A DNA stretch of 64,000 bases from Candidatus Bathyarchaeia archaeon (GCA_038727135.1 JAVYWL010000003.1:32001-96000), one strand, 5' to 3'; positions 1 through 64,000 are shown, counted from the first letter of the stretch. The notes: generated by a model not told the origin, from the sequence alone. Numbers and translations are program-made.

Positions 1-27
1 CCTTTGACCAGGCTCGGCAACCCCTGC
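1..27 (-). tRNA. 5' part of a tRNA, probably tRNA-Leu (runs off the window start)
   Basis: Reverse complement GCAGGGGTTGCCGAGCCTGGTCAAAGG matches the acceptor stem and D-arm of archaeal tRNA-Leu; anticodon is outside the window. Confidence 0.75.
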
Positions 28-101
28 TCGCTACTAGAGGCTTTTTCATGAAAAGGTTTAAGAGTTGCGTTTTAATTAATGGTTTTCGGGAGGTTATCGG
101 A

Positions 102-263
102 ATGCCGACTCACGGTTCGCTTTCAAAGGCTGGTAAGGTGCGTTCTCAGACGCCTAAGATTCAGCCTTTGGATAAGAAGAGGCCTGTGCCTAGGTTTAGG
201 AATAGGCGGAATTATGAGAAGCGGGTTGTGCTTCAGCGGAAGCCTGGGCAGAACTGGGTTTAG
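102..263 (+). CDS. rps30e: 30S ribosomal protein S30e
   Basis: [19 protein letters not shown] signature; start taken at the internal ATG 102. Confidence 0.95.
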
Positions 264-303
264 TGGTTAAACCTTTTATTTGGTTTTGGCTTTAGTTTAG
301 GCT

Positions 304-1872
304 ATGTGTTGTGTGGATATTGCCATTTTGAATGCTAATGTTGTTACTTTGGATGCTGGGAAGCCTAGGGCTGAGGCCTTAGCCATTCGGGATGGAAGAA
401 TTGTGGCTGTTGGTTCCGGTGAGGAAGTTCGTAAGTACGCTGGCAGTGGGACAAAAGTTATAGACCTTGAGGGCAAGACTGTTGTTCCTGGTTTTGTTGA
501 CTGTCATGTGCATATGACTGGTTTTGGACAGCATTTGCAGACTTTGGACTTGCGGAATGTTAGTTCCATAGAGGAGATGAAGCTGAGAATCCGTGAATAT
601 GCGGATAAATATCCGGAAAAGAGATGGATTCTTGGCGGGAGATGGGACCATGAGCGTTTCAGCGAGAAGCGTTTTCCCACGCGTTGGGATTTGGATGAGG
701 CTGTTAGGGACAAGCCCGTCTTTCTTATAAGGGTTTGTGGACACATTGGCGTTGTGAACACTAAGGCTTTGGAGTTGGCTGGCATAAGAAAGGAGACGGT
801 TGTTAATGGTGGTGCGGTGGACTTGGACGCTGTTAGTGGCGAGCCAAATGGAGTTTTGAGGGAGAATGCCCTAAACCTTGTTTGGAGGGTTGTTCCAAAG
901 CCGAGCATGGCGGAGCTTGAAGAGGCTTGTATACAGGCTTGTCGAAGGGCCGTTGAGAATGGCTTGACTGGAGTTCACTGGATTGTTGATTCAGCTGATG
1001 AGATACGTGTTATTCAGAAGCTTTATAATGAGGGGAGGCTGCCGCTGCGGGTTTATTTGGGGATTCCAGTAAAGCTTCTTGACGAGGTTTTGAGGCTTGG
1101 TTTGGTTACAGGCTTTGGGAATGATATGATTCGTCTCGGTTTTGTTAAGCTGTTTGCTGATGGTTCTCTTGGGGCGCGGACAGCCGCACTGAAGGAGCCT
1201 TATGCTGACAAACCGGAAACAAGTGGCATGCTTATTTATTCTCAGCGTAGGCTTAACAGGCTTGTTTTGAAGGCGCATAGGGCTGGTTGGCAATTGGCCG
1301 TCCACGCCATAGGCGACAAAGCTATAGAATCCGTTTTGGAGGCGTTTTCTAAGGCTTTGAGGAGGTTTCCTCGGAAGGACCATAGGCATAGGATTGAGCA
1401 TTGCTCGGTGGTTAATCCGAGGCTTATTAGGCGGATGAAGAGGCTTGGTTTAATTGCTTCTGTTCAGCCTCATTTTGTTGTTTCTGATTTTTGGGTTGTG
1501 GATCGTGTTGGCGTTGAAAGAGCCCGTTGGGTTTACCCATTCAAGACGCTTTTGAGGACGGGTGTTGTTGTGGCTTCTGGCTCTGACTGTCCAGTTGAGC
1601 CTATAAGTCCGCTTCTTGGGGTTTGGGCTGCCGTCGCCAGAAAAAGCTTTTGCGAGGAGAGCCTAACTGTGGAGGAAGCCCTTAAAACTTACACTTTGAA
1701 TGCTGCTTATGCCTCTTTTGAAGAGGCGGAAAAGGGGACCATTAGTGTTGGGAAGTTTGCGGATTTAACTGTGCTTTCGGATGACCCGTTTAAGGTGGCG
1801 CCTGATGAAATTAGAAGCATAAGCGTTGAAATGACCATTGTTGGTGGCAAAATTGTCTATTCTCGTTGCTAG
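304..1872 (+). CDS. Amidohydrolase family 3 (YtcJ-like)
   Basis: PGFVDCHVH, DGSLGARTAAL, HAIGD, RIEHCS and GSDCP motifs. Confidence 0.9.
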   Translation: MCCVDIAILNANVVTLDAGKPRAEALAIRDGRIVAVGSGEEVRKYAGSGTKVIDLEGKTVVPGFVDCHVHMTGFGQHLQTLDLRNVSSIEEMKLRIREYADKYPEKRWILGGRWDHERFSEKRFPTRWDLDEAVRDKPVFLIRVCGHIGVVNTKALELAGIRKETVVNGGAVDLDAVSGEPNGVLRENALNLVWRVVPKPSMAELEEACIQACRRAVENGLTGVHWIVDSADEIRVIQKLYNEGRLPLRVYLGIPVKLLDEVLRLGLVTGFGNDMIRLGFVKLFADGSLGARTAALKEPYADKPETSGMLIYSQRRLNRLVLKAHRAGWQLAVHAIGDKAIESVLEAFSKALRRFPRKDHRHRIEHCSVVNPRLIRRMKRLGLIASVQPHFVVSDFWVVDRVGVERARWVYPFKTLLRTGVVVASGSDCPVEPISPLLGVWAAVARKSFCEESLTVEEALKTYTLNAAYASFEEAEKGTISVGKFADLTVLSDDPFKVAPDEIRSISVEMTIVGGKIVYSRC

Positions 1873-1936
1873 CTGTTTATGGTTTTAGTTTAGTTTATTT
1901 GCCTCTTTTTCACCCATTTTAAATGGTTGCAGTTGA

Positions 1937-3538
1937 ATGAGCAGTGGAAACGAAAGCGCCTTTCGGGAAATAGTTGAAAGTCTTATGCGGATTCCTTCGC
2001 CTAGCCCTGATGATGTTAACCGTGTTAAGGTTAGGGTTGCAGCTAAATACCGTCTCGGCAAGATTCCTTCAAATCCTGAAATAATTGCCTTTCTGCGGGG
2101 GGATGAGGAGAGGCGTAAGCTTTTGCCTGTTCTAAGACGAAAGGCGACTCGGACGATTTCTGGTGTGACTGTTGTGGCTGTTATGACTCAGCCTTATCCA
2201 TGTCCCCAACCAGAGCCTTGTGCCTACTGTCCGGGCGGTCCGCCTTTTGGTGTTCCTCAGAGCTATACTGGTTTTGAGCCCGCCGCCATGAGGGGTTTGC
2301 AGAGCGCCTTTGATCCTTATTTGCAGGTTAGGAGTCGCATTGAACAGTTGGAGGCTATTGGGCATGCGGTGGATAAGGTTGAGCTTATAATTATGGGTGG
2401 GACTTTTCCAGCTACGCCAGAAGACTATCAGACATGGTTTGTTAAGCGTTGTTTAGACGCCATAAGTGGTGTAGATGCGCAGAGCCTTGAGGAGGCTAAG
2501 CGGTTGGCTGAAACGAGTCGCATTAGGAATGTTGGGATTACTGTGGAGACCCGTCCGGACTGGGCTAAGGAGAGGCATGTGGACAGAATGTTGGACATGG
2601 GTGTCACACGCGTCGAGCTGGGAGTCCAAAATCCGGATGATGAGATTTATCGGCTTGTTGGTAGGAGGCACACGGTTAGGGATGTGGTTGAGGCTACCCG
2701 CATATTGAAGGATTCTGGGTTAAAGATTGTTTATCACATGATGCCCGGCTTGCCCGGCTCCAGCATGGAGAAAGACTTGACTGTTTTTCGTGAAATTTTC
2801 TCTAATCCAGATTATAAGCCGGACATGATTAAGATTTATCCATGTCTTGTTTTGAAAGGGACAAAAGCTTATGACTGGTTTGTGCGGGGCGATTATAAGC
2901 CCTACACAACTGAGGAGGCAGCCAACCTAATAGTGGAAGTTAAGAAGATGATTCCGCCTTGGGTTCGCATAATGAGGGTTCAACGCGACATACCAGCACC
3001 ATTAATAGTGGCTGGCGTTAAAATGAGCAACCTCCGCCAGCTTGTCCAACAAAAACTGAAGGAGCAAGGCTTACAATGCCGGTGCATAAGGTGCCGCGAG
3101 GTTGGACACCGCCTTTTAGCAGACGGCATAAAACCAAACCCGGAAAAAGTAGAGATTCTTACAACGCGTTATGAGGCGTCTGAAGGCGAAGAAATCTTTA
3201 TTTCAGCAGAAGACAAGGAAAACGACGTCTTGATAGGCTATTTGCGTTTGAGGATTCCCTCAGAAAGGGCGCACAGACCAGAAATAAGGGCGGAGCCATG
3301 CAGCATAATCCGCGAACTCCACGTCTACGGACCAGTAGTGCCAATAGGCAAAAAATTGCCAAAAGCATGGCAACACAAAGGCTATGGAAGCGTTTTGCTG
3401 GCTGAGGCGGAACGCATAACCCGCCAAGAATACGGTTTCAAGAAAATTCTGGTCATAAGCGCCTTAGGAACAAAACAATACTACAAAAGGTTCGGATACA
3501 AATACGAAGGACCATACATGTCAAAAATGCTGTATTAA
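1937..3538 (+). CDS. elp3: tRNA uridine(34) acetyltransferase Elp3 (radical SAM + GNAT)
   Basis: CPQPEPCAYCPGG, ETRPD, CRCIRCRE, RELHVYG, WQHKGYG. Confidence 0.95.
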   Translation: MSSGNESAFREIVESLMRIPSPSPDDVNRVKVRVAAKYRLGKIPSNPEIIAFLRGDEERRKLLPVLRRKATRTISGVTVVAVMTQPYPCPQPEPCAYCPGGPPFGVPQSYTGFEPAAMRGLQSAFDPYLQVRSRIEQLEAIGHAVDKVELIIMGGTFPATPEDYQTWFVKRCLDAISGVDAQSLEEAKRLAETSRIRNVGITVETRPDWAKERHVDRMLDMGVTRVELGVQNPDDEIYRLVGRRHTVRDVVEATRILKDSGLKIVYHMMPGLPGSSMEKDLTVFREIFSNPDYKPDMIKIYPCLVLKGTKAYDWFVRGDYKPYTTEEAANLIVEVKKMIPPWVRIMRVQRDIPAPLIVAGVKMSNLRQLVQQKLKEQGLQCRCIRCREVGHRLLADGIKPNPEKVEILTTRYEASEGEEIFISAEDKENDVLIGYLRLRIPSERAHRPEIRAEPCSIIRELHVYGPVVPIGKKLPKAWQHKGYGSVLLAEAERITRQEYGFKKILVISALGTKQYYKRFGYKYEGPYMSKMLY

Positions 3539-3595
3539 TTATTTTCCTAGCTCCGACGTTTAGATCGCACTTTCCTGCAAGTGTTTGAACATCCT

Positions 3596-3988
3596 TTACA
3601 AATTTATTCCACGATAATCTCGTGGTCGTCCACGCCTCAGTTCTTTTATGCTTAACCATATTTTCCAAGCCAGAAGAAAATAACCTAATCCAGCACGGCC
3701 AAAAATGTTTTCAATGATTTGTTTTAACACTTGAAAGATTTTATCGAGTGGAATTAATGGCGCAGGTGTTGAAATTCCGTAAGCTACTCCGGAATAAAAG
3801 TCTAGATTCACCGTGCAAGTGACAAACATTTCCATACTCCCGTCTTTATAATAGATTTTCTTCACGTTTCCTACAATCTCAATTTTTTCGATTTCCTTTG
3901 AATCATTATTAGCTAAAACAGGGGATATTTGACACAAGAGAAGCGTACAGACTATGACTATTATCAGGGTTGTTTTCTTCATTTTCAC
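3596..3988 (-). CDS. Hypothetical exported/membrane protein
   Basis: Signal-peptide-like N-terminus (MKKTTLIIVIVCTLLL), hydrophobic C-terminal helix; AT-rich. Confidence 0.55.
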   Translation of the reverse strand: MKMKKTTLIIVIVCTLLLCQISPVLANNDSKEIEKIEIVGNVKKIYYKDGSMEMFVTCTVNLDFYSGVAYGISTPAPLIPLDKIFQVLKQIIENIFGRAGLGYFLLAWKIWLSIKELRRGRPRDYRGINL

Positions 3989-4102
3989 CGATCTTTAAAC
4001 CGTGTATTGCAAGCATTTAAGTTCATGGACGGTTACAAAATTTTCATTTCCGTATAAAAAAGCATATTAGCTTTCTTAAGCTTCAGATGTTGGAGAAGAG
4101 AA

Positions 4103-5452
4103 ATGAATGAAGCAGAAAAATTTTCTGGTTATAGAGGTGAGGTGTTAGAAGCTATTAGACGGGCTGGTGCTGAGGTTGGCGATTTTGTTCGCATTGTTAA
4201 GGCTGGTCAAGTGTATGAGGGTATTCTTATTCCGCGTTCTGAGTATGGCGATGACCGGCATATTGTGATTAAGTTGCGGAGTGGCTACAACATTGGTGTT
4301 CGCCTAACCCCAGACGCCAAAGTTGAGAAGGTTGGAAGGGGCGAGAAGCCGGCTTTTGTTGCTCCGCCCTTGCCAGAGCAGAATCCAGCCTTGCCAAAAG
4401 TCTCTATTATTAGTACTGGCGGCACCATTGCCAGTCGTGTGGATTATCGTACTGGTGCTGTCCGTCCCGCTTTGTCTGCCAGCGACCTATACAGTGTCGT
4501 GCCAGAATTAGCCGACATAGCCCGCATAGACGCGCAGATACTCTTTAGTCTTTACAGCGAAAACATTACGCCAGCCCACTGGGCGGAGATGGCTAAAACA
4601 GTTGCGGAAAAAATCGCTGAAGGCGTGAACGGCGTTGTCATAGCCCATGGAACAGACACTATGGGCTATTCGGCTGCAGCCCTAAGCTTCGCATTGCAAA
4701 ACCTTCCAGTCCCAGTGATTTTTGTTGGTTCTCAGCGTTCAGCAGACCGCCCCAGCTCAGACGCAGCCACAAACCTGACTGGTGCGGTTTTAGCCGCTGC
4801 CAAGGCGCCCTTCGCAGAAGTAGCCGTAGCCATGCACGAGACAATTTCTGACACAGTCATAGTGCTTCACCGCGGCACTAAGGTGCGCAAGTGTCACACA
4901 AGTCGCCGTGACGCCTTCAAATCAGTAAATGCTCAGCCGTTAGCAAAGGTTGAGGAAAACCGTGTTGTTATGCTCACGGAAGATTATCGGAGGCGGGACC
5001 CATCGCGGAAGCCCGTTGTAAAGCCGAACTTCAGCGACAAAGTAGCCCTAATCAAGTTTTATCCCGGCATGGACCCAGCCATAATAGACTGGCATGTAGA
5101 TAAGGGCTACAAGGCAATAGTCCTTGAAGGCACTGGCTTGGGGCACGTTTCAAACCGCCTCTTCCAACCAATAAAGCGGGCTGTTAATAAGGGCGTACTG
5201 GTGGCTATGGCTTCCCAGTGCATCTGGGGACGAGTAAACATGAACGTCTATGATACTGGCAGAGACTTGCTGGCTCTTGGCGTAATACCGCTGGAGGACA
5301 TGCTGGCGGAAACAGCCACCGTCAAACTCATGTGGATATTCGGACAGACCGACGACCCAGAAGAGGCAAAAAAGCTCCTAAAAACAAACATCGCCGGAGA
5401 ATTCTCCCAACGAACACTCCACGAAGAAATGCGGGAGGAAACCAGACAGTGA
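4103..5452 (+). CDS. gatD: Glu-tRNA(Gln) amidotransferase subunit D
   Basis: TGGTIASR, HGTDT, GSQRSADRPSSD; overlaps gatE start. Confidence 0.96.
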   Translation: MNEAEKFSGYRGEVLEAIRRAGAEVGDFVRIVKAGQVYEGILIPRSEYGDDRHIVIKLRSGYNIGVRLTPDAKVEKVGRGEKPAFVAPPLPEQNPALPKVSIISTGGTIASRVDYRTGAVRPALSASDLYSVVPELADIARIDAQILFSLYSENITPAHWAEMAKTVAEKIAEGVNGVVIAHGTDTMGYSAAALSFALQNLPVPVIFVGSQRSADRPSSDAATNLTGAVLAAAKAPFAEVAVAMHETISDTVIVLHRGTKVRKCHTSRRDAFKSVNAQPLAKVEENRVVMLTEDYRRRDPSRKPVVKPNFSDKVALIKFYPGMDPAIIDWHVDKGYKAIVLEGTGLGHVSNRLFQPIKRAVNKGVLVAMASQCIWGRVNMNVYDTGRDLLALGVIPLEDMLAETATVKLMWIFGQTDDPEEAKKLLKTNIAGEFSQRTLHEEMREETRQ

Positions 5453-7353
5453 CAGACGAAATAGACTATGGGCGAATAGGCTTAAAAGTGGGCTTGGAAG
5501 TCCACCAGCAACTAGAAACGCAGACGAAGCTTTTCTGCAGCTGCAAACCAGAACTCTTCAAAGAAGAACCAGAAATCACCTTCCTAAGGCGCTTGAGACC
5601 AACCCAAAGCGAACTCGGACAAATAGACCCAGCCGCCTACTTCGAATTCCAAAAAGGAGTAAAAATCCTATACGAGGCTGACAGGCACACTGCCTGCCTA
5701 GTAGAAATGGATGAGGAGCCACCCCACCCGCTGAACATGGAGGCTGTTGAAATAGCCCTAACAGTGGCTTTAATGATGAACGCCACGCCAGTAGACGAAA
5801 TCCACGTCATGCGCAAGACAGTCATAGACGGCTCCAACACGACGGGTTTCCAACGCACATGTATCATAGCCCTAAACGGCTCAATAAAAGTTGGCCAAAA
5901 AACAGTCCCAATACAGCACATAAGCCTAGAGGAGGACGCAGCCAGAAAAACAGGCGAGGAAGGCACAACCATGCGCTACCGCATAGACCGACTGGGCATA
6001 CCACTGATCGAAATCGCCACAGCGCCGGTCATAAACACGCCAAAGGAGGCTGGCGAAGTAGCCCTAGCCATAGGCAAGATTCTCCGAGCCACCCAACGAG
6101 TAAAACGTGGATTGGGCACAATACGCCAAGACCTAAACATATCAATAAACGGCGGAGCCCTAACAGAAATAAAGGGCGTCCAAGAACTCGAACTGATCCC
6201 GCTGGTTGTCGAATACGAGGTGCAAAGGCAACTAAACCTGATGAAAATAAGCGAAGAACTTAGAAAAGCGGGAGCCAGCCCGGAAGCCCTAAAAGAAGAA
6301 TTTTTCAATGTAACGGAGGTTTTCCGCCAAACAGCCTGCAAGGTAATCCGAAAAGCCCTAGAAAAGGGACATGTAGTTTTAGCCGTAAAACTGCCAAGGT
6401 TTGGAGGTTTCCTAAAGCGCGAGCTTATGCCCGGCATACGCCTAGGCACAGAAATGGCTGACCGCGCAAGGTTCTGGGGACGAGTCGGCGGAATATTCCA
6501 CACCGACGAGCTCCCAGCTTACGGCATAACAAATCAAGAAGTTGAAGCCTTGAAAAAGGCGGTGGACGCCCAAGAACAAGACGCAGTGGTATTTGTAGCT
6601 GACACGCTGGAAAATGCTGAAGACGCTTTAAGGGCTGTTTTGGAAAGAGCAAAAGAAGCCATAAAAGGCGTGCCAGAAGAAACCAGAGCCGCAAACCCGG
6701 ATGGAACAACCCGTTACATGCGCCCAAGACCAGGGGCCGCCCGCATGTACCCAGAAACTGACATTCCACCCATACAAGTGACGGAAGAACTCATAAACTG
6801 CATCCGCCAGCGCCTACCAGAACTCCCAGAGCAAAGGCTTGAGAGGCTTATGCGTGAATACGTACTAAACCAGAAGCTAGCCAAACAGCTCATGGATTCA
6901 GAATACACAGAACTCTTCGAAACCATAGCCAAAGAAAGCAAAGTCTCACCAACAACAGTGGCTGTCTTCCTAACAGAGACTATGAAAGCCCTAAAACGCG
7001 ACGGCCTACCAGTCGAAAAAGTTTCAGAAGCAAAAATAAGAGAAGTCTTCAAAGCCCTTGGAGCCGGGGAAATCACGAAAGAGGCTCTTCCAGACATAGT
7101 TGCTTGGCTTTCAAAAAATGAGGAGAAAACTGTGAAGGAAGCTATTGAAAGCCTAGGATTAAAGACTATGCCGAAAGAAGAGCTGGAAAAAATAATAGAC
7201 GACACCATAGCAAAAAACAAGGATTTAATCGAAAAGAGCGGGGCAAAAGCCTTCGGCATAATCATGGGGATTGTCATGAAAGAAGTTAGGGGTAAAGCCA
7301 ACGCCGAAATCGTCAGCGAGCTAATCAAGCAGAAGTTGGCAAGAAGGGCTTAG
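5449..7353 (+). CDS. gatE: Glu-tRNA(Gln) amidotransferase subunit E
   Basis: GLKVGLEVHQQL, IDGSNTTGFQRT, RMYPETD; GTG start overlaps the gatD stop (GTGA). Confidence 0.96.
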   Translation: MTDEIDYGRIGLKVGLEVHQQLETQTKLFCSCKPELFKEEPEITFLRRLRPTQSELGQIDPAAYFEFQKGVKILYEADRHTACLVEMDEEPPHPLNMEAVEIALTVALMMNATPVDEIHVMRKTVIDGSNTTGFQRTCIIALNGSIKVGQKTVPIQHISLEEDAARKTGEEGTTMRYRIDRLGIPLIEIATAPVINTPKEAGEVALAIGKILRATQRVKRGLGTIRQDLNISINGGALTEIKGVQELELIPLVVEYEVQRQLNLMKISEELRKAGASPEALKEEFFNVTEVFRQTACKVIRKALEKGHVVLAVKLPRFGGFLKRELMPGIRLGTEMADRARFWGRVGGIFHTDELPAYGITNQEVEALKKAVDAQEQDAVVFVADTLENAEDALRAVLERAKEAIKGVPEETRAANPDGTTRYMRPRPGAARMYPETDIPPIQVTEELINCIRQRLPELPEQRLERLMREYVLNQKLAKQLMDSEYTELFETIAKESKVSPTTVAVFLTETMKALKRDGLPVEKVSEAKIREVFKALGAGEITKEALPDIVAWLSKNEEKTVKEAIESLGLKTMPKEELEKIIDDTIAKNKDLIEKSGAKAFGIIMGIVMKEVRGKANAEIVSELIKQKLARRA

Positions 7354-7356
7354 GCT

Positions 7357-8016
7357 TTATCTGTACTTTTCCAGTGGAATTACTTTCTCTTGCACAGGCT
7401 TTAGGGTTTCACCACAGTACGGGCAGATTTTAAACTCTGGAAGTATGGGTTTGCCACATGCGAAACAAACCTTCGGATAATGAAGTTTCTCCTCAAAGCT
7501 CTTAATCTCCCTTTTCAGGTGGCTTAACTCAGCCTTAATTTTTTCCAAGCCCTCCTTTAGGGGCTGAATTTCCTTAACTTCGGCGCGAATGTTGTAGATT
7601 ACATCCTTAACGTGGGATAAGATTTCGTTATTCATTTCAACGGTCTCGTTCATGGCGTCTAACAACTCGCTTTTCTGTTCTAAAAGTTGGGATTCAACCG
7701 TGCTCTGTTTTTTTGCGTCAGAGAGCACCTTGTTTAGGAAGGCTTCAACGGGGTTTTGGAAGGCTATGGCGCATGTTATGCCCCACAATATGAAGGTGGC
7801 TGTGGCGCTTATGAGGAAGTATATGGGCGGCGTTATAACCTCAAGCTTTTCTTTGGCTACCGGATAGAGCTGTAGGAGAACTATGGGTTTGTTGAAGAAT
7901 AGGGCGTTTGCGGCGTCGATTAGGTGGGCTGCTGCTATAGCTGTTAGTGTGCTGAAAATCCAGACGCCCATTCCCTTTTTTGTCAAGGCGTTTGCCTCTT
8001 CATTTGAATAGTGCAT
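7357..8016 (-). CDS. Membrane protein with coiled coil and C-terminal zinc ribbon
   Basis: Two TM helices, heptad-rich middle, CFACG...CPYCG. Confidence 0.75.
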   Translation of the reverse strand: MHYSNEEANALTKKGMGVWIFSTLTAIAAAHLIDAANALFFNKPIVLLQLYPVAKEKLEVITPPIYFLISATATFILWGITCAIAFQNPVEAFLNKVLSDAKKQSTVESQLLEQKSELLDAMNETVEMNNEILSHVKDVIYNIRAEVKEIQPLKEGLEKIKAELSHLKREIKSFEEKLHYPKVCFACGKPILPEFKICPYCGETLKPVQEKVIPLEKYR

Positions 8017-8101
8017 CTTAATATTTAATATGATATTTCCGCCTCCGAAATATATCAAAACACGTAAATTCTAAAAGGAGAACACCACCAATCATATAGG
8101 T

Positions 8102-8617
8102 GTGATAGGTTTGAGTGGGAAGGCGGCGGCGAAACCACCGGAGGGAGAATTTTCATTCCGCGTTAAGGTCGGCGACTACGAGGTTGAAGTGAAGGGTTTA
8201 AAGGACGACGTATTGGAGACTATTCGCGAATTGCCAAACCTCATGCCGGAAGTCAGCAGAGCCTTCGAAAACCTAAAGCCAAAAAACGCAGCCACAGTCA
8301 TTGTTAAGACTCCTGTTTCAACGGTTAAGGAGGAACCCCCAATGGAGAAGTACCCAAAAATTCCAAAGGTGGAGAACTGTAGCGAAGCCATTCTAAAAAT
8401 TCTTGAAAGCGACTGGGGTAAGTGGCGTCCAAGAACTCTAGCAGAGCTTAAGGCTGCTTTGACAGCCAACAACCTACATTTTCCGGGGCGAACTTTGGCT
8501 GGGGACCTTTTGGGTCTTGTGCAGAAGGGCGTTGTTAGGCGTTGGAAAACTGATAAGGGTTATGTTTACATCCTAGCCGAAAGGGAGGTTTTAGCCCAAA
8601 AGGAGGAAACAGCGTGA
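8102..8617 (+). CDS. Hypothetical protein: N-terminal beta-hairpin/helix plus C-terminal winged helix (paralog 1)
   Basis: FRVKVGDYEVEVKG; PRTLAEL...LLGLVQKGVVRR wHTH-like; start/stop-overlapped with the next genes. Confidence 0.7.
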   Translation: MIGLSGKAAAKPPEGEFSFRVKVGDYEVEVKGLKDDVLETIRELPNLMPEVSRAFENLKPKNAATVIVKTPVSTVKEEPPMEKYPKIPKVENCSEAILKILESDWGKWRPRTLAELKAALTANNLHFPGRTLAGDLLGLVQKGVVRRWKTDKGYVYILAEREVLAQKEETA

Positions 8618-9087
8618 AAAGAGTTGAAGTTCACATTAAGACATCTTTCGGCGAGATAGTTGTTGAGGGAGAAAACCCCCAAGAAGTTTTAAGCCTACTG
8701 GAGGCTTTTCCAAAGGATTTTGTGGAAAACATTTCAAACATGGTTTCCAGCAAACTTGTCCCATCAGCGGCGGTCCAACTGAGAGGCATAATAGAGTTTA
8801 CCACTGAAGGTCCTGTGCTTGTCGCGCGTGAGAGGCTTACCCATTATGAGGCTATCGGGCTTATACTATACGCCTCTGAAAGTAGGCAAAACACGGCCAC
8901 ACAAATCCAGAAGCTTCTAGAGTCCAGCGGAATAAAATGCATGGTTCCAGCCCGCCTCAATGAGATGGTTAAGCGTGGTCAAGTGTTTAAGCCAGACCCG
9001 AAGAGGCCGGAGTTTAAGTTGACTGTTCAAGGCGAGAGATGGATTGAGGATGAGGTTTTAGCCAAGCTTAGAGGGAAGATGGCTTGA
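8614..9087 (+). CDS. Hypothetical winged-helix protein (paralog 2)
   Basis: VHIKTSFGEIVVEG; ARLNEMVKRG...FKLTVQGE wing. Confidence 0.7.
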   Translation: MKRVEVHIKTSFGEIVVEGENPQEVLSLLEAFPKDFVENISNMVSSKLVPSAAVQLRGIIEFTTEGPVLVARERLTHYEAIGLILYASESRQNTATQIQKLLESSGIKCMVPARLNEMVKRGQVFKPDPKRPEFKLTVQGERWIEDEVLAKLRGKMA

Positions 9088-9596
9088 TAAGCCACCAGAA
9101 GCAGATAGCGGTTCATGTGAAGTATGGTGATGCTGAATACACTTTCTCTGGCAGTGTTGAAGAGGTTTGGGCTGCCCTAAACAAGTTTTTCAGCGAGTTT
9201 ATCCCAGCCTTCCAAATAGCGAAGGCTCTGGTTTTGAGTGTTGACTTGCAAAGGCTTGCTGAAGACTGTAAGGGTTTGATTGGCTTTGCCGATAACCTGC
9301 CGCACTTGTTGGTTTCTAAGGAAAAGTTGACAGACAATGAGACTTTGGCACTGCACCTCTTAGCCGCCCATCTGGGGTTTAGGCTTGGCATGCTGAAAAC
9401 GGATGTTCTAACAAGGGAGGAACTTCAAGCCAAGCTGGGCAAGAATCCGAAGATAACCAGCACACGCCTCGGCGAGCTTGTTAAGGCTGAAATAGCCGAG
9501 AAAACAGGTGAGGGCAGCTATCGCATAACAAGCTTTGGTATTGTGCAGATGCAGAGGGAATGGCTCCCAAGAATTAAGGCTAAGTTAGGCTTGTAG
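9084..9596 (+). CDS. Hypothetical winged-helix protein (paralog 3)
   Basis: VHVKYGDAEYTFSGSVEEV; TRLGELVK...YRITSFG wing. Confidence 0.7.
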   Translation: MISHQKQIAVHVKYGDAEYTFSGSVEEVWAALNKFFSEFIPAFQIAKALVLSVDLQRLAEDCKGLIGFADNLPHLLVSKEKLTDNETLALHLLAAHLGFRLGMLKTDVLTREELQAKLGKNPKITSTRLGELVKAEIAEKTGEGSYRITSFGIVQMQREWLPRIKAKLGL

Positions 9597-10205
9597 GAGT
9601 TTTTCTTCATCCTTAACTATTTCGTCTGAGCATAGGTATGCGACTAGTTTTTGGCTTATAACTGGTGTTCCATTCTTCAGCGGGTAAGCGTATGGCAGAT
9701 AAACCTCAGCATACTCGTTCAGCCTCAAAGTTAAGCCCTTTTTAACGGGTATTTTTTCCAGTGGTTTTCCTTCGCTTGCAAGCTTTGCCACATAAACGGC
9801 TCCGTCAATGGAGAATTGGGCTTTTCCGATGTTTCGAACAGTGGCTTTTGGAAAATGCTTTGTTAAGAGTTTGCCTGTTCTACCTTTCGGCGGGTAGTCG
9901 CCCAAAATTCCGCCGATGATAATGGTCGTTTTTCCAATAAAGTCTTCTGGTTTTAGTGGAAGTTTGGCTTTTGGGTCTAGAATTATGACTTCTTCTGGAT
10001 TGAAGATTTCTGCGGCGCTTTTCTCTTCAACGGTACCGAGCCTTGAAAGTTTTGCTTTGTCGCTTTCTTTTTTGACATTGGTGAAGATTAAGCGATTTTT
10101 TCCAACGATTTCAGAAGCATGCATATACTCATAGAGGAGCCACTTGCCAATTTCTTGTTCCAAGTGTTCAATCACGAAGATTGGCTTAATGGTGCATTTT
10201 TGCAT
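9585..10205 (-). CDS. SPOUT methyltransferase, Sfm1/DUF431-like
   Basis: IEHLE...WLLYEY, ILDP, GGILGDYPP. Confidence 0.85.
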   Translation of the reverse strand: MQKCTIKPIFVIEHLEQEIGKWLLYEYMHASEIVGKNRLIFTNVKKESDKAKLSRLGTVEEKSAAEIFNPEEVIILDPKAKLPLKPEDFIGKTTIIIGGILGDYPPKGRTGKLLTKHFPKATVRNIGKAQFSIDGAVYVAKLASEGKPLEKIPVKKGLTLRLNEYAEVYLPYAYPLKNGTPVISQKLVAYLCSDEIVKDEEKLLQA

Positions 10206-10309
10206 GGCAAGTCACATTTGGCTCTTGTTGTATTTATGGCGGTTTTTGGTTTTCAAGCGTTTCCTTTTTATGTACCAGCATGCACTATGGTGAATGTCGA
10301 GGGTGAGTC

Positions 10310-11206
10310 TTGACGGCTTCAAGGAAGCTCTATTATTTTCTTTTCGCTGTTGCCATACTTGTTTTGCTTTGGATTTTAACCCTTCCAGCCATACTGCCAG
10401 AAGATATACGCAAGGCGTACTTAACCTACTTCAACATTATCAGGGCGATAACAATTGTTGTTTTTGGAGCCTTAGCCCTTGAACTGGTGGCTTCGGTCAT
10501 AACTCGTAGGCTTAAACATTTGGGCAGAGAAGTATACCTCATTAGGAACGTTATCCTCGTCGTCGGTTATGTGGTTATTGGGCTTATGATTTTGGCGGTT
10601 TTTGAGGTGACGGGCATAACTGCAGTTGCAGGCGCCACCGTCTCCGGTCTCATAATTGGTTTGGGCTTACAGCCCATACTGGCGAACTTGTTTGCAGGCT
10701 TAATCATTCTTGGAACAGGCTTCCTCAGACCAGGAACAGAGGTGAAGATTTCTGGCGGTTTGCCACTGTCCGCTGTGGCTTTCCCAGCCTATAAAATGTT
10801 TAGCAGGGACGAGTTTATGCCAACATTGAGGGGAGTTGTGATGGAGGTGGGACTTCTCCACACTAAAATCTTGTCTGACGGCGGAGAAATTGTGAAAATC
10901 CCCAACAATTTGGCTTTCTCCAACAGCGTTGTCATGGAGGAGAAGGAAGAGCCAAAAACAGTCCGCGTGCGATACGAGTTTCCAGTGGAATACGACCCAG
11001 ACAATGTGCTGGCTAAACTCCAGAAGGCTTTAGGCAAAAGCTTCCAAGATTTTAGGGTTTACGTCGAAGAGCAAAGCGACAAAAACTACTACATCGTCCT
11101 AGTAGTGGCAAAAACCCCACCAAACGTGAAAGTGAGAGAGTTCCGGTCAGAAATCCTGAAACAAATAATAAAGGTTCACAGAGAGCTGAACAAAGAGCAA
11201 AAGTAA
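10310..11206 (+). CDS. Small-conductance mechanosensitive channel (MscS family)
   Basis: TM helices, GLGLQPILANLFAG, VKIPNN. Confidence 0.85.
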   Translation: MTASRKLYYFLFAVAILVLLWILTLPAILPEDIRKAYLTYFNIIRAITIVVFGALALELVASVITRRLKHLGREVYLIRNVILVVGYVVIGLMILAVFEVTGITAVAGATVSGLIIGLGLQPILANLFAGLIILGTGFLRPGTEVKISGGLPLSAVAFPAYKMFSRDEFMPTLRGVVMEVGLLHTKILSDGGEIVKIPNNLAFSNSVVMEEKEEPKTVRVRYEFPVEYDPDNVLAKLQKALGKSFQDFRVYVEEQSDKNYYIVLVVAKTPPNVKVREFRSEILKQIIKVHRELNKEQK

Positions 11207-11516
11207 TCATAAGTGTTCCGCCGCCATTTTTTGGAAATATACAATTTAGGAAGCTTTCAATTGTTAAATTGATAGCCCCTCTATAGATTTTTGGCTTATT
11301 GATTGATAGCTATTCTTCCATGAAAGGTTTTGCACTATAGTAAGACGCGCCCGCTCCCATGAGGAATATGATGAAAGCTATTATTAATACGAATCACTGG
11401 TTCTAAAAACAGCTAACAGTATCGCGAAAGTCATTAGGAAAAGGGCGAGTATCATTATGGGCACTTTGCGGGTGCGGATATAAGCGTTCCAAACCAAGCG
11501 CACGCACCATTAAAAC

Positions 11517-11921
11517 TTATGGTGGTGGTCTTTTTTGTGCGTATCGGTATCTTCGGGGTTTTCCGTCTCTTGTTAGGATGCCGTCTTTAACTAGGTCTAT
11601 TAGGGCGTGGGCTACCGCCGTCCGGTCGTAGTGGAACCCGCGTTTTGCCATTTCGCTATGGACTTCGCTTAGGGTTTTTGGTGTGGCGAACCAGCCTTCT
11701 TCCCATAGTTTTTGTATGACTCCTTTGCATGTTTCTGCTCTTGGGGGTGGTGGTTGGCGTTCTGTTAGGGCTAGTGGCGCCTGTTTCAGTTTTTCTGTTA
11801 CCGTTGATAGTATGCGGTCCACTGCTGCTTGTAGTTGTTCTTCTTGGCATTCTATTTCGAATTCTATGTCACCTACTCGCATTTTTACTCGTATGGGTGG
11901 TTTTTGTGGTGGTTGTGTCAA
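11517..11921 (-). CDS. Hypothetical winged-helix protein (paralog 4)
   Basis: RVKMRVGDIEFEIE; EGWFATPKTLSEV...LIDLVKDGILTR; TTG start behind an AGGTGA RBS. Confidence 0.75.
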   Translation of the reverse strand: MTQPPQKPPIRVKMRVGDIEFEIECQEEQLQAAVDRILSTVTEKLKQAPLALTERQPPPPRAETCKGVIQKLWEEGWFATPKTLSEVHSEMAKRGFHYDRTAVAHALIDLVKDGILTRDGKPRRYRYAQKRPPP

Positions 11922-12011
11922 TTTTTCACCTTGTTGAATATTGAATTGTGCATCTTGTTCATGCACAACACTTATATATCCCTGCCGCCAACAACTGCAT
12001 GTTGGTGAATC

Positions 12012-13109
12012 TTGGTGATTGAACAATACACTATAACAGCAACACCAAAATATAATTTTCCACAATCAACCATGGACTTAACGCTACCCCAACGCTTCAT
12101 AGAACTAAGCCTCCACTCACTAAAACACATGCAAAACCAAACCTTTCAACTAAACCAACAAACAATTCAACAAACCGCCAACAACCCAAGCCAAGAACCC
12201 CTATACGCCATTCTAAACAACAGCCTAAAACCCATACCACTAACACCAAGGACAGAGGAAACAACAATAGCCGCGGTGGACACATCAAGCATCAAGCTGG
12301 GCGAAACAAGCACAGGAATAATAACAGCCATCCGCGGAACATGCATATGGAAAAGGGGCAAAAGCTACGCTTATCTGCGCATAGGACCCTTCATATTCCA
12401 CATAACAGAAGAAAATCTAAAAGATGTTTATAGGGCGTTGCAAGCCGCCTATTTCCCAGAGCAAGGCGAAAGCCAAGGCACACCAAACATTATGCAGACA
12501 CCAGTGCGGATGGCAAACCTACTGGAAAAGTGGCTCCAACAAACCCTAACAAAAACCGTCAGTAATGGGCTAATACTTTTTGACGGCTCTTTGACGGCGG
12601 GAACACCAGACACACCGACAAGCCAGCTGAAGGAAATCCTAAACAATGCCAGGGCGGCGGGCAACACTGTTTTGGCTTTTTCAAAAATGACCACTTTAAG
12701 GTTTAATGGCTACCTAATAACTGACACGCTAATAACCCAAAAACCTCCATGCATAATCGCCATCCCAAACATCAAGCCTAAACCGCCAACAGTTCTGCTG
12801 GGCGAAGTTTATGTAGCGAAATTAACACGAGGGAACTGCACCTTTAGGCTTGACATAGATAAGGAAACACCACCAGAAAAACGAGTGGAGGCTGTTGAAA
12901 GGCTCATTGGAAACGACTTGGTGACGCAGAGCTATCCGGAAACCCTACGTTTAGCGCATATCCTCTGCACTTTTACGGCAAACGAGGTCATAGCCATGCA
13001 ACACTTTATCCAGCACCGTTACCGCCTGAAAATCATCGAGCGTCCAGACATGCACCGGCTTTTGTTCGGACCCTTTGGGAAGGGGGAAAGCCACAGTGAG
13101 GCTTTATAA
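12012..13109 (+). CDS. nurA: NurA-like nuclease
   Basis: AAVDTS, ILFDGSL, YPETLRLAH motifs; start uncertain (ATG 12072 also plausible). Confidence 0.75.
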   Translation: MVIEQYTITATPKYNFPQSTMDLTLPQRFIELSLHSLKHMQNQTFQLNQQTIQQTANNPSQEPLYAILNNSLKPIPLTPRTEETTIAAVDTSSIKLGETSTGIITAIRGTCIWKRGKSYAYLRIGPFIFHITEENLKDVYRALQAAYFPEQGESQGTPNIMQTPVRMANLLEKWLQQTLTKTVSNGLILFDGSLTAGTPDTPTSQLKEILNNARAAGNTVLAFSKMTTLRFNGYLITDTLITQKPPCIIAIPNIKPKPPTVLLGEVYVAKLTRGNCTFRLDIDKETPPEKRVEAVERLIGNDLVTQSYPETLRLAHILCTFTANEVIAMQHFIQHRYRLKIIERPDMHRLLFGPFGKGESHSEAL

Positions 13110-14574
13110 AAAAGAGGGCAACATAGTCCAAATCCTAAGCTTCCCGAATGAAACCGCAGAAAAAGGCGATTACCTACTAATTGAAGATGCCGAATCCCAA
13201 AAAGCCCTAATAGTCCAAGTAATAGATATACAATTCGCAAACATACCAGGCGTCTTGGAAGAGCTTTTACGCAGTCTCCCAGACGGCGGCGAAATAATCC
13301 AAGGCGAAGATGTTGATCCGCTGGAAATAGCGCCCCACATAACCTACATACAAGATTCTAAGCTTTTAATCTGCAAGATTCGCGCAACGGTTGAGGGCGG
13401 CGAAAGCCTAAGCCCAAGCAGTTCCTGGCTTCCATCCCGGTCGCAGTCCACCATCAAAAGGCTTCCAATTTCAACTTTGCTAAAGCTGGCAAGGGTGGAC
13501 GGAAAACTCCCAATAGTTTTAGGCACCACAAAAGAGGCTTCGCTTCTAACCGTGGATGCTTCAGCCTTGGATGGACGCCTAAACATAATAACTGGCAAAA
13601 AGGAGACAGGCAAGTCGCACCTTTCAAAGTTATTAATAACAGCGCTGCTTCACTACGGCGCCACGGTCGTCGTCTTAGACCTGAACGGCGAGTATGCGGG
13701 TTTGGGCATGACTTCAGATGGGAAAAGAAACGCCTACTACCATAAGGTTCATGTTTTGACGCCTTCCCAAAACTTTAAGGTTGCCCTAAAACAGCTCCAT
13801 CTCAACGAGCTAATGAATATTCTTATTCACGCATTGCACCTGCCTGGAACATCAGCCCGCGAGTTTCGCCGGATATGGCAGTCTTTAAGGGAGCGGAACG
13901 CCCTAACCCTCAACGAGCTTGGGGAAGCCATCCGCAACTGGCACTGCAACCAGAACGTACGTGACGCGCTTTTTTCACGCTATTATGCTATGGTTAATTC
14001 CGGCTTTTTCACAGACAACATGGCAGAAGCCACACTTTTGGAGGAGTGCTTGTCAAAGGCAAAAGATGAAGGCGGAGCCATAATAATCAATCTTCGGGAC
14101 ACATCCACCATTGATAGGCAAATAGTTGTGGAGTATCTTCTCGGAAAACTTGTCGAGCTATTATCAAGTTGGAGGCTTAGGGCTGTTTTCCTATTCGCCG
14201 AGGAAGCCCACCTATATCTGCGGGAAACCTACTGGGACGACATTGTAACTCGGATGCGCCACTACGGCATATTCACAACCTTCATAACAAACCAGCCCGA
14301 CACAATACGGGAAAACATTTACCGCCAAGCAGACAACATATTCCTCTTCAACTTCACCAACGAACACGACCTAGAAACAGTCTCCCGCGCGGCACGAGTA
14401 GACGCGGAAACAGTAAAATCCATAGCCATGGACCTGCCGCCCCATCACTGCCTAGTGCTCGGCAAAATTGTAAAAGACTTCCCAATAGTCGTTAAAGTCC
14501 GAGCCTTAGACGTAAAAACTATGGGGGAAACCCGCCTATTCTTCACAGACGCAAAAATCAAGAACACGAATTAA
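13096..14574 (+). CDS. herA: HerA/FtsK-family ATPase (DUF87)
   Basis: Walker A GKKETGKS, DLNGEY, Walker B FAEEAH, RMRHYG, ITNQP; overlaps nurA. Confidence 0.8.
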   Translation: MRLYKKEGNIVQILSFPNETAEKGDYLLIEDAESQKALIVQVIDIQFANIPGVLEELLRSLPDGGEIIQGEDVDPLEIAPHITYIQDSKLLICKIRATVEGGESLSPSSSWLPSRSQSTIKRLPISTLLKLARVDGKLPIVLGTTKEASLLTVDASALDGRLNIITGKKETGKSHLSKLLITALLHYGATVVVLDLNGEYAGLGMTSDGKRNAYYHKVHVLTPSQNFKVALKQLHLNELMNILIHALHLPGTSAREFRRIWQSLRERNALTLNELGEAIRNWHCNQNVRDALFSRYYAMVNSGFFTDNMAEATLLEECLSKAKDEGGAIIINLRDTSTIDRQIVVEYLLGKLVELLSSWRLRAVFLFAEEAHLYLRETYWDDIVTRMRHYGIFTTFITNQPDTIRENIYRQADNIFLFNFTNEHDLETVSRAARVDAETVKSIAMDLPPHHCLVLGKIVKDFPIVVKVRALDVKTMGETRLFFTDAKIKNTN

Positions 14575-15007
14575 GCTTTTCAAGCCTTGGCATGTTCCGC
14601 TGGAGGAAAGCTCTCAAAGTCTTTGTCAAATCGTATTTTTCCGCCTCAGCCAAAGGAACCCAGCGGAGTTCTGCGGCGTCGTCCGCCGCCCGCATTTCTC
14701 CACCCTTAAGCTTCACAAAATAGTCTATTATGACGAAGTGGTATTTCACCTCGCCATTTTCGTCTCGGACAATATTGTCAACAACATCAATAAGCTCCGG
14801 ATCAGCCACAACTAGCCCTGTCTCCTCCTTAACCTCGCGGATAACGGCGTCTTCCGCCCTCTCACCAAGCTCCACCAAACCGCCAGGAACACTCCACTTA
14901 CCCCTACCAGGCTCGCCCTTACGCTTTTCCAACAAAATTTTCCCGTCACAGATTATTATGGCTCCTACGCCGACCACCGGTTGGCTTGGATAAAAGCGCC
15001 GAACCAC
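14558..15007 (-). CDS. NUDIX hydrolase
   Basis: Nudix box GGLVELGE...REVKEETG. Confidence 0.92.
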   Translation of the reverse strand: MVRRFYPSQPVVGVGAIIICDGKILLEKRKGEPGRGKWSVPGGLVELGERAEDAVIREVKEETGLVVADPELIDVVDNIVRDENGEVKYHFVIIDYFVKLKGGEMRAADDAAELRWVPLAEAEKYDLTKTLRAFLQRNMPRLEKLNSCS

Positions 15008-15053
15008 GCCAAAACCCTTTCACGCATTATTCCCTTTTAATTCTTAAACTTTC

Positions 15054-16487
15054 CTATACAACAGGCGTGTAAGGATGCCAAACCCTTCTAGGCTCCTCGC
15101 CTATTAAGGCTAGCTCTTTATCCTTTGTTACCGCTACAAAAAGAGCCATTGTGGTAGTAATGAGGGAAGGAAGCCCAGCACATTGTGTGATACTTGCAAG
15201 ATTCATTGTCTTTGAATTTAATTCGAATTTATATGTAATAGGATCACTTTTTGTTATATGCAATATTCCCCCAGAAACATATCCTCTAACTGCCCGCGTT
15301 ATTAAACTTCCATTTCCATAATTTAAAAAGCCATCGCTATCATATTTCCCAACAAAGTCTATTATTGCAGTACTAACATTGACTGTTATAGTAAAACTAT
15401 TGACCGTAACATTTACTGGCAGTTCACCACTCCAGTTGCGAATACTTACTTCATCGTCAGCTCTATCAGCGTTGTAAAGTAAATGTGCAGCATTTAATCT
15501 ATAAAATAAAATCCTAGTTTCGCTTGCTGATATGCTAGTGATCTGGGATTCGATGCTATACAATGATATGCCTACGCTATCAGTGTACGCTATTCCATTG
15601 CATGTGTATTGTACGGTCACCCACTTTGCATTATCGTGACTTGCCAACCCAGTTGAGGCATAGGCTGTGCCAAGAAGCAACGCAACCAAAAGCACAGCGA
15701 TTATTATTTTTGTTGTTTGTCCTAAACCGGCTGGTTTGACTGGTGCGGGTGTAAAAACTATGTAGGTTGGGAAGGCGGTTTGCCTTGCAAGCTTAAATTG
15801 GGTGAGCTTTTCTTTGCTGGCTACCAGCGGCAGCAATGCGATGCCTGCTATGAAGCCTCCCGCGTGGGCGAAGACCGCTGTGCTTCCACTTAGCCTGAAG
15901 TAGCCGTAAATCACTTGGGTTGCAAACCAGAAGAGGAGGTAGTAGGCAGCCTTCAACCTAAAAAACATTGGGAAGTATAGGAAGAACCACCCCATAACCA
16001 GCGATGTGCCGGGAAAAAGGATTAAGTATGCGCCTAAAACTCCGCTTATGGCTCCCGAGGCGCCTATGGCTGGAATCACGTAGGCTGTTGCTCCGCCTAG
16101 GAAGCTGAAGGCTGTGTGGAATATGGAGGCAACTATGCCAGAAACCATGTATAGGGCTAGGAAACGCCATCTTCCAAGGGCTTCTTCAACGGCTCTTCCA
16201 AAAATGTAGAGGAAGTACATGTTGAATAGGATGTGGAAAAAGTCTGCATGCAGAAACATTGAGGAGAAAATCCTATACCATTGGGTTGGCATCGGCGTAA
16301 GCGCTGGAACGAAGCCTCCAGCGCTTACCCAGTAGTCGCTTACTTCTAGAAAAATTTTCTCATAGGATGTTATGGCGTAAACCGCAATGTTAATCACTAT
16401 TATGGCAAGCGTAGCCACCGGTCTCTTTTTAAACTGGGATAGGTCTCCCATTGGTATGCCAAGGCTTCTTTTTAAAGCATCTGCCAA
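15054..16487 (-). CDS. Rhomboid intramembrane serine protease with C-terminal extension
   Basis: SMFLH, HILFNM, GASG, AHAGG; extra TM helix and extracellular domain. Confidence 0.88.
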   Translation of the reverse strand: MADALKRSLGIPMGDLSQFKKRPVATLAIIVINIAVYAITSYEKIFLEVSDYWVSAGGFVPALTPMPTQWYRIFSSMFLHADFFHILFNMYFLYIFGRAVEEALGRWRFLALYMVSGIVASIFHTAFSFLGGATAYVIPAIGASGAISGVLGAYLILFPGTSLVMGWFFLYFPMFFRLKAAYYLLFWFATQVIYGYFRLSGSTAVFAHAGGFIAGIALLPLVASKEKLTQFKLARQTAFPTYIVFTPAPVKPAGLGQTTKIIIAVLLVALLLGTAYASTGLASHDNAKWVTVQYTCNGIAYTDSVGISLYSIESQITSISASETRILFYRLNAAHLLYNADRADDEVSIRNWSGELPVNVTVNSFTITVNVSTAIIDFVGKYDSDGFLNYGNGSLITRAVRGYVSGGILHITKSDPITYKFELNSKTMNLASITQCAGLPSLITTTMALFVAVTKDKELALIGEEPRRVWHPYTPVV

Positions 16488-16554
16488 TTCGCAACTGCCT
16501 CTGCGCTAAATATTCACACATAGCCTATATAATTTGTATGCTAGGCGTGTTTGA

Positions 16555-17826
16555 CTATTCATATCTTAGGGCTTCCACAGGCTTAAGTCTGGAGGCTCTC
16601 CATGCTGGGTAAAGTCCGAAGAGAACGCTAACTAGTAAGCCGAAGGCTATGGCGCCGAAAAGTACCGTGGGCGTTAAAACTGGCGATATTGTTATTCCGT
16701 TGGCAAATGTCGCTTGGCCTCCTTGGCGTATGCCTCCGCCGACACCGCCTCCAGCACTGAAAACTCTCACTGCGACCTGGGCTATGCCCCATCCAGCTCC
16801 TACACCAATGACTGCGCCAAGCAAACCTATTATGGCTGCTTCTCCCAGGAATATTAGGAGCACTTGCCGGTTTTTCATTCCCAAGGCTTTTAGGATGCCT
16901 ATCTCCCTTGTGCGCTCCATTATTGAGACAATCATTATGTTCATTATGCCTATTCCAGCCACCAGCAACGATATGGCTGCAATTCCACCGAGAAAGATCT
17001 CCATGGTGGAGAAAACGTTGGATATTACGTTGAGGATAGCCGTCGAAGAGGTTACCGTGACTTGACCGCTGAAAGCGTCTCTTATAGCTTTTACAGCACT
17101 GTCAATAGTTTCTTTATCATAATTTTTTAGCTGCACAACTATCATTTCGCATTCTTCTGTTCCAAAGAAAGTTTGAGCCTGCGTTATTGGTATGTATATG
17201 CTTGTGTCTGATGGACCGCCAAAACTGAACCCTCCAATTTCTCTGAGGACAGCCACAACATTGCCCGTGTAAGTTTCGTTTTTGAATGGACGTGCAGTCG
17301 CGTTAGTCCAAATGATTTCAACACTGTCACCAGTTTTGCAGAAGAGTGTTCCGTTCCCCCACGGGTCACTGACGCGTTTTCCGACAACAACAGCGTCAAT
17401 TTCTGGATTTTGTGGAATTGTTCCCTCATCAGTTGTGAATAGGCTGCTGTAAATTTCAGCATATTTAGCATAATCAACGCCAACTATTGTGACCCGGCTT
17501 GTTTGTTCTCCAGCTTTTATGTAGCCGGTTCTAAGGATAACGGCAAGCGAAACATTGACGTTTTCACCGCCTACATCCTCTATTGTCTTTGTATCGTTTA
17601 TTAGAAGTTTGAATCCCGATTCGCTTCTTGCCGTGACTATTAGGGTGTTTGTTGCAAGATTTTTCTGGAGTTGGGTGGATATTGCCACCTGCAAGCCTTG
17701 GGTTATTGATAGCAACGCCACTATTGCGGCTATTCCTATGACGACGCCTAGGGTTGTTAAGCCAGCTCTGAGTTTGCGCAGTTTTATGGCGCTAAAAGCG
17801 TATGAGAATATGTCTGTTGGCTTCAC
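16555..17826 (-). CDS. ABC transporter permease, MacB/FtsX family
   Basis: ERTREIGILKALG, YPAWRASRLKPVEALRYE. Confidence 0.92.
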   Translation of the reverse strand: MKPTDIFSYAFSAIKLRKLRAGLTTLGVVIGIAAIVALLSITQGLQVAISTQLQKNLATNTLIVTARSESGFKLLINDTKTIEDVGGENVNVSLAVILRTGYIKAGEQTSRVTIVGVDYAKYAEIYSSLFTTDEGTIPQNPEIDAVVVGKRVSDPWGNGTLFCKTGDSVEIIWTNATARPFKNETYTGNVVAVLREIGGFSFGGPSDTSIYIPITQAQTFFGTEECEMIVVQLKNYDKETIDSAVKAIRDAFSGQVTVTSSTAILNVISNVFSTMEIFLGGIAAISLLVAGIGIMNIMIVSIMERTREIGILKALGMKNRQVLLIFLGEAAIIGLLGAVIGVGAGWGIAQVAVRVFSAGGGVGGGIRQGGQATFANGITISPVLTPTVLFGAIAFGLLVSVLFGLYPAWRASRLKPVEALRYE

Positions 17827-18512
17827 GCCCTATTCACCTTTTCATCCACTATGAGGCCGTCAAGCATTTGCACCGTTCTTTTCGCCTCCGCAGCCAAACG
17901 CTGGTCGTGGGTAACCATTATTACTGTTACGCCTAAATCCCTGTTCAATCCCTTTATGAGCTGAATTATTTCGTAAGCGTTTTTCGAATCTATGTTTCCA
18001 GTGGGCTCGTCCATGAGGAGAAAGCGTGGATTATTAGCCAAAGCTCTGGCTATCGCCACCCGTTGTTGTTCGCCTCCGCTTAGCTCTGCTGGCCTGTGCT
18101 CCATTCTGTCAGCCAATCCCACAAGTTTAAGAAGTTCTTCGGCTCTTTTCCGTCTAGCTTCCTTTCTTAATCCGGCAATAGCCATGGGAAGTTCCACATT
18201 CTGCCTAGCTGTGAACCTTGGAATCAAATTGAAAAATTGGAAGACAAAGCCTATTTTACGCCTTAAATCTGCCAGCTGCCCATCATTAAGGGTTGAAACG
18301 TCCACGCCTTCGATGAGAACTTTTCCGTCGGTTGGCTTGTCCAAAGCCCCTATAAGATTTAGGAGGGTTGATTTGCCACTTCCAGAGGGACCAAGAACAG
18401 ATAGGAATTCTCCTTCCTCAACTTTTAGGTTTACTCCTCTTAGGGCTTCCACTGGAACTTTGCCCAGCATATACACTTTCCTAAGGTTTACAGCCTCAAC
18501 AACCACAGTCAT
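17823..18512 (-). CDS. ABC transporter ATPase, LolD/MacB-like
   Basis: GPSGSGKS, LSGGEQQ, DEPTG. Confidence 0.93.
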   Translation of the reverse strand: MTVVVEAVNLRKVYMLGKVPVEALRGVNLKVEEGEFLSVLGPSGSGKSTLLNLIGALDKPTDGKVLIEGVDVSTLNDGQLADLRRKIGFVFQFFNLIPRFTARQNVELPMAIAGLRKEARRKRAEELLKLVGLADRMEHRPAELSGGEQQRVAIARALANNPRFLLMDEPTGNIDSKNAYEIIQLIKGLNRDLGVTVIMVTHDQRLAAEAKRTVQMLDGLIVDEKVNRA

Positions 18513-18529
18513 GGCTCTATTCCCTTATT

Positions 18530-19486
18530 TCACCTTGTTAGGTATCGCCACGCCAGCACCACTCCTAGAATGGATAGGACCGCTGCAAAAACGCCAAGAT
18601 AAGCGAAGTCCACTATTAGCTTAGAGGCGTCGAGTGGCAGTATGGTAAGCTGCCTAATGGCGTCTGTTAGGTATGTTAGCGGGTTTACGCTGGCTATGGC
18701 TTGCATCCAGTCCGGCATAAGCCTCGTTGGGAAGAAAGTGTTGCTGGCAAACATTAAAGGCATTGTTATTAGGCTTACAAACTGCATTGGACGTTCCATC
18801 CTGGTGGATCTTATGGAAAAAGCCAAGAAAACCGCTGAAAGCCCAACACCGAGGAGAAATATGGCTGCATAAACGCCTAAAATGTTGAGGATTGTGAAGG
18901 TACCGCTTAATTGTAGTCCCAGCAGATAGGCTAACGCCAAAATTACTGTGGCTTGAAACATCGCTCTAAAAGTTGCGTTGAAAATTTTTGCAAATATTAT
19001 GGCCGCCCTCGAGACTGGTGTGCTTATCACTTTGTCTAGAAAGCCTAGACGACGGTCCCAGACGATGGACATGCCGCTAAACATGGTCGTAGTCATAACA
19101 ATCATTGAAACCATGCCTACAGCCATAAAGCTGAAGTAGTCTGCAACGCCAAAAGTGTCCCGCATTATTTGTGACCCCATGTCAGCGAACATCTGCGAAA
19201 GCACTGTGCCATTAAGAACTACCGGTGTTGACGAAGGAGGAATGACAGCGCTGCCTGGAATGGGTATTGGTCCTTGCAGGTTTATGTTGTTGGCTGAGAA
19301 GAGTCCGCCTATATTCATGGACTTGCCCAGCAATCCCATCCATATAAGAGGTTGAAGCACAAACATTACAAGCATTACTGGGTCTTTGAGCCACTTTTTG
19401 AGTTCCCGGTAGGTTAAAGCCCACAATCCTCTCATAAGGTTTGGCTTGCACTCGTTGGTAACCGTTGGAGAAGCAGCCTCGCTCAT
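18530..19486 (-). CDS. ABC-2 type permease
   Basis: Six TM helices, NPLTY motif. Confidence 0.88.
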   Translation of the reverse strand: MSEAASPTVTNECKPNLMRGLWALTYRELKKWLKDPVMLVMFVLQPLIWMGLLGKSMNIGGLFSANNINLQGPIPIPGSAVIPPSSTPVVLNGTVLSQMFADMGSQIMRDTFGVADYFSFMAVGMVSMIVMTTTMFSGMSIVWDRRLGFLDKVISTPVSRAAIIFAKIFNATFRAMFQATVILALAYLLGLQLSGTFTILNILGVYAAIFLLGVGLSAVFLAFSIRSTRMERPMQFVSLITMPLMFASNTFFPTRLMPDWMQAIASVNPLTYLTDAIRQLTILPLDASKLIVDFAYLGVFAAVLSILGVVLAWRYLTR

Positions 19487-20487
19487 GTTTTCCTAGCCCT
19501 CCTCAAGTGGAGTCTTTGAGCCATAATCTCCATGCGGGACTCTTCCGTGTCGCGCATGGCTCTGCCAGTAAACTCCAGATAAACCTCGTTTAGGGTTGGC
19601 TCTGTAAGCGAAAGCCTCGTCACCGTGTAGCCCTTCTTCCTCAAAGCCTCAATTATTAGGGGAGCTGTTGCCTCGCCGTTTTCAGCCTTAATCCTATAGG
19701 CGCCGTTCTCGCTTCTAACCTCCTTAACATTTTCGACACTTTCGATTATGCTGGTTACGTCTGCATTCTCCTTTATGCTTATGGTGATTATGTCCCCGCC
19801 TAGGCTGTCCTTAAGCTCGCTCGGCGATCCGGTCACAACTATTTTTCCGTGGTCTATTATGGCTATGCGGTCGCAGAGGGCGTCAGCCTCCTCCAAATAA
19901 TGCGTGGTCATGAAAAGCGTCATGCCATACTCCTTCTTCAAACGGCGGATGTACTCCCAAGTGGCGGCTCGCGTCTGCACATCCAAGCCTAAGGTCGGCT
20001 CGTCCAAAAAGAGCACTTTAGGACGGTTAATAAGCCCGCATGCAAGCTCCAGTCTTCTGCGCATACCGCCAGAGTAGGTTTCAACTCGCTTATCCTTAAA
20101 CTCCGTCAGCTCCACAAGCTCCAGCAGTTCCAAGGCACGTTTTTTGGCAGTTTCCCGGGGAATCCCGTACAAGTCTGCACAGAGCATAATATTCTCGTAG
20201 CCGGTTAAGTCCTCATCCGCCGTATACTCTTGAGGAACAACGCCAATCACTTTTCGAACCTCGTTGGCTTGTTTAACAATGTCGTAGCCAAGCACTGAAG
20301 CAGTGCCTTCTGTCGGCTTCAGCACGGTTATCAGCATGTTTATCGTGGTGGTTTTTCCGGCGCCATTTGGACCCAGAAAGCCGAAGATTTCGCCGTCTCG
20401 GACGCTGAAGGTTACGTGGTCCACAGCCACTAGGCTCTTGTTAAAAACTTTCGTCAAGTTTTCAGCCCTAATCACTTCTTCCGTCAA
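19483..20487 (-). CDS. ABC transporter ATPase, DrrA-like
   Basis: GPNGAGKTT, YSGGMRRR, DEPT. Confidence 0.92.
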   Translation of the reverse strand: MTEEVIRAENLTKVFNKSLVAVDHVTFSVRDGEIFGFLGPNGAGKTTTINMLITVLKPTEGTASVLGYDIVKQANEVRKVIGVVPQEYTADEDLTGYENIMLCADLYGIPRETAKKRALELLELVELTEFKDKRVETYSGGMRRRLELACGLINRPKVLFLDEPTLGLDVQTRAATWEYIRRLKKEYGMTLFMTTHYLEEADALCDRIAIIDHGKIVVTGSPSELKDSLGGDIITISIKENADVTSIIESVENVKEVRSENGAYRIKAENGEATAPLIIEALRKKGYTVTRLSLTEPTLNEVYLEFTGRAMRDTEESRMEIMAQRLHLRRARKT

Positions 20488-21068
20488 GCCTTTTCGCCCC
20501 GCAGTTTCTTTTCTATATCTTCAAGCCTCTGGGCGGTTTCATTCAAAACCTTCAAGGTTTCTTTTATGGCTTGCTCCGAAAATCGTTCTTCTAGACTCAT
20601 GCCGAGGCTAAAGAAAGCCTTAAACAAACGTCTGAAAGCCTCCCGAACCTCTTCAGCCTCCTCCGGCGGTATGCGAAGCCAAAGAGAGCCCAACAATGGT
20701 GGAACAAAGAACTTTCTGCCCATACGGAAATGGGCTCGCACTTTCCGCTGTTCATCCAGAAGCTTCTTGCCCTTATCGGTGAGTATGTAACGCTTTACTC
20801 CAGCTTCTTCTGTTGGCACTTCGCGGATGTAGCCATTATCCTGAAGCCAAGCCAAAAGCGGGTAAATAGAGCCTGGGCTTGGCTTCCAACAGCCATTGGT
20901 TCGCTTCTCAATCTCGTTCATAATTTCGGAGCCAGACATTGGCTTCTCGTTCAAAAGCTCCAGGACTTGATAGCGCAGAAAACCCTTTGGCACAGCAGCC
21001 ATATGCCTCAACCAATGCCTGAAAGGTGGAAGAGGCGGAGGCGGCGGAAAGCGATCATCATCAAACAT
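20484..21068 (-). CDS. PadR-family transcriptional regulator
   Basis: KPSPGSIYPLL, YILTDKG; leads the ABC operon. Confidence 0.9.
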   Translation of the reverse strand: MFDDDRFPPPPPLPPFRHWLRHMAAVPKGFLRYQVLELLNEKPMSGSEIMNEIEKRTNGCWKPSPGSIYPLLAWLQDNGYIREVPTEEAGVKRYILTDKGKKLLDEQRKVRAHFRMGRKFFVPPLLGSLWLRIPPEEAEEVREAFRRLFKAFFSLGMSLEERFSEQAIKETLKVLNETAQRLEDIEKKLRGEKA

Positions 21069-21151
21069 TATATCACCATCGATATCAAATTCGATAAAAA
21101 CATAACATTCAAATATTTAAGGATTATGCTACTTGAAGCTTTCGTAAAATG

Positions 21152-21170
21152 TAAGTATACGGTATACTTA
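21152..21170. promoter_or_regulatory. Palindromic operator upstream of the TA pair
   Basis: TAAGTATAC-G-GTATACTTA perfect 9-bp inverted repeat at the TATA region about 35 bp before the antitoxin start. Confidence 0.6.
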
Positions 21171-21203
21171 TATACTTGTATTCCAAAACATTCCTTGGGT
21201 GTT

Positions 21204-21437
21204 ATGCCGAAAACAAAGGTGACGAGCAAGTTTCAAGTAACCATTCCCAAAGAAGTTCGTGAGAAAGTTAAGATTAAACCAGGAGAAATCGTCAGTATAG
21301 AAAGCCTAAGCGAGGAGGAAATCATAATAAGGAGATTTCGTAGGCTTAAAGAACCATTAAAAGTTTTGATAGGCAAGAAAGTTTCAGACCGCCACATCCC
21401 AATAGAGGAGCTTGAAGAGAAGGCCGAGGCGAGGTAA
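21204..21437 (+). CDS. vapB: AbrB/MazE-family antitoxin
   Basis: KVTSKFQVTIPKEVR...IKPGE; ATG 21204 within ORF 20730..21437. Confidence 0.88.
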   Translation: MPKTKVTSKFQVTIPKEVREKVKIKPGEIVSIESLSEEEIIIRRFRRLKEPLKVLIGKKVSDRHIPIEELEEKAEAR

Positions 21438-21441
21438 GGCT

Positions 21442-21852
21442 TTGGCAATTTACTTCATCGATAGCAACATCTTTTTCTATGCAAAAATTTTAGACAGGGA
21501 ATACGGAGACGCCTGCGCTAAAATTTTGAGGAAAATGGAGAGGGGCGAAATTAAGGCGGTTACTTCAACTTTAGTTATAGTTGAGTTGGCAAACGCCCTA
21601 AGAAAATACGGATTGAGTAGAGAGGTGAGGGCTGTTGTTGACGCGGTTTTCTCTTTAGACATTCAAGTTTTTGAGGTTGACCTATTAGATGTCAGAATTG
21701 CCGCACAGATTTTTGACGAGTTTAAAATAAGCCCATACGACTGCGTTCATGTAGCGGTTATGAAAAAGGCGGGTATCGAAGAAATCATTTCTGCAGATAA
21801 AGATTTTGACAAAATTAATTGGATAAGACGGCTAGACCCGAAAACTCTTTAA
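21442..21852 (+). CDS. vapC: PIN-domain toxin
   Basis: FIDSNIF, E, YDCVHVA, SADKDFD acidic tetrad. Confidence 0.9.
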   Translation: MAIYFIDSNIFFYAKILDREYGDACAKILRKMERGEIKAVTSTLVIVELANALRKYGLSREVRAVVDAVFSLDIQVFEVDLLDVRIAAQIFDEFKISPYDCVHVAVMKKAGIEEIISADKDFDKINWIRRLDPKTL

Positions 21853-21853
21853 A

Positions 21854-22528
21854 TCACTCTATTAATGTTCCAACTTGTTTTCCTCCAACCGCCAACGTGA
21901 GGTTTTCTGGCTTAAATCCATTTAAGACGTGGACCTTTATTCGCTTAACCTTTAGAATTCTTATGGCTTCCGGGTCTAGGATTTGGTGGATTCCAGCCTT
22001 ATGCCTATCTTCGGCTAAAACTTTTGGCAGTTCTTCAAAACTTATCCTATCAAGTTTTACAGCGTCCGGATGTCTTCTCGGGTCTTTTGTGTACACGCCT
22101 TCTTGGTCTGTGGCTTTTATGAGCATGTCCGCCTTTATGCTTTCAGCCACTAGGGCGGCGACAGTGTCGGTTGTCATGCCTGGTTTTAAGCCGCCTAAAA
22201 CTGCAATCTTCCCCTTTTCTAGGCATTGAACAGCCTCTTCAACGCTTGTTGGGATTTTTTCGCATGCCAGCCCGCCCAGCATTTTGGCGAAAAGTTGGGC
22301 GTAAATTCTTGAAACGCTAATCGCCAAATCATCCTGGTCTTTTTCCGCCAAGCCAAGTTCTTTGGCTATTTTTATGAATTCTCTTGCTAGGGCTCCTCCG
22401 CCCACAACAACTGCTAGCGTGTGCCCTTCACCCTTCAGCTTCTTCAAAATTTTGGCGTATTCGCTGATAAGTTGGATGTTCACTGGCGTGGCGACAACAG
22501 AACCGCCAAGGCGGATTACTATTCGCAT
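21854..22528 (-). CDS. pyrH: UMP kinase
   Basis: LGGSV, VGGG, PGMTTD, GVYTKDP. Confidence 0.92.
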   Translation of the reverse strand: MRIVIRLGGSVVATPVNIQLISEYAKILKKLKGEGHTLAVVVGGGALAREFIKIAKELGLAEKDQDDLAISVSRIYAQLFAKMLGGLACEKIPTSVEEAVQCLEKGKIAVLGGLKPGMTTDTVAALVAESIKADMLIKATDQEGVYTKDPRRHPDAVKLDRISFEELPKVLAEDRHKAGIHQILDPEAIRILKVKRIKVHVLNGFKPENLTLAVGGKQVGTLIE

Positions 22529-22571
22529 CGTGTTCAGCTTTCCTTTAAATTAGGGAGAAAGCACTTAAACC

Positions 22572-23402
22572 TTAAAAGAATTTGTCCAATCCCTGTTTGG
22601 GTTTGGCTGCTCGCACTTCTATTTTTTCGCCGAAGATTAGGCGCATGCCGTCTGTAGCTGCCACTGTCGGTGTTCCAGTTTTCCCCTCAATTATTTTTGC
22701 CTCTCGGGCTGGTCCTTGGAATATCATTTGCATTCCAAGATGCGTCAAAACGGCTTGTTCTGGGCGGGCTTCTTCGACGATTTTTATGGCGTCTTCTGTT
22801 GTCATGTGGCCTTTCCACGGCTTGCCTGCTGGGCGCATAACACATAGCATCAAGAGCCTAACGCCTCTGTAGTATTTGCCTATGCCTTCAAAGTATTCTG
22901 TGTCGCTTGTGTAGGCAAAATCTCCAAACTCTTTTGTCTCGAAGCGGAAGCCAACAGCATCTGGGTCTGTGTGCCGTGCCTCTGCAGCTGAAACTGTCAC
23001 GTCCGCCACTTGGAAACGTGTGTTCGGAACGGCTTCGATTACTTGCTCCAGCATTTGTTGGTGATATTTTGAAATTGATGGTTCGCAGACGTCGCTCCCT
23101 TTCAGGACGCTTTTTGATGCTGCGAGGACTCCACGCTTTTTCGTCATGCCTCTGGTCATAGCCTCAATCATCACTTCGGCATCAGTGTAGTGGTCGGGGT
23201 GGCAGTGGGAAACGAAGATGGCGTTCAGTTTCTGCGGGTCTAAACCTTCACTTATAGAGTAAACAAGCGCTCCTGGACCGGGGTCTAAATGCAGGTTTAG
23301 GTTTTCACCTATTATGCGGATTCCGGCTGTCCGCCTTTTTTGGGTTATTGTTGTGAATCTTCCGCCGCCGGTTCCGAGGAATATTATTTCGTATTGAGCC
23401 AT
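22572..23402 (-). CDS. MBL-fold metallo-hydrolase
   Basis: FLGTGGG, DPGPG, SHCHPDH; start at ATG 23402. Confidence 0.88.
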   Translation of the reverse strand: MAQYEIIFLGTGGGRFTTITQKRRTAGIRIIGENLNLHLDPGPGALVYSISEGLDPQKLNAIFVSHCHPDHYTDAEVMIEAMTRGMTKKRGVLAASKSVLKGSDVCEPSISKYHQQMLEQVIEAVPNTRFQVADVTVSAAEARHTDPDAVGFRFETKEFGDFAYTSDTEYFEGIGKYYRGVRLLMLCVMRPAGKPWKGHMTTEDAIKIVEEARPEQAVLTHLGMQMIFQGPAREAKIIEGKTGTPTVAATDGMRLIFGEKIEVRAAKPKQGLDKFF

Positions 23403-23494
23403 GTATATGCCTATGTTTTTCTCGAAATTTTTGCTTTGTCCCCTTGTCTTGTTGTGTATGGCGTTTTTGGGAGAGAAAATGCTTTTAATGTGAG

Positions 23495-24511
23495 TTGAAA
23501 TATGCGAGAAGAGGCTTGACCGCTTTGCTCGAGGGGTTGGGGCTGGTTGGCAATGCGCTTGTTCTTTTAGCTTCTCTAGTAGTCCTCGACAAGGCAAGTG
23601 ATTGGGCAATAACAAACAGTGTTAAAATCGCAGATATAACTGGTTTTGGGAAGACAACGATAGGCTTTATACTTGTGGCTTTCTCCACATCCCTCCCAGA
23701 GTTTTGTGTCTCCATATTTGCGGCGATAGGCGGCGAAAGCATAGGCGTGGCAATAGGCAATGTTTTAGGCTCAAACATTGTGAATATATGCCTAATCCTT
23801 GGCGTTTGCTTCCTCATAGTGTCTTTGAAAAGTTCAGAAGCCGTGAAAATGGCGCCAGCCATGGCTAAGGAGGAGGTTGGAACCCTATATTTTGGACTTT
23901 TTGTGGCTTCCGTTGTCCCATTAACGCTCCTTTACATTGGATTTGCAAGCAGAGTTATAGGCGTAATTCTCCTCGCAATTTTCATATTCTATGTTTATCA
24001 GCTTTCAAAGGTCAGACAGATAAGGGATGAAGGCTCCTTAGGTGAGGAGCGTCGAAAACTTCCGGCGTACACGTTTTTTGCGCTCTTGGGCATCGCACTG
24101 GTTGTTGCAAGTTCATACTTTATAGTGGTCTCTGCAACCTTCATCGCTAATAGTCTTGGAATTCCTGAGGTCGTTATAGGCGCCACAATAGTGGCTTTTG
24201 GAACAAGCCTTCCAGAGTTGGCGACAAGCGTCGACGCCGTTAAGAAGGGGCATATGGACCTAGCTTTAGGCAACATTGTTGGAAGCTGCTTCATAAATAT
24301 AACATGCATTTTAGGCGTGGCTTTAATTGGCGCAAGTTTAGTGGTTGATATGGCGGCTTTCTCCCAACTTGTCATGTTCTCGCTTATAACAAACCTCTTG
24401 TTGTGGTATTTTCTTTCCAGCGAACGTATAAGCTGGAGGGAAGGCATGATACTTCTCATAATGTACGTCATATTCTTAGTTACAAGCTACGGCGGAGGCT
24501 ACAGAACATAA
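23495..24511 (+). CDS. Na+/Ca2+ exchanger family (YrbG-like)
   Basis: Duplicated alpha repeats STSLPE/GTSLPE and GNVLGSN/GNIVGS. Confidence 0.9.
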   Translation: MKYARRGLTALLEGLGLVGNALVLLASLVVLDKASDWAITNSVKIADITGFGKTTIGFILVAFSTSLPEFCVSIFAAIGGESIGVAIGNVLGSNIVNICLILGVCFLIVSLKSSEAVKMAPAMAKEEVGTLYFGLFVASVVPLTLLYIGFASRVIGVILLAIFIFYVYQLSKVRQIRDEGSLGEERRKLPAYTFFALLGIALVVASSYFIVVSATFIANSLGIPEVVIGATIVAFGTSLPELATSVDAVKKGHMDLALGNIVGSCFINITCILGVALIGASLVVDMAAFSQLVMFSLITNLLLWYFLSSERISWREGMILLIMYVIFLVTSYGGGYRT

Positions 24512-24524
24512 TAGAGGTGAAAAT

Positions 24525-25046
24525 ATTCTAGTCTTTGAGAAAATTGGCGTTAAAAACTTTTCAAAAGTTCCGGAGCCTTGCAGATTTTGTCTTTACTGGC
24601 AGACGAGCGGCGAATTAGGGTCCGAAAAGCCTAAAAACGAGTTGGAAAAGGCTAAGCTGAAGTGGCTTGAAGATTTAAAGAAAGCCTTTGGTAACAGTGC
24701 TAAGATTGCATGTGTTGACGGCACTCCAATAGGCTTCATGCAGTATGCACCAGCAAAATATTTTCAAAGAATAAGCGACTACACATCTGGTCCTCCAAGC
24801 GGAGACGCCATATTTATCGCATGCCTCTACATACCGAGTAAAGACCACCGAAGAAAAGGCTACGGAACAATTATGCTTGAAAACCTCTTAAAGGAAACTA
24901 GGGAAAGGGGTTTCACGGCTGTGGAGACCTTTGCGCGTGTGGATTCCGACAACAACCCATCTGGTTCCTTGGCTTTTTACCTAAAACACGGCTTTAAAGT
25001 GGTTCGCCAGAAGGATGATTTTCCCCTTGTACGCCTAAAACTTTGA
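24525..25046 (+). CDS. GNAT acetyltransferase with N-terminal CxxC
   Basis: The frame of ORF 24642 stays open upstream through PEPCRFCLYWQ; acetyl-CoA motif HRRKGYG; start probably non-canonical (ATT 24525). Confidence 0.75.
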   Translation: MLVFEKIGVKNFSKVPEPCRFCLYWQTSGELGSEKPKNELEKAKLKWLEDLKKAFGNSAKIACVDGTPIGFMQYAPAKYFQRISDYTSGPPSGDAIFIACLYIPSKDHRRKGYGTIMLENLLKETRERGFTAVETFARVDSDNNPSGSLAFYLKHGFKVVRQKDDFPLVRLKL

Positions 25047-25112
25047 AAAGGGTCAAACGAAAACATAAAGTGCTTAAATAATTGGTTCCAGACCAGTAAA
25101 GTCGAGGATCGT

Positions 25113-26108
25113 ATGGGAAAAGCCAAGGTTAAGGCTCTGGCACTTTTTTCTGGCGGTTTAGACAGCAGCCTAGCCATAAAACTGATTCAAGAGCAGGGCA
25201 TAACCGTCGAAGCCATAACTTTTCTGACACCCTTCTACTCGGCTAGGGCTGGCGGTTTCAGCCTTGAAAGGGCTGCCCAACAGTTGGGCGTGCCGTTGAA
25301 AATTGTGCGTTTAGGCTTGGAATATTTGCGGGTTGTCCGCAAGCCCAAGCATGGTTATGGGCGGCACATGAACCCATGCATAGACTGCCACATATACATG
25401 CTGAAAAAGGCTAAAAGGTACGCCAAACAGATAGGAGCAGACTTCATAGTTACTGGCGAGGTTTTGGATGAGCGCCCCATGTCCCAACACATGAAAGCCC
25501 TAAAAATTGTGGAGGAAGAATCCAGCCTAAAAGGTAGGCTTCTAAGACCACTATCAGCCAAGCTTTTGCCGCCAACAATGGTTGAAAAGATGGGGCTTGT
25601 GGACAGAAGCAAACTGCTAGACATTCGTGGGAGGTCTCGAAAGAGGCAACTAGCCCTAGCAAAGGCTTACGGCATAACAGAGTACCAGTCCCCCGGCGGC
25701 GGATGCCTCCTAACCTACAAAGAGTTTTCGGCTAAGCTCCGCGACTTGCTCCAGCACAAAAAGAGAATTTCAATGGCGGATTTGGAGCTGCTGAAGGTTG
25801 GACGCCACTTCCGACTTGGCAAAAACAAGATAATCGTGGGAAGAAACAAGGAAGAAAACGAGAAGCTCTTGAAGCTTAAAGGCAGAAACGACTATTTTTT
25901 TGAGGCTGTTGGCACTGGAAGTCCCATCACGCTTCTGCAAGGACCAAAAACAAGGCAAGCCGTAGAAAAAGCCGCCCAACTAACAGCCTACTACTCAGAT
26001 CAAAAAACAGACAAAGTCCGCGTGAGGTACGGCAGAACAAAACCAGAAAAAGGCATAATGGTGGAAAGACCAAACAAGGAAGAAGTGGAACAACTGCGAA
26101 TAAAATAA
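25113..26108 (+). CDS. PP-loop tRNA sulfurtransferase (ThiI/MnmA-like) with C-terminal DUF814-like region
   Basis: SGGLDS, NPCIDC, RPMSQ, RPLS, GGCLLT. Confidence 0.82.
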   Translation: MGKAKVKALALFSGGLDSSLAIKLIQEQGITVEAITFLTPFYSARAGGFSLERAAQQLGVPLKIVRLGLEYLRVVRKPKHGYGRHMNPCIDCHIYMLKKAKRYAKQIGADFIVTGEVLDERPMSQHMKALKIVEEESSLKGRLLRPLSAKLLPPTMVEKMGLVDRSKLLDIRGRSRKRQLALAKAYGITEYQSPGGGCLLTYKEFSAKLRDLLQHKKRISMADLELLKVGRHFRLGKNKIIVGRNKEENEKLLKLKGRNDYFFEAVGTGSPITLLQGPKTRQAVEKAAQLTAYYSDQKTDKVRVRYGRTKPEKGIMVERPNKEEVEQLRIK

Positions 26109-26117
26109 ACCTTCTAT

Positions 26118-26595
26118 TTATTGCGACTCTGTTCCTTCTACAATAGCGTTACATATTGTGTTGAAATCTTCTTCGGTTATGTTTATTATGGAAACTTGGA
26201 GATATTGATTCCATGTTCTTCCCTTGTCTGCTATAAAAACAATGTTGTCTATTAAGTTGGGTTTAATCCACTTAGCTTTGTTGCCCTCCTTTTCTGTGGA
26301 GAACGATATTCTCGGGGGGTTTACTTTCATGTAAAATCTTGAACCTAATTCGATAGGGAAACAAGTACTTGCTCCGCCCTTTTGTCCATCCAAGCTCTTC
26401 TTCACTGTAAAAATATTCGCCCACAAACTCTATTACTGCCACAAATTTTCCGCCATGCGTATAAACAACAGCTTTGTCCCCGCTTTTAAGAAATTTGTTC
26501 AAGGTAACAAAATATCGCGCATCCATTCCCCAAACGCCGTATTTTTTACATATTTCCCAATTTTTAGCTGATGTAGATACGCACCAATACCTCAT
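26118..26595 (-). pseudogene. EVE-domain protein split by a 1-nt insertion in a C6 run
   Basis: ORFs 26272..26595 and 26118..26426 join into one EVE-like protein if one C of the run at 26314-26319 is removed. Confidence 0.7.
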
Positions 26596-26743
26596 GGTGT
26601 ATTACCTTTTTTTACCTAAAGACTATGCAATACGCAAACTAAAAATTTTGAGTAGAATCTCGGATTATCTATCTCAAACATTGAAAAATTCTAGAGGGGA
26701 CTATCAATTTTGCAGTTCGTCGCCAGCAGCAAAATTGACATTT

Positions 26744-27664
26744 TTATAGGCGTTTCTCGAAGACTATGGCTTTTGTTTCCGGCATTTTGAAGCCAAGCTT
26801 CTCTAAGGCGTATGTTATGGGCTTATGGTTGCACGTGAAACCGTAAACTTTCTTTATGCCTTTTGCTTGGCAGTATCCTAAAAGAAACTTTGCCATATCC
26901 AAAGCTGCCTCAAAGTCTCCGTCAATGTAGCATGTTTGGATGGAGTGTTCACGCCATTCTCTGGAAACGGCATCATCCACTAAAATCAAACCCTCAACAG
27001 CTCCATATTCGCAGCTATAAGTTATGGCTTTTCCCTGCTCAATGAAGCGTTCCAAGCCACGCCTATCCAAAGAATACCATTGATAAAGAACAGTGTATAA
27101 GCCCGCAGCCAGCCTATAAACTTCTGAAGACTGCAAATAAAGCCAAACATCATCGAGTTGGCTTAGGCTCGCCCAGCAAGAAGAGGCAGAGCCACCCCCA
27201 CCAGAAACTTTTTCAAGAGTCATTTCAACAAATTCTGCAACAGGCTTGAAGCCCATCTTCTGAACGGCAGTCAAAGCTGCCACATTATCAGACTCGGTAA
27301 CAAGCCTAGCCACCCCAACGCCCATGCGCTTGGCATATTCGAGACACTTCTCAGTTATGGCTGTTGCAACACCCATACGCCTATACTTTGGCGCTGTTCT
27401 GGCACCGCTAAGCCAAGCCTCACCCGGCTTGTCAATGGTTATGTGTTGTATGCCAATGGGTGCATCGTTCAAAGTGGCTACGAAAACCTTGCCGTTGGGC
27501 TCTCTAAGCCACTTGTCCCAGACGTACGGGATATAGTCACCCCAGCTCCAAGTGTGGCGGCAAAACTCGAAAACTGCCTCTCGATCAGCCTCGCAAGCTT
27601 CACGGACATGGATGGGCAGCTTTGCTTTGGCGCTGTTCATTGCAGTTCCGCAGCCAACATGCAT
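26744..27664 (-). CDS. GNAT-family acetyltransferase
   Basis: WGDYIPYVW, RTAPKYRRMGVA, GF motifs. Confidence 0.85.
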   Translation of the reverse strand: MHVGCGTAMNSAKAKLPIHVREACEADREAVFEFCRHTWSWGDYIPYVWDKWLREPNGKVFVATLNDAPIGIQHITIDKPGEAWLSGARTAPKYRRMGVATAITEKCLEYAKRMGVGVARLVTESDNVAALTAVQKMGFKPVAEFVEMTLEKVSGGGGSASSCWASLSQLDDVWLYLQSSEVYRLAAGLYTVLYQWYSLDRRGLERFIEQGKAITYSCEYGAVEGLILVDDAVSREWREHSIQTCYIDGDFEAALDMAKFLLGYCQAKGIKKVYGFTCNHKPITYALEKLGFKMPETKAIVFEKRL

Positions 27665-27699
27665 AGCTTATTAACAAAACAAGAGCTATTTAACATTGA

Positions 27700-28599
27700 A
27701 TGTCGGCTGAAACCGCAGTTAAAGTCTTCAAAAGCTTGGAAAGCCAAGACCTCCGCATACTCCAAGTCATAGAAGCCGCCATGACAAAACATGAATTTGT
27801 CCCAAAAGAAATAATCATAAAATACTCAAAATTCAACGAGGAAGAAGCCACCTTTAGGCTGGATAGACTGCACAAGTTTCGCCTAATCCGCCAAACAAAA
27901 CAACCCTACCAAGGCTATACGCTAAACTATGCGGGCTACGACTGCCTAGCCATAAACGCCTTCGTAAAAGCCGGAATCCTAGAAGCCTTCGGCAAACCAT
28001 TAGGCGTTGGAAAAGAGGCAGACGTCTACGACGCTTTAACACCAGAAGGCGAACGCATAGCCATAAAATTCCACCGCCTAGGAAGAATAAGCTTCCGACA
28101 AACCCGAATAAAACGAGGATGGACAACGGAAGACGTCAACTGGCTGTTGCGCTCAAGAAAAGCCGCAGAAAAAGAATACCAAGCCCTAAAGCTTGTTTAC
28201 CCAAAAGGCGTAGCTGTGCCAAAACCCATAAGCCAAAACCGCCACGCCATAGCCATGGGCGCCATACAAGGAGCAGAACTAGCAGAATACCACGAAATCC
28301 CAAAACCAGAAAAAGTGCTAAAAGAAATCCTCGACAACATTAGAAAAGCCTACCTAAAAGCCGGAGTAATCCACGCAGACCTAAGCGAATATAACATAAT
28401 CCTAAAACCAGACAACCACATCCTAATAATAGACTGGCCCCAATACGTAACAAAGGAGCACCCAAACGCCCAGCAACTACTAAGGCGAGACATTGAAAAC
28501 ATAACAAACTTCTTCAAGCGAAAACACTTACTGCTCGAAGTAGACGCGGACAAAGCATTAGCCTACGTAACCGGCGAAACACGGAAACCTACTTTTTAA
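27700..28599 (+). CDS. rio2: RIO2 serine kinase
   Basis: N-terminal wHTH, GVGKEADVY, HADLSEYN, IDWPQ. Confidence 0.93.
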   Translation: MSAETAVKVFKSLESQDLRILQVIEAAMTKHEFVPKEIIIKYSKFNEEEATFRLDRLHKFRLIRQTKQPYQGYTLNYAGYDCLAINAFVKAGILEAFGKPLGVGKEADVYDALTPEGERIAIKFHRLGRISFRQTRIKRGWTTEDVNWLLRSRKAAEKEYQALKLVYPKGVAVPKPISQNRHAIAMGAIQGAELAEYHEIPKPEKVLKEILDNIRKAYLKAGVIHADLSEYNIILKPDNHILIIDWPQYVTKEHPNAQQLLRRDIENITNFFKRKHLLLEVDADKALAYVTGETRKPTF

Positions 28600-28828
28600 G
28601 CGCATCCAAAACAATGTAGAGAATGTTATTACCCCTAAGCAAAACACTCCCATAATTGGCTATTGGCTGCTCGTCCCTACACTCGGTGGCCCCTTCCAAG
28701 AGAATATTCATGTGCCCATCACATTTAATCATCTTACCCTTATACTCACAGCCATTCTTCAAAACAACAGCAATATTGGCATTCAACTGCTTAACCAAGA
28801 CATTCAAAGGCTTCTTGCTAGGCTCCAT
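28589..28828 (-). CDS. Sm-like (Lsm) RNA-binding protein
   Basis: G...DGHMNILL, LLRGNNI. Confidence 0.9.
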   Translation of the reverse strand: MEPSKKPLNVLVKQLNANIAVVLKNGCEYKGKMIKCDGHMNILLEGATECRDEQPIANYGSVLLRGNNILYIVLDALKK

Positions 28829-28926
28829 AACAGCACCCTACATCAAACTATAATCCACATTAACGCAACATATAAAAGTTTATCCTCAAAAGATCCGCTT
28901 TTAAAGTGTTTCGTTCCCCATTATCC

Positions 28927-29346
28927 CTAAGTAAGGTTTTCCCATTCATGAATAATAAGGTAAGCTCCTACAATGTGAGTAATCACCAGCAATACCGTTA
29001 AGGTAACAAGATTTTGAAAGCGTGTCAAAGAGTAAACTAAAAATATTGTGTTAAGGACCGACAGCATCAAACCCAGCCCTGCTGCAAATTTAATTCCAAA
29101 AATAAGGAGCAAAGCTGTTGCAAACTCAAGTGTTGTAACAAATAAAAGATGAGGAGAAAAAATAACAGCCAAAAGGATAGCGTTTAAGAAATAGATTCCA
29201 GCGGAAACTAGCAGTAAAGGAGTCATGTGAAGATGAAAAAGCCTTCTACCACAATGAGGACAATAATTATATTTTTTAGGAACAACTTCCCCGCAGTTGT
29301 GACAAACAGTATACTCCTCATCTTCCTTTTCGCTCATCTCAAACAT
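28927..29346 (-). CDS. Zinc-ribbon membrane protein
   Basis: CHNCG...CPHCG followed by four TM helices. Confidence 0.7.
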   Translation of the reverse strand: MFEMSEKEDEEYTVCHNCGEVVPKKYNYCPHCGRRLFHLHMTPLLLVSAGIYFLNAILLAVIFSPHLLFVTTLEFATALLLIFGIKFAAGLGLMLSVLNTIFLVYSLTRFQNLVTLTVLLVITHIVGAYLIIHEWENLT

Positions 29347-29473
29347 TAAACCTCTAACTAAGTGTTAAACGGTTCTTTAAACTTATAAACTCAAATATTT
29401 TATACCATAAAAACAAGAGACCTTTTCCAAAAATTAAAATCCTTAAACACTTAGCCTTATAGCGGAGAAAACC

Positions 29474-31012
29474 ATGCATAAAGTGCAAATAGACGGAGAA
29501 ACCCTAACCATCGAAGACATCGTAAAAGTTGCCTATAACAAGGCTAAAGTTGTCATCCCAGAAAAAGTTAAAGCCCGTGTGAAGACGTGTCGAGAATTCT
29601 TGGAGAAACTTTTAGAAAAAGGTGAAGTAATTTACGGCGTGAACACTGGTTTTGGAGCACTAAGCGACGCAAAAATTTCCGAGCAAGAGCTTAAACAGCT
29701 TCAAACAAACCTTATTAGAAGTCATGCTGCCGGCGTTGGAAAACCCCTAAGCACAGAAGTTGTTAGGGCTACCATGCTTTTGAGGGCAAACACACTAGCG
29801 AAGGGATATTCTGGCATACGCTTGGAAACTCTAGAAACTTTGGTGGAGATGCTTAACCGAGGCGTCCACCCGATAATACCGGAGAAGGGCTCAGTGGGCG
29901 CAAGCGGAGACTTGGCACCACTATCTCACATAGTTCTTGTGCTCATGGGCGAAGGCGAAGCCGAATACAAAGGCAAAATAATGAGTGGAAAAGAGGCAAT
30001 GGAAAAAGCTGGAATAAAGCCCATTCAGCTGGAAGCCAAGGAGGGCATAGCCCTAAACAACGGAACACAACTAATGACAGCCATAGCCGCCCTGACAGTG
30101 CACAGAGCGGAAAACCTGATAAAAACAGCGGAAATAGCCGCCGCCATGTCAATGGAGGCACTCCTAGGCGTTTCAGACGCCCTAGACGAAAAAATCCACA
30201 ACGTTAGACCCCACAAGGGACAAGCAACAACAGCCAAAAACATGAGATGGCTAATCTCAGGAAGCAAACTCATCCAAACCGGCAAAGAGGCAATAGCGAA
30301 AATTGGGCGCCCCCACGACCCCTACAGCCTAAGATGCACACCACAAGTTTTAGGTGCCGCCAGAGACGCCATAGAATATGCAAGAAAAATAGTTGAAGCG
30401 GAAATAAACTCGGCAACAGACAACCCCCTAATATTTCCAGAAACCGGCGAATGCCTTTCAGGAGGAAACTTCCACGGACAACCAATAGCACTGGCAATGG
30501 ACACCCTCGGAATAGCCCTAACAATAATCGGCAACATCTCAGAAAGGCGAATCTTCCGCCTCCTAGACGAAAAACTAAACAACGGCTTACCATCTTTCCT
30601 AGCATCACCACAAGCAAAGAGGGGCTTAAACAGTGGCTTAATGACAGCCCAATATACGGCGGCAGCCTTAGCCTCAGAAAACAAGGTTTTAGCGCATCCG
30701 GCATGCGTAGACTCGATACCAACATCAGCAAACTTCGAAGACTTCGTAAGCATGGGAACAACAGCAGCCCAAAAAGCCATGCAAATACTGGAAAATACGG
30801 AATACATAATAGCCATAGAACTCCTCTGCGCAGCCCAAGCAATAGAATACCGCGAACCAGAAAAACTCGGAAAAGGAACCAAAAAAGCCTACAAAAAAAT
30901 AAGGAAAACAGTGCCGCCACTAATAGAGGACAGACCCCTAAACCAAGACATAGAAAAACTAAAAACAATAGTCAAGAAAGGAACATTAGCTAAAGAATTA
31001 TCTACATCATAG
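29474..31012 (+). CDS. hutH: Histidine ammonia-lyase
   Basis: YGVNTGFG, MIO-forming GASGDL, DPYSLRC, GGNFHG. Confidence 0.9.
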   Translation: MHKVQIDGETLTIEDIVKVAYNKAKVVIPEKVKARVKTCREFLEKLLEKGEVIYGVNTGFGALSDAKISEQELKQLQTNLIRSHAAGVGKPLSTEVVRATMLLRANTLAKGYSGIRLETLETLVEMLNRGVHPIIPEKGSVGASGDLAPLSHIVLVLMGEGEAEYKGKIMSGKEAMEKAGIKPIQLEAKEGIALNNGTQLMTAIAALTVHRAENLIKTAEIAAAMSMEALLGVSDALDEKIHNVRPHKGQATTAKNMRWLISGSKLIQTGKEAIAKIGRPHDPYSLRCTPQVLGAARDAIEYARKIVEAEINSATDNPLIFPETGECLSGGNFHGQPIALAMDTLGIALTIIGNISERRIFRLLDEKLNNGLPSFLASPQAKRGLNSGLMTAQYTAAALASENKVLAHPACVDSIPTSANFEDFVSMGTTAAQKAMQILENTEYIIAIELLCAAQAIEYREPEKLGKGTKKAYKKIRKTVPPLIEDRPLNQDIEKLKTIVKKGTLAKELSTS

Positions 31013-31017
31013 ATTAA

Positions 31018-31199
31018 TGGTCGGGCGGGCAGGATTTGAACCTGCGACACTCCGGTTTCTGCACCCGCATGTACGCTTGGTAGGCTGGGTGACGCCCACC
31101 AGAACGGCAAACGCCGTCTATGGTAGGCGTCTACAGCATCTCCGTCTGCCGAACCATGCCGGCAGACTCGGAAGCTCTACCAAGCTGAGCTACCGCCCG
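31018..31199 (-). tRNA. tRNA-Tyr(GTA) with two introns (31138-31168 at 30/31; 31057-31130 at 37/38) and encoded CCA
   Basis: Removing both introns gives a complete 77-nt cloverleaf with C1-G72, stem TCCGG/CCGGA, loop CT-GTA-GA and TTCAAAT. Confidence 0.9.
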
Positions 31200-31252
31200 C
31201 CTTCAAGTTTTAAATGAGAATAAAATACTGATTTATATGTTTCGTGGTTCAG

Positions 31253-31375
31253 CTACCACTTAGATTTTTTAGAGACTTTAAGCCAAAGCGCACCCCAAAT
31301 TATGGCAAAGGCTATGGTTGTCCAGAAAATAAACAACAACATTTTAACGGCTTCTGATGCCATCTCCTCAAACAT
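31253..31375 (-). CDS. Small single-TM peptide (40 aa)
   Basis: MFEEMASEAVKMLLFIFWTTIAFAIIWGALWLKVSKKSKW; purine-rich upstream; below the ORF-track cutoff. Confidence 0.45.
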   Translation of the reverse strand: MFEEMASEAVKMLLFIFWTTIAFAIIWGALWLKVSKKSKW

Positions 31376-31560
31376 CTCAAACCCTTCTCCGATTAAAATG
31401 CAACGTTTAAAAGTTTAAAAGCCAAGTTTCCACGCATGAAATAAACCCTCAAACAGCCATATTTTGAAGGAGGATATATGCCAACACTAACAGTAAGCCA
31501 TTTATAAAAAGTCAAACTAAAACTAAACCAGCCAGAAGGGAGAAAGGGAGAAGGCTTCCA

Positions 31561-33093
31561 TCACCTCTTCCTTCCAAAACTATACGACTCAAAATTGCGG
31601 CTTTTTCCCCTCAAATCATAACCATAATACCAGGCAGTCCAACCCCTATAGAAGGCTTCCTCACTAGCTTTCCTCCTTCGCCTAATCCTACGATAAACCA
31701 AAACACACAACAAAATGATAAACGAAATCAAAATAACCAACAAAACTAAATAAAGCCACTCAACCCACCGCGCACCATAATGAGCCGTAGCCGTGTGGGG
31801 ACCATCCATAAAAACAACTATCTGATAAACACCAGCAGGCCTAGAAACACCATCAACATCCCAATGGCTAAAATCATAACCTCTAACAGGCGGAGCGGAC
31901 AAAGAAACATTAACACAAGCATCATACCAACCCTCCCCAGGAATCACAGCAATACCAGCAGGAGAAGTCTTCACAGATAAAAAGTACTGGAGAGTGTAAT
32001 GGGCGGTTGCCGTGTGATTCTTGTCCATAATTAAAGTAATCGGGTTGCCTGTCCATGGTAAGCCATCAACATCCCAATAGCTAAACTTGTAACGAACGCC
32101 AGTTAAAATCGGAACAACGTTCGGCGCTGTTAAGGAAACCACCGTGCCTTCATTATACCAACCCTCCCCAGGGATCGCGGCAATGCCAGAAGGTTCAGTT
32201 CTGATAGCTAGGTAGTATTTTATAGGCAAAAGTATGTTAAATTGTAACAAAAATGGTGGGCTATAGGGAACGCCCCCATATTTTGGTGGAGCAGTATACA
32301 CGGCTACCGAAGCAGTTGCCCTGCCAACAGCAGCCGTTGTTGGGATCTCTGAAGTTATTTTTACCCTATTTTCACCCGGCTGGAAATTTCTTGTTTCCTC
32401 TATATGCATGATCGGGTAATTAGCAGAATCTTGAACATCAATTATTATTGTTGCGTTTTTCGCTGTTAGAGCAATATTTTCAGCTATCAAGTCGAAGACT
32501 ATCTTTTCTTCCCTTTTAAAGTCTATTTGGGGCTCCAATTGGCTATTCAATGTTCCCGCGTTGGTTATTTTAATAGTCCATCCTACTTGAAAAGTTAACG
32601 TGTCCATGACAACTACTCCGGCTATGTCGACTGTTGCCACCACGAACCACGTGCCAAAAATTATTTGTTCGGCGTTCTCGGCAGGCCAAGGAATTCTAAA
32701 ATGAAATGAAGCTATTCCATCATTGTTCGTCGCTCCCGCGCCAACTATTGTAATGTTCCAAAAGGCATTTTTCGGGTTATCAATTTGAAACGCGACCAAC
32801 ACGTTTGCAACTGGCCATTCATTGTATGTTACGCTGGCGTACAACTCAACAAGTTCTTGCGGTTGAAAGCTGTCGCTAGGATTGTTTATCCCCTTCCCAT
32901 CAAACGGTGCCTTGTTAGTGAAAACATCAACTTTTCTTGGATTGCTTGAGCAGAGGCCCGCCTTCATAACCGCTTGTGCAAATGTTGTTAAAAGTATTAT
33001 TGCCACCATAGTTATCGTTAGCCTTCTCCATTTTATCATCGTCATCAAGCCATTACTAGATGAGATGTTCTTTAACAAATATTCCGTAATCAC
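31561..33093 (-). CDS. Cell-surface protein with two InlB-B-like repeats and a C-terminal TM anchor
   Basis: Signal peptide; repeated IPGEGWY...WDVDG...HTATAHY; TM helix followed by a basic tail. Confidence 0.75.
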   Translation of the reverse strand: MITEYLLKNISSSNGLMTMIKWRRLTITMVAIILLTTFAQAVMKAGLCSSNPRKVDVFTNKAPFDGKGINNPSDSFQPQELVELYASVTYNEWPVANVLVAFQIDNPKNAFWNITIVGAGATNNDGIASFHFRIPWPAENAEQIIFGTWFVVATVDIAGVVVMDTLTFQVGWTIKITNAGTLNSQLEPQIDFKREEKIVFDLIAENIALTAKNATIIIDVQDSANYPIMHIEETRNFQPGENRVKITSEIPTTAAVGRATASVAVYTAPPKYGGVPYSPPFLLQFNILLPIKYYLAIRTEPSGIAAIPGEGWYNEGTVVSLTAPNVVPILTGVRYKFSYWDVDGLPWTGNPITLIMDKNHTATAHYTLQYFLSVKTSPAGIAVIPGEGWYDACVNVSLSAPPVRGYDFSHWDVDGVSRPAGVYQIVVFMDGPHTATAHYGARWVEWLYLVLLVILISFIILLCVLVYRRIRRRRKASEEAFYRGWTAWYYGYDLRGKSRNFESYSFGRKR

Positions 33094-33253
33094 GAATATT
33101 GCTATAGAAGATGTGTTTTTGAAAGTGCATAACTGCGATTTTTCTTTGAAAATGTTAAAATTTGGATTCTGAATCCTAATTAATTATACATCGGAAGGGG
33201 AAACATCCCTTAAAAACATGTAGCTGCATGGCTATTTTAAAAAGGGTGTTGGG

Positions 33254-33418
33254 ATGAAGCGTAAATTAGTTGTTATAGTTGCGGAATTGGTGGATGAGGC
33301 GGCTAAGGAAAGGGATAACGTTATCAAACAAGAGCTTGCTGAGTGGTTTCGAGAAGATGCTGTTTCAATTCCATGGATAAAGGAACTTAAAAGCATAGCC
33401 ATCCAAGAAGAACGATAA
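33254..33418 (+). CDS. Small hypothetical protein (54 aa)
   Basis: MKRKLVVIVAELVDEAAKERDNVIKQELAEWFREDAVSIPWIKELKSIAIQEER with upstream GGGTG RBS. Confidence 0.6.
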   Translation: MKRKLVVIVAELVDEAAKERDNVIKQELAEWFREDAVSIPWIKELKSIAIQEER

Positions 33419-33497
33419 AAGCGGAGAATAACTGTTTACTCCCTTCTTTTAAAATTCTGGGAAAGATTTATGGATTAGATACATACATTTTGAATGT

Positions 33498-33602
33498 GGG
33501 CCGGTAGTCTAGCTGGCTAACAATGAAAAGAACAGCATGTTGAGGCCTACGGACGTCGCCCTCACGCGGCGAAGGTCACCGGTTCAAATCCGGTCCGGCC
33601 CA
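33498..33602 (+). tRNA. tRNA-Val(CAC) with a D-loop intron (~31-33 nt)
   Basis: GGGCCGG/CCGGCCC acceptor, TCGCC-CTCACGC-GGCGA anticodon arm, ACCGG-TTCAAAT-CCGGT; extra hairpin in the D-loop. Confidence 0.9.
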
Positions 33603-33656
33603 CCTTTTATAGAAGCTTTGTTTAAACTTTTATAGCTGATGTTGGCCAATTAACGG

Positions 33657-35051
33657 TTGAAAAGCAAAGTTATGTTGGAGACGGTCTTATTGAGGTTATT
33701 TGGCACTTCGGGCCTAAGAGGTTTAGTTAATGCTGACTTAACTCCATTTTTGGCTGTTAGGGTCGGGATGGCTTTAGGAAAATTCCTTGGGACTGGTAAG
33801 GTTTTTGTGGCAAGGGATACGAGAACTTCCGGCTTGATAATTGAGAATGCTTTGGTTTCGGGTTTGCTGGCCTGTGGAATAGAAGTTTATGGTTTAGGTG
33901 TTTTGCCAACACCTGTTTTGGCTTATTTAACCATGAGGCTTGAAGCTGATGCTGGGTTGATGGTTACGGCTTCTCATAATCCACCTCAATACAACGGGAT
34001 AAAAATTTTCGATGGAAAAGGCATGGCGTATGATGAAAAGCGGCAAGAGATGCTTGAAAAAGTTATTGAAAGTGGGGATTTTAGACTGGCTGAGTGGCGG
34101 AATCTCGGCAGAGTCGAGTATTGCGATGAAAGCCAATTATATGTGGATATGATTTTGAAAAGCCTGAGGCTCGGCAGGAAGTGGCGGGTTGTGATAGACC
34201 CTGGTTGTGGAGCCACAAGCTATATTGCACCAGAAATTTTTAAGGAGTTGGGATGCGAGGTTAAGGCTGTAAATGCTCAACCTGATGGTTTCTTTCCATG
34301 TAGGAGCCCTGAGCCGAACGCTGAATCCTTAAAGCCTTTATCAAAGATTGTTAAAGAGCTTAAAGCCAATGTTGGGATAGCATATGATGGTGACGGAGAT
34401 AGGGTCGCCTTCATAGACGAGAAGGGCAACTTTATGGATTTTGATAGGGTTTTGGCGGCGTATGCGGCTTACGTCTTGAAGAGGCATGGAAGTGGAACTG
34501 TTGTTACAAATGTTGAGGCTTCTATGTGTTTTGAAAAGATGGTTGAGCCTATGGGCGGGAAAGTTATCAGAACAAAGGTTGGAGATGTTTATGTTGCAGA
34601 AACCATAAAAAGGTCTGGGGCAGTTTTTGGCGGTGAACCGTGTGGCGCTTGGATACACCCAAAATACCATTTCTGTCCGGATGGGATTCTTTCATCAGCG
34701 CTTCTTTTGAAGGCTTTGGAAGATGAGAGCAAAAGCCTTTCAGAATTTGTTGCTGACGTCCCAGCATATCCTGTTATTAGAAAGAACGTTAGTTGTAGAA
34801 ACGAGGTGAAGCACGCGGTTGTCAAAAGGACTGAAGGGTTTCTGAAAAAGGCTTTTCCGGATTATAGACAGATTTCAACGGTTGATGGTGTTCGCTTATC
34901 CCTTGAGGATAGCTGGGTTTTGGTTAGGGCTTCTGGCACAGAGCCCCTTATACGGCTGACGGTGGAGGGTGAATCTTTAAAGACCGCTGAGGCAATAATG
35001 GATAGGGCTTTAGCCGCTGTTGAAAGGGCTTTGGAGGATTTGGAAAATTGA
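33657..35051 (+). CDS. glmM: Phosphoglucosamine mutase / phosphohexomutase
   Basis: LFGTSG, TASHNP, DGDGDR, RASGTEP. Confidence 0.88.
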   Translation: MKSKVMLETVLLRLFGTSGLRGLVNADLTPFLAVRVGMALGKFLGTGKVFVARDTRTSGLIIENALVSGLLACGIEVYGLGVLPTPVLAYLTMRLEADAGLMVTASHNPPQYNGIKIFDGKGMAYDEKRQEMLEKVIESGDFRLAEWRNLGRVEYCDESQLYVDMILKSLRLGRKWRVVIDPGCGATSYIAPEIFKELGCEVKAVNAQPDGFFPCRSPEPNAESLKPLSKIVKELKANVGIAYDGDGDRVAFIDEKGNFMDFDRVLAAYAAYVLKRHGSGTVVTNVEASMCFEKMVEPMGGKVIRTKVGDVYVAETIKRSGAVFGGEPCGAWIHPKYHFCPDGILSSALLLKALEDESKSLSEFVADVPAYPVIRKNVSCRNEVKHAVVKRTEGFLKKAFPDYRQISTVDGVRLSLEDSWVLVRASGTEPLIRLTVEGESLKTAEAIMDRALAAVERALEDLEN

Positions 35052-36325
35052 AGGCTGTTGTCCTTGCAGCAGGTGAGGGCACAAGGCTTCAGCCTATTAC
35101 TTTAACCCGTCCAAAACATCTAATCAGCGTGGGAGGAAAGCCTGTTCTTGAGCATTGTTTAAACGCTGTTAAGGCTTGTGGAATAAGCGAAATAGTAATA
35201 GTTGTGCATTATATGGCTGAAGCTATCCGCAGATATCTTGGTTCTGGAGAAAAATTGGGATTAAAAATTGAGTATGCCTATCAAAAAGGTGTTCTTGGGA
35301 CTGGAAATGCTGCAAGTGTTGCCGAACCATTCGTTGATGGAGACTTCGTACTAATCTATGGTGATTTGCTTTTCACTCCAGAGGCTCTCAAAAAAGTCTT
35401 GGAAATGCACAACCGAAAGAAGCCCTCGGCAACGCTTTCTGTGGTGCCTGTTGAGCACCCAGAGGATTACGGCATAGTCGAGCTTAAAGATGATGGAGCT
35501 GTAAAGCGCATAATCGAAAAGCCCCCTCGAGAAGAGGCGCCTACAAACTTGGCCAATGCCGGGCTATACGTTTTCACTTCTGAAATTTTTGAAAAATTGA
35601 GGAGGGTTTCGGCTTCTTCGAGGGGCGAATTGGAAATAACAGACGCCATTGAGTTTCTCATAAGAGAGGGGAAGCCCGTTTTCGCCGTTGAAATCCCGAG
35701 GGATGAGTGGTTTGATATAGGTAGACCTTGGGATTTGCTGGAGGCTAACCGCTGGGCGCTTACTCGTATGGAACACGGCGTATCTGGAAATGTTGAGGAG
35801 GGCGCCCACATAATTGGACCAGTGACGGTTGCCGAAACCGCCCGCATACGCTCCGGAGCCTACATTGAAGGACCAGCCTACGTAGGCGAAAACAGCGATG
35901 TTGGACCCAACTGTTACATACGTCCATGCACAAGCATAGGCAAAAATGTGCGGATAGGGAATGCTTGCGAAATAAAGAACAGCATAATCATGGATGGAGT
36001 CCACATTGGGCATTTATCTTATGTTGGCGACAGCATAATTGGCGAAAACTGCAACCTGGGCGCTGGAACAATAACTGCTAACTATCGCCTCGACGCTGGA
36101 ACAATAAAAATGATGGTTAAGGACAAGCTTGTGGACTCTGGAAGAACAAAGTTGGGCGCAGTTTTAGGAGATAACGTTAAAACGGGAATAAATGCGCTCC
36201 TAATGCCCGGCGTAAAGGTTGGAAACAACTGTTGGATCGGACCAAACGTCATAGTTTACCGTGACTTGCCGCCAAACACCGCCATATTCCTAAAGCAAAA
36301 CCTAGAAGAGAAGAAGATGGGCTGA
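35048..36325 (+). CDS. glmU: Bifunctional sugar-1-phosphate nucleotidylyl/acetyltransferase
   Basis: LAAGEGTRL...PK, hexapeptide repeats, HLSYVGDS. Confidence 0.88.
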   Translation: MKAVVLAAGEGTRLQPITLTRPKHLISVGGKPVLEHCLNAVKACGISEIVIVVHYMAEAIRRYLGSGEKLGLKIEYAYQKGVLGTGNAASVAEPFVDGDFVLIYGDLLFTPEALKKVLEMHNRKKPSATLSVVPVEHPEDYGIVELKDDGAVKRIIEKPPREEAPTNLANAGLYVFTSEIFEKLRRVSASSRGELEITDAIEFLIREGKPVFAVEIPRDEWFDIGRPWDLLEANRWALTRMEHGVSGNVEEGAHIIGPVTVAETARIRSGAYIEGPAYVGENSDVGPNCYIRPCTSIGKNVRIGNACEIKNSIIMDGVHIGHLSYVGDSIIGENCNLGAGTITANYRLDAGTIKMMVKDKLVDSGRTKLGAVLGDNVKTGINALLMPGVKVGNNCWIGPNVIVYRDLPPNTAIFLKQNLEEKKMG

Positions 36326-36336
36326 TTTGAAAAACT

Positions 36337-37392
36337 TTAGCTGACCATTATTGCGGTTCCACAGTATTCGCACTGCACAGATGTTTGTCCCTTGTAAATT
36401 TCCTTTGTGTAAGGTGCCCCACAGTGGGGACATCTGATAATCCTTATTGTTGGTGCTTCTTTTGGAGTTATGCCCCTTATTGCCGCTATGTCTCTGTCTG
36501 CCTCGCCGCCTATAATGTATTGGAAGAACCTTGTTATTACGTCTGCCTCCCAACCCTTAACGTCAAAAGGTGTCTCCTCTAATCCACGTTCTGGTTTAAA
36601 GCGGACATAAACGCCCGTCCAAGCAATAAGCCCAACCCTTCCCTTTGAAATTTCTTGAAGAGCTCCTATAGGCTGTTCTATGAGGACCATGCGTTCCGTC
36701 TTCTTTTTTGTCGCTATGAATAGTTTCTTTTCAAGAACGACCTCTTTCTTCCCTTCGAAGATGAACCTTTGGTTTGTGAAGTAAAGGGTTCCTTCGCATT
36801 TATCTTTCGTCATAATTTTTCCTTCAACGGCTAGGACTGGGCTTTCCTCTGGTTTCAATGGGAAAGACGCGTATGAGAAAAGCTCCATGGTTTTTTCTGC
36901 TACTTTTAGGTCTCTGTCTATGGCGTTTATGCTTCCCAAAAACTCGCCGAGTGAGGCGCTGATTTTCGCTGTTTCCATAGATATCCTAGCTCTTAACATG
37001 GAGGCTTCTGTTGAGAGGCGCCCAGCCAAAGACCAACAATAGCCTATGTTTCCACGGTCTATCTCGGCTCTAAGCCTATGCGCATCAGATTGAAGTGTTC
37101 GAATTTGGGCTGTTAGTGGCTGGACATTGCTGTAGAAGCTTTGCTTAATGGTTGGCGATGCTTCCATCCACTTCTTGGTTAAGATTTCAATGCTTTTCTC
37201 CAAATGTCCCATTGCTGCATAACCCCGCCCCCGAACCGTCACGAGTCTGCTTGGCAATGAAGCCATCGAGCTGTCAATCTGGGCTAGTTTGCTTTCAACG
37301 TCGCTTATTGCCGCAGAAGCCCCTGAAAGGTCAGACTCTATCGAGCTAAGCCTCGAGTACAAGGCTTCCCGTTCTCTATCAACTTGAGCCAT
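36337..37392 (-). CDS. Hypothetical protein: coiled coil, PH/GRAM-like domain and Zn ribbon
   Basis: N-terminal heptads, GTLYFTNQRFIFE, CPHCG...CEYCG. Confidence 0.7.
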   Translation of the reverse strand: MAQVDREREALYSRLSSIESDLSGASAAISDVESKLAQIDSSMASLPSRLVTVRGRGYAAMGHLEKSIEILTKKWMEASPTIKQSFYSNVQPLTAQIRTLQSDAHRLRAEIDRGNIGYCWSLAGRLSTEASMLRARISMETAKISASLGEFLGSINAIDRDLKVAEKTMELFSYASFPLKPEESPVLAVEGKIMTKDKCEGTLYFTNQRFIFEGKKEVVLEKKLFIATKKKTERMVLIEQPIGALQEISKGRVGLIAWTGVYVRFKPERGLEETPFDVKGWEADVITRFFQYIIGGEADRDIAAIRGITPKEAPTIRIIRCPHCGAPYTKEIYKGQTSVQCEYCGTAIMVS

Positions 37393-37497
37393 TACATCTC
37401 GCCAAAAATAATTTGGCTTGATAATCCTAATAATGCTTGTGTGTAGTTAAACCCTAAAATATGTGTTCTTATAAGTGTACGTATAGGAGGATAAGCA

Positions 37498-37920
37498 TTG
37501 TCGGTGGCTCAGAGAAGGTTCTTCACGGAAGTTTCGGCTCTCATAGACAAAACTGTGATCGTTATAACAACGGCTGGCAAAACATACAATGGAACATTAA
37601 TAGGAATTAATCCGGACAATTTAAGTCTGTGCCTAGCGGATGCAAAAGATGAGGAGGGTAAAAAGCTCCATAGAGTTTTTTTGAACGGTAATGTTGTCGC
37701 CCAAATTTTGAGTGTTGAAAAGCCTTTCGATTTGAAGGCTCTGGCTGAACGTCTTGAAAGGGTTTTCCCAACGATGGTTAAGCTTTATGAAGATAAGGGT
37801 TTCATCTGGGTTATGGACAAGGTTAAAGTAACAGAAAAAGGCGTTGTTGAGGGTTCAGGTCCGGCTGCAGAAAGAGTGCAAAAAGTCTATGAACAATTCA
37901 TCAGCGAGACAAGGGGCTAG
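37498..37920 (+). CDS. Extended Lsm protein (SmAP3-like)
   Basis: Sm fold plus C-terminal domain (VTEKGVVEGSGPAAERV). Confidence 0.85.
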   Translation: MSVAQRRFFTEVSALIDKTVIVITTAGKTYNGTLIGINPDNLSLCLADAKDEEGKKLHRVFLNGNVVAQILSVEKPFDLKALAERLERVFPTMVKLYEDKGFIWVMDKVKVTEKGVVEGSGPAAERVQKVYEQFISETRG

Positions 37921-38708
37921 ACAAACCAGCGGAATTGCTCTTCCCTTTTCTTTTCCTCTTTAACAGTTCTAACCCAGCCGAAAGACTCTAATATCTTCGT
38001 TGTCTTCTCAGCGGCAGCATCAAGCCTTGACAAGTCAACTTTAAGGTTCAAATACTTGTTTAAGGCAGAAAGCGCATAACGAGCCGCATTAGCGTCCGGA
38101 TAAGTACCTAGAGTCTCCACGAGGATCGAGAAACCCCTAAAGCCTCTGAGGCTTCCAAGCCCTATGAGTATGCCAGCCACTCCGAAAATGTTTCCAACCA
38201 TTATTTTTGCGCCCAAGTTTAAGGCTTCTTTTAGGGTTTCTGGGTCAGAGGCTGCACAGTAAATCTCCGGTGTTTCCTTAACTTCTTCCTGTTTGAACCC
38301 TCCGATGGTTATGAGGAAGCGGCATCCCAACTCCTCGGCAATGTCAAGAACTTTCCCGCAAAGTTCATACTGTCCAAAAGTTGTTAGGGCTTGGGTGTTG
38401 CCATACCAAATAATAAGGTCTCGCCCTTCTCCCCTGCTCTTGTGGTAGTATAGCTCGTTTATTGGGGAGCGGGTGCCACCATTTTCTGTTGTTACAGCCA
38501 AGTCTTGGAACGATGCAGAAAAGATTCTTGCAAAGCGTTTTGCTTCGAGCTCATGGATTAAGTGTAATGCCACTATGTTGGCTACAAAGCCTATGCCGGG
38601 CAACCCCTCGATCAGAACGGGATTTTCAAGTTTTGGCCTCTCTTCAATTTGGACAGTTAAAGCCATTAGATGACTCCTCTTCGCTGGTATTAGAAATGAA
38701 CCTTGCAA
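37917..38708 (-). CDS. PAC2-family proteasome assembly chaperone
   Basis: EGLPGIGFVA, ITIGG, ETLGTYPD. Confidence 0.88.
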   Translation of the reverse strand: MQGSFLIPAKRSHLMALTVQIEERPKLENPVLIEGLPGIGFVANIVALHLIHELEAKRFARIFSASFQDLAVTTENGGTRSPINELYYHKSRGEGRDLIIWYGNTQALTTFGQYELCGKVLDIAEELGCRFLITIGGFKQEEVKETPEIYCAASDPETLKEALNLGAKIMVGNIFGVAGILIGLGSLRGFRGFSILVETLGTYPDANAARYALSALNKYLNLKVDLSRLDAAAEKTTKILESFGWVRTVKEEKKREEQFRWFV

Positions 38709-38768
38709 TATAAGTTTGCGGCTCTACATTTTATAAGCATGTTCAACTGATTTTGTTTAGATTCCAGA

Positions 38769-40394
38769 ATGAGCTTCGAAGTAAAAGAAAGGGACTTGCT
38801 TGCCAGAATTGGGAAACTGCGAACAAAAAGCGGCACTATAGAGACTCCACTCCTTTTCCCCGTTATAAACCCGGCTATACAACCAATTCCGCCTAGAAGA
38901 ATCCGCGAGGATTTCGGCTTCGAAGCTCTAATAACTAACGCCTATATCCTAAAAAGGCGCTTCCAAAACCGGCCAGCCGAAAAGGGCTTGCACAGTTTTC
39001 TAGATTTTAAGGGCGTAATAATGACGGATTCTGGCGCCTACCAAATTTTGGTCTATGGAGATGTGGAAATCACCCCGGAAGAAATTGTAGATTACCAAGA
39101 GCGGATAAACACAGACATAGCCACAATACTTGATTGGCCGACCGGTTGGAGGGTTTCAAGGAAGCATGCGGAGCAAACAGTGAATGAAACGCTGAAAAGG
39201 GCAGCTGAACTTTTCAAGGTTAAAAAGAGGGAAGATATTCTCTGGGTTGGGCCTATTCAAGGCGGACGTTATCTGGATTTGGTAGCGATGTCAGCTTCGG
39301 AGATGGCTAAACTCCCATTCGACATTCACGCTTTAGGAAGCCCAACAGAGGTTATGGAAAACTACCGCTTCGACGTTTTAGTAGACATGATTTTGACAGC
39401 TAAAATGAACTTGCCCATTGAACGCCCCTTCCACCTTTTTGGCGCTGGACACCCCTTCATGTTTTCGTTGGCTGTTGCCCTAGGATGCGACTTTTTTGAC
39501 TCTGCAGCCTATGCCATCTACGCCAGAGAAAACCGTTACATGACAGAAACAGGAACTGTCAGACTTGAAGAGCTTGAGTTTTTCCCATGTGCATGCCCAA
39601 AATGTTCAAGTAAAAGCCCAAAGGATGTGGCTGAACTCCCAAGCAAAGAGAGGCAAGCCTTTATCGCGGAACACAACCTTCACATTTGCTCTGCTGAAAT
39701 TAAGCGGATAAAACAGGCGATAAAAGAAGGTAGACTTTGGGAGCATTTAGAGTTTAGGGCTCATGGGCATCCTGCACTTTTGCAGGCACTAAAAAAATTG
39801 AGAAAATACGAAAAGTTCATCGAAAGGCATAGCCCAACAGTAAAGCGTAGCGGACTTTTCTACTTCGATTCTGCTGGTTTAGTCCGCCCGGAGGTTGTAC
39901 GCCACAGAATAAGGCTTTCTGAGAGATATACTCCTCCAAGAGAAGCTGAAATTCTTATACTGATGCCCCAGACCAGAGCCAAGCCCTACCACAAATCTGA
40001 GGAATACAAAGGGCTGGTGAAAGCTCTTCAAGATTTTCCAAAGGAACGTTTAAATAAACTCCACATCTGTTTTTATGAAGCACCTTTCGGGGTAGTCCCA
40101 CTGGAACTTGATGAAGTTTATCCGCTTTCTCAGCATGAAACAGCTATGCCGCCGGACAAAGAGACCATAGAATATGTGGCTTCGCAAGTGGCGGATTACA
40201 TAAGCAGAACTAGTTACAGAATAGTGCTGTTACTTCGCAATGTTGAAGATTGGGGCGAAACTGTTCTGAAGGCATGCAAAAAGGCGTGTGTAGCCAAAGG
40301 CGTCGCTTTTAAATCTTTTAATATGGATTTTAATATGGATAAAAGATGGGTTAAACCCCTGTTAAACTTTTTAAAGAGAATACGGACAGACTAG
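38769..40394 (+). CDS. tgtA: Archaeosine tRNA-guanine(15) transglycosylase
   Basis: TDSGAYQ, HLFGAGHP, FDSAAY, CACPKC, HN. Confidence 0.93.
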   Translation: MSFEVKERDLLARIGKLRTKSGTIETPLLFPVINPAIQPIPPRRIREDFGFEALITNAYILKRRFQNRPAEKGLHSFLDFKGVIMTDSGAYQILVYGDVEITPEEIVDYQERINTDIATILDWPTGWRVSRKHAEQTVNETLKRAAELFKVKKREDILWVGPIQGGRYLDLVAMSASEMAKLPFDIHALGSPTEVMENYRFDVLVDMILTAKMNLPIERPFHLFGAGHPFMFSLAVALGCDFFDSAAYAIYARENRYMTETGTVRLEELEFFPCACPKCSSKSPKDVAELPSKERQAFIAEHNLHICSAEIKRIKQAIKEGRLWEHLEFRAHGHPALLQALKKLRKYEKFIERHSPTVKRSGLFYFDSAGLVRPEVVRHRIRLSERYTPPREAEILILMPQTRAKPYHKSEEYKGLVKALQDFPKERLNKLHICFYEAPFGVVPLELDEVYPLSQHETAMPPDKETIEYVASQVADYISRTSYRIVLLLRNVEDWGETVLKACKKACVAKGVAFKSFNMDFNMDKRWVKPLLNFLKRIRTD

Positions 40395-40405
40395 GGCGAA
40401 TAACC

Positions 40406-41011
40406 TTGATTCATGTAGACTTGCACATTCACACGATATTTTCGCCGGACGCTTCAATACACCCAAAAACTATAGTGGAGCAGCTTTTCGCCCACCCCCA
40501 CATAAAAGCGGCAGCAATAACAGACCACAACACTGTTAGAGGATACCACAAAGTGTTGGAGCTGGCTAAAGCTTACCCAGACATCCTCATCATTCCGGGC
40601 GTAGAAGTCAGCACCGTTGGCGGTGACCTTATCCTTTTAGGAGTCGCTGAAGTTCCACCCCAACCATGGACTGTTGAAAATGTCATAGATTTTGCCCATG
40701 AAAGAGGCGGCTTAGTGGTTGCAGCACATCCATATAGAGCCTTTGGTTTGGGCAATTCAGCCAAAAACTACGCGATTGATGCTGTTGAGGTTTTGAATGG
40801 TGGTTGCTCCCGACAACTAAACATGTTAGCCGAAGAATTAGCCAAGGCGATGGCTTTGCCCAGCGTGGCTGGAAGCGACGCCCATAGAGTAGACGAGCTT
40901 TGGACAGTTTACAACGAAATTCAAGCTTCAACAGATTTGGATGAAATTTTAAGGGCTATTAAACGTGGACTTGTTAGGGTAGCCCATACCGAAGAGTCAA
41001 TACATTTTTAA
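40406..41011 (+). CDS. PHP-domain phosphoesterase
   Basis: DLHIHT, TDHN, AHP, GSDAH. Confidence 0.9.
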   Translation: MIHVDLHIHTIFSPDASIHPKTIVEQLFAHPHIKAAAITDHNTVRGYHKVLELAKAYPDILIIPGVEVSTVGGDLILLGVAEVPPQPWTVENVIDFAHERGGLVVAAHPYRAFGLGNSAKNYAIDAVEVLNGGCSRQLNMLAEELAKAMALPSVAGSDAHRVDELWTVYNEIQASTDLDEILRAIKRGLVRVAHTEESIHF

Positions 41012-41043
41012 AACAGCTGCGCCAATGTTAAGTGCGTTAATGG

Positions 41044-42318
41044 TTGAAAGAGATGAGTCCTCTTCAAATAAAGTTTCTAGGTGCAACCCACGAGGTTGGT
41101 AGGGCAGCCATATCCGTCAAAACAGAAAAAACACAAGTTTTGCTAGACTACGGCGTAATGCTCAACCATGAGCCCGGCTTCCCAATGCATGTTCCACCAA
41201 AAGAAGTGGACGCAATAATTTTGGGACACAGCCACCTAGACCACTCCGGTGCAATCCCCATATTCTTCATTCAGGGGAGGAAAACCGTTTACGCGAATAG
41301 ACTTACAGCAGAGCTTAGCCAACTGCTAATTTCAGACTTCATACACCTTTCAAGCTACTATCTCCCATACGAGTATCTTGAACTAAGAACCATGATGAGG
41401 CACATTAGGCACCTGGATTTCGGCGTGAAAGAAACCGTGGGAGACATAACCTTCGAACTTCACAACGCTGGACACATCCCCGGAAGCGCACAAGTTCTCA
41501 TAGAGGCGGAGGGAAAAAGGGTACTATACACTGGTGACTTCAACTTGACAAATACAAGGCTTTTAGAGGGGGCGAAAATGAACTACGGTGACCTAGACGC
41601 AGTCATAATAGAAAGCACATACGCTGACGAGGATCACCCAGAGCGACCAGAACTCGAAAAGCAATTCGTTGAAGAAGTGACAGAAGTAGTAGAACGGGGC
41701 GGAACAGTTCTCATACCAGCCTTCAGCATTGGAAGATCCCAAGAAATTGCATGCATCCTCGCCGCCCACCATTTTGAGCATCCAGTTTATCTTGATGGGA
41801 TGGCGCGGGAAGCCAGCAGAATGATGATGAATCACATGCAATTCTTGAGGGATCCAAAACTGTTCATGGATGCCATCCACTCGGTCAATTGGGTGGAGGG
41901 CTGGCGGGACCGCAGAAAAGCCACAAAAATGCCTTGCGTAATAATCTCGCCAGCTGGCATGCTTAAGGGCGGTCCTGCAGCATTCTACATATCTAAAATT
42001 GGTAAAAAGGCGAATAACGCAGTTTTCCTCGTGAGCTACCAAATCCCCGGCACGCCTGGAAGAGAACTCCTAGAGAAAGGGGTATGCGTCATCGACGGGA
42101 AAATGCGAAAGGTTAAGGCTACAGTTAAACACTTTGACTTTTCATCCCATTGCGGTGCAAAAGAGCTTAAAGAAGCCGTGAAAAAGATTAACGGTAAGGC
42201 AAAATTCTATGTGATCCACGGCGCCGAGGGAAACTGCGAACTTCTTGCAAAATGGATAGAGAAAGAAGCCGGACTGGAGGCTGTGGCCCCCAGACCAGGA
42301 GACACATTTAAGGTTTAA
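41044..42318 (+). CDS. beta-CASP ribonuclease (aCPSF2-like)
   Basis: HSHLDH, AGHIPG, ESTY, FSSH, IHG. Confidence 0.9.
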   Translation: MKEMSPLQIKFLGATHEVGRAAISVKTEKTQVLLDYGVMLNHEPGFPMHVPPKEVDAIILGHSHLDHSGAIPIFFIQGRKTVYANRLTAELSQLLISDFIHLSSYYLPYEYLELRTMMRHIRHLDFGVKETVGDITFELHNAGHIPGSAQVLIEAEGKRVLYTGDFNLTNTRLLEGAKMNYGDLDAVIIESTYADEDHPERPELEKQFVEEVTEVVERGGTVLIPAFSIGRSQEIACILAAHHFEHPVYLDGMAREASRMMMNHMQFLRDPKLFMDAIHSVNWVEGWRDRRKATKMPCVIISPAGMLKGGPAAFYISKIGKKANNAVFLVSYQIPGTPGRELLEKGVCVIDGKMRKVKATVKHFDFSSHCGAKELKEAVKKINGKAKFYVIHGAEGNCELLAKWIEKEAGLEAVAPRPGDTFKV

Positions 42319-42323
42319 AGAAC

Positions 42324-42869
42324 ATGAAGATAGGAATTTTACGCATAGGGCAAGTTGACTCGAAAGTCCTAAACAGGATATGCGAAAACGTAAACATGGC
42401 GTTCCCAAAAACACAGTGCCAAGTAATCCGTGAAACTTTGACTTTGCCGCAAGAAGCCTTCGACAAAGTAAGGAAGCAGTACCGCTCAGACGTGATTTTA
42501 GGCTTAGTGGCAAGCTATGCAGAAAAAGCCAAAAACCTAAACCGTGTTTTAGGCGTGGTCGACGTCGATATTTATGTTCCAGGATTAAACTTTGTGTTTG
42601 GGGAGGCGGAATGTCCTGGAAAAGCGGCTCTCATATCTCTTTGGAGGCTTCGACCAGAATTTTATGGTGCCCCATCAAACTTTGAACTTTTCATCGAAAG
42701 GGGCACAAAAGAGGCTGTGCATGAAATTGGACACACTTTAGGCTTAACCCACTGTATGAATCCATTTTGTGTCATGTATTTTTCCAACACCATCTTTGAA
42801 ACAGACAGAAAGAAAGGTATATTTTGTAATACGTGTTACTCAAACATTGAAAAGTTTCTGCGAATTTAA
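42324..42869 (+). CDS. amzA: Archaemetzincin Zn metalloprotease
   Basis: HEIGHTLGLTHC-x4-CVM...FCNTC. Confidence 0.92.
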   Translation: MKIGILRIGQVDSKVLNRICENVNMAFPKTQCQVIRETLTLPQEAFDKVRKQYRSDVILGLVASYAEKAKNLNRVLGVVDVDIYVPGLNFVFGEAECPGKAALISLWRLRPEFYGAPSNFELFIERGTKEAVHEIGHTLGLTHCMNPFCVMYFSNTIFETDRKKGIFCNTCYSNIEKFLRI

Positions 42870-42897
42870 CAGATAAGTACTTTGTTCCTTAAATATT

Positions 42898-43010
42898 GGG
42901 GAATTTACCCAAGGGTTCGGTGAGTTTTAAGAGGGGAGAAAGGAGAGAAGGGAGTTCCAAAAATAGGAACTACCGAACCCTTTTGGGCTCCCCCTTCCTT
43001 TCTTTCAATG
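42898..43010. ncRNA. Candidate structured RNA or terminator region
   Basis: 11-bp perfect stem 42911-42921/42972-42982, inner hairpin 42953-42971, complementary purine and pyrimidine tracts. Confidence 0.35.
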
Positions 43011-43073
43011 GAAAAGGGAAAGAGAAGCACTAATATAAAAGCTTTTCTATAAAAAAATGCGTTTCATTAACAG

Positions 43074-44099
43074 CTAAACACGTTTTACAGCTCTAACAGT
43101 TCTTTCTAGGAGGAGTTGAGCTGCCTCTTGTGTTGGCCAACCACCGAGTCCGCAGTCTGGCCCTGTGAAGGTCATTCTTTCTCCAAATTTTTCCGTGGCG
43201 TTTTCGAATCTTTTTCTGATGGTTTTTTCGTCTTCGACAAGCTGTTCCATTTCTGGTTTTGTTATTCCCTTCTCATAGAGTTCTGCGATGATGGAGTCTA
43301 TGTCTGTTCTGGTTATTCCAACACGGATGAACTTATCCGTCTTTTCAAGCATACTTTTTGAAATGAATTCTAGGCTGCGGGGAGAGGCTGCATACTCTAT
43401 GGATACCGCATCCAGATTTGTAACATTTAAAATGTCCACTATTCTGGCTGGAGAGTGCATGTGAATGTGCCTTTGAACGTCGCCTTCAAAATTTAAGGCC
43501 TTTTCCAAGACCTCCACTATTGTTTCCGTGTCTGCTAATATTTCTTGAAAACCAAAACTCGGCTCGTCGAGGGCGACAACCTCCGTTTTTACGTATTTTG
43601 AGTTTAAAATGGCGTTTTTGACGAACCGCCTTACGGTTTCCGCAAACATAAATAGCACGTCCTTGTATAAGGTTGTTCCGATCTCTTTTAAGTAAAGCTC
43701 CAACGGACCAGTAACACAGACGCGAAGGGCAATCCTTTTTCCTATACCTTCGTAGATTCTTTTCGCCTCTTCGTTAATAACGTGTACTTCCGGTATGATG
43801 GCGTCTTTCTCTTCAACAATGTATGTGCCTCTTTCCATCGCCTTATGGATGGGTTCAGCGAACTGTCTATGTATATCATAATGTTGTGGATAGTTGACAA
43901 TATCCAAACCAGTTTTAAGTTTTCTAAAAAACGATTCTACTATAACTTCGTAGAAGTTTTTATATAGAAAAGGGTTCTCTTTCAAATTTTTTCCGTTGGC
44001 AACATGTTCTCTTGCCAGCTTATAAGCTTCACCAAACATTTTCCTTTCAATAGATTTGGGCAGAGGGAAGCTTCCTACGTCGTCAACAAGTACTTCCAT
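43074..44099 (-). CDS. Cobalamin-independent methionine synthase catalytic-domain family (core MetE-like)
   Basis: DDVGSFP, VTGP, DEP, HMH, GPDCGL. Confidence 0.75.
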   Translation of the reverse strand: MEVLVDDVGSFPLPKSIERKMFGEAYKLAREHVANGKNLKENPFLYKNFYEVIVESFFRKLKTGLDIVNYPQHYDIHRQFAEPIHKAMERGTYIVEEKDAIIPEVHVINEEAKRIYEGIGKRIALRVCVTGPLELYLKEIGTTLYKDVLFMFAETVRRFVKNAILNSKYVKTEVVALDEPSFGFQEILADTETIVEVLEKALNFEGDVQRHIHMHSPARIVDILNVTNLDAVSIEYAASPRSLEFISKSMLEKTDKFIRVGITRTDIDSIIAELYEKGITKPEMEQLVEDEKTIRKRFENATEKFGERMTFTGPDCGLGGWPTQEAAQLLLERTVRAVKRV

Positions 44100-44191
44100 G
44101 AGAGGAGACTATATACTTTTAACAATAAAAGTTAATCTGGAGGCTTAAATCTTAAGAGTAACAAATATAAGCGTGTTCCCTTCTGTGAACA

Positions 44192-45184
44192 TTGACTGGT
44201 GAGAGAATGCCGAGCGTATGGAAACTTCGTGCATCCATGATTGGAACATTAGCCCTAATAATAGGCTTATCCACGCTAGTGTTCACGCTAATCTTGAGCT
44301 TAATTGGTGTTATGGACATAATGGTTTTAGGAGTTTTAGTTGTAGCATTCAACGTGGGACAGTGGTTAATCTCCCCATACATTATTGACGCCCTTTACCG
44401 CACACGTGAAATACCCGAAAGCGAAAATCCAAAACTTCACCAGATAGTTGAAAATCTAAGTAGAAAAAGCGGCTTGAAAAAGCCAAGGCTGATGCTTGCC
44501 CAAATTCCAATTCCAAACGCCTTCGCGTATGGCTCGCCCATTGCTGGAAACCGTGTGGCTGTGACAAGCGGGCTTCTGAAAACTCTTGATGAGGGGGAGG
44601 TTGAAGCTGTTTTAGGTCATGAGCTTGGACACCTGAAGCATAGGGACGTGCAGATAATGATGTTTGTTTCGCTTCTTCCAGCGCTGTTCTACTACATTGG
44701 CTATTCACTTATAATCTCTTCTTCACTTATAATCTCTTCAATGTATGGCAGACGAAGAGAAGAAGGCGGCGGAACGGCAGCGTTAGGCTTTGGTTTCATG
44801 GCCTTTTCATGGATTTTAAACATGTTTATACTGTACCTGAGCCGTCTCCGTGAGTATTATGCTGATAGACACAGTGCATTAATAGTCGAAAATGGTACAC
44901 AAAAACTTTCGGAAGGACTAGCAAAAATAGTCTACGCAACCAGAAACATGGGAAATGCCAGAAAACAGGTGCAGCATCTAAATGCCTTCAAGGCTTTATT
45001 CATAACAGACCCGGACCGTGTGGAAACAGACTCGGCGGCATTAACAGCGGCATCCTCAGGCGACCAAAAACTAGTCCAAGAACTCCTGTCAAGGAGGCTG
45101 ACAACACTAGACCGAATAATCGAGATTTTCTCAACACACCCAAATATAGTAAAACGCTTAAGAGCTCTGCAAGAACTAAGCTAA
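44192..45184 (+). CDS. htpX: Zn metalloprotease HtpX
   Basis: PNAFA, HELGH, SRLREYYAD, STHP. Confidence 0.92.
   Translation: MTGERMPSVWKLRASMIGTLALIIGLSTLVFTLILSLIGVMDIMVLGVLVVAFNVGQWLISPYIIDALYRTREIPESENPKLHQIVENLSRKSGLKKPRLMLAQIPIPNAFAYGSPIAGNRVAVTSGLLKTLDEGEVEAVLGHELGHLKHRDVQIMMFVSLLPALFYYIGYSLIISSSLIISSMYGRRREEGGGTAALGFGFMAFSWILNMFILYLSRLREYYADRHSALIVENGTQKLSEGLAKIVYATRNMGNARKQVQHLNAFKALFITDPDRVETDSAALTAASSGDQKLVQELLSRRLTTLDRIIEIFSTHPNIVKRLRALQELS
44704..44739. repeat. Perfect 18-bp in-frame tandem duplication in htpX
   Basis: TTCACTTATAATCTCTTC x2, giving SLIISS-SLIISS. Confidence 0.9.
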
Positions 45185-45225
45185 ACTTCCTCCTTCCCAA
45201 TATTTAATAAAGAGCCACGTAAGGT

Positions 45226-46341
45226 TTACTGATAAACTTTGACTGGTTTTCCAAGGATTTTGTTGTTTAGCTCCTTTACTCCTAGTCCGTTAATTTTTGG
45301 AAATGTCCGCGTTGAGTCTCTGACTTTCGTTCCGCCTTTTGTAACCAGTTTGTCCTTGAGTAACAAGTCGGAGTCTAGGTCTGCGTACTGTATGTTTTTT
45401 ACTGCCGCGGCTAGGTGGGTTCCAGCTGCTATGCCTATTTCCGACTCTCCCATGCAGCCTATCATGCATGGTATTCCAGCGGCTTCGGCTATGGCGGCTA
45501 TTTTCTTGGCTTTGTGGATTCCCCCACTTTTCATCAACTTTATGTTTATCATGTCTACGGCTTCAGCTTTTATCAGTTGTAGGGCGTCTTCCGGCGAATG
45601 AACACTTTCATCTGCCATTATCGGTATAGTTGAGTTTCGCTTAACCTCCACTAGCCCTTTTAAGTCTTCTGCCGGGACTGGCTGTTCCGCGAATTGGATG
45701 TTAAACTTTTCAATTTTGTTTAGAACTTCTATGGCTTGCTTTGGCGTCCAACCTTGATTTGCGTCAATCCTTATCTGTATTTTTTCGCCGACTGCCTCGC
45801 GGATAAGCCTAATCCGTTCAATATCTTCTTCTGGGTTTACTCCAACCTTAACTTTTAGGGCTTTAAACCCTTTCTTAACGGCTTTAACCGCGTCTTTAGC
45901 CATTTCCTTTGGAGACTTTATGCTTAATGTGATGTCGGTTAGGACTTCGGTTCTGTAGCCACCCATAACCATGTAGAGGGGCTTTCGAACAGTCTTGCCT
46001 AAGATGTCGTGTAAGGCTATGTCTATGGCTGCCTTTGCCGAAGGGTTTCCAGCCACAATGGAATCCATAAGCTCAATGTTTTGTTCAATTCTTAAGGGGC
46101 ACATGCCAATAAGCCTAGGCGCAATCTTATCTAAGGCTTTGATGACGGTCTCCGCCGTTTCGCCAGTGACCCGCTCTGAAGGCGAAGACTCACCCCAGCC
46201 GTAAACGCCATAATCCGTAACTATTTTCACGACAACGTTGTGGCTTTCAGTGCTTGCGCCCGGAGCAATTCTGAAAGGTTCATGGTAAGCTAAAGTAACT
46301 GGATAAACCTCAATTTTTTGAATTCCCAAAGCTGCTTTCAC
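45226..46341 (-). CDS. Dipeptide epimerase (L-Ala-D/L-Glu epimerase, enolase superfamily)
   Basis: KVKVG, DANQG, EQP, DES, NIKLMK, DLD. Confidence 0.9.
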   Translation of the reverse strand: MKAALGIQKIEVYPVTLAYHEPFRIAPGASTESHNVVVKIVTDYGVYGWGESSPSERVTGETAETVIKALDKIAPRLIGMCPLRIEQNIELMDSIVAGNPSAKAAIDIALHDILGKTVRKPLYMVMGGYRTEVLTDITLSIKSPKEMAKDAVKAVKKGFKALKVKVGVNPEEDIERIRLIREAVGEKIQIRIDANQGWTPKQAIEVLNKIEKFNIQFAEQPVPAEDLKGLVEVKRNSTIPIMADESVHSPEDALQLIKAEAVDMINIKLMKSGGIHKAKKIAAIAEAAGIPCMIGCMGESEIGIAAGTHLAAAVKNIQYADLDSDLLLKDKLVTKGGTKVRDSTRTFPKINGLGVKELNNKILGKPVKVYQ

Positions 46342-46377
46342 CGCATGATAGTTTTCGCACTTTCTTGAAAAGTTTTA

Positions 46378-47670
46378 CTAAAGTTCTTCTGCTGTTTTTC
46401 GCCGTCCTATTCCCATTCTCTTGAACTTTATTTTTGCCGTTAGAATTTTCTCCGTTGCGAAAAGCCTTGAGGCTGCATACATAACTATTATCGTGAAGGC
46501 TAAAACATAGATTATGCCTAACGCCGCGGTCCAATAGTCGCCCATTATGACGGCTTTTGAGGCTATTATTGGATGGCTAAATGGAATAGCATAAAAAAGA
46601 ATTCTTAGCGCCAATGGTAAGGTGTTGATGTCCAAGTATATTAGGGCGAAGGATGGGAGAAATATAAGCGGGTAAATGTAGCCCACAAAGGATTGGGCGC
46701 TTCGAACATCCTCAGCGAAGGCAGACATTATAACAGCCAAAGCCAAAGCTGAAAGCATCGTAACAAAGAGGGATACACCCAAGAGCAGATAGCCATGAAA
46801 AGAAGGCGTAAGCCCCAAGGCAGCCAAATCCAAGTTTATGTTGGCTGGAATCCCAGACATAGCTGAGCCCAACAAATAGCTGTAGCCAGCCATATAAGCC
46901 ACAGCGCCAACAGCGGCAACAATAATTGAACCGGAAAGCTTCCCCAAAAGAATTGAAAGGCGATCCATAGGAAGAGTTAACAGCGTTTCAAGTGTCTTCT
47001 CCTCCTTTTCCATAGCTACCGAAGTGGCAGCTATCTGCACCGAATAAGTAAGCAAAATCATAATCGTAATGGGGAGAGCAATAGACTGGGACATAAGCAG
47101 ACCAGAAAGCATGGTTGGGTCAATGCCGGGCTTAACTTCGCCCTTTATAATTGCTGACTTTTCAACTGCCACGACATTTGGGGCAACCTGCCTGTTAAAC
47201 TGTTCAATGAAAGCATCGATCATTGACGAGCCAAACCCCTCGAAAGCGCCCACTGTAGAAAGCGCTCCATAAAACTTCAACTTAATGTTCACGTTTTGCC
47301 CGCTAAGGTATGCATTAATAGTATCATTAAAGCCGTTAGGAATTTCGAGGATTTGTGTGACATTATATTTTGAAAGTAACCTTGTTATGTTTTCACCGTT
47401 CAATGCAACGTTGCTTTCTTTGAAAACGTTAACACCCATCGCCTGAAGCGCGTCTGTGAAATTCTTAGCCCAGTATCCTCCATCGTTATCCACAACAACG
47501 AGGGCGGCTTTTGCTGCCCTTTCCTGCGCGGATTTCGTTGCATAGTTTATGACTCCGCCCAAAACTGGAAACATTACTAGGGGGACAATTATCATTCCTA
47601 AGAGGATTTTTGGGTCTCTTACAAGCTCTTTAAGCTCTTTTAATAGGAAGTTGCCAAATCCCCTAAGCAA
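46378..47670 (-). CDS. ABC-2 permease (NatB-like)
   Basis: EKEEKTLETLLTLP motif; multiple TM helices. Confidence 0.88.
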   Translation of the reverse strand: MLRGFGNFLLKELKELVRDPKILLGMIIVPLVMFPVLGGVINYATKSAQERAAKAALVVVDNDGGYWAKNFTDALQAMGVNVFKESNVALNGENITRLLSKYNVTQILEIPNGFNDTINAYLSGQNVNIKLKFYGALSTVGAFEGFGSSMIDAFIEQFNRQVAPNVVAVEKSAIIKGEVKPGIDPTMLSGLLMSQSIALPITIMILLTYSVQIAATSVAMEKEEKTLETLLTLPMDRLSILLGKLSGSIIVAAVGAVAYMAGYSYLLGSAMSGIPANINLDLAALGLTPSFHGYLLLGVSLFVTMLSALALAVIMSAFAEDVRSAQSFVGYIYPLIFLPSFALIYLDINTLPLALRILFYAIPFSHPIIASKAVIMGDYWTAALGIIYVLAFTIIVMYAASRLFATEKILTAKIKFKRMGIGRRKTAEEL

Positions 47671-48406
47671 GCTTCACCACCCTTGCAAAAACCTCTTCCA
47701 AGTTTGTGCTCCCAAACTTTTCCTTCAGTTCTTTGGGTTCTCCATCGGCGACTACCCTGCCCCTGTTTATTAGGGCAACCCTATCACATAGGTATTCAAC
47801 CTCAAGCATGTTGTGGCTTGAAAGAAGAACAGTCACGCCATGCCTTTTAACATAGCTTTTAATTATTTCCCTAACATGGTAGGAGTGAAGCACGTCCAAA
47901 CCGCTTGTAGGCTCGTCAAGGATAGCCAACTTCGGCTTGAGCATTAAGGCTCTGGCAACGAGAAGACGACGCTTCATCCCCTTACTATAAGTTTTGGTTT
48001 TATCCTTCAGTCTTTCTCCTAAACCAGAGATTTCGGCAGCCTCCATAACCATTTTACGGGCTTCGGCCTTGTCGCTTGTATGAAATCTTGCCATAAACTC
48101 AAGATACTCCAAACCAGAAAGATAACGGTAAGCACCAGCTTCTTCAGGAAGATAAGAGATTACTCGGCGAACATCAGCCGCATTTTGCACCACGTCATAT
48201 CCAAAAACCTTAACAGCACCAGAAGTTGGCACAAGCAGCGTTGAGACTATCCGCAGAGCAGTGGTTTTACCAGCCCCGTTAGGACCAATAAGCCCGAAAA
48301 CCTCGCCTGGCTTAACGCTGAAACTTAATCCGTCTAAAGCGTGAATATTACCAAAAACTTTGGTAACGTTGTAGGCTTCGACAGCCAACATTATGAAACC
48401 TCTCAT
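47663..48406 (-). CDS. ABC ATPase (NatA-like)
   Basis: GPNGAGKTT, YSKGMK, DEPTSGLD. Confidence 0.92.
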   Translation of the reverse strand: MRGFIMLAVEAYNVTKVFGNIHALDGLSFSVKPGEVFGLIGPNGAGKTTALRIVSTLLVPTSGAVKVFGYDVVQNAADVRRVISYLPEEAGAYRYLSGLEYLEFMARFHTSDKAEARKMVMEAAEISGLGERLKDKTKTYSKGMKRRLLVARALMLKPKLAILDEPTSGLDVLHSYHVREIIKSYVKRHGVTVLLSSHNMLEVEYLCDRVALINRGRVVADGEPKELKEKFGSTNLEEVFARVVKLA

Positions 48407-48470
48407 AAACGTTTACAAACAACCTTAAAATAATTGCTATTCAGTTGCACGCCTAATGGCTTCTATGCGC

Positions 48471-49613
48471 CTATAATTTCCAGTCTATTTTATGATCCTT
48501 AAAGAAGATTCCAGCAATTATGCCGGCAAAAAGGACAATAAAGGATAGGGGCTGATAAAAAAAGTAGTACGTCATGAATTCGGCGATACTGAATTGAAAT
48601 CCAAGCTTCTTTGAGGCTATATAAAAAATTGTTGAGAACATAATGAAGCCTAAAAAGAAGTTTGTCAAGGCTGTAAACAAAATTGTGGTCAATGAGGGAG
48701 GCAGCACAGGCACACTTGTAAGGTTCAATTGAGATGCTAAAGCTTTCGGGATAAAGTTGAACAGTTGGGCGTCTGGGAAAAAGGAGCAGACATAATTAAA
48801 AAGTATGAGGGCAACTGTTGGGAAAAGCATGAGGGAGCATGGAAAAGCTATGTATGGATACTTAGCAATAGATCTGACAACCTTTCCCCCATGGGCTTTA
48901 ATCCATATTCCCGTCCCGATACCCCACCTCTTCCTCTGAGCTAACCAACTTCTCCACCCTGAAGGAGCCTTCGTATAAACTTCAGCCTTGTTAGTAAACT
49001 TAAACCGCTTATTTCGATAGAAAGCCCTCGCCGCCAAGTCAAGGTCTTCTGAAACCACCTTGGCAAATCCTCCAACCTCTTCGAAGGTTTCCCTTTTAAT
49101 GGCGAAGGCTGTACCGCCGACAGCAAAACATTTCTGCACAAGTTTTGAATACAAGAAGCTTGAAAAGTTTGAGCCGACAAACTCGTAATTCACCATTCTA
49201 GATACGAAGGAATCCAGGATAATCTTCTTCTTTATGTCAAGAATGTCCGCATCCTCCATCTCTAAAGCTACAGTTTTTAGAAAATCCCTACATTCGCCGA
49301 GCTTAACATCCGCGTCCAGAAAAAGAAGAATTTCCCCGCTGGAAACCCTAACAGCCTCGTTCAAAGCCCCAACCTTACCTCTTCTGTGACCATTTAAAAT
49401 GAAATGCACCTCGCCACGAAAACGCTCAATAACCCTCTGCACATCAGCCGTAGGTTCATCTATAGTAACAAAAATCTCTTTATTTTGATAAGAGTCATTA
49501 ACCAAACCATCAAGAAGCTCCTCCAGCAAATCCGAGTGCCTATAAACCGGTATAAAAACACTGATTCTTCTATCCTTAGAACTGGACGGGTTGCTGCCTT
49601 GCAAATCGTCCAT
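48471..49613 (-). CDS. Glycosyltransferase family 2 (processive type)
   Basis: GKVGALN, DAD, SEDLD, QRKRW; C-terminal TM helices. Confidence 0.88.
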   Translation of the reverse strand: MDDLQGSNPSSSKDRRISVFIPVYRHSDLLEELLDGLVNDSYQNKEIFVTIDEPTADVQRVIERFRGEVHFILNGHRRGKVGALNEAVRVSSGEILLFLDADVKLGECRDFLKTVALEMEDADILDIKKKIILDSFVSRMVNYEFVGSNFSSFLYSKLVQKCFAVGGTAFAIKRETFEEVGGFAKVVSEDLDLAARAFYRNKRFKFTNKAEVYTKAPSGWRSWLAQRKRWGIGTGIWIKAHGGKVVRSIAKYPYIAFPCSLMLFPTVALILFNYVCSFFPDAQLFNFIPKALASQLNLTSVPVLPPSLTTILFTALTNFFLGFIMFSTIFYIASKKLGFQFSIAEFMTYYFFYQPLSFIVLFAGIIAGIFFKDHKIDWKL

Positions 49614-49853
49614 CCTGCAAAGTCTCCAAACCTATGTTAATAATTCAGCTTTTTTGTTTTACGCATAACTACGTCTTCCAGAATATTCCCAGAAAGAAAT
49701 ATCGCCAAACTAAGCCATCAACAACCTTTTTAGCTCTGCCGAAAACACCAAATTTATGGCTGATTTCAACGCAAATTGGCTAGTCCTCTAAATTCTGTTC
49801 AACCGCATTACAAGACACGAAACAAAACTCACCAGCGCCCTTGATCACAGTAG

Positions 49854-49880
49854 TGGTGGGGTAGCTGGGATTTGAACCCA
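49854..49880 (-). repeat. tRNA 3'-end duplicate, probable att site
   Basis: Reverse complement TGGGTTCAAATCCCAGCTACCCCACCA = T-arm, acceptor 3' strand and CCA, with no 5' half. Confidence 0.8.
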
Positions 49881-50078
49881 AAATAGCGACGGATGGAGAT
49901 ATCTCCCGCAAAATCCCCTCTTTTTCTATTCACAACATTTTTGAAAGTTTAATTTTTGTTTTTTATTTTATAGCACAAACAGAAACAGAGAATGGAATAA
50001 CGCATCCCTTAAGATTAAGTTTAGTTTTCTCGAGTTTAGATAATGTCAGTGATCTATGAGTTAGAATGTAATGACTGT

Positions 50079-50623
50079 TCACGTAGACATATAGATGCCT
50101 AACGTTACATTTGCATTTAACTGGACAGCGATAAAATCTGGTAATCGCACGAAGCTAAAGAATCCTATCCATAACTTTAGAGCTACAACTTGATATGTTT
50201 TTACTGTGAGTTATAAGTGTTATAGACAATGTAGCGGTCTTGCCACTAAAAGCCACCATTAGGTACACTCCATCCAATACCTATTGATGCGTTGCCGCCA
50301 ACATCTAGTGCAATTGTTATTCGTTCATAGCCTTCTACATTGAAGCAACGCCAAACTGAAGGTACTCCTCCGGGAAGGGCGACGTGAAATCTTTCGCCGT
50401 ACATATATGTTGTGTGAATTATTTTTACGTTTTTTGTTGAGTTTCCTCTTGTACTGAATGCCGAAACCGCCATAACTGTGTCTGTCATGCTTATTTCTCC
50501 ATTATCGTCGTAGTCAAGCCATGGATCATTCCTGACAATTTGCTGCATAGACACCGAAGAGAAAGCCAAAGTTAACAGGATGGAGCTGATCAAAATTGTA
50601 ACTGCAAGCTGTTTCCTATTCAT
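50079..50623 (-). pseudogene. Secreted dockerin-like protein, disrupted
   Basis: Signal peptide and DPWLDYDDNGEISMTD; TAG at 50246, then a plausible coding tail in another frame (TVKTYQVVALKLWIG...VTLGIYMST*). Confidence 0.55.
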
Positions 50624-50701
50624 AAGGCTTTATCACTTTTTCCTTCTAATCTATCATTTTCAATCATCTTTAAAAAAGAAAAAGGAAGTGTTGAAAAATG
50701 T

Positions 50702-52879
50702 TTAAGGTGAAGATGGAGGCGGCGGTGGTGGCTGCCATGGCGGGCTTGTTTTTCCGAAGTATTTGCAGACGAAGCCTAGGTCTTTGGCGTCTACTTTGCG
50801 GTCGTTGTTGACGTCTGCTCTGAAGCACCATCTTGGGTGCATGTTTGGGCATGGAGTGGAGCCGAAGGCTTTGCCTACTACACCAATATCTTTGGCATCT
50901 ACTTTGCCGTCATAGTTGGTGTCGCATGGTAAATAGTGGCATATCGGCTGTGGCGGCGTAATGTCGTATAATGCGTGGGGGACATAATACCATTTCCATA
51001 GGTTGTAGGCGTATATTCCGCGAAATACCGGATTATAATACCAATCTACTACCCAGTCTCGTTCCCAATGACGTCTCAGCGGTTGGCTTATTGGCACGCT
51101 TGGACAATCCTCGACAGCAAGCAACTGAATATTAAGGTATATTAGGGCCCTCTCCAATCCATCTTTTACTTTAACACCTTTCTCTATAAGTTCATCCATT
51201 GTTGGGTTACAATATCCCTGATAAGCAGCCATCCCCATTTTACTATGATAGAAATTGCTAGCAAAGTCGTGTGGATCTGCATAGCAAAATGTATATCCGA
51301 AAATAAAGAGCGGAGCCCATTTATTTTTTATCGCCCTGAAATATTCTGGAACAGGTAAGGCTACAATATTAACATGGAACTTTGGATTAAGCGCTTCAAT
51401 GTTTTCTTTAATGATCTCTGCAGCTATTCTTCTCGGCTCATTTCCCGTATTATACAGTATTGTTATTGTGAAGCCTGTCCGCCACACGCTTGCCGCTTGA
51501 AATTCCTCTATAGCCTTTGTTAGGTTGTAGGTGTAGCCTTGCACTGGAGCGTAGTAAGGCAAGCATGGGACGATAGCTGTTGGAGGTGCTATAGCCTCAC
51601 CTGCATAGGCTTGCTGTAGAAATCTTTGATAGTCGAATGCGTAGGCAAAGCCTTTCCTAATATGCGAGTAGTTAAAGAAGTCTCTTGGAATACCATCCTC
51701 GCTCCACCATCCTGGAGGATATATTATACCATAAGGGGTTTCTGGATTAACATCAAAAACATAAAATATGGCTTCCACGGCAAGTTCAGGCAGTGGATAC
51801 ATAAATCTCACTCCTGGTTTCTGATAAAATTCAGTTGCGCTAATACCTGGTATATCGATTGATCCGTTAAGGAACCCTTGAATAATTTCTTCCTTTGTCA
51901 AGCCCCATTTTACAGTGAAGGATGTAACCCAACCAGCCGGTTTGGTGCCAAAACATGCAGGGAAGTCCGCTGGCCATCCTCTCCAGTAATCATAGTTTAT
52001 AACAACCCTCCAGTATCTCTCCGGTTCGGATATCGTATCTAACATGAATGGCCCTGTCCCACACATAACTGGGTATGGTTCGTCTAGAGGAGATGTTGGC
52101 AAGTGATGGTAATTTATCCAATCAGTATAGTCGCCCCATTCGCCACCCCATTCCTTCCGGTTAAGCCATCCGATCACGTATTCGTTTATCCAAGCTTTGC
52201 TCAATATGCTTGAGTATGGCTGGCATAAAATCTGTAGGAATGGCGGATATATTGCTGGGAAAACAAAGTTGAACCAGACATGAGTAGCATTTGACTCAAC
52301 AGCGTGATCTATGGCCTTTCCAACGTTAATAATGCCCTCAGGTGTGCTGAGGTTAAATTGTGGACCATATTTTATGAGGTCTTCAGCTCCGGAAGCGTTT
52401 AGGAGAGGGGTGTAAATAGTCCACGCTAGCCCTTCATCGTAAACCATGACACGCTCAAAAGTGTACTCAACATCCTCAGGTTTAAGCGGATAGTAATGCA
52501 ATTCAATGTCACGGAAGTACACTCCAGTCCTTATTTCAAAGATGTACCTATAGAACCACGGCAACCCTTCAGGACTAACGCTTCCTGTAATGTTCTCAAC
52601 AACCCATTTTGTCGCAAGCTGAGGCATAATATGATCGGATGTAACCCTTTCGCCGTCATAGAACAACAAAGTCTCATAGATATTAAAAATTAGCTCAGCA
52701 CTTGCATCATCAAAACACCGCGCTGGATCAACCGTTTCAGGCCCATCAATGGTTCCCTTAATGAGATGGTAGACCTCATTAATTGGAGGAAATGCATACG
52801 CCGGAATAATGCTAAAAACGTTTAGGCTTACTGTTATGACAGTTATCCAAAAAATACCCACCAACAATTTTCTCCTCAT
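50702..52879 (-). CDS. Family 5 ABC substrate-binding protein with C-terminal dockerin domain
   Basis: DPA...NIYETL, CGTGPF, RKGFAYAFDY; duplicated DxNxDxKVDAKD; start at MRRKLL behind GGAGGAG. Confidence 0.88.
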   Translation of the reverse strand: MRRKLLVGIFWITVITVSLNVFSIIPAYAFPPINEVYHLIKGTIDGPETVDPARCFDDASAELIFNIYETLLFYDGERVTSDHIMPQLATKWVVENITGSVSPEGLPWFYRYIFEIRTGVYFRDIELHYYPLKPEDVEYTFERVMVYDEGLAWTIYTPLLNASGAEDLIKYGPQFNLSTPEGIINVGKAIDHAVESNATHVWFNFVFPAIYPPFLQILCQPYSSILSKAWINEYVIGWLNRKEWGGEWGDYTDWINYHHLPTSPLDEPYPVMCGTGPFMLDTISEPERYWRVVINYDYWRGWPADFPACFGTKPAGWVTSFTVKWGLTKEEIIQGFLNGSIDIPGISATEFYQKPGVRFMYPLPELAVEAIFYVFDVNPETPYGIIYPPGWWSEDGIPRDFFNYSHIRKGFAYAFDYQRFLQQAYAGEAIAPPTAIVPCLPYYAPVQGYTYNLTKAIEEFQAASVWRTGFTITILYNTGNEPRRIAAEIIKENIEALNPKFHVNIVALPVPEYFRAIKNKWAPLFIFGYTFCYADPHDFASNFYHSKMGMAAYQGYCNPTMDELIEKGVKVKDGLERALIYLNIQLLAVEDCPSVPISQPLRRHWERDWVVDWYYNPVFRGIYAYNLWKWYYVPHALYDITPPQPICHYLPCDTNYDGKVDAKDIGVVGKAFGSTPCPNMHPRWCFRADVNNDRKVDAKDLGFVCKYFGKTSPPWQPPPPPPSSP

Positions 52880-53323
52880 TTCTCCTCCCAATAATAATGA
52901 GAACTTAAAAGAGAATATAAATTTTTCATGAAAATTTTCGTGTAAAAGGAAGGCGAGAATAGTTACCTTTAAGTTGCCAACTAGAAGAGGGGAGGGCTGA
53001 AGTTTAAGCCTTATCTTAAGGGTTTTCATGATCTTCAGCACGGAAAATTTAGCAACAATTGAAAGTGGTGTTTGACTGCCCCCAGTTATCATCGTGGAAA
53101 TGAAAATAGCTGAATCAAAAATATTAAAGAATGGCTTAAAAAGGCAAATATAAGCGAAAGACCACCACTTCAATTTTCATGAAGCTTTAGCACTCGAGCC
53201 GATTATTTCAAACATAATTTGCATGTGGTTTATAGTGAAATATCTTGGCGATTATCGTGGAAAAACCCTCATCCACGTTTTGGCTCAATTATAGTAAAAC
53301 AGGTAAGTTGAAGTTATATGTAG

Positions 53324-53575
53324 TTATATTGAGTAAAATGATGAAATTCTGCGCCTTATTCTTCTACGGCTAAGCCTGTAACTCGCAAATATTTTTAAGA
53401 GCTGACTATCGGGGATTCTTAAATGTCCTGAAGGCAGCTTTATACACGCTATTAAGCCCTTCTTAATCCATCTGTATATGGTTTGGTCTGTCACGCCAAG
53501 CATATTCGCAACTTGCCTAACCTTATAGTAGGAAGGGTAACGTCTATCCATTCGCCATCCTTCCAAGTAATACAA
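53324..53575 (-). CDS. Excisionase-like HTH (MerR/HTH_17)
   Basis: VRQVANMLGVTDQTIYRWIKKG...LPSGHLRIP. Confidence 0.82.
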   Translation of the reverse strand: MYYLEGWRMDRRYPSYYKVRQVANMLGVTDQTIYRWIKKGLIACIKLPSGHLRIPDSQLLKIFASYRLSRRRIRRRISSFYSI

Positions 53576-53690
53576 GTTTAACCTTCATTTAAACTTTAAA
53601 CGCCTCCAAAACGCCTTTCAGCTTCGAATTTCAGCCTTTTCCGCGCGAAGTTTAATATTTTCATGCTTCTTTAACGTTAATTGGATAAAT

Positions 53691-53914
53691 ATGCCTCCAG
53701 ACGAATACATGAGCATTTGGATATGCTGCTTTTCGGTAAACGCTACAGCTGGCTCCATAGGTGGATGGATGAGCCATGGCGAAGCATGGGCAAAAAGCAT
53801 AGGCAATTGCGACACGACCCATACAGAACGCCTATACAAGCCTTTGTCCTCTCCGGGGGAGATTGGAAAGCGTATGCATCAGCATTATACCATATCATGT
53901 TGGATAAACTTTTA
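53691..53914 (+). pseudogene. His-rich small protein, 5' part, interrupted by the Cas1 element
   Basis: RRIHEHLD...LHRWMD...HRQLRHD...HIMLDK; frame continues after the element at 60527-60592; ATG 53691 is one base out of frame. Confidence 0.7.
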
Positions 53915-54032
53915 ATCTTTTTCTCTCTCTCTTTACCCTTATACCCCTACACACACCTATTAAATAAACAAAAAAATAAACAAACAATCCATCAATTAAT
54001 CAGTCAATCAGTTAATTAATCAAACAAAAACA
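53915..54032 (+). repeat. Left terminal inverted repeat and subterminal motifs
   Basis: ATCTTTTTCTCTCTCT (53915-53930); AATCAAACAAAAACA (54018-54032). Confidence 0.85.
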
Positions 54033-54151
54033 TAAAGCCTCAATACAAGTTGGAAAGCAGAGGACGGAATCAAAAAGCGTATCGGTTGCCTTAAAAGGGA
54101 ATTCCAATAGGACAGTTGACTGGAAAAAGCGTGTTTAAAGCTCTCTAAGTT

Positions 54152-55702
54152 TTAAAATGGGGTGTTCAGCTGATCCGGCGACACATGGAGATCGAGAGTT
54201 GTAAAAGCGATAATTGGTTGCCTTAAAGCTTGCGTTTCATAAGTGTTGTATTTTTCAATGAATGAAGCTGTTATGGCGTCATACTCTTGTGCAATTAGTA
54301 TGGGTTCAACAGCCATGAATTTTTCTTCTGCATTGTTTACTTCTTTATAGAGATACTCCATGAACTTAGTAAGCTCTTTTGGTGTACATTTTTTGTGGAC
54401 TTTGTATATTAGAACTCGCCCTATTGGGCTCTTTGAGCTATCATGCTGGAAATATTTTTGCAAGATAATTACATCTTTTTCTTGTAATGAAATCTCTACG
54501 GTGATTTTTGGTTTGCTTACTCGCATTATTGTGTAATAGAAATTAGATGGATCAGACCAGACATTGGAGATGTCGGTCGCTATTTTTGGGTAAATCTTAA
54601 AGGCAATATATGTAGGTTTTGATAATGTCTGGAGTTCAAAGTCTGCATCAGTTCCATTAGAAGTAGGTGTATATTTAAGGAGACGCACTTCTTCCCATGG
54701 AATAATTGTGTTTCTAAGGAAGCAATAATCTACTAGGTCTGTTGCGAATTTTTGAGCAATAAGACATGCAGAGAAAATATGATGTGCATTGTCTGATTTG
54801 GTAGTTCTAATTCTAAGGATCTCTTGATAATGTAATAGTTGGATTAGGTCTTTGATTTCAGCTTTATCTTTCTTCGCCTCGATAATAGTTATTGTCTTCT
54901 TTGATTTTTGATAGCCTATACATAGTAAGTCAACAGGCTTTCTTGCTGTTGATCCGACAAAAGTTTGTATCAAAAAGTCATACTCGTTATTTTTACAAGC
55001 CGGAATAAATTGAATAAAATTAGGATCTGCTCGCCCTAATTTATATGCAACTACTGCTTTGACCGGGAACTCGATTTCACCTACCCGTTTTATGTAATTT
55101 TTGAGCGGGAAACCGCTAAGCTTTAGAGGTTTGAACTCAATGGTTTGTTTTGTATGCTGTGTCGAAAATTCTCTATAAAGTAGTTTTATTATTTCCTGTG
55201 CATCTTCCCGTGTGATTGTTTTTACGGCATGGGCAGCCCCACGTTCTTCTCTTTCTAATGTTAAAATTGAGCGTATTATGCCCGCCTCTACGGCTGCATA
55301 AAATTGACTAACAGTTATATTAGCGTCGTTTTTACATAAGTCCGAATGCTCAGGGTGAGGTTCAAAACAAAATCTGTAGGGGTAAACAAAGTTCTCCGAT
55401 TTCCATATTCTTTGGTCGTTGTAAAACGGCTCTTCACGGACTCTATAAACACCATGGATCGTGCTCTCCTGCTTTTCCCTAAGTACATGGAAAAACACAA
55501 CATCTCCCTTTCGCATGCCGATAAGATCCTCTATTATTGACTGCACAGTGTTTGATCCTGCATCGAAATATTGAATTTCCCCTTTCCTTTCACTACCCTC
55601 TCTATTTCCGTATACTCCTATGTAACGGCTAATTTCCCAGTCTCCTTCAGAGATCTGACAAAGGAAAGCACGATCGCTCAAATAATTCCCTCCATTATTC
55701 AA
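54152..55702 (-). CDS. EVE/PUA-like domain fused to a PD-(D/E)xK nuclease; probable restriction endonuclease
   Basis: MRKGDVVFF...GVYRV...YPYRF (EVE-like); PVDLL...IIEAKK...QLLHY. Confidence 0.65.
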   Translation of the reverse strand: MNNGGNYLSDRAFLCQISEGDWEISRYIGVYGNREGSERKGEIQYFDAGSNTVQSIIEDLIGMRKGDVVFFHVLREKQESTIHGVYRVREEPFYNDQRIWKSENFVYPYRFCFEPHPEHSDLCKNDANITVSQFYAAVEAGIIRSILTLEREERGAAHAVKTITREDAQEIIKLLYREFSTQHTKQTIEFKPLKLSGFPLKNYIKRVGEIEFPVKAVVAYKLGRADPNFIQFIPACKNNEYDFLIQTFVGSTARKPVDLLCIGYQKSKKTITIIEAKKDKAEIKDLIQLLHYQEILRIRTTKSDNAHHIFSACLIAQKFATDLVDYCFLRNTIIPWEEVRLLKYTPTSNGTDADFELQTLSKPTYIAFKIYPKIATDISNVWSDPSNFYYTIMRVSKPKITVEISLQEKDVIILQKYFQHDSSKSPIGRVLIYKVHKKCTPKELTKFMEYLYKEVNNAEEKFMAVEPILIAQEYDAITASFIEKYNTYETQALRQPIIAFTTLDLHVSPDQLNTPF

Positions 55703-56513
55703 TTAGCTTCTTTTGCAGTATGTTAGCTTCTTCGATGAGTCTTCTTTTTGCAATTTCACAATAATTCCTGTCTATTTCTACTCCTATTCCTTTCCTTTTA
55801 AGAAGTGCACATGCTACTAAAGTGGTTCCACTACCGAGAAATGGATCAAGCACGGTATCCCCTACAAAGCTGAACAGTTTGATACATCTTTTTGGAAGTT
55901 CAAGAGGGAATGGTGAGGGATGATGCACTCTTTCAGGATTTTCACCTGAAAATGTCCATACGCCGTTAGTCCAATCAATAAACTCATCTTTTGTTATATC
56001 CGAGATTCCATTTTTCATTTTTTTCCACTGATGTTTGTAGAGCACTACTACGACCTCAACCGGTGCTATAACATATGGTGCTGAAGCGCTAAGCCATGAT
56101 CCCCATGCAGTTCTTCTAGATATGTTCTGTTCATTCCATATTATCGTTGAGAAATACTTCCATCCTAATTTTTTGGCAATGCTAACAATATCTAAGTAAA
56201 CACTTTGAAAACCTTCATCCCTTCTCCCTTTGCTTTTGTCGAGTGGTATGTTTAAACACATTCTGCCATCGGGTTTTATTAACTCTAAAGCTTTCTGAAG
56301 CCATTTTTCAGTGAATTCAAGGTACTTTTCATATGGAATATCATCTCTAAAAGATCCATAATGGATATCAACGTTATAAGGAGGAGACGTAACGATCAAA
56401 TCTATGGTATTTTTATGTATAAAATCCGTTGTCAGAAAATCGTCGTTTAAAATTATTATTTCATCATTTTTTCTGAAGAATACTTTTTCGTGCTGTACCC
56501 GAAGCTCTTCCAA
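55695..56513 (-). CDS. Site-specific DNA methyltransferase, N4-C/N6-A, beta class
   Basis: TSPPYN (motif IV) before DPFLGSGTT (motif I); HPSPFP. Confidence 0.93.
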   Translation of the reverse strand: MEELRVQHEKVFFRKNDEIIILNDDFLTTDFIHKNTIDLIVTSPPYNVDIHYGSFRDDIPYEKYLEFTEKWLQKALELIKPDGRMCLNIPLDKSKGRRDEGFQSVYLDIVSIAKKLGWKYFSTIIWNEQNISRRTAWGSWLSASAPYVIAPVEVVVVLYKHQWKKMKNGISDITKDEFIDWTNGVWTFSGENPERVHHPSPFPLELPKRCIKLFSFVGDTVLDPFLGSGTTLVACALLKRKGIGVEIDRNYCEIAKRRLIEEANILQKKLIE

Positions 56514-56679
56514 TTATTTGTCTCCACACCACACTTTTTCAGTGAATCTATGTTTTTATCGTTAATAATCTTTCTGATACTCATCTAGGTCGCGCTTCCT
56601 TTTCCAGTCATACTTTGCAAGTCCAATGTTTAACTTCAATGAAACATGGTTTTGTTGCAAATATTAGAAGCATGGTCTT

Positions 56680-56895
56680 TTAGCCTTCATAACTTATCTC
56701 CTCATAGAACACATCAAACAACTCACAAGTAACCTTCATTATTTGCACAGCAATCCACATCTCAGCTTCAACGGACAAATTGCAGTGTTCAGCAATCTCC
56801 CTAGCAAGCTGTCGGCTCATGGCTTCAATATCATTCAGCGAAGGCTTCTCTGAACCTTTCATATGCAGTATCCACCACCCGCCTTTCCTCTTCAC
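56680..56895 (-). CDS. Small hypothetical protein
   Basis: Overlapped member of a minus-strand gene run. Confidence 0.45.
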   Translation of the reverse strand: MKRKGGWWILHMKGSEKPSLNDIEAMSRQLAREIAEHCNLSVEAEMWIAVQIMKVTCELFDVFYEEISYEG

Positions 56896-57118
56896 TTAAA
56901 CTTTCATAGTCACGTTTAACTAGCCAACGCACATAATCAGCCTCTCTTAAGCCTCTATACCTAGCCATGACGTGAAAGAGAATACGATCTTCTAAACGAG
57001 TCCACCACATATTCCACCTAATGCCACGCCTCGTAACCTTCCACTTTCCAACACGTTTCACAGGCTTTTCCTTCGCTTTAGCTAAAAGCTGAAAAATGGT
57101 TTTCCAGTCAAGCGACAC
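56831..57118 (-). CDS. Hypothetical protein, RHH-like C-terminus
   Basis: MARYRGLREADYVRWLV resembles a ribbon-helix-helix. Confidence 0.5.
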   Translation of the reverse strand: MSLDWKTIFQLLAKAKEKPVKRVGKWKVTRRGIRWNMWWTRLEDRILFHVMARYRGLREADYVRWLVKRDYESLSEEERRVVDTAYERFREAFAE

Positions 57119-57679
57119 CTACTTCACCATCCTTCCAAGGGCGACCCTCTTCTTAACGAAACGCTCATGTTCAACCTTCAACCTAACATAGGCTTCATGC
57201 CACTCCCGCTCCCAATATTCAACCCTACGCCTAGAAGCCTCAACACGCTTCAAAATCCACGCCTCAACCTCACGCCATTCCTCTTCAGACCATTCCTCTT
57301 CAAAAGCCTGAGCACGCACACGCTTGTAATAACGCTCCCATTCTTCTAATCTATCCTTGTTATAGGCTCTACGTTGAGCACAATAATACACACGCCTATA
57401 AAGCTGGTCGATAAGCTGTTTCTCCCTAATATACTCCTCTAGGGTGACAGGCACTTCTGGTATGCCTAGCCTTTCAGCCTCAACCTTCAAGGCTTGAATT
57501 TGTTTTTGAGAGCCAACCCACTTCCTTCCAGCCCAGTGGCTGAAAGCAGTCAATAACTGCTGGAAAGATGTAATCTTTGAAACATCAACTACCTGCTCAA
57601 ACCTCTGAAACGCCTCAGGAAACTTGTCCACCCTTAACCACCACTCCACGCTTTTCCAAGCCAGTGTCATACAAAACAA
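57119..57679 (-). CDS. Hypothetical coiled-coil protein
   Basis: E/R/W-rich helical ORF; the start may be the internal GTG (VDKFPEAF). Confidence 0.55.
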   Translation of the reverse strand: MFCMTLAWKSVEWWLRVDKFPEAFQRFEQVVDVSKITSFQQLLTAFSHWAGRKWVGSQKQIQALKVEAERLGIPEVPVTLEEYIREKQLIDQLYRRVYYCAQRRAYNKDRLEEWERYYKRVRAQAFEEEWSEEEWREVEAWILKRVEASRRRVEYWEREWHEAYVRLKVEHERFVKKRVALGRMVK

Positions 57680-58136
57680 GAACCACTTTGTCTGGGAATG
57701 TGGTTGGCTCGTAGCCCTCCAAGTAGCCTACCACTTGTTGAGGTGGTCTGCCAACTTTATTGCTTGTTCTTAAAGTGGCTTGTCCACGCCTAACAGTCCA
57801 CCAGAAAAAGTTCCAGTCTAAATGTTCAGTGTCAAGTAGAATTTTTAGGTATTCTTTGAATGGGCGTCTGCTGAAGCACCAAGCTCTATAACTGCCTTCG
57901 CAGTCGCTTGTTATGTAGATGTCGCCTAGCCTATACTTGTATTGCACGTCAGCAAGCGTTTGTTTAGCTTGTTCCAATGTGCAGTTTTCCAAATCCCATA
58001 AAATTATGTGTTCATCTTCACCAACTTTGCTTGTCACACCTTCTAGGGTTTGAGTTTTAGAAATCATGAAGAAGACTGTGACGGTGCCAAGCTTGAAAAG
58101 AAAATTCAGTCTAGTCGGCAGTTTCATTAAGGTCAC
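57615..58136 (-). CDS. Small AEP primase-like protein (divergent)
   Basis: HIILWDLE (hhhDhD/E-like), SYRAW at the position of motif II, D...ATLR; fold call is inference. Confidence 0.4.
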   Translation of the reverse strand: MTLMKLPTRLNFLFKLGTVTVFFMISKTQTLEGVTSKVGEDEHIILWDLENCTLEQAKQTLADVQYKYRLGDIYITSDCEGSYRAWCFSRRPFKEYLKILLDTEHLDWNFFWWTVRRGQATLRTSNKVGRPPQQVVGYLEGYEPTTFPDKVVLVLYDTGLEKRGVVVKGGQVS

Positions 58137-58438
58137 CTATTTTTACGCTTTAACAACTCCTTCGCAGTCCTAATGTAGTCGTCCACAGTCATGGGTCTAA
58201 ACAGAATACTTAATTGAAATCTAATGTCGTCTTCAGATATTCCATTTTCTAGCATTTCAGCAACTTTTCTGATGTTTGCTTCTCGCCTCACTGAGCCGTG
58301 TCCACGGTCAAACTGTGTTAAGAATGGCGGGTTGCTTTTTTCTGTGGTTGACGTAGCCTTATCCTTTTCTGCACATTCATCAGAGCAATAAGTCAACCTA
58401 TCGGGGATTTTCTTGCCACAAACTTTGCAGGTCTTCAT
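58133..58438 (-). CDS. Zn-finger (CxxC...YCSxxC) protein with HTH-like tail
   Basis: CKVCGKKI...YCSDEC. Confidence 0.65.
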   Translation of the reverse strand: MKTCKVCGKKIPDRLTYCSDECAEKDKATSTTEKSNPPFLTQFDRGHGSVRREANIRKVAEMLENGISEDDIRFQLSILFRPMTVDDYIRTAKELLKRKNR

Positions 58439-58632
58439 TCGCTATATCCCCTCTTCTGCAAAACCCCTAGAGCCTTCTTAGTTTCTTTGTCAAAGTAGTT
58501 TAGGGATGCAAGTTCTTTTTTGATGGCTCTCCTCACGAAGTCGCTTACGTCTTCACCTCGTGCCTTGCAGACTTGTTGAAGTAACCGTTTTTCATTTTCA
58601 TTTAGTCTTACCCCAATGATTGCATTTAACAT
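58435..58632 (-). CDS. CopG/RHH transcriptional regulator
   Basis: IIGVRL...RGEDVSDFVRRAI. Confidence 0.8.
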   Translation of the reverse strand: MLNAIIGVRLNENEKRLLQQVCKARGEDVSDFVRRAIKKELASLNYFDKETKKALGVLQKRGYSE

Positions 58633-58674
58633 AGTTTATCACCGCACAACACTTTTATTTTGGAGTAGGTACCT

Positions 58675-59094
58675 ATGTTTCGGTCGGGAAATTTGGGGGT
58701 CAAGCGGGAAAAAGCCTATAAGTACCAGCTTGTCTTTAAGGGGGAACCCTTAGATTTGGAAGAGGTTAGAGCTAAACTTTCAAGTTTTGGTTATCATGTG
58801 GCAATTCATGAAAAACCCGCTGGGCAACATCATTTAGAGGCTTTTGTGGGGGACTGGTTTCTCCAATTTTATGGAACTGGCACGGTAAATGTTTTTGTCA
58901 AAGACAAGGACGACGTTTTTAAAGTCTCAAAATTTTTGGGTCAACTGGGCTGGTTCATGTTGGAAAAATTTAATCCTAGGCTTGCACTTTTGTGGGAGGT
59001 TTTTGGAAAATCGGAGGAAGGGAAAAGTGTTGAATGTTATCGTGAAGTCTTCAATGTCGTTAAGGCTTTTGAGCTTTTTTGGTTAAAATCATAA
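58675..59094 (+). CDS. Hypothetical protein
   Basis: 139-aa ORF divergent from the RHH gene; no recognised motif. Confidence 0.5.
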   Translation: MFRSGNLGVKREKAYKYQLVFKGEPLDLEEVRAKLSSFGYHVAIHEKPAGQHHLEAFVGDWFLQFYGTGTVNVFVKDKDDVFKVSKFLGQLGWFMLEKFNPRLALLWEVFGKSEEGKSVECYREVFNVVKAFELFWLKS

Positions 59095-59176
59095 TTGATG
59101 TTTTTAGGGGTGTTTATGGTGAAAAATATCACATACTACGTTGATTTTATATATTTTGAGTATGTTAGTTTAAAGT

Positions 59177-59344
59177 ATGGGTGAAGAAGAAAATATTGCT
59201 TATATAAGTGTGCGGGGTTATCGGTGTCTGCGTTGCGGTCACACATGGGTTCCTAGGAAAAATTCTAAGAGCCCACCTAAAGTGTGTCCAAAATGCAAAA
59301 GTCCTTATTGGGATAAGCCTCGTAGGCGTAAGGTTAAAGAGTGA
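59177..59344 (+). CDS. Small Zn-ribbon protein (55 aa)
   Basis: MGEEENIAYISVRGYRCLRCGHTWVPRKNSKSPPKVCPKCKSPYWDKPRRRKVKE; missed by the ORF track. Confidence 0.75.
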   Translation: MGEEENIAYISVRGYRCLRCGHTWVPRKNSKSPPKVCPKCKSPYWDKPRRRKVKE

Positions 59345-60377
59345 CTATTCTGGGTTGCCATTGTTTTGTTTCGTTTCTTATGTGTTTTGCTAGGAGTAGG
59401 GCTTCTTCTGTGATTAGTGTGTCTAGGGTCTGCTGTTTTCCGTGTTTTATTCTTGGGATTTTGACTTTTTGGTTGAAGAGGTTGTTAAGTTCTTCTGCCA
59501 GCTTGTCTGCTTCGTATTCTAGTAGGTGTATGCGTTTTCCCATTCTTAAATGCACTATGAAGTCTGTGACTGCGACAAAATCGTTTTTGTGGAGTTTTGT
59601 TCTGCGTTCTATTATGAAGTTGTCTATTATGTGGCGGTATAATTCCATGAAGTCGCAGGCTAGGCTTGGTTTGCCGTGTTGCATGGCGTGTAAGAAGCCT
59701 AGGTATGGTTCAAGTTTTGCTTTTAATAGTGCCTTATATACTCTGCATTTTAGCACATAATAGCCAAAGTTGAAAACATTGTTAAGTCCATCATAGGCTT
59801 TAAAGCCCACTCGCTTTTCTGGTCTTATTTTTTCTGGGAAAAGGGTGAATATTTGTTTGAAGTAGTGTTGTGAGGCTTTTCCTTCTATTTGGTTTAGCTT
59901 ATACCTTATGTCTTGGGGTTTTTCTGCTTTTAGGCTGTCGATTTTGCTTTTTAAAGCGGTTAGGTTAAGCTGTTCTAGTCCGTATTTCCTTAAGACCATG
60001 TTTTGGGCTTCTATTTTGGTTTTTACTATTGTTTTTGCTATTTCTACGCCTTTCTGGTTTTTTGTGGCTTCGTATTGCATTATTCTGGTTTTTACGTGGC
60101 TGTCGTCTTCTAGGCTTTTTAAAATGGCTACTACTCTGTTTCGTCTGGTCATTATGTAAGTGTCAATGTTCCAAAGTGCCAAATCTATTAAGGCGTCAAC
60201 ACTTACATAACTGCCTGATTTTAGTATGCATTCGCCTATTTCCTTTTCAAAGTGTGGGTAACGCTCCACCCTCCCGTCTTTGAGGCGGAGTTCAAAACAT
60301 CCTTCCGCCCTGCCCAGATAACTGCCATACTTGTCTAGTTGCAGTTTTAGTGTTTTGACTGGTCGCATTTCAGCCAC
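59334..60377 (-). CDS. cas1: Solo Cas1 (casposase-like integrase)
   Basis: IEGKASQHYF, NNVFNFGY, EPYLGFLH, SLACDFMELYR: catalytic E/H/D-E residues appear intact. Confidence 0.9.
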   Translation of the reverse strand: MAEMRPVKTLKLQLDKYGSYLGRAEGCFELRLKDGRVERYPHFEKEIGECILKSGSYVSVDALIDLALWNIDTYIMTRRNRVVAILKSLEDDSHVKTRIMQYEATKNQKGVEIAKTIVKTKIEAQNMVLRKYGLEQLNLTALKSKIDSLKAEKPQDIRYKLNQIEGKASQHYFKQIFTLFPEKIRPEKRVGFKAYDGLNNVFNFGYYVLKCRVYKALLKAKLEPYLGFLHAMQHGKPSLACDFMELYRHIIDNFIIERRTKLHKNDFVAVTDFIVHLRMGKRIHLLEYEADKLAEELNNLFNQKVKIPRIKHGKQQTLDTLITEEALLLAKHIRNETKQWQPRIVTL

Positions 60378-60415
60378 CTATTTACCTAGAAGTATATTAC
60401 TTTTGGGTATATATT

Positions 60416-60526
60416 TGTTTTTGTTTGATTGTTTGTTTGATTGTTTGAGGGTTTGTTTGATTGATTGATGCATCTCTTTGTATTGGGTGGTGGGTGTGGG
60501 TGGATTGGGTAGAGAGAGAAAAAGAT
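60416..60526 (-). repeat. Right terminal inverted repeat and subterminal motifs
   Basis: AGAGAGAGAAAAAGAT (60511-60526); TGTTTTTGTTTGATT (60416-60430); repeated GTTTGATT units. Confidence 0.85.
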
Positions 60527-60592
60527 AAACTTTTAATAAATGCTGCCTCGGTCGAATTATTATACTTCATAATTAAGACATTGAAATCCTAA
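60527..60592 (+). pseudogene. 3' remnant of the interrupted His-rich gene
   Basis: KLLINAASVELLYFIIKTLKS* in frame across the duplicated target site. Confidence 0.65.
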
Positions 60593-60595
60593 TTT

Positions 60596-61159
60596 TCATC
60601 GCCCAACTTGTTCTTGAGTAAAGTACTTCTTAAGCTCTTCTTCAAAATTTTTTAATTCTTCCATCAACTTTCTTGAGACTAATTCATAAAGTTTCGGATC
60701 CAAAAACTCTGAAGGTTTTTCCATGAATTCTTTGAGAGTATTAAAAAAGGTTTGTCGAAACTGTATATTCATTGGATCTTTGCCAGCTGAGTATGCGGAC
60801 ACTTCAAGACACATGTTAATGGTTTTTGAAAAATCTAAAGTGCTTCCTCTACACAAGTACAAGTAGAAGAATAACGACATTGCCAACTTTATATGTTCCC
60901 TAATCTTTTCCTCGATAGGCTGGAAGACTTTTAAGGCGAAAAGTCCCTTATTCAAACTTTCTTTTTCTTTGAGATTTATAAGCACTCCGCTCTGTATCAT
61001 AACCTTTATTTTGCGATAAAGCTGAGATGTCGATACTTTTGCATTCTTTCTTATTTCATCCCAACTTTGGGGCTGCTTCTTTATTAATTCCCATAAAATG
61101 CGCGCGTCTGAGCTTAATTCTTCCCCCACTTGTCCTCTCATTTTTGCAAAAACCTCCAC
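60596..61159 (-). CDS. Winged-helix protein
   Basis: ILWELIKK...VSTSQLYRKIKVMIQSG. Confidence 0.65.
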   Translation of the reverse strand: MEVFAKMRGQVGEELSSDARILWELIKKQPQSWDEIRKNAKVSTSQLYRKIKVMIQSGVLINLKEKESLNKGLFALKVFQPIEEKIREHIKLAMSLFFYLYLCRGSTLDFSKTINMCLEVSAYSAGKDPMNIQFRQTFFNTLKEFMEKPSEFLDPKLYELVSRKLMEELKNFEEELKKYFTQEQVGR

Positions 61160-61231
61160 GTAGATCTCAGCTTACATTTGCAGTTTTGAAAGGAAAACTA
61201 GAAAAGCCTTTCTCATCAAACGCGCATCTCG

Positions 61232-61792
61232 GTGAATAAAATGTCGAAAATTGATGCTGAGCTAATAAAGCCTTTGCCAGAGCCAAGTGAGGGCGACTAC
61301 GTCATTGAAAAGGTTGAGCGCGTCGATCAGACGCCGCTTCGAGGACTACAAGGCTGGAGGGTTACGCTTCGCAATGCTAAGGATGGTAGCTTATGCGCTA
61401 CGATGCTATGGAAAAGAGAGCAAGTCGGGCCGAATTCTAAGCTTGGCTCTTTTCTTTTGGCTCTCGGTAAAGACGCTGATACATGGACAGGTAAAATTAT
61501 TAGGCTAGCATCTTGGAAGCCTAGAGAAAGGAAGGTTGTAATGGTTGCTGACAAAGTAAAAGACATAGTAACTGCAGCTGGAGCCACAGCTAAAACTGAT
61601 CTGGTTATGGCTTGCAAACAACGGCTAATCGACATCCTTGAACGCGGCAAAATCTACAGCGTTGCCGAAATTAAAGGGTTAAGCCCAGACTATAAGGAGG
61701 ACATTATTGCTTCAGCCCTTGAATTGCTGGTCAGCGAAGGAAAAGTTTTCAAAATTCCTACGACACCTACGCGATATTATTATGAGGGCTAA
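61232..61792 (+). CDS. Hypothetical protein (beta-rich, possibly OB-like, plus C-terminal wHTH)
   Basis: SKLGSFLLALG...WTGK; ALELLVSEGKVFK. Confidence 0.6.
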   Translation: MNKMSKIDAELIKPLPEPSEGDYVIEKVERVDQTPLRGLQGWRVTLRNAKDGSLCATMLWKREQVGPNSKLGSFLLALGKDADTWTGKIIRLASWKPRERKVVMVADKVKDIVTAAGATAKTDLVMACKQRLIDILERGKIYSVAEIKGLSPDYKEDIIASALELLVSEGKVFKIPTTPTRYYYEG

Positions 61793-61794
61793 GG

Positions 61795-62892
61795 ATGCGA
61801 TTTCAGAAGGCTTATTTGATTAGGCTTAAGCTTCTGGAAGGGTTTCTCTCACACAAGCTTTCTTATCTCAAACAGTTATGTATCTCTAGTGATATATGCA
61901 CTTCTGAGAAGACATCGCATGCCTTGAGAAAGTTTCCGCCCGGGCTTCTTCCCACAGCCATAAGTGTTGAACTTGCCCTTTACAGCGGCTACATTGAGCC
62001 ATACGACCCCTTAAGCATGCTTATAATTGCGCCTGTTGGAAGCGGGAAAACGGAGCTGCTTAAGGCTTACGCAGAAAACAGGGGCGTAGCGCTTTACAAT
62101 GATTTCACAAGCTATGGGCTTACGGGATTACTTGGACAAATCCAAGCCGGGCTTATACGCCACGTCATGGTTGCTGATTTGGTCCGACTTACAGCAAGAG
62201 GAAACCCCGTTTGGCATCAAATACTTTTAACGCTTAACGCTTTGATGGAGGAAGGTGTCCAAAACATAGACACCTTTCATATACGCTTTCACTCCCCAAC
62301 ACCAGTTAAGGCAGGCGTTGTAGCTGCACTAACAACTGATGAATGGAAAGCCCGCCGAAAACAATGGATGCGCTTAGGCTTCCTAAGCCGAGCCGTACCG
62401 ATAAGCTACCACATCGCGCCTGAAGATATAATCCGCGGAGAACAAGCCCTATACAAGGCTGAACCCGCGTTCAAACCCGTAAAGGTGAACCTTCCAGAAA
62501 AGCCTCTAAGCGTAAACGTTCCTGAAAGGCATAAAGAAGCCTTGATGCGTCTGGGAAGGGTTATAGCGGCTGTAAACCGTGACGAGACGCGTTTCAGATC
62601 GCACCGACATGTCATAGCAATGGCTAAGGCTTCAGCCCTACGCGAAAACAGAACCGAAGTAAACGAGGAAGACGTTAAATTGCTTAAAGCCCTAAGCGTC
62701 TTATGGCTAAGCCCATACAGCGGAGACGAGCCAAGCTTCCGCATAATGCTCACCCTACCAGCAACATCAAACCAAATACTAAGCGAGCTTTCAAACCTCT
62801 ACAGTCCAGCCACAATTTACAGGCGGCTGAACTACCTTGAAAACTTAAAGGCCGTAAGGCGGGATGGCGACAAATGGGTTCCAAACCTCTAG
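61795..62892 (+). CDS. AAA+ ATPase with C-terminal wHTH (putative replication protein of the element)
   Basis: APVGSGKT, LNALMEEG, GFLSR, SPATIYRRLNYLE; start uncertain. Confidence 0.7.
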   Translation: MRFQKAYLIRLKLLEGFLSHKLSYLKQLCISSDICTSEKTSHALRKFPPGLLPTAISVELALYSGYIEPYDPLSMLIIAPVGSGKTELLKAYAENRGVALYNDFTSYGLTGLLGQIQAGLIRHVMVADLVRLTARGNPVWHQILLTLNALMEEGVQNIDTFHIRFHSPTPVKAGVVAALTTDEWKARRKQWMRLGFLSRAVPISYHIAPEDIIRGEQALYKAEPAFKPVKVNLPEKPLSVNVPERHKEALMRLGRVIAAVNRDETRFRSHRHVIAMAKASALRENRTEVNEEDVKLLKALSVLWLSPYSGDEPSFRIMLTLPATSNQILSELSNLYSPATIYRRLNYLENLKAVRRDGDKWVPNL

Positions 62893-63212
62893 TCTACCTT
62901 CAACTAACAAGCCTAGAATCCTTGATTGAAGAGCTAAAGCATAGAAGCCTGTCTGAAGCTAGGCTTTCAGAATGGATCCAGCGTCGCGACATGCTTGAAC
63001 GCCGAAAGTTTAGAGTTACAGCCTTAGACCCGTATTATGGGCTTATACTACGCTACGAAAGCGTATATTATCAGGGCTTAGCTGTTGACGGCGAAACTGC
63101 AGAGCTTAAAAAATCTAGGGAAGAAGCCAAAAAGCGCATTACTGAAAGGCTTGAGGCTGAGGGAATACGCCTACTTGAAGGCGAATACCACGCTGGAAAG
63201 GCTGAATGGTAA
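62874..63212 (+). CDS. Hypothetical protein
   Basis: Overlapped operon member. Confidence 0.55.
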   Translation: MGSKPLVYLQLTSLESLIEELKHRSLSEARLSEWIQRRDMLERRKFRVTALDPYYGLILRYESVYYQGLAVDGETAELKKSREEAKKRITERLEAEGIRLLEGEYHAGKAEW

Positions 63213-63279
63213 ACAAGCAGCCTAGACCCGTTAACGCTAAAATTTTCATTGTCTACGGGTTGCATTTGGCATCTTTGGG

Positions 63280-63762
63280 TTGCCATTACAATGGGACTAT
63301 CGCTCAATCCTCGCTGATTCGGGGGCTGCCATAGTGAAAATCGTTAAAGCCTTAAAAGAGCCTAATTCCTCAAACAAAGACGTTTTCAGGCTTCTCTTCA
63401 GAAACCACAAGACCATTCACGCTTCAAGGCTCCTTTTTAGTTGGATGCTGGATAATGGCGGTTACGCAACACCATCCCAGCTAAGCCAATTCGCATGGAA
63501 ACTACAAAAAGGTAAGGTTGAGGAGGGCTACCGTTATCGGCGTTCAAGCCTTTACAGAACAGTTTTGAGGCGCCTCTTAGACTTCGGCTTCATAAACCAG
63601 CAGCAAATATATGATAAGGAAACGGGCAAAATTGTCCAAGCCTACGTTCTAATAAAGCAGCCCATACCAAAACGCGCTCCTCTCAGCGGAGCCAGCTTCT
63701 GGAAGCTGGCATGGCACATATGCAAAGCGTGGAATGAACAACTCGAAAAGGCGAAAGGCTAA
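63280..63762 (+). CDS. Winged-helix-like hypothetical protein
   Basis: LYRTVLRRLLDFGFI...QAYVL. Confidence 0.6.
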   Translation: MPLQWDYRSILADSGAAIVKIVKALKEPNSSNKDVFRLLFRNHKTIHASRLLFSWMLDNGGYATPSQLSQFAWKLQKGKVEEGYRYRRSSLYRTVLRRLLDFGFINQQQIYDKETGKIVQAYVLIKQPIPKRAPLSGASFWKLAWHICKAWNEQLEKAKG

Positions 63763-63769
63763 GGCGGAC

Positions 63770-64000
63770 ATGACAACGCCAATCCATTGTCCACAGTGCG
63801 GTTCAACGCTTTTTTGGAAGGATGGAATGCGTTATCTATTTGATGGCTCAGCTGTTCAGCGTTATGTTTGCAGAAATTGTGGACACCGCTTCTCTGAGCC
63901 GAGCAATAAAATTGAAAAGCAAAACCGCAAGCCCATACTTTTGGAGAGGGCTCCCTTGACCCTTAAAGCCCAAACAGAAAAGCGGGCTGCGGGAGCCACA
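63770..64000 (+). CDS. Probable tyrosine integrase, N-terminal Zn ribbon only (truncated by the window)
   Basis: CPQCGS...WKDG...QRYVCRNCGHRFS...KRAAGAT, open to the window end; catalytic domain not visible. Confidence 0.6.
   Translation, partial: MTTPIHCPQCGSTLFWKDGMRYLFDGSAVQRYVCRNCGHRFSEPSNKIEKQNRKPILLERAPLTLKAQTEKRAAGAT

Follow-up and report, generated by a model that had tools for sequence, protein, structure and literature searches.

A 6,607-bp transposon encoding a Cas1 homologue splits a His-rich gene in the window, the whole 64-kb stretch of Bathyarchaeia DNA analysed here, and its removal restores that gene, as the original prediction had claimed. We are highly confident that the transposon inserted in a DUF6915-like gene of an element integrated in tRNA-Pro(GGG), via a staggered 14-bp cut at a motif-like site. 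Directly observed are a target-site duplication, inverted repeats, colinearity with intact homologues, natural empty sites in relatives, and the att sites and integrase of the host element. The exact ends of the transposon and its recent mobility are proved most cleanly by the restoration of a gene on element removal, taken together with the empty sites. The finding also reveals one mobile element nested in another in an uncultured hot-spring archaeon.

The transposon (53917..60523) is casposon-like, lacks PolB and carries imperfect terminal inverted repeats of ~120 nt per end. Its inverted termini, starting at 53917 and ending at 60523, abut an exact 14-bp duplication, GATAAACTTTTAAT, with a left copy at 53903..53916, encoding D72-K-L-L-I, and a right copy at 60524..60537. 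These are the only two copies in the window, and none of 100 shuffles yielded two matches, indicating that the duplication is non-random. Both copies lie in one reading frame of a single gene and bracket the Cas1 element. The terminal arms comprise 19 nt that are 95% complementary, followed by weaker similarity for ~120 nt inward, and a terminal-motif scan of the genome returned the two ends of this Cas1 element only. The repeat families inside the element are all sub-repeats of its inverted repeats.

The 5' part of the split gene (53681..53916, + strand) corresponds to codons 1-76 of intact homologues and has an in-frame TTG start at 53681. The orphaned 3' part (60538..60592, + strand) consists of the last base of an Ile codon, 17 codons and a TAA stop at 60590-60592. 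Read from the TTG, the frame gives ...HIMLDKLLI through the left duplication copy, while the same frame via the right copy gives DKLLINAASVELLYFIIKTLKS and then the stop at 60590-60592. Joining the flanks by coordinates thus produces an open frame of 96 codons with a single stop. As originally described, this frame stops at 60592 just before a convergent gene, a winged-helix gene of the host element (60596..61159, − strand; weak TrmB/HTH matches) whose stop is located 3 nt past that of the split gene. In the present DNA, the 5' frame instead gains 34 codons from the element before it ends at a stop at 54017-54019.

Homologues had been expected to span the junction colinearly, and this proved correct. 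Intact homologues 90-102 aa in length align colinearly through the junction, and all seven scored candidates (71-102 aa) extend past it, none ending at HIMLD. The closest homologue, P0002, is 88% identical and matches the tail from the right flank at 17 of 20 residues, and P0003 matches it at 13 of 17; the tail supplied by the element reaches 5/20 and 4/17, respectively, in the same comparison. The P0002 tail match is unique in the window across all six frames, the next best being 8/20. Since five more distant homologues share low identity with the right-flank tail (3-7 of 17-20 residues), the tail evidence is limited to P0002 and P0003, whose C-termini match the 60527-60592 peptide. We also looked for close intact homologues with C-termini unrelated to 60538-60592 and saw none.

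Uninterrupted sites in relatives provided the independent support for the element boundaries that had been claimed for the restored gene. In the related Bathyarchaeia record L038, the site is uninterrupted and contains the motif once (GATAAACTTTCAAT): L038 1-4369 corresponds to window 49550-53916 at 98.3% identity and L038 4355-4421 to window 60523-60590 (83.8% over 68 bp), the two flanks overlapping by the motif. Past this 68-bp right flank, similarity to the window is lost until L038 8852, which makes the pair of host elements mosaic immediately outside the insertion site. Likewise, in a hot-spring metagenome contig, X1, position 53902 is followed directly by 60524, the motif occurs once and 14 letters fit both sides. 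This empty-site contig (depth 5.85; 85% threshold) comes from a relative, another strain: in 377 nt it differs from the window at 22 letters, with 4 gaps. For the window's own junction, the best share in public runs was at most 0.12, and element stretches without metagenome contig cover were uninformative.

The target had also been proposed to be a protein-coding gene of another mobile element, and the surroundings of the split gene bear this out. The host element spans 15 kb and lies integrated in tRNA-Pro(GGG). Its attL (49854..49880) is a 27-bp exact repeat of the tRNA-Pro(GGG) 3' end, identified with aragorn and blastn (27/27 identity, E 1.4e-8 in the genome) and also present in L038. The attR (window-equivalent 64931-64957, C3:96931-96957) lies just past the window end inside the tRNA-Pro(GGG) itself (window-equivalent 64931-65009, C3:96931-97009). 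Adjoining this tRNA is a 388-aa tyrosine integrase on the + strand, whose start occupies 63734..64000 and which extends to window-equivalent 64900; it matches the XerA-like family NCBIfam NF040815 (7.1e-25). The split gene itself is adjoined by an HTH_17 gene of the host (53324..53575, − strand; Pfam PF12728, 2.8e-12), excisionase-like and DNA-binding, which is also found in L038.

The product of the split gene is a distant relative of DUF6915, a relationship that rests on a profile comparison by hhalign between its close subfamily and a subgroup with PF21866 hits (probability 99.0%, E 8.7e-18). The window's gene does not reach the gathering cut-off of Pfam DUF6915 (PF21866), 27 bits: the model gave no match to the 5' part (E up to 0.1), or to P0002 (E up to 1) and found nothing in G000, and relatives reached from P0002 scored 18-31 bits, L023 alone passing (31.4). 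Among language-model neighbours, 29 of 30 were DUF6915 clusters, and of the three listed at the top, two are 50-67% viral. DUF6915 is an all-alpha domain of ~75-100 aa at the protein N-terminus, as in the family of the split gene, where a library search found the domain to begin nearly always at residue 1; a literature search on DUF6915 retrieved no paper and no function or structure attached to the family. P0002 and the 5' part matched no family in Pfam, NCBIfam, PHROGs or PADLOC, and five of 26 relatives matched the unannotated phrog_8143.

The H/D pattern noted originally is real and conserved, with H7, H23, D27, H37, R38, H42, H68 and D72 invariant in all 26 aligned relatives; D11 of the first HxxxD, which had been part of that pattern, is not invariant. 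The invariant His/Asp set, which includes a frequent H42-D43 pair, would fit a putative metal-binding hydrolase. For an HD-domain phosphohydrolase, with an HD-type fold and H...HD...D metal ligands, Foldseek rows for the HD-domain entries 6dka and 2pjq reached E 8-10 only. The fold of the 93-aa model is predicted with confidence and matches no solved structure: Foldseek searches of PDB and BFVD gave no match with E ≤0.001, and a PDB sequence search with the family profile gave 0 matches at E up to 10. The best VIA hit (Z 6.1) was the N-terminal domain of Nab2, an unrelated helical domain that we did not trust as a structural relative at such a score on a helical bundle. Neighbourhoods of distant homologues (72 ORFs) were heterogeneous and uninformative on function. 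The gene points to a sizeable function-unassigned family, counting 1,522 representative clusters (E ≤0.001), in which the His/Asp set is invariant and for whose confidently predicted fold no structural relative was found.

All genes described for the transposon lie on the − strand. The Cas1 homologue, a casposase of 347 aa (59334..60377; PF01867 6.3e-47, TIGR00287 1.7e-46), is intact and is the sole gene common to all 15 related elements. A cargo module (54152..56513) contains a 516-aa ORF, with weak EVE and NucS_C/PD-(D/E)xK-like matches, and a type II N6/N4 DNA methyltransferase (Pfam PF01555 7.3e-47; PADLOC MTase_II 2.2e-90) overlapping by 8 nt; they are probably a restriction-modification pair. 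The module is missing from some metagenome variants of the element, with joints from 54160/54167 to 56679. The conserved core genes (57119..58438) encode a 186-aa protein of unknown family, a 173-aa weakly primase-polymerase-like protein and a 101-aa zinc-finger protein, present in 10, 7 (plus 6 in a related group) and 8 of the 15 elements, respectively. In the 173-aa protein, the alignment shows D48 to be invariant in a D-x-[DE] motif. Its model (pLDDT 76.7) gave weak Foldseek matches whose top 11 rows were all AsfvPrimPol (E 4e-3 to 5e-2), and VIA returned nine AEP entries with >100 aligned residues (Z 4.7-5.6), tied with ferredoxin-like folds.

The element shows several casposon features, namely a Cas1-family integrase, terminal inverted repeats, a 14-bp target-site duplication and a Cas1 apparently placed outside any CRISPR-cas locus, neither Cas2 nor other Cas families being found among its ORFs and its internal repeat families all being sub-repeats of the inverted repeats. 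No PolB family was found among its 12 ORFs or the 36 large ORFs of 14 related elements, where the largest non-Cas1 ORFs are at most 366 aa, and because of this we file it as casposon-like rather than as a canonical casposon. A genome-wide search with PF03175 gave no match, while PF00136 matched two genes, both located on C1 and outside every located Cas1 element.

The transposon family is present in 47 of 401 genomes of the class. Reading the transposon ends from the DNA beside Cas1 failed in relatives, where Cas1 is rarely terminal. Of 20 regions fetched, seven without an inverted repeat were set aside and L077, whose repeat touches the contig end, was dropped. PolB is absent from all 15 characterised elements, and each of the 14 with both ends located is flanked by perfect 13-15-bp duplications. 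These are AT-rich (81.7% A+T vs 55.5% in the genome), and half of them (7/14) contain TAAANTTT[TA]A, which occurs at 0.09 per kb in the genome; three (L073, L081 and L083) misfit the AT-rich motif. In L069 and L071, a CCCAAACCC-type end of a second element follows directly after the duplication. We conclude that the family inserts at an AT-rich near-palindromic motif, which codons 72-76 of the split gene happen to spell. Evenly balanced, in our judgement, is the wider reading of a widespread, apparently undescribed Bathyarchaeia family of small (3.9-10 kb) Cas1 transposons with no PolB, a miniature primase-polymerase-like gene and GATTAAAATTTAATC-like, 13-15-bp AT-rich near-palindromic targets, the His-rich gene being hit only because its codons 72-76 spell the motif. 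If this were true, Cas1-mediated transposition would not be tied to the PolB replicase, and a PolB-less Cas1 family with a motif-defined target would widen the casposon definition and offer an easily testable target rule.

The missing PolB, by which the element departs from canonical casposons, could also mean that Cas1 is mere cargo and that another recombinase moved the element, the 14-bp repeats being its att or target sites. We find this scarcely credible, as the element's ORFs contain no transposase or integrase family except Cas1, which is the one gene shared by all related elements, and as inverted repeats plus a 13-15-bp duplication are given as the casposase integration signature in parts of PMC9939771 and PMC4779613. 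It is also very unlikely that the transposon recognises the split gene as a dedicated target, in the manner of family 1 casposons at the aEF-2 3' end, and not a short motif. L038 does carry, ~130 bp downstream of the same gene, the remnant of a second, different Cas1 element (an inverted-repeat end and a 103-aa Cas1 C-terminal fragment), so this corner of the host element was hit twice. However, that remnant has a ATAAAATTTTTAA site of its own, which lies outside the gene, and the target motif is common to unrelated flanks. Furthermore, at none of the other 13 restored sites does a comparable ORF cross the junction: ORFs of at least 60 codons are absent from four, two show an ORF whose end merely falls inside the duplication, and frames of unrelated size are all that crosses the remainder.

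In the course of events that we favour, the Cas1-driven transposon integrated by a staggered 14-bp cut at GATAAACTTTTAAT, codons 72-76 (D-K-L-L-I) of the ~93-codon DUF6915-like gene in the 15-kb host element, a site chosen because it resembles the family's motif and not because of the gene's identity. Its chemistry may be like that of studied casposases. Repair of the cut duplicated the 14 bp and left the gene in two pieces, probably inactivating it: a 5' part (53681/53691-53916), whose frame enters the inverted repeat, and a 3' part of 17 orphaned codons (60538-60592). Alternatively, the gene might be alive, its 5' part making a working protein from TTG 53681 with a 34-residue tail from the inverted repeat, which would resemble mobile elements that swap the 3' end and stop of a target gene for their own, as described for thaumarchaeal integrated elements in part of PMC6563490. 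The 112-codon frame from the TTG to 54019 is open, the 5' part keeps every invariant residue from H7 to D72, with the insertion directly after the last of these, and C-terminal tails vary widely in the wider family. We nevertheless consider a working protein unlikely: with a TTG start, the initial Met-Pro (M1 is invariant, P2 occurs in ≥90%) disappears and H7 no longer stands at its fixed distance from the N-terminus, in a domain that nearly always begins at residue 1. Moreover, the lost tail contains E82, L84 and Y85, invariant in the close subfamily, and the model has a confident helix at 78-92. The natural-looking ATG at 53691 is indeed one base out of the split-gene frame, as first observed, the in-frame TTG being 10 nt upstream. 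Where L038 reads ATG CCC TCT AGG AGG, the window reads ATG CC- TCC AGA CGA; the loss of a C from the CCC run (a 1-nt deletion in codon 2) thus puts the ATG out of frame. The shift may be decay after insertion. The rival reading, in which the short C run was misread in assembly or consensus and the real gene still starts at the ATG, has a substantial, though less than even, chance. The difference amounts to CC vs CCC, the extra C is present in all three X1 contigs covering codon 2, and the codons right after it differ from L038 by synonymous changes only (TCT/TCC, AGG/AGA, AGG/CGA), as expected of a frame recently under selection. On the other hand, those contigs derive from relatives rather than the source sample, nothing keeps a gene from decaying once a transposon has interrupted it, and the nearby consensus is otherwise without signs of poor quality, the 4.4-kb left flank being 98.3% identical to L038.

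Parts of PMC6563490 and PMC4779613 describe family 1 casposons inserted 3'-distally in the genes for aEF-2 (Nitrosopumilus) and phosphoribosylamine-glycine ligase (Ca. Nitrosotalea devanaterra). The window element resembles these gene-targeting casposons, as there portrayed, in its Cas1 integrase, terminal inverted repeats, target-site duplication (14-15 bp), insertion near the 3' end of an ORF and natural empty sites in relatives. Unlike them, it lacks PolB, is only 6.6 kb long, selects an AT-rich near-palindromic motif inside the duplication, and hit a gene of another integrated element and no housekeeping gene, cutting off its last 17 codons instead of preserving them. With family 2 casposons (AciBoo-C1 and the Methanosarcina mazei elements), which have sequence-specific targets and form tandem arrays according to sections of PMC4779613, it shares a strong target preference and the re-use of the regenerated target; in contrast to it, these have PolB and insert at tRNA 3' ends or at fixed intergenic positions. 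Similarity between the window's Cas1 and the M. mazei casposase (6opm) is no more than distant (E 7e-14). Finally, the host element is like the cryptic archaeal elements with XerA-like/SSV-type tyrosine integrases covered in part of PMC6563490, given its tRNA 3'-end integration, att direct repeats, integrase at one end and mostly unknown genes, but differs from them in carrying a solute-binding/dockerin protein and in being itself invaded by a Cas1 transposon.

The window contains two exact copies of the 14-mer GATAAACTTTTAAT, at 53903-53916 and 60524-60537 and nowhere else; 100 dinucleotide-preserving shuffles never yielded two. The copies are bordered on their inner sides by inverted termini (CTTTTTCTCTCTCT... 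starting at 53917, the complement ending at 60523), whose 19-nt terminal arms are 95% complementary (I12) and continue inward as a looser similarity of ~120 nt made of CAAAC/CAATC sub-repeats. The frame opening with TTG at 53681 reads through the left copy as ...ALYHIMLDKLLI, and the same frame of the split His-rich gene reads through the right copy as DKLLINAASVELLYFIIKTLKS, with its stop at 60590-60592. Joined by coordinates, the flanks form one 96-codon frame, and the convergent ORF at 60596-61159 ends 3 nt beyond the stop of the split gene. The original prediction held that removing the Cas1 element restores one frame just before a convergent gene; all of its observed parts were found in place, and the main reading drawn from them holds as well.

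Using the 80-residue 5' part of the split gene as query, we obtained seven candidate homologues, all of them proteins of 71-102 aa with 70-89% identity, and all extending beyond ...LDK. The closest two end in LSINPASVELLYFISKTLKS (P0002, 93 aa) and LSINPAAVELLYFIIKH (P0003). Counted without gaps from the residue after D-K, the tail of P0002 is identical to the right flank at 17/20 positions and to the transposon-supplied tail at 5/20, while P0003 gives 13/17 and 4/17. The corresponding pairs are 7/20 and 2/29 for P0004, 4/20 and 2/20 for P0005, 4/17 and 3/17 for P0006, 4/20 and 3/26 for P0007, and 3/20 and 2/23 for P0008; a strong match to the right flank is therefore seen only in P0002 and P0003. 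Slid along the six reading frames of the window, the P0002 tail gave a single match of 17/20, the next best being 8/20. The homologues are colinear across the junction as had been proposed: none ends at HIMLD, and in the two closest the C-terminus is clearly related to the right-flank peptide.

A naturally uninterrupted site was found in L038, a public Bathyarchaeia MAG contig containing the same host element. Its positions 1-4369 align with window 49550-53916 at 98.3% identity, an alignment that breaks off with the last base of the left copy, and positions 4355-4421 align with 60523-60590 at 83.8%, which gives the flanks a 15-nt overlap in L038. The motif is present once, as GATAAACTTTCAAT, within the intact 90-codon gene of P0003. 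We also compared four hot-spring metagenome runs (X1-X4) with the window region. One X1 contig joins 53902 to 60524, omitting 6,621 nt, with 14 letters fitting both sides; it is the DNA of a relative, differing from the window at 22 letters and by 4 gaps across 377 nt (depth 5.85). The element boundaries are backed by the L038 site and, independently, by this contig. The runs also contain stretches of the transposon core that are 99-100% identical, among them 322 nt without a difference in X2 and X4. Taken with an undamaged Cas1 and two duplication copies that do not differ, these stretches point to recent insertion. Gene splitting by a transposon, with flanks that restore the gene, is ordinary as a phenomenon; the value of this split gene lies in the exact proof of the transposon ends and of recent mobility.

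The one-base frame shift proposed at the start codon was confirmed by comparison with L038. Homologues begin with MPSRR, and where L038 reads ATG CCC TCT AGG AGG, the window reads ATG CC- TCC AGA CGA, with one C fewer in the CCC run and synonymous differences after it. The missing C brings the TTG at 53681 into frame, so that a 112-codon frame stays open. The extra C is present in all three X1 contigs covering codon 2, which are relatives' DNA, and the window's own junction was poorly represented in every public run (best share <=0.12). On this basis, the missing C may be either a real deletion or a consensus error.

That the target gene belongs to another mobile element is borne out by a tRNA repeat and an integrase. 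The tRNA-Pro(GGG) gene lies just beyond the window end, on the same contig (C3:96931-97009); an exact copy of its 27 3'-terminal nt is found at window 49854-49880, and the tRNA gene adjoins a 388-aa, XerA-like tyrosine integrase (7.1e-25). The 15.1-kb interval holds genes for a solute-binding/dockerin protein and an AAA-like ATPase, an HTH_17 excisionase-like gene, the split His-rich gene, a winged-helix gene and several genes without known function. In L038 this element again occupies tRNA-Pro(GGG), and its middle section differs: the arms are 98% and 95-97% identical, while the middles (60590-62882 versus L038 4421-8852) are unrelated, with the left breakpoint no more than ~70 bp from the site of transposon insertion. 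Contig C5, which carries a second Cas1 element, contains DNA (L036 5354-5962) that is 76% identical to a small dockerin-like/secreted ORF of the host element (50246-50623), so that a gene is common to the two kinds of mobile element.

Further Cas1 sequences in the source genome comprise two elements and one fragment. The C5 element (L036) has a 68% identical Cas1 by tblastn, the contig ending inside the inverted repeat; the other element (C1:802106-803122) is 53% identical, and the fragment lies at C1:49090-49254. Across the class, the Cas1 family occurs in 47 of 401 genomes (E <=1e-30). We fetched 20 regions around full-length Cas1 matches and found a long-range inverted repeat in 13; those without one (L079, L080, L082, L084, L085, L087 and L088) were excluded from further analysis, as was L077, whose repeat reaches the contig end. 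The 12 remaining regions, L034 and the window make up a set of 14 elements, all of which have a perfect 13-15-bp direct repeat directly outside the inverted repeats, that of L086 being counted after trimming the CA-repeat of its inverted repeat. Examples are GCTTAAATTTTAACC, GGTTAAATTTTAACC, GATTAAAATTTAATC, ATTAAATTTTAAT, GGTTAAATTTTAAG and GTTAAAATTTTTAT.

The A+T content of the duplications is 81.7%, versus 55.5% for the genome. The pattern TAAANTTT[TA]A is found in 7/14 of them and at 0.09 per kb in the genome; three of the 14 (L073, L081 and L083) do not fit the motif. The duplications share an AT-rich, near-palindromic core resembling TTAAA[A/T]TTTTAA (for example L072 8645-8659, L071 8930-8944 and L034 9001-9014), which suggests sequence-directed target choice within the duplicated segment itself. 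With frames judged by size, none of the other 13 restored sites is crossed by an ORF comparable to the split gene: four lack any ORF of at least 60 codons, in two more an ORF merely ends within the duplication, and the L083 site lies within a 649-codon frame. Target choice therefore appears to follow the motif, which codons 72-76 of the His-rich gene spell by chance.

Other Cas1 ends were observed close to such sites. About 130 bp downstream of its intact His-rich gene, at ATAAAATTTTTAA, L038 holds the remnant of a different Cas1 element (4525-4925), consisting of a CCCCAAACCC-type end and a 103-aa Cas1 C-terminal fragment that shares 91% identity with the C1 element of the source genome. A CCCAAACCC-type end directly follows the right duplication in L069 (9132-9160) and L071 (13996-14030), and in L069 a second, 51% identical Cas1 then follows (13217-14242). 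The L069 and L071 arrangements look like tandem arrays re-using a regenerated target.

The window transposon (6,607 bp) encodes an intact 347-aa Cas1 (PF01867, 6.3e-47; TIGR00287, 1.7e-46), and its ORFs include neither PolB nor any recombinase besides Cas1. Family members, located at window 53917-60523, L034 9015-13442, L036 and L069-L086, measure 3.9-10 kb as bounded by their inverted repeats and duplications. Cas1 is the sole universal gene in 15 elements; a 186-aa family is present in 10, a zinc-finger family in eight, and a 173-aa family in seven with a related family in six more. PolB was found in none of 36 large ORFs scanned from related elements, where the largest non-Cas1 ORFs are <=366 aa. 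PF03175 has no match in the source genome, and its two PF00136 genes lie on C1, outside all Cas1 elements located. In PMC6563490 and PMC4779613, PolB is a common core gene of casposons. Judged by gene content, the family to which the split gene gives entry would not pass as casposons on PolB. Casposon targets described in PMC4779613 are intergenic regions, tRNA genes and one protein-coding gene, and casposase target preference is treated in PMC9939771. The one literature collection searched returned no paper on PolB-less casposons.

The family core would comprise Cas1, the 186-aa protein, the zinc-finger protein and the 173-aa protein, the last with a weak, predicted primase-polymerase-like fold. 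In the 173-aa family, an Asp within a D-x-[DE] motif is invariant, and the model of the protein (pLDDT 76.7) gave weak but consistent primase-polymerase-like signals: the top 11 Foldseek rows are all AsfvPrimPol (E 4e-3 to 5e-2), and VIA returned nine primase-polymerase-superfamily entries with >100 aligned residues (Z 4.7-5.6, level with ferredoxin-like folds). The cargo of the window transposon (54152-56513) includes a 516-aa ORF, weakly matching EVE and NucS_C-like domains, and an overlapping gene for a type II DNA methyltransferase (PADLOC, 2.2e-90); the two are probably a restriction-modification pair. Metagenome contigs contain element variants omitting exactly this module (54160/54167 to 56679).

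The His-rich family is sporadic, occurring in 26 of 401 class genomes (E <=0.001, P0002 family, source genome included). In the alignment of 26 sequences, M1, H7, H23, D27, H37, R38, H42, H68 and D72 are invariant, and P2, G16 and G34 are conserved in at least 90%. With D72-K-L-L-I encoded by the duplication, the gene is cut directly after its last invariant residue. Neither the window's protein nor P0002 matches Pfam; more distant members score 18-31 bits against DUF6915 (L023 31.4, cut-off 27), and hhalign links the close subfamily to the DUF6915-matching subgroup with 99.0% probability (E 8.7e-18). DUF6915 clusters make up 29 of 30 language-model neighbours, and among the three top clusters listed two are 50-67% viral. 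Searching 1.84 billion representatives with a profile gave 1,522 matches at E <=0.001 and 604 at <=1e-10, the domain starting at residue 1 in nearly all; fusions to an SF1 helicase (L031) and to a zinc ribbon (L023) also occur in the family. The AlphaFold model has seven helices (pLDDT 93.9) and no match in PDB or BFVD at E <=0.001, its best VIA Z being 6.1; a PDB sequence search with the family gave no match, and no paper of the literature searched names DUF6915. Solely on the strength of the residue conservation and the fusion to a helicase, the protein may be a small His/Asp domain that binds metal and acts on nucleotides or nucleic acids, a guess to which we give somewhat less than even chances.

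At a single locus (L018 218-1986), a distant DUF6915-like gene adjoins hypA and a ParA/Mrp-type P-loop NTPase, a hint that some members may handle metals and not nucleic acids. In a related genome, G322, the His-rich gene survives as a degraded copy (C1:452475-452751; L005/L030) that shows 76% identity across residues 1-45 and is broken by TGA and TAG stops.
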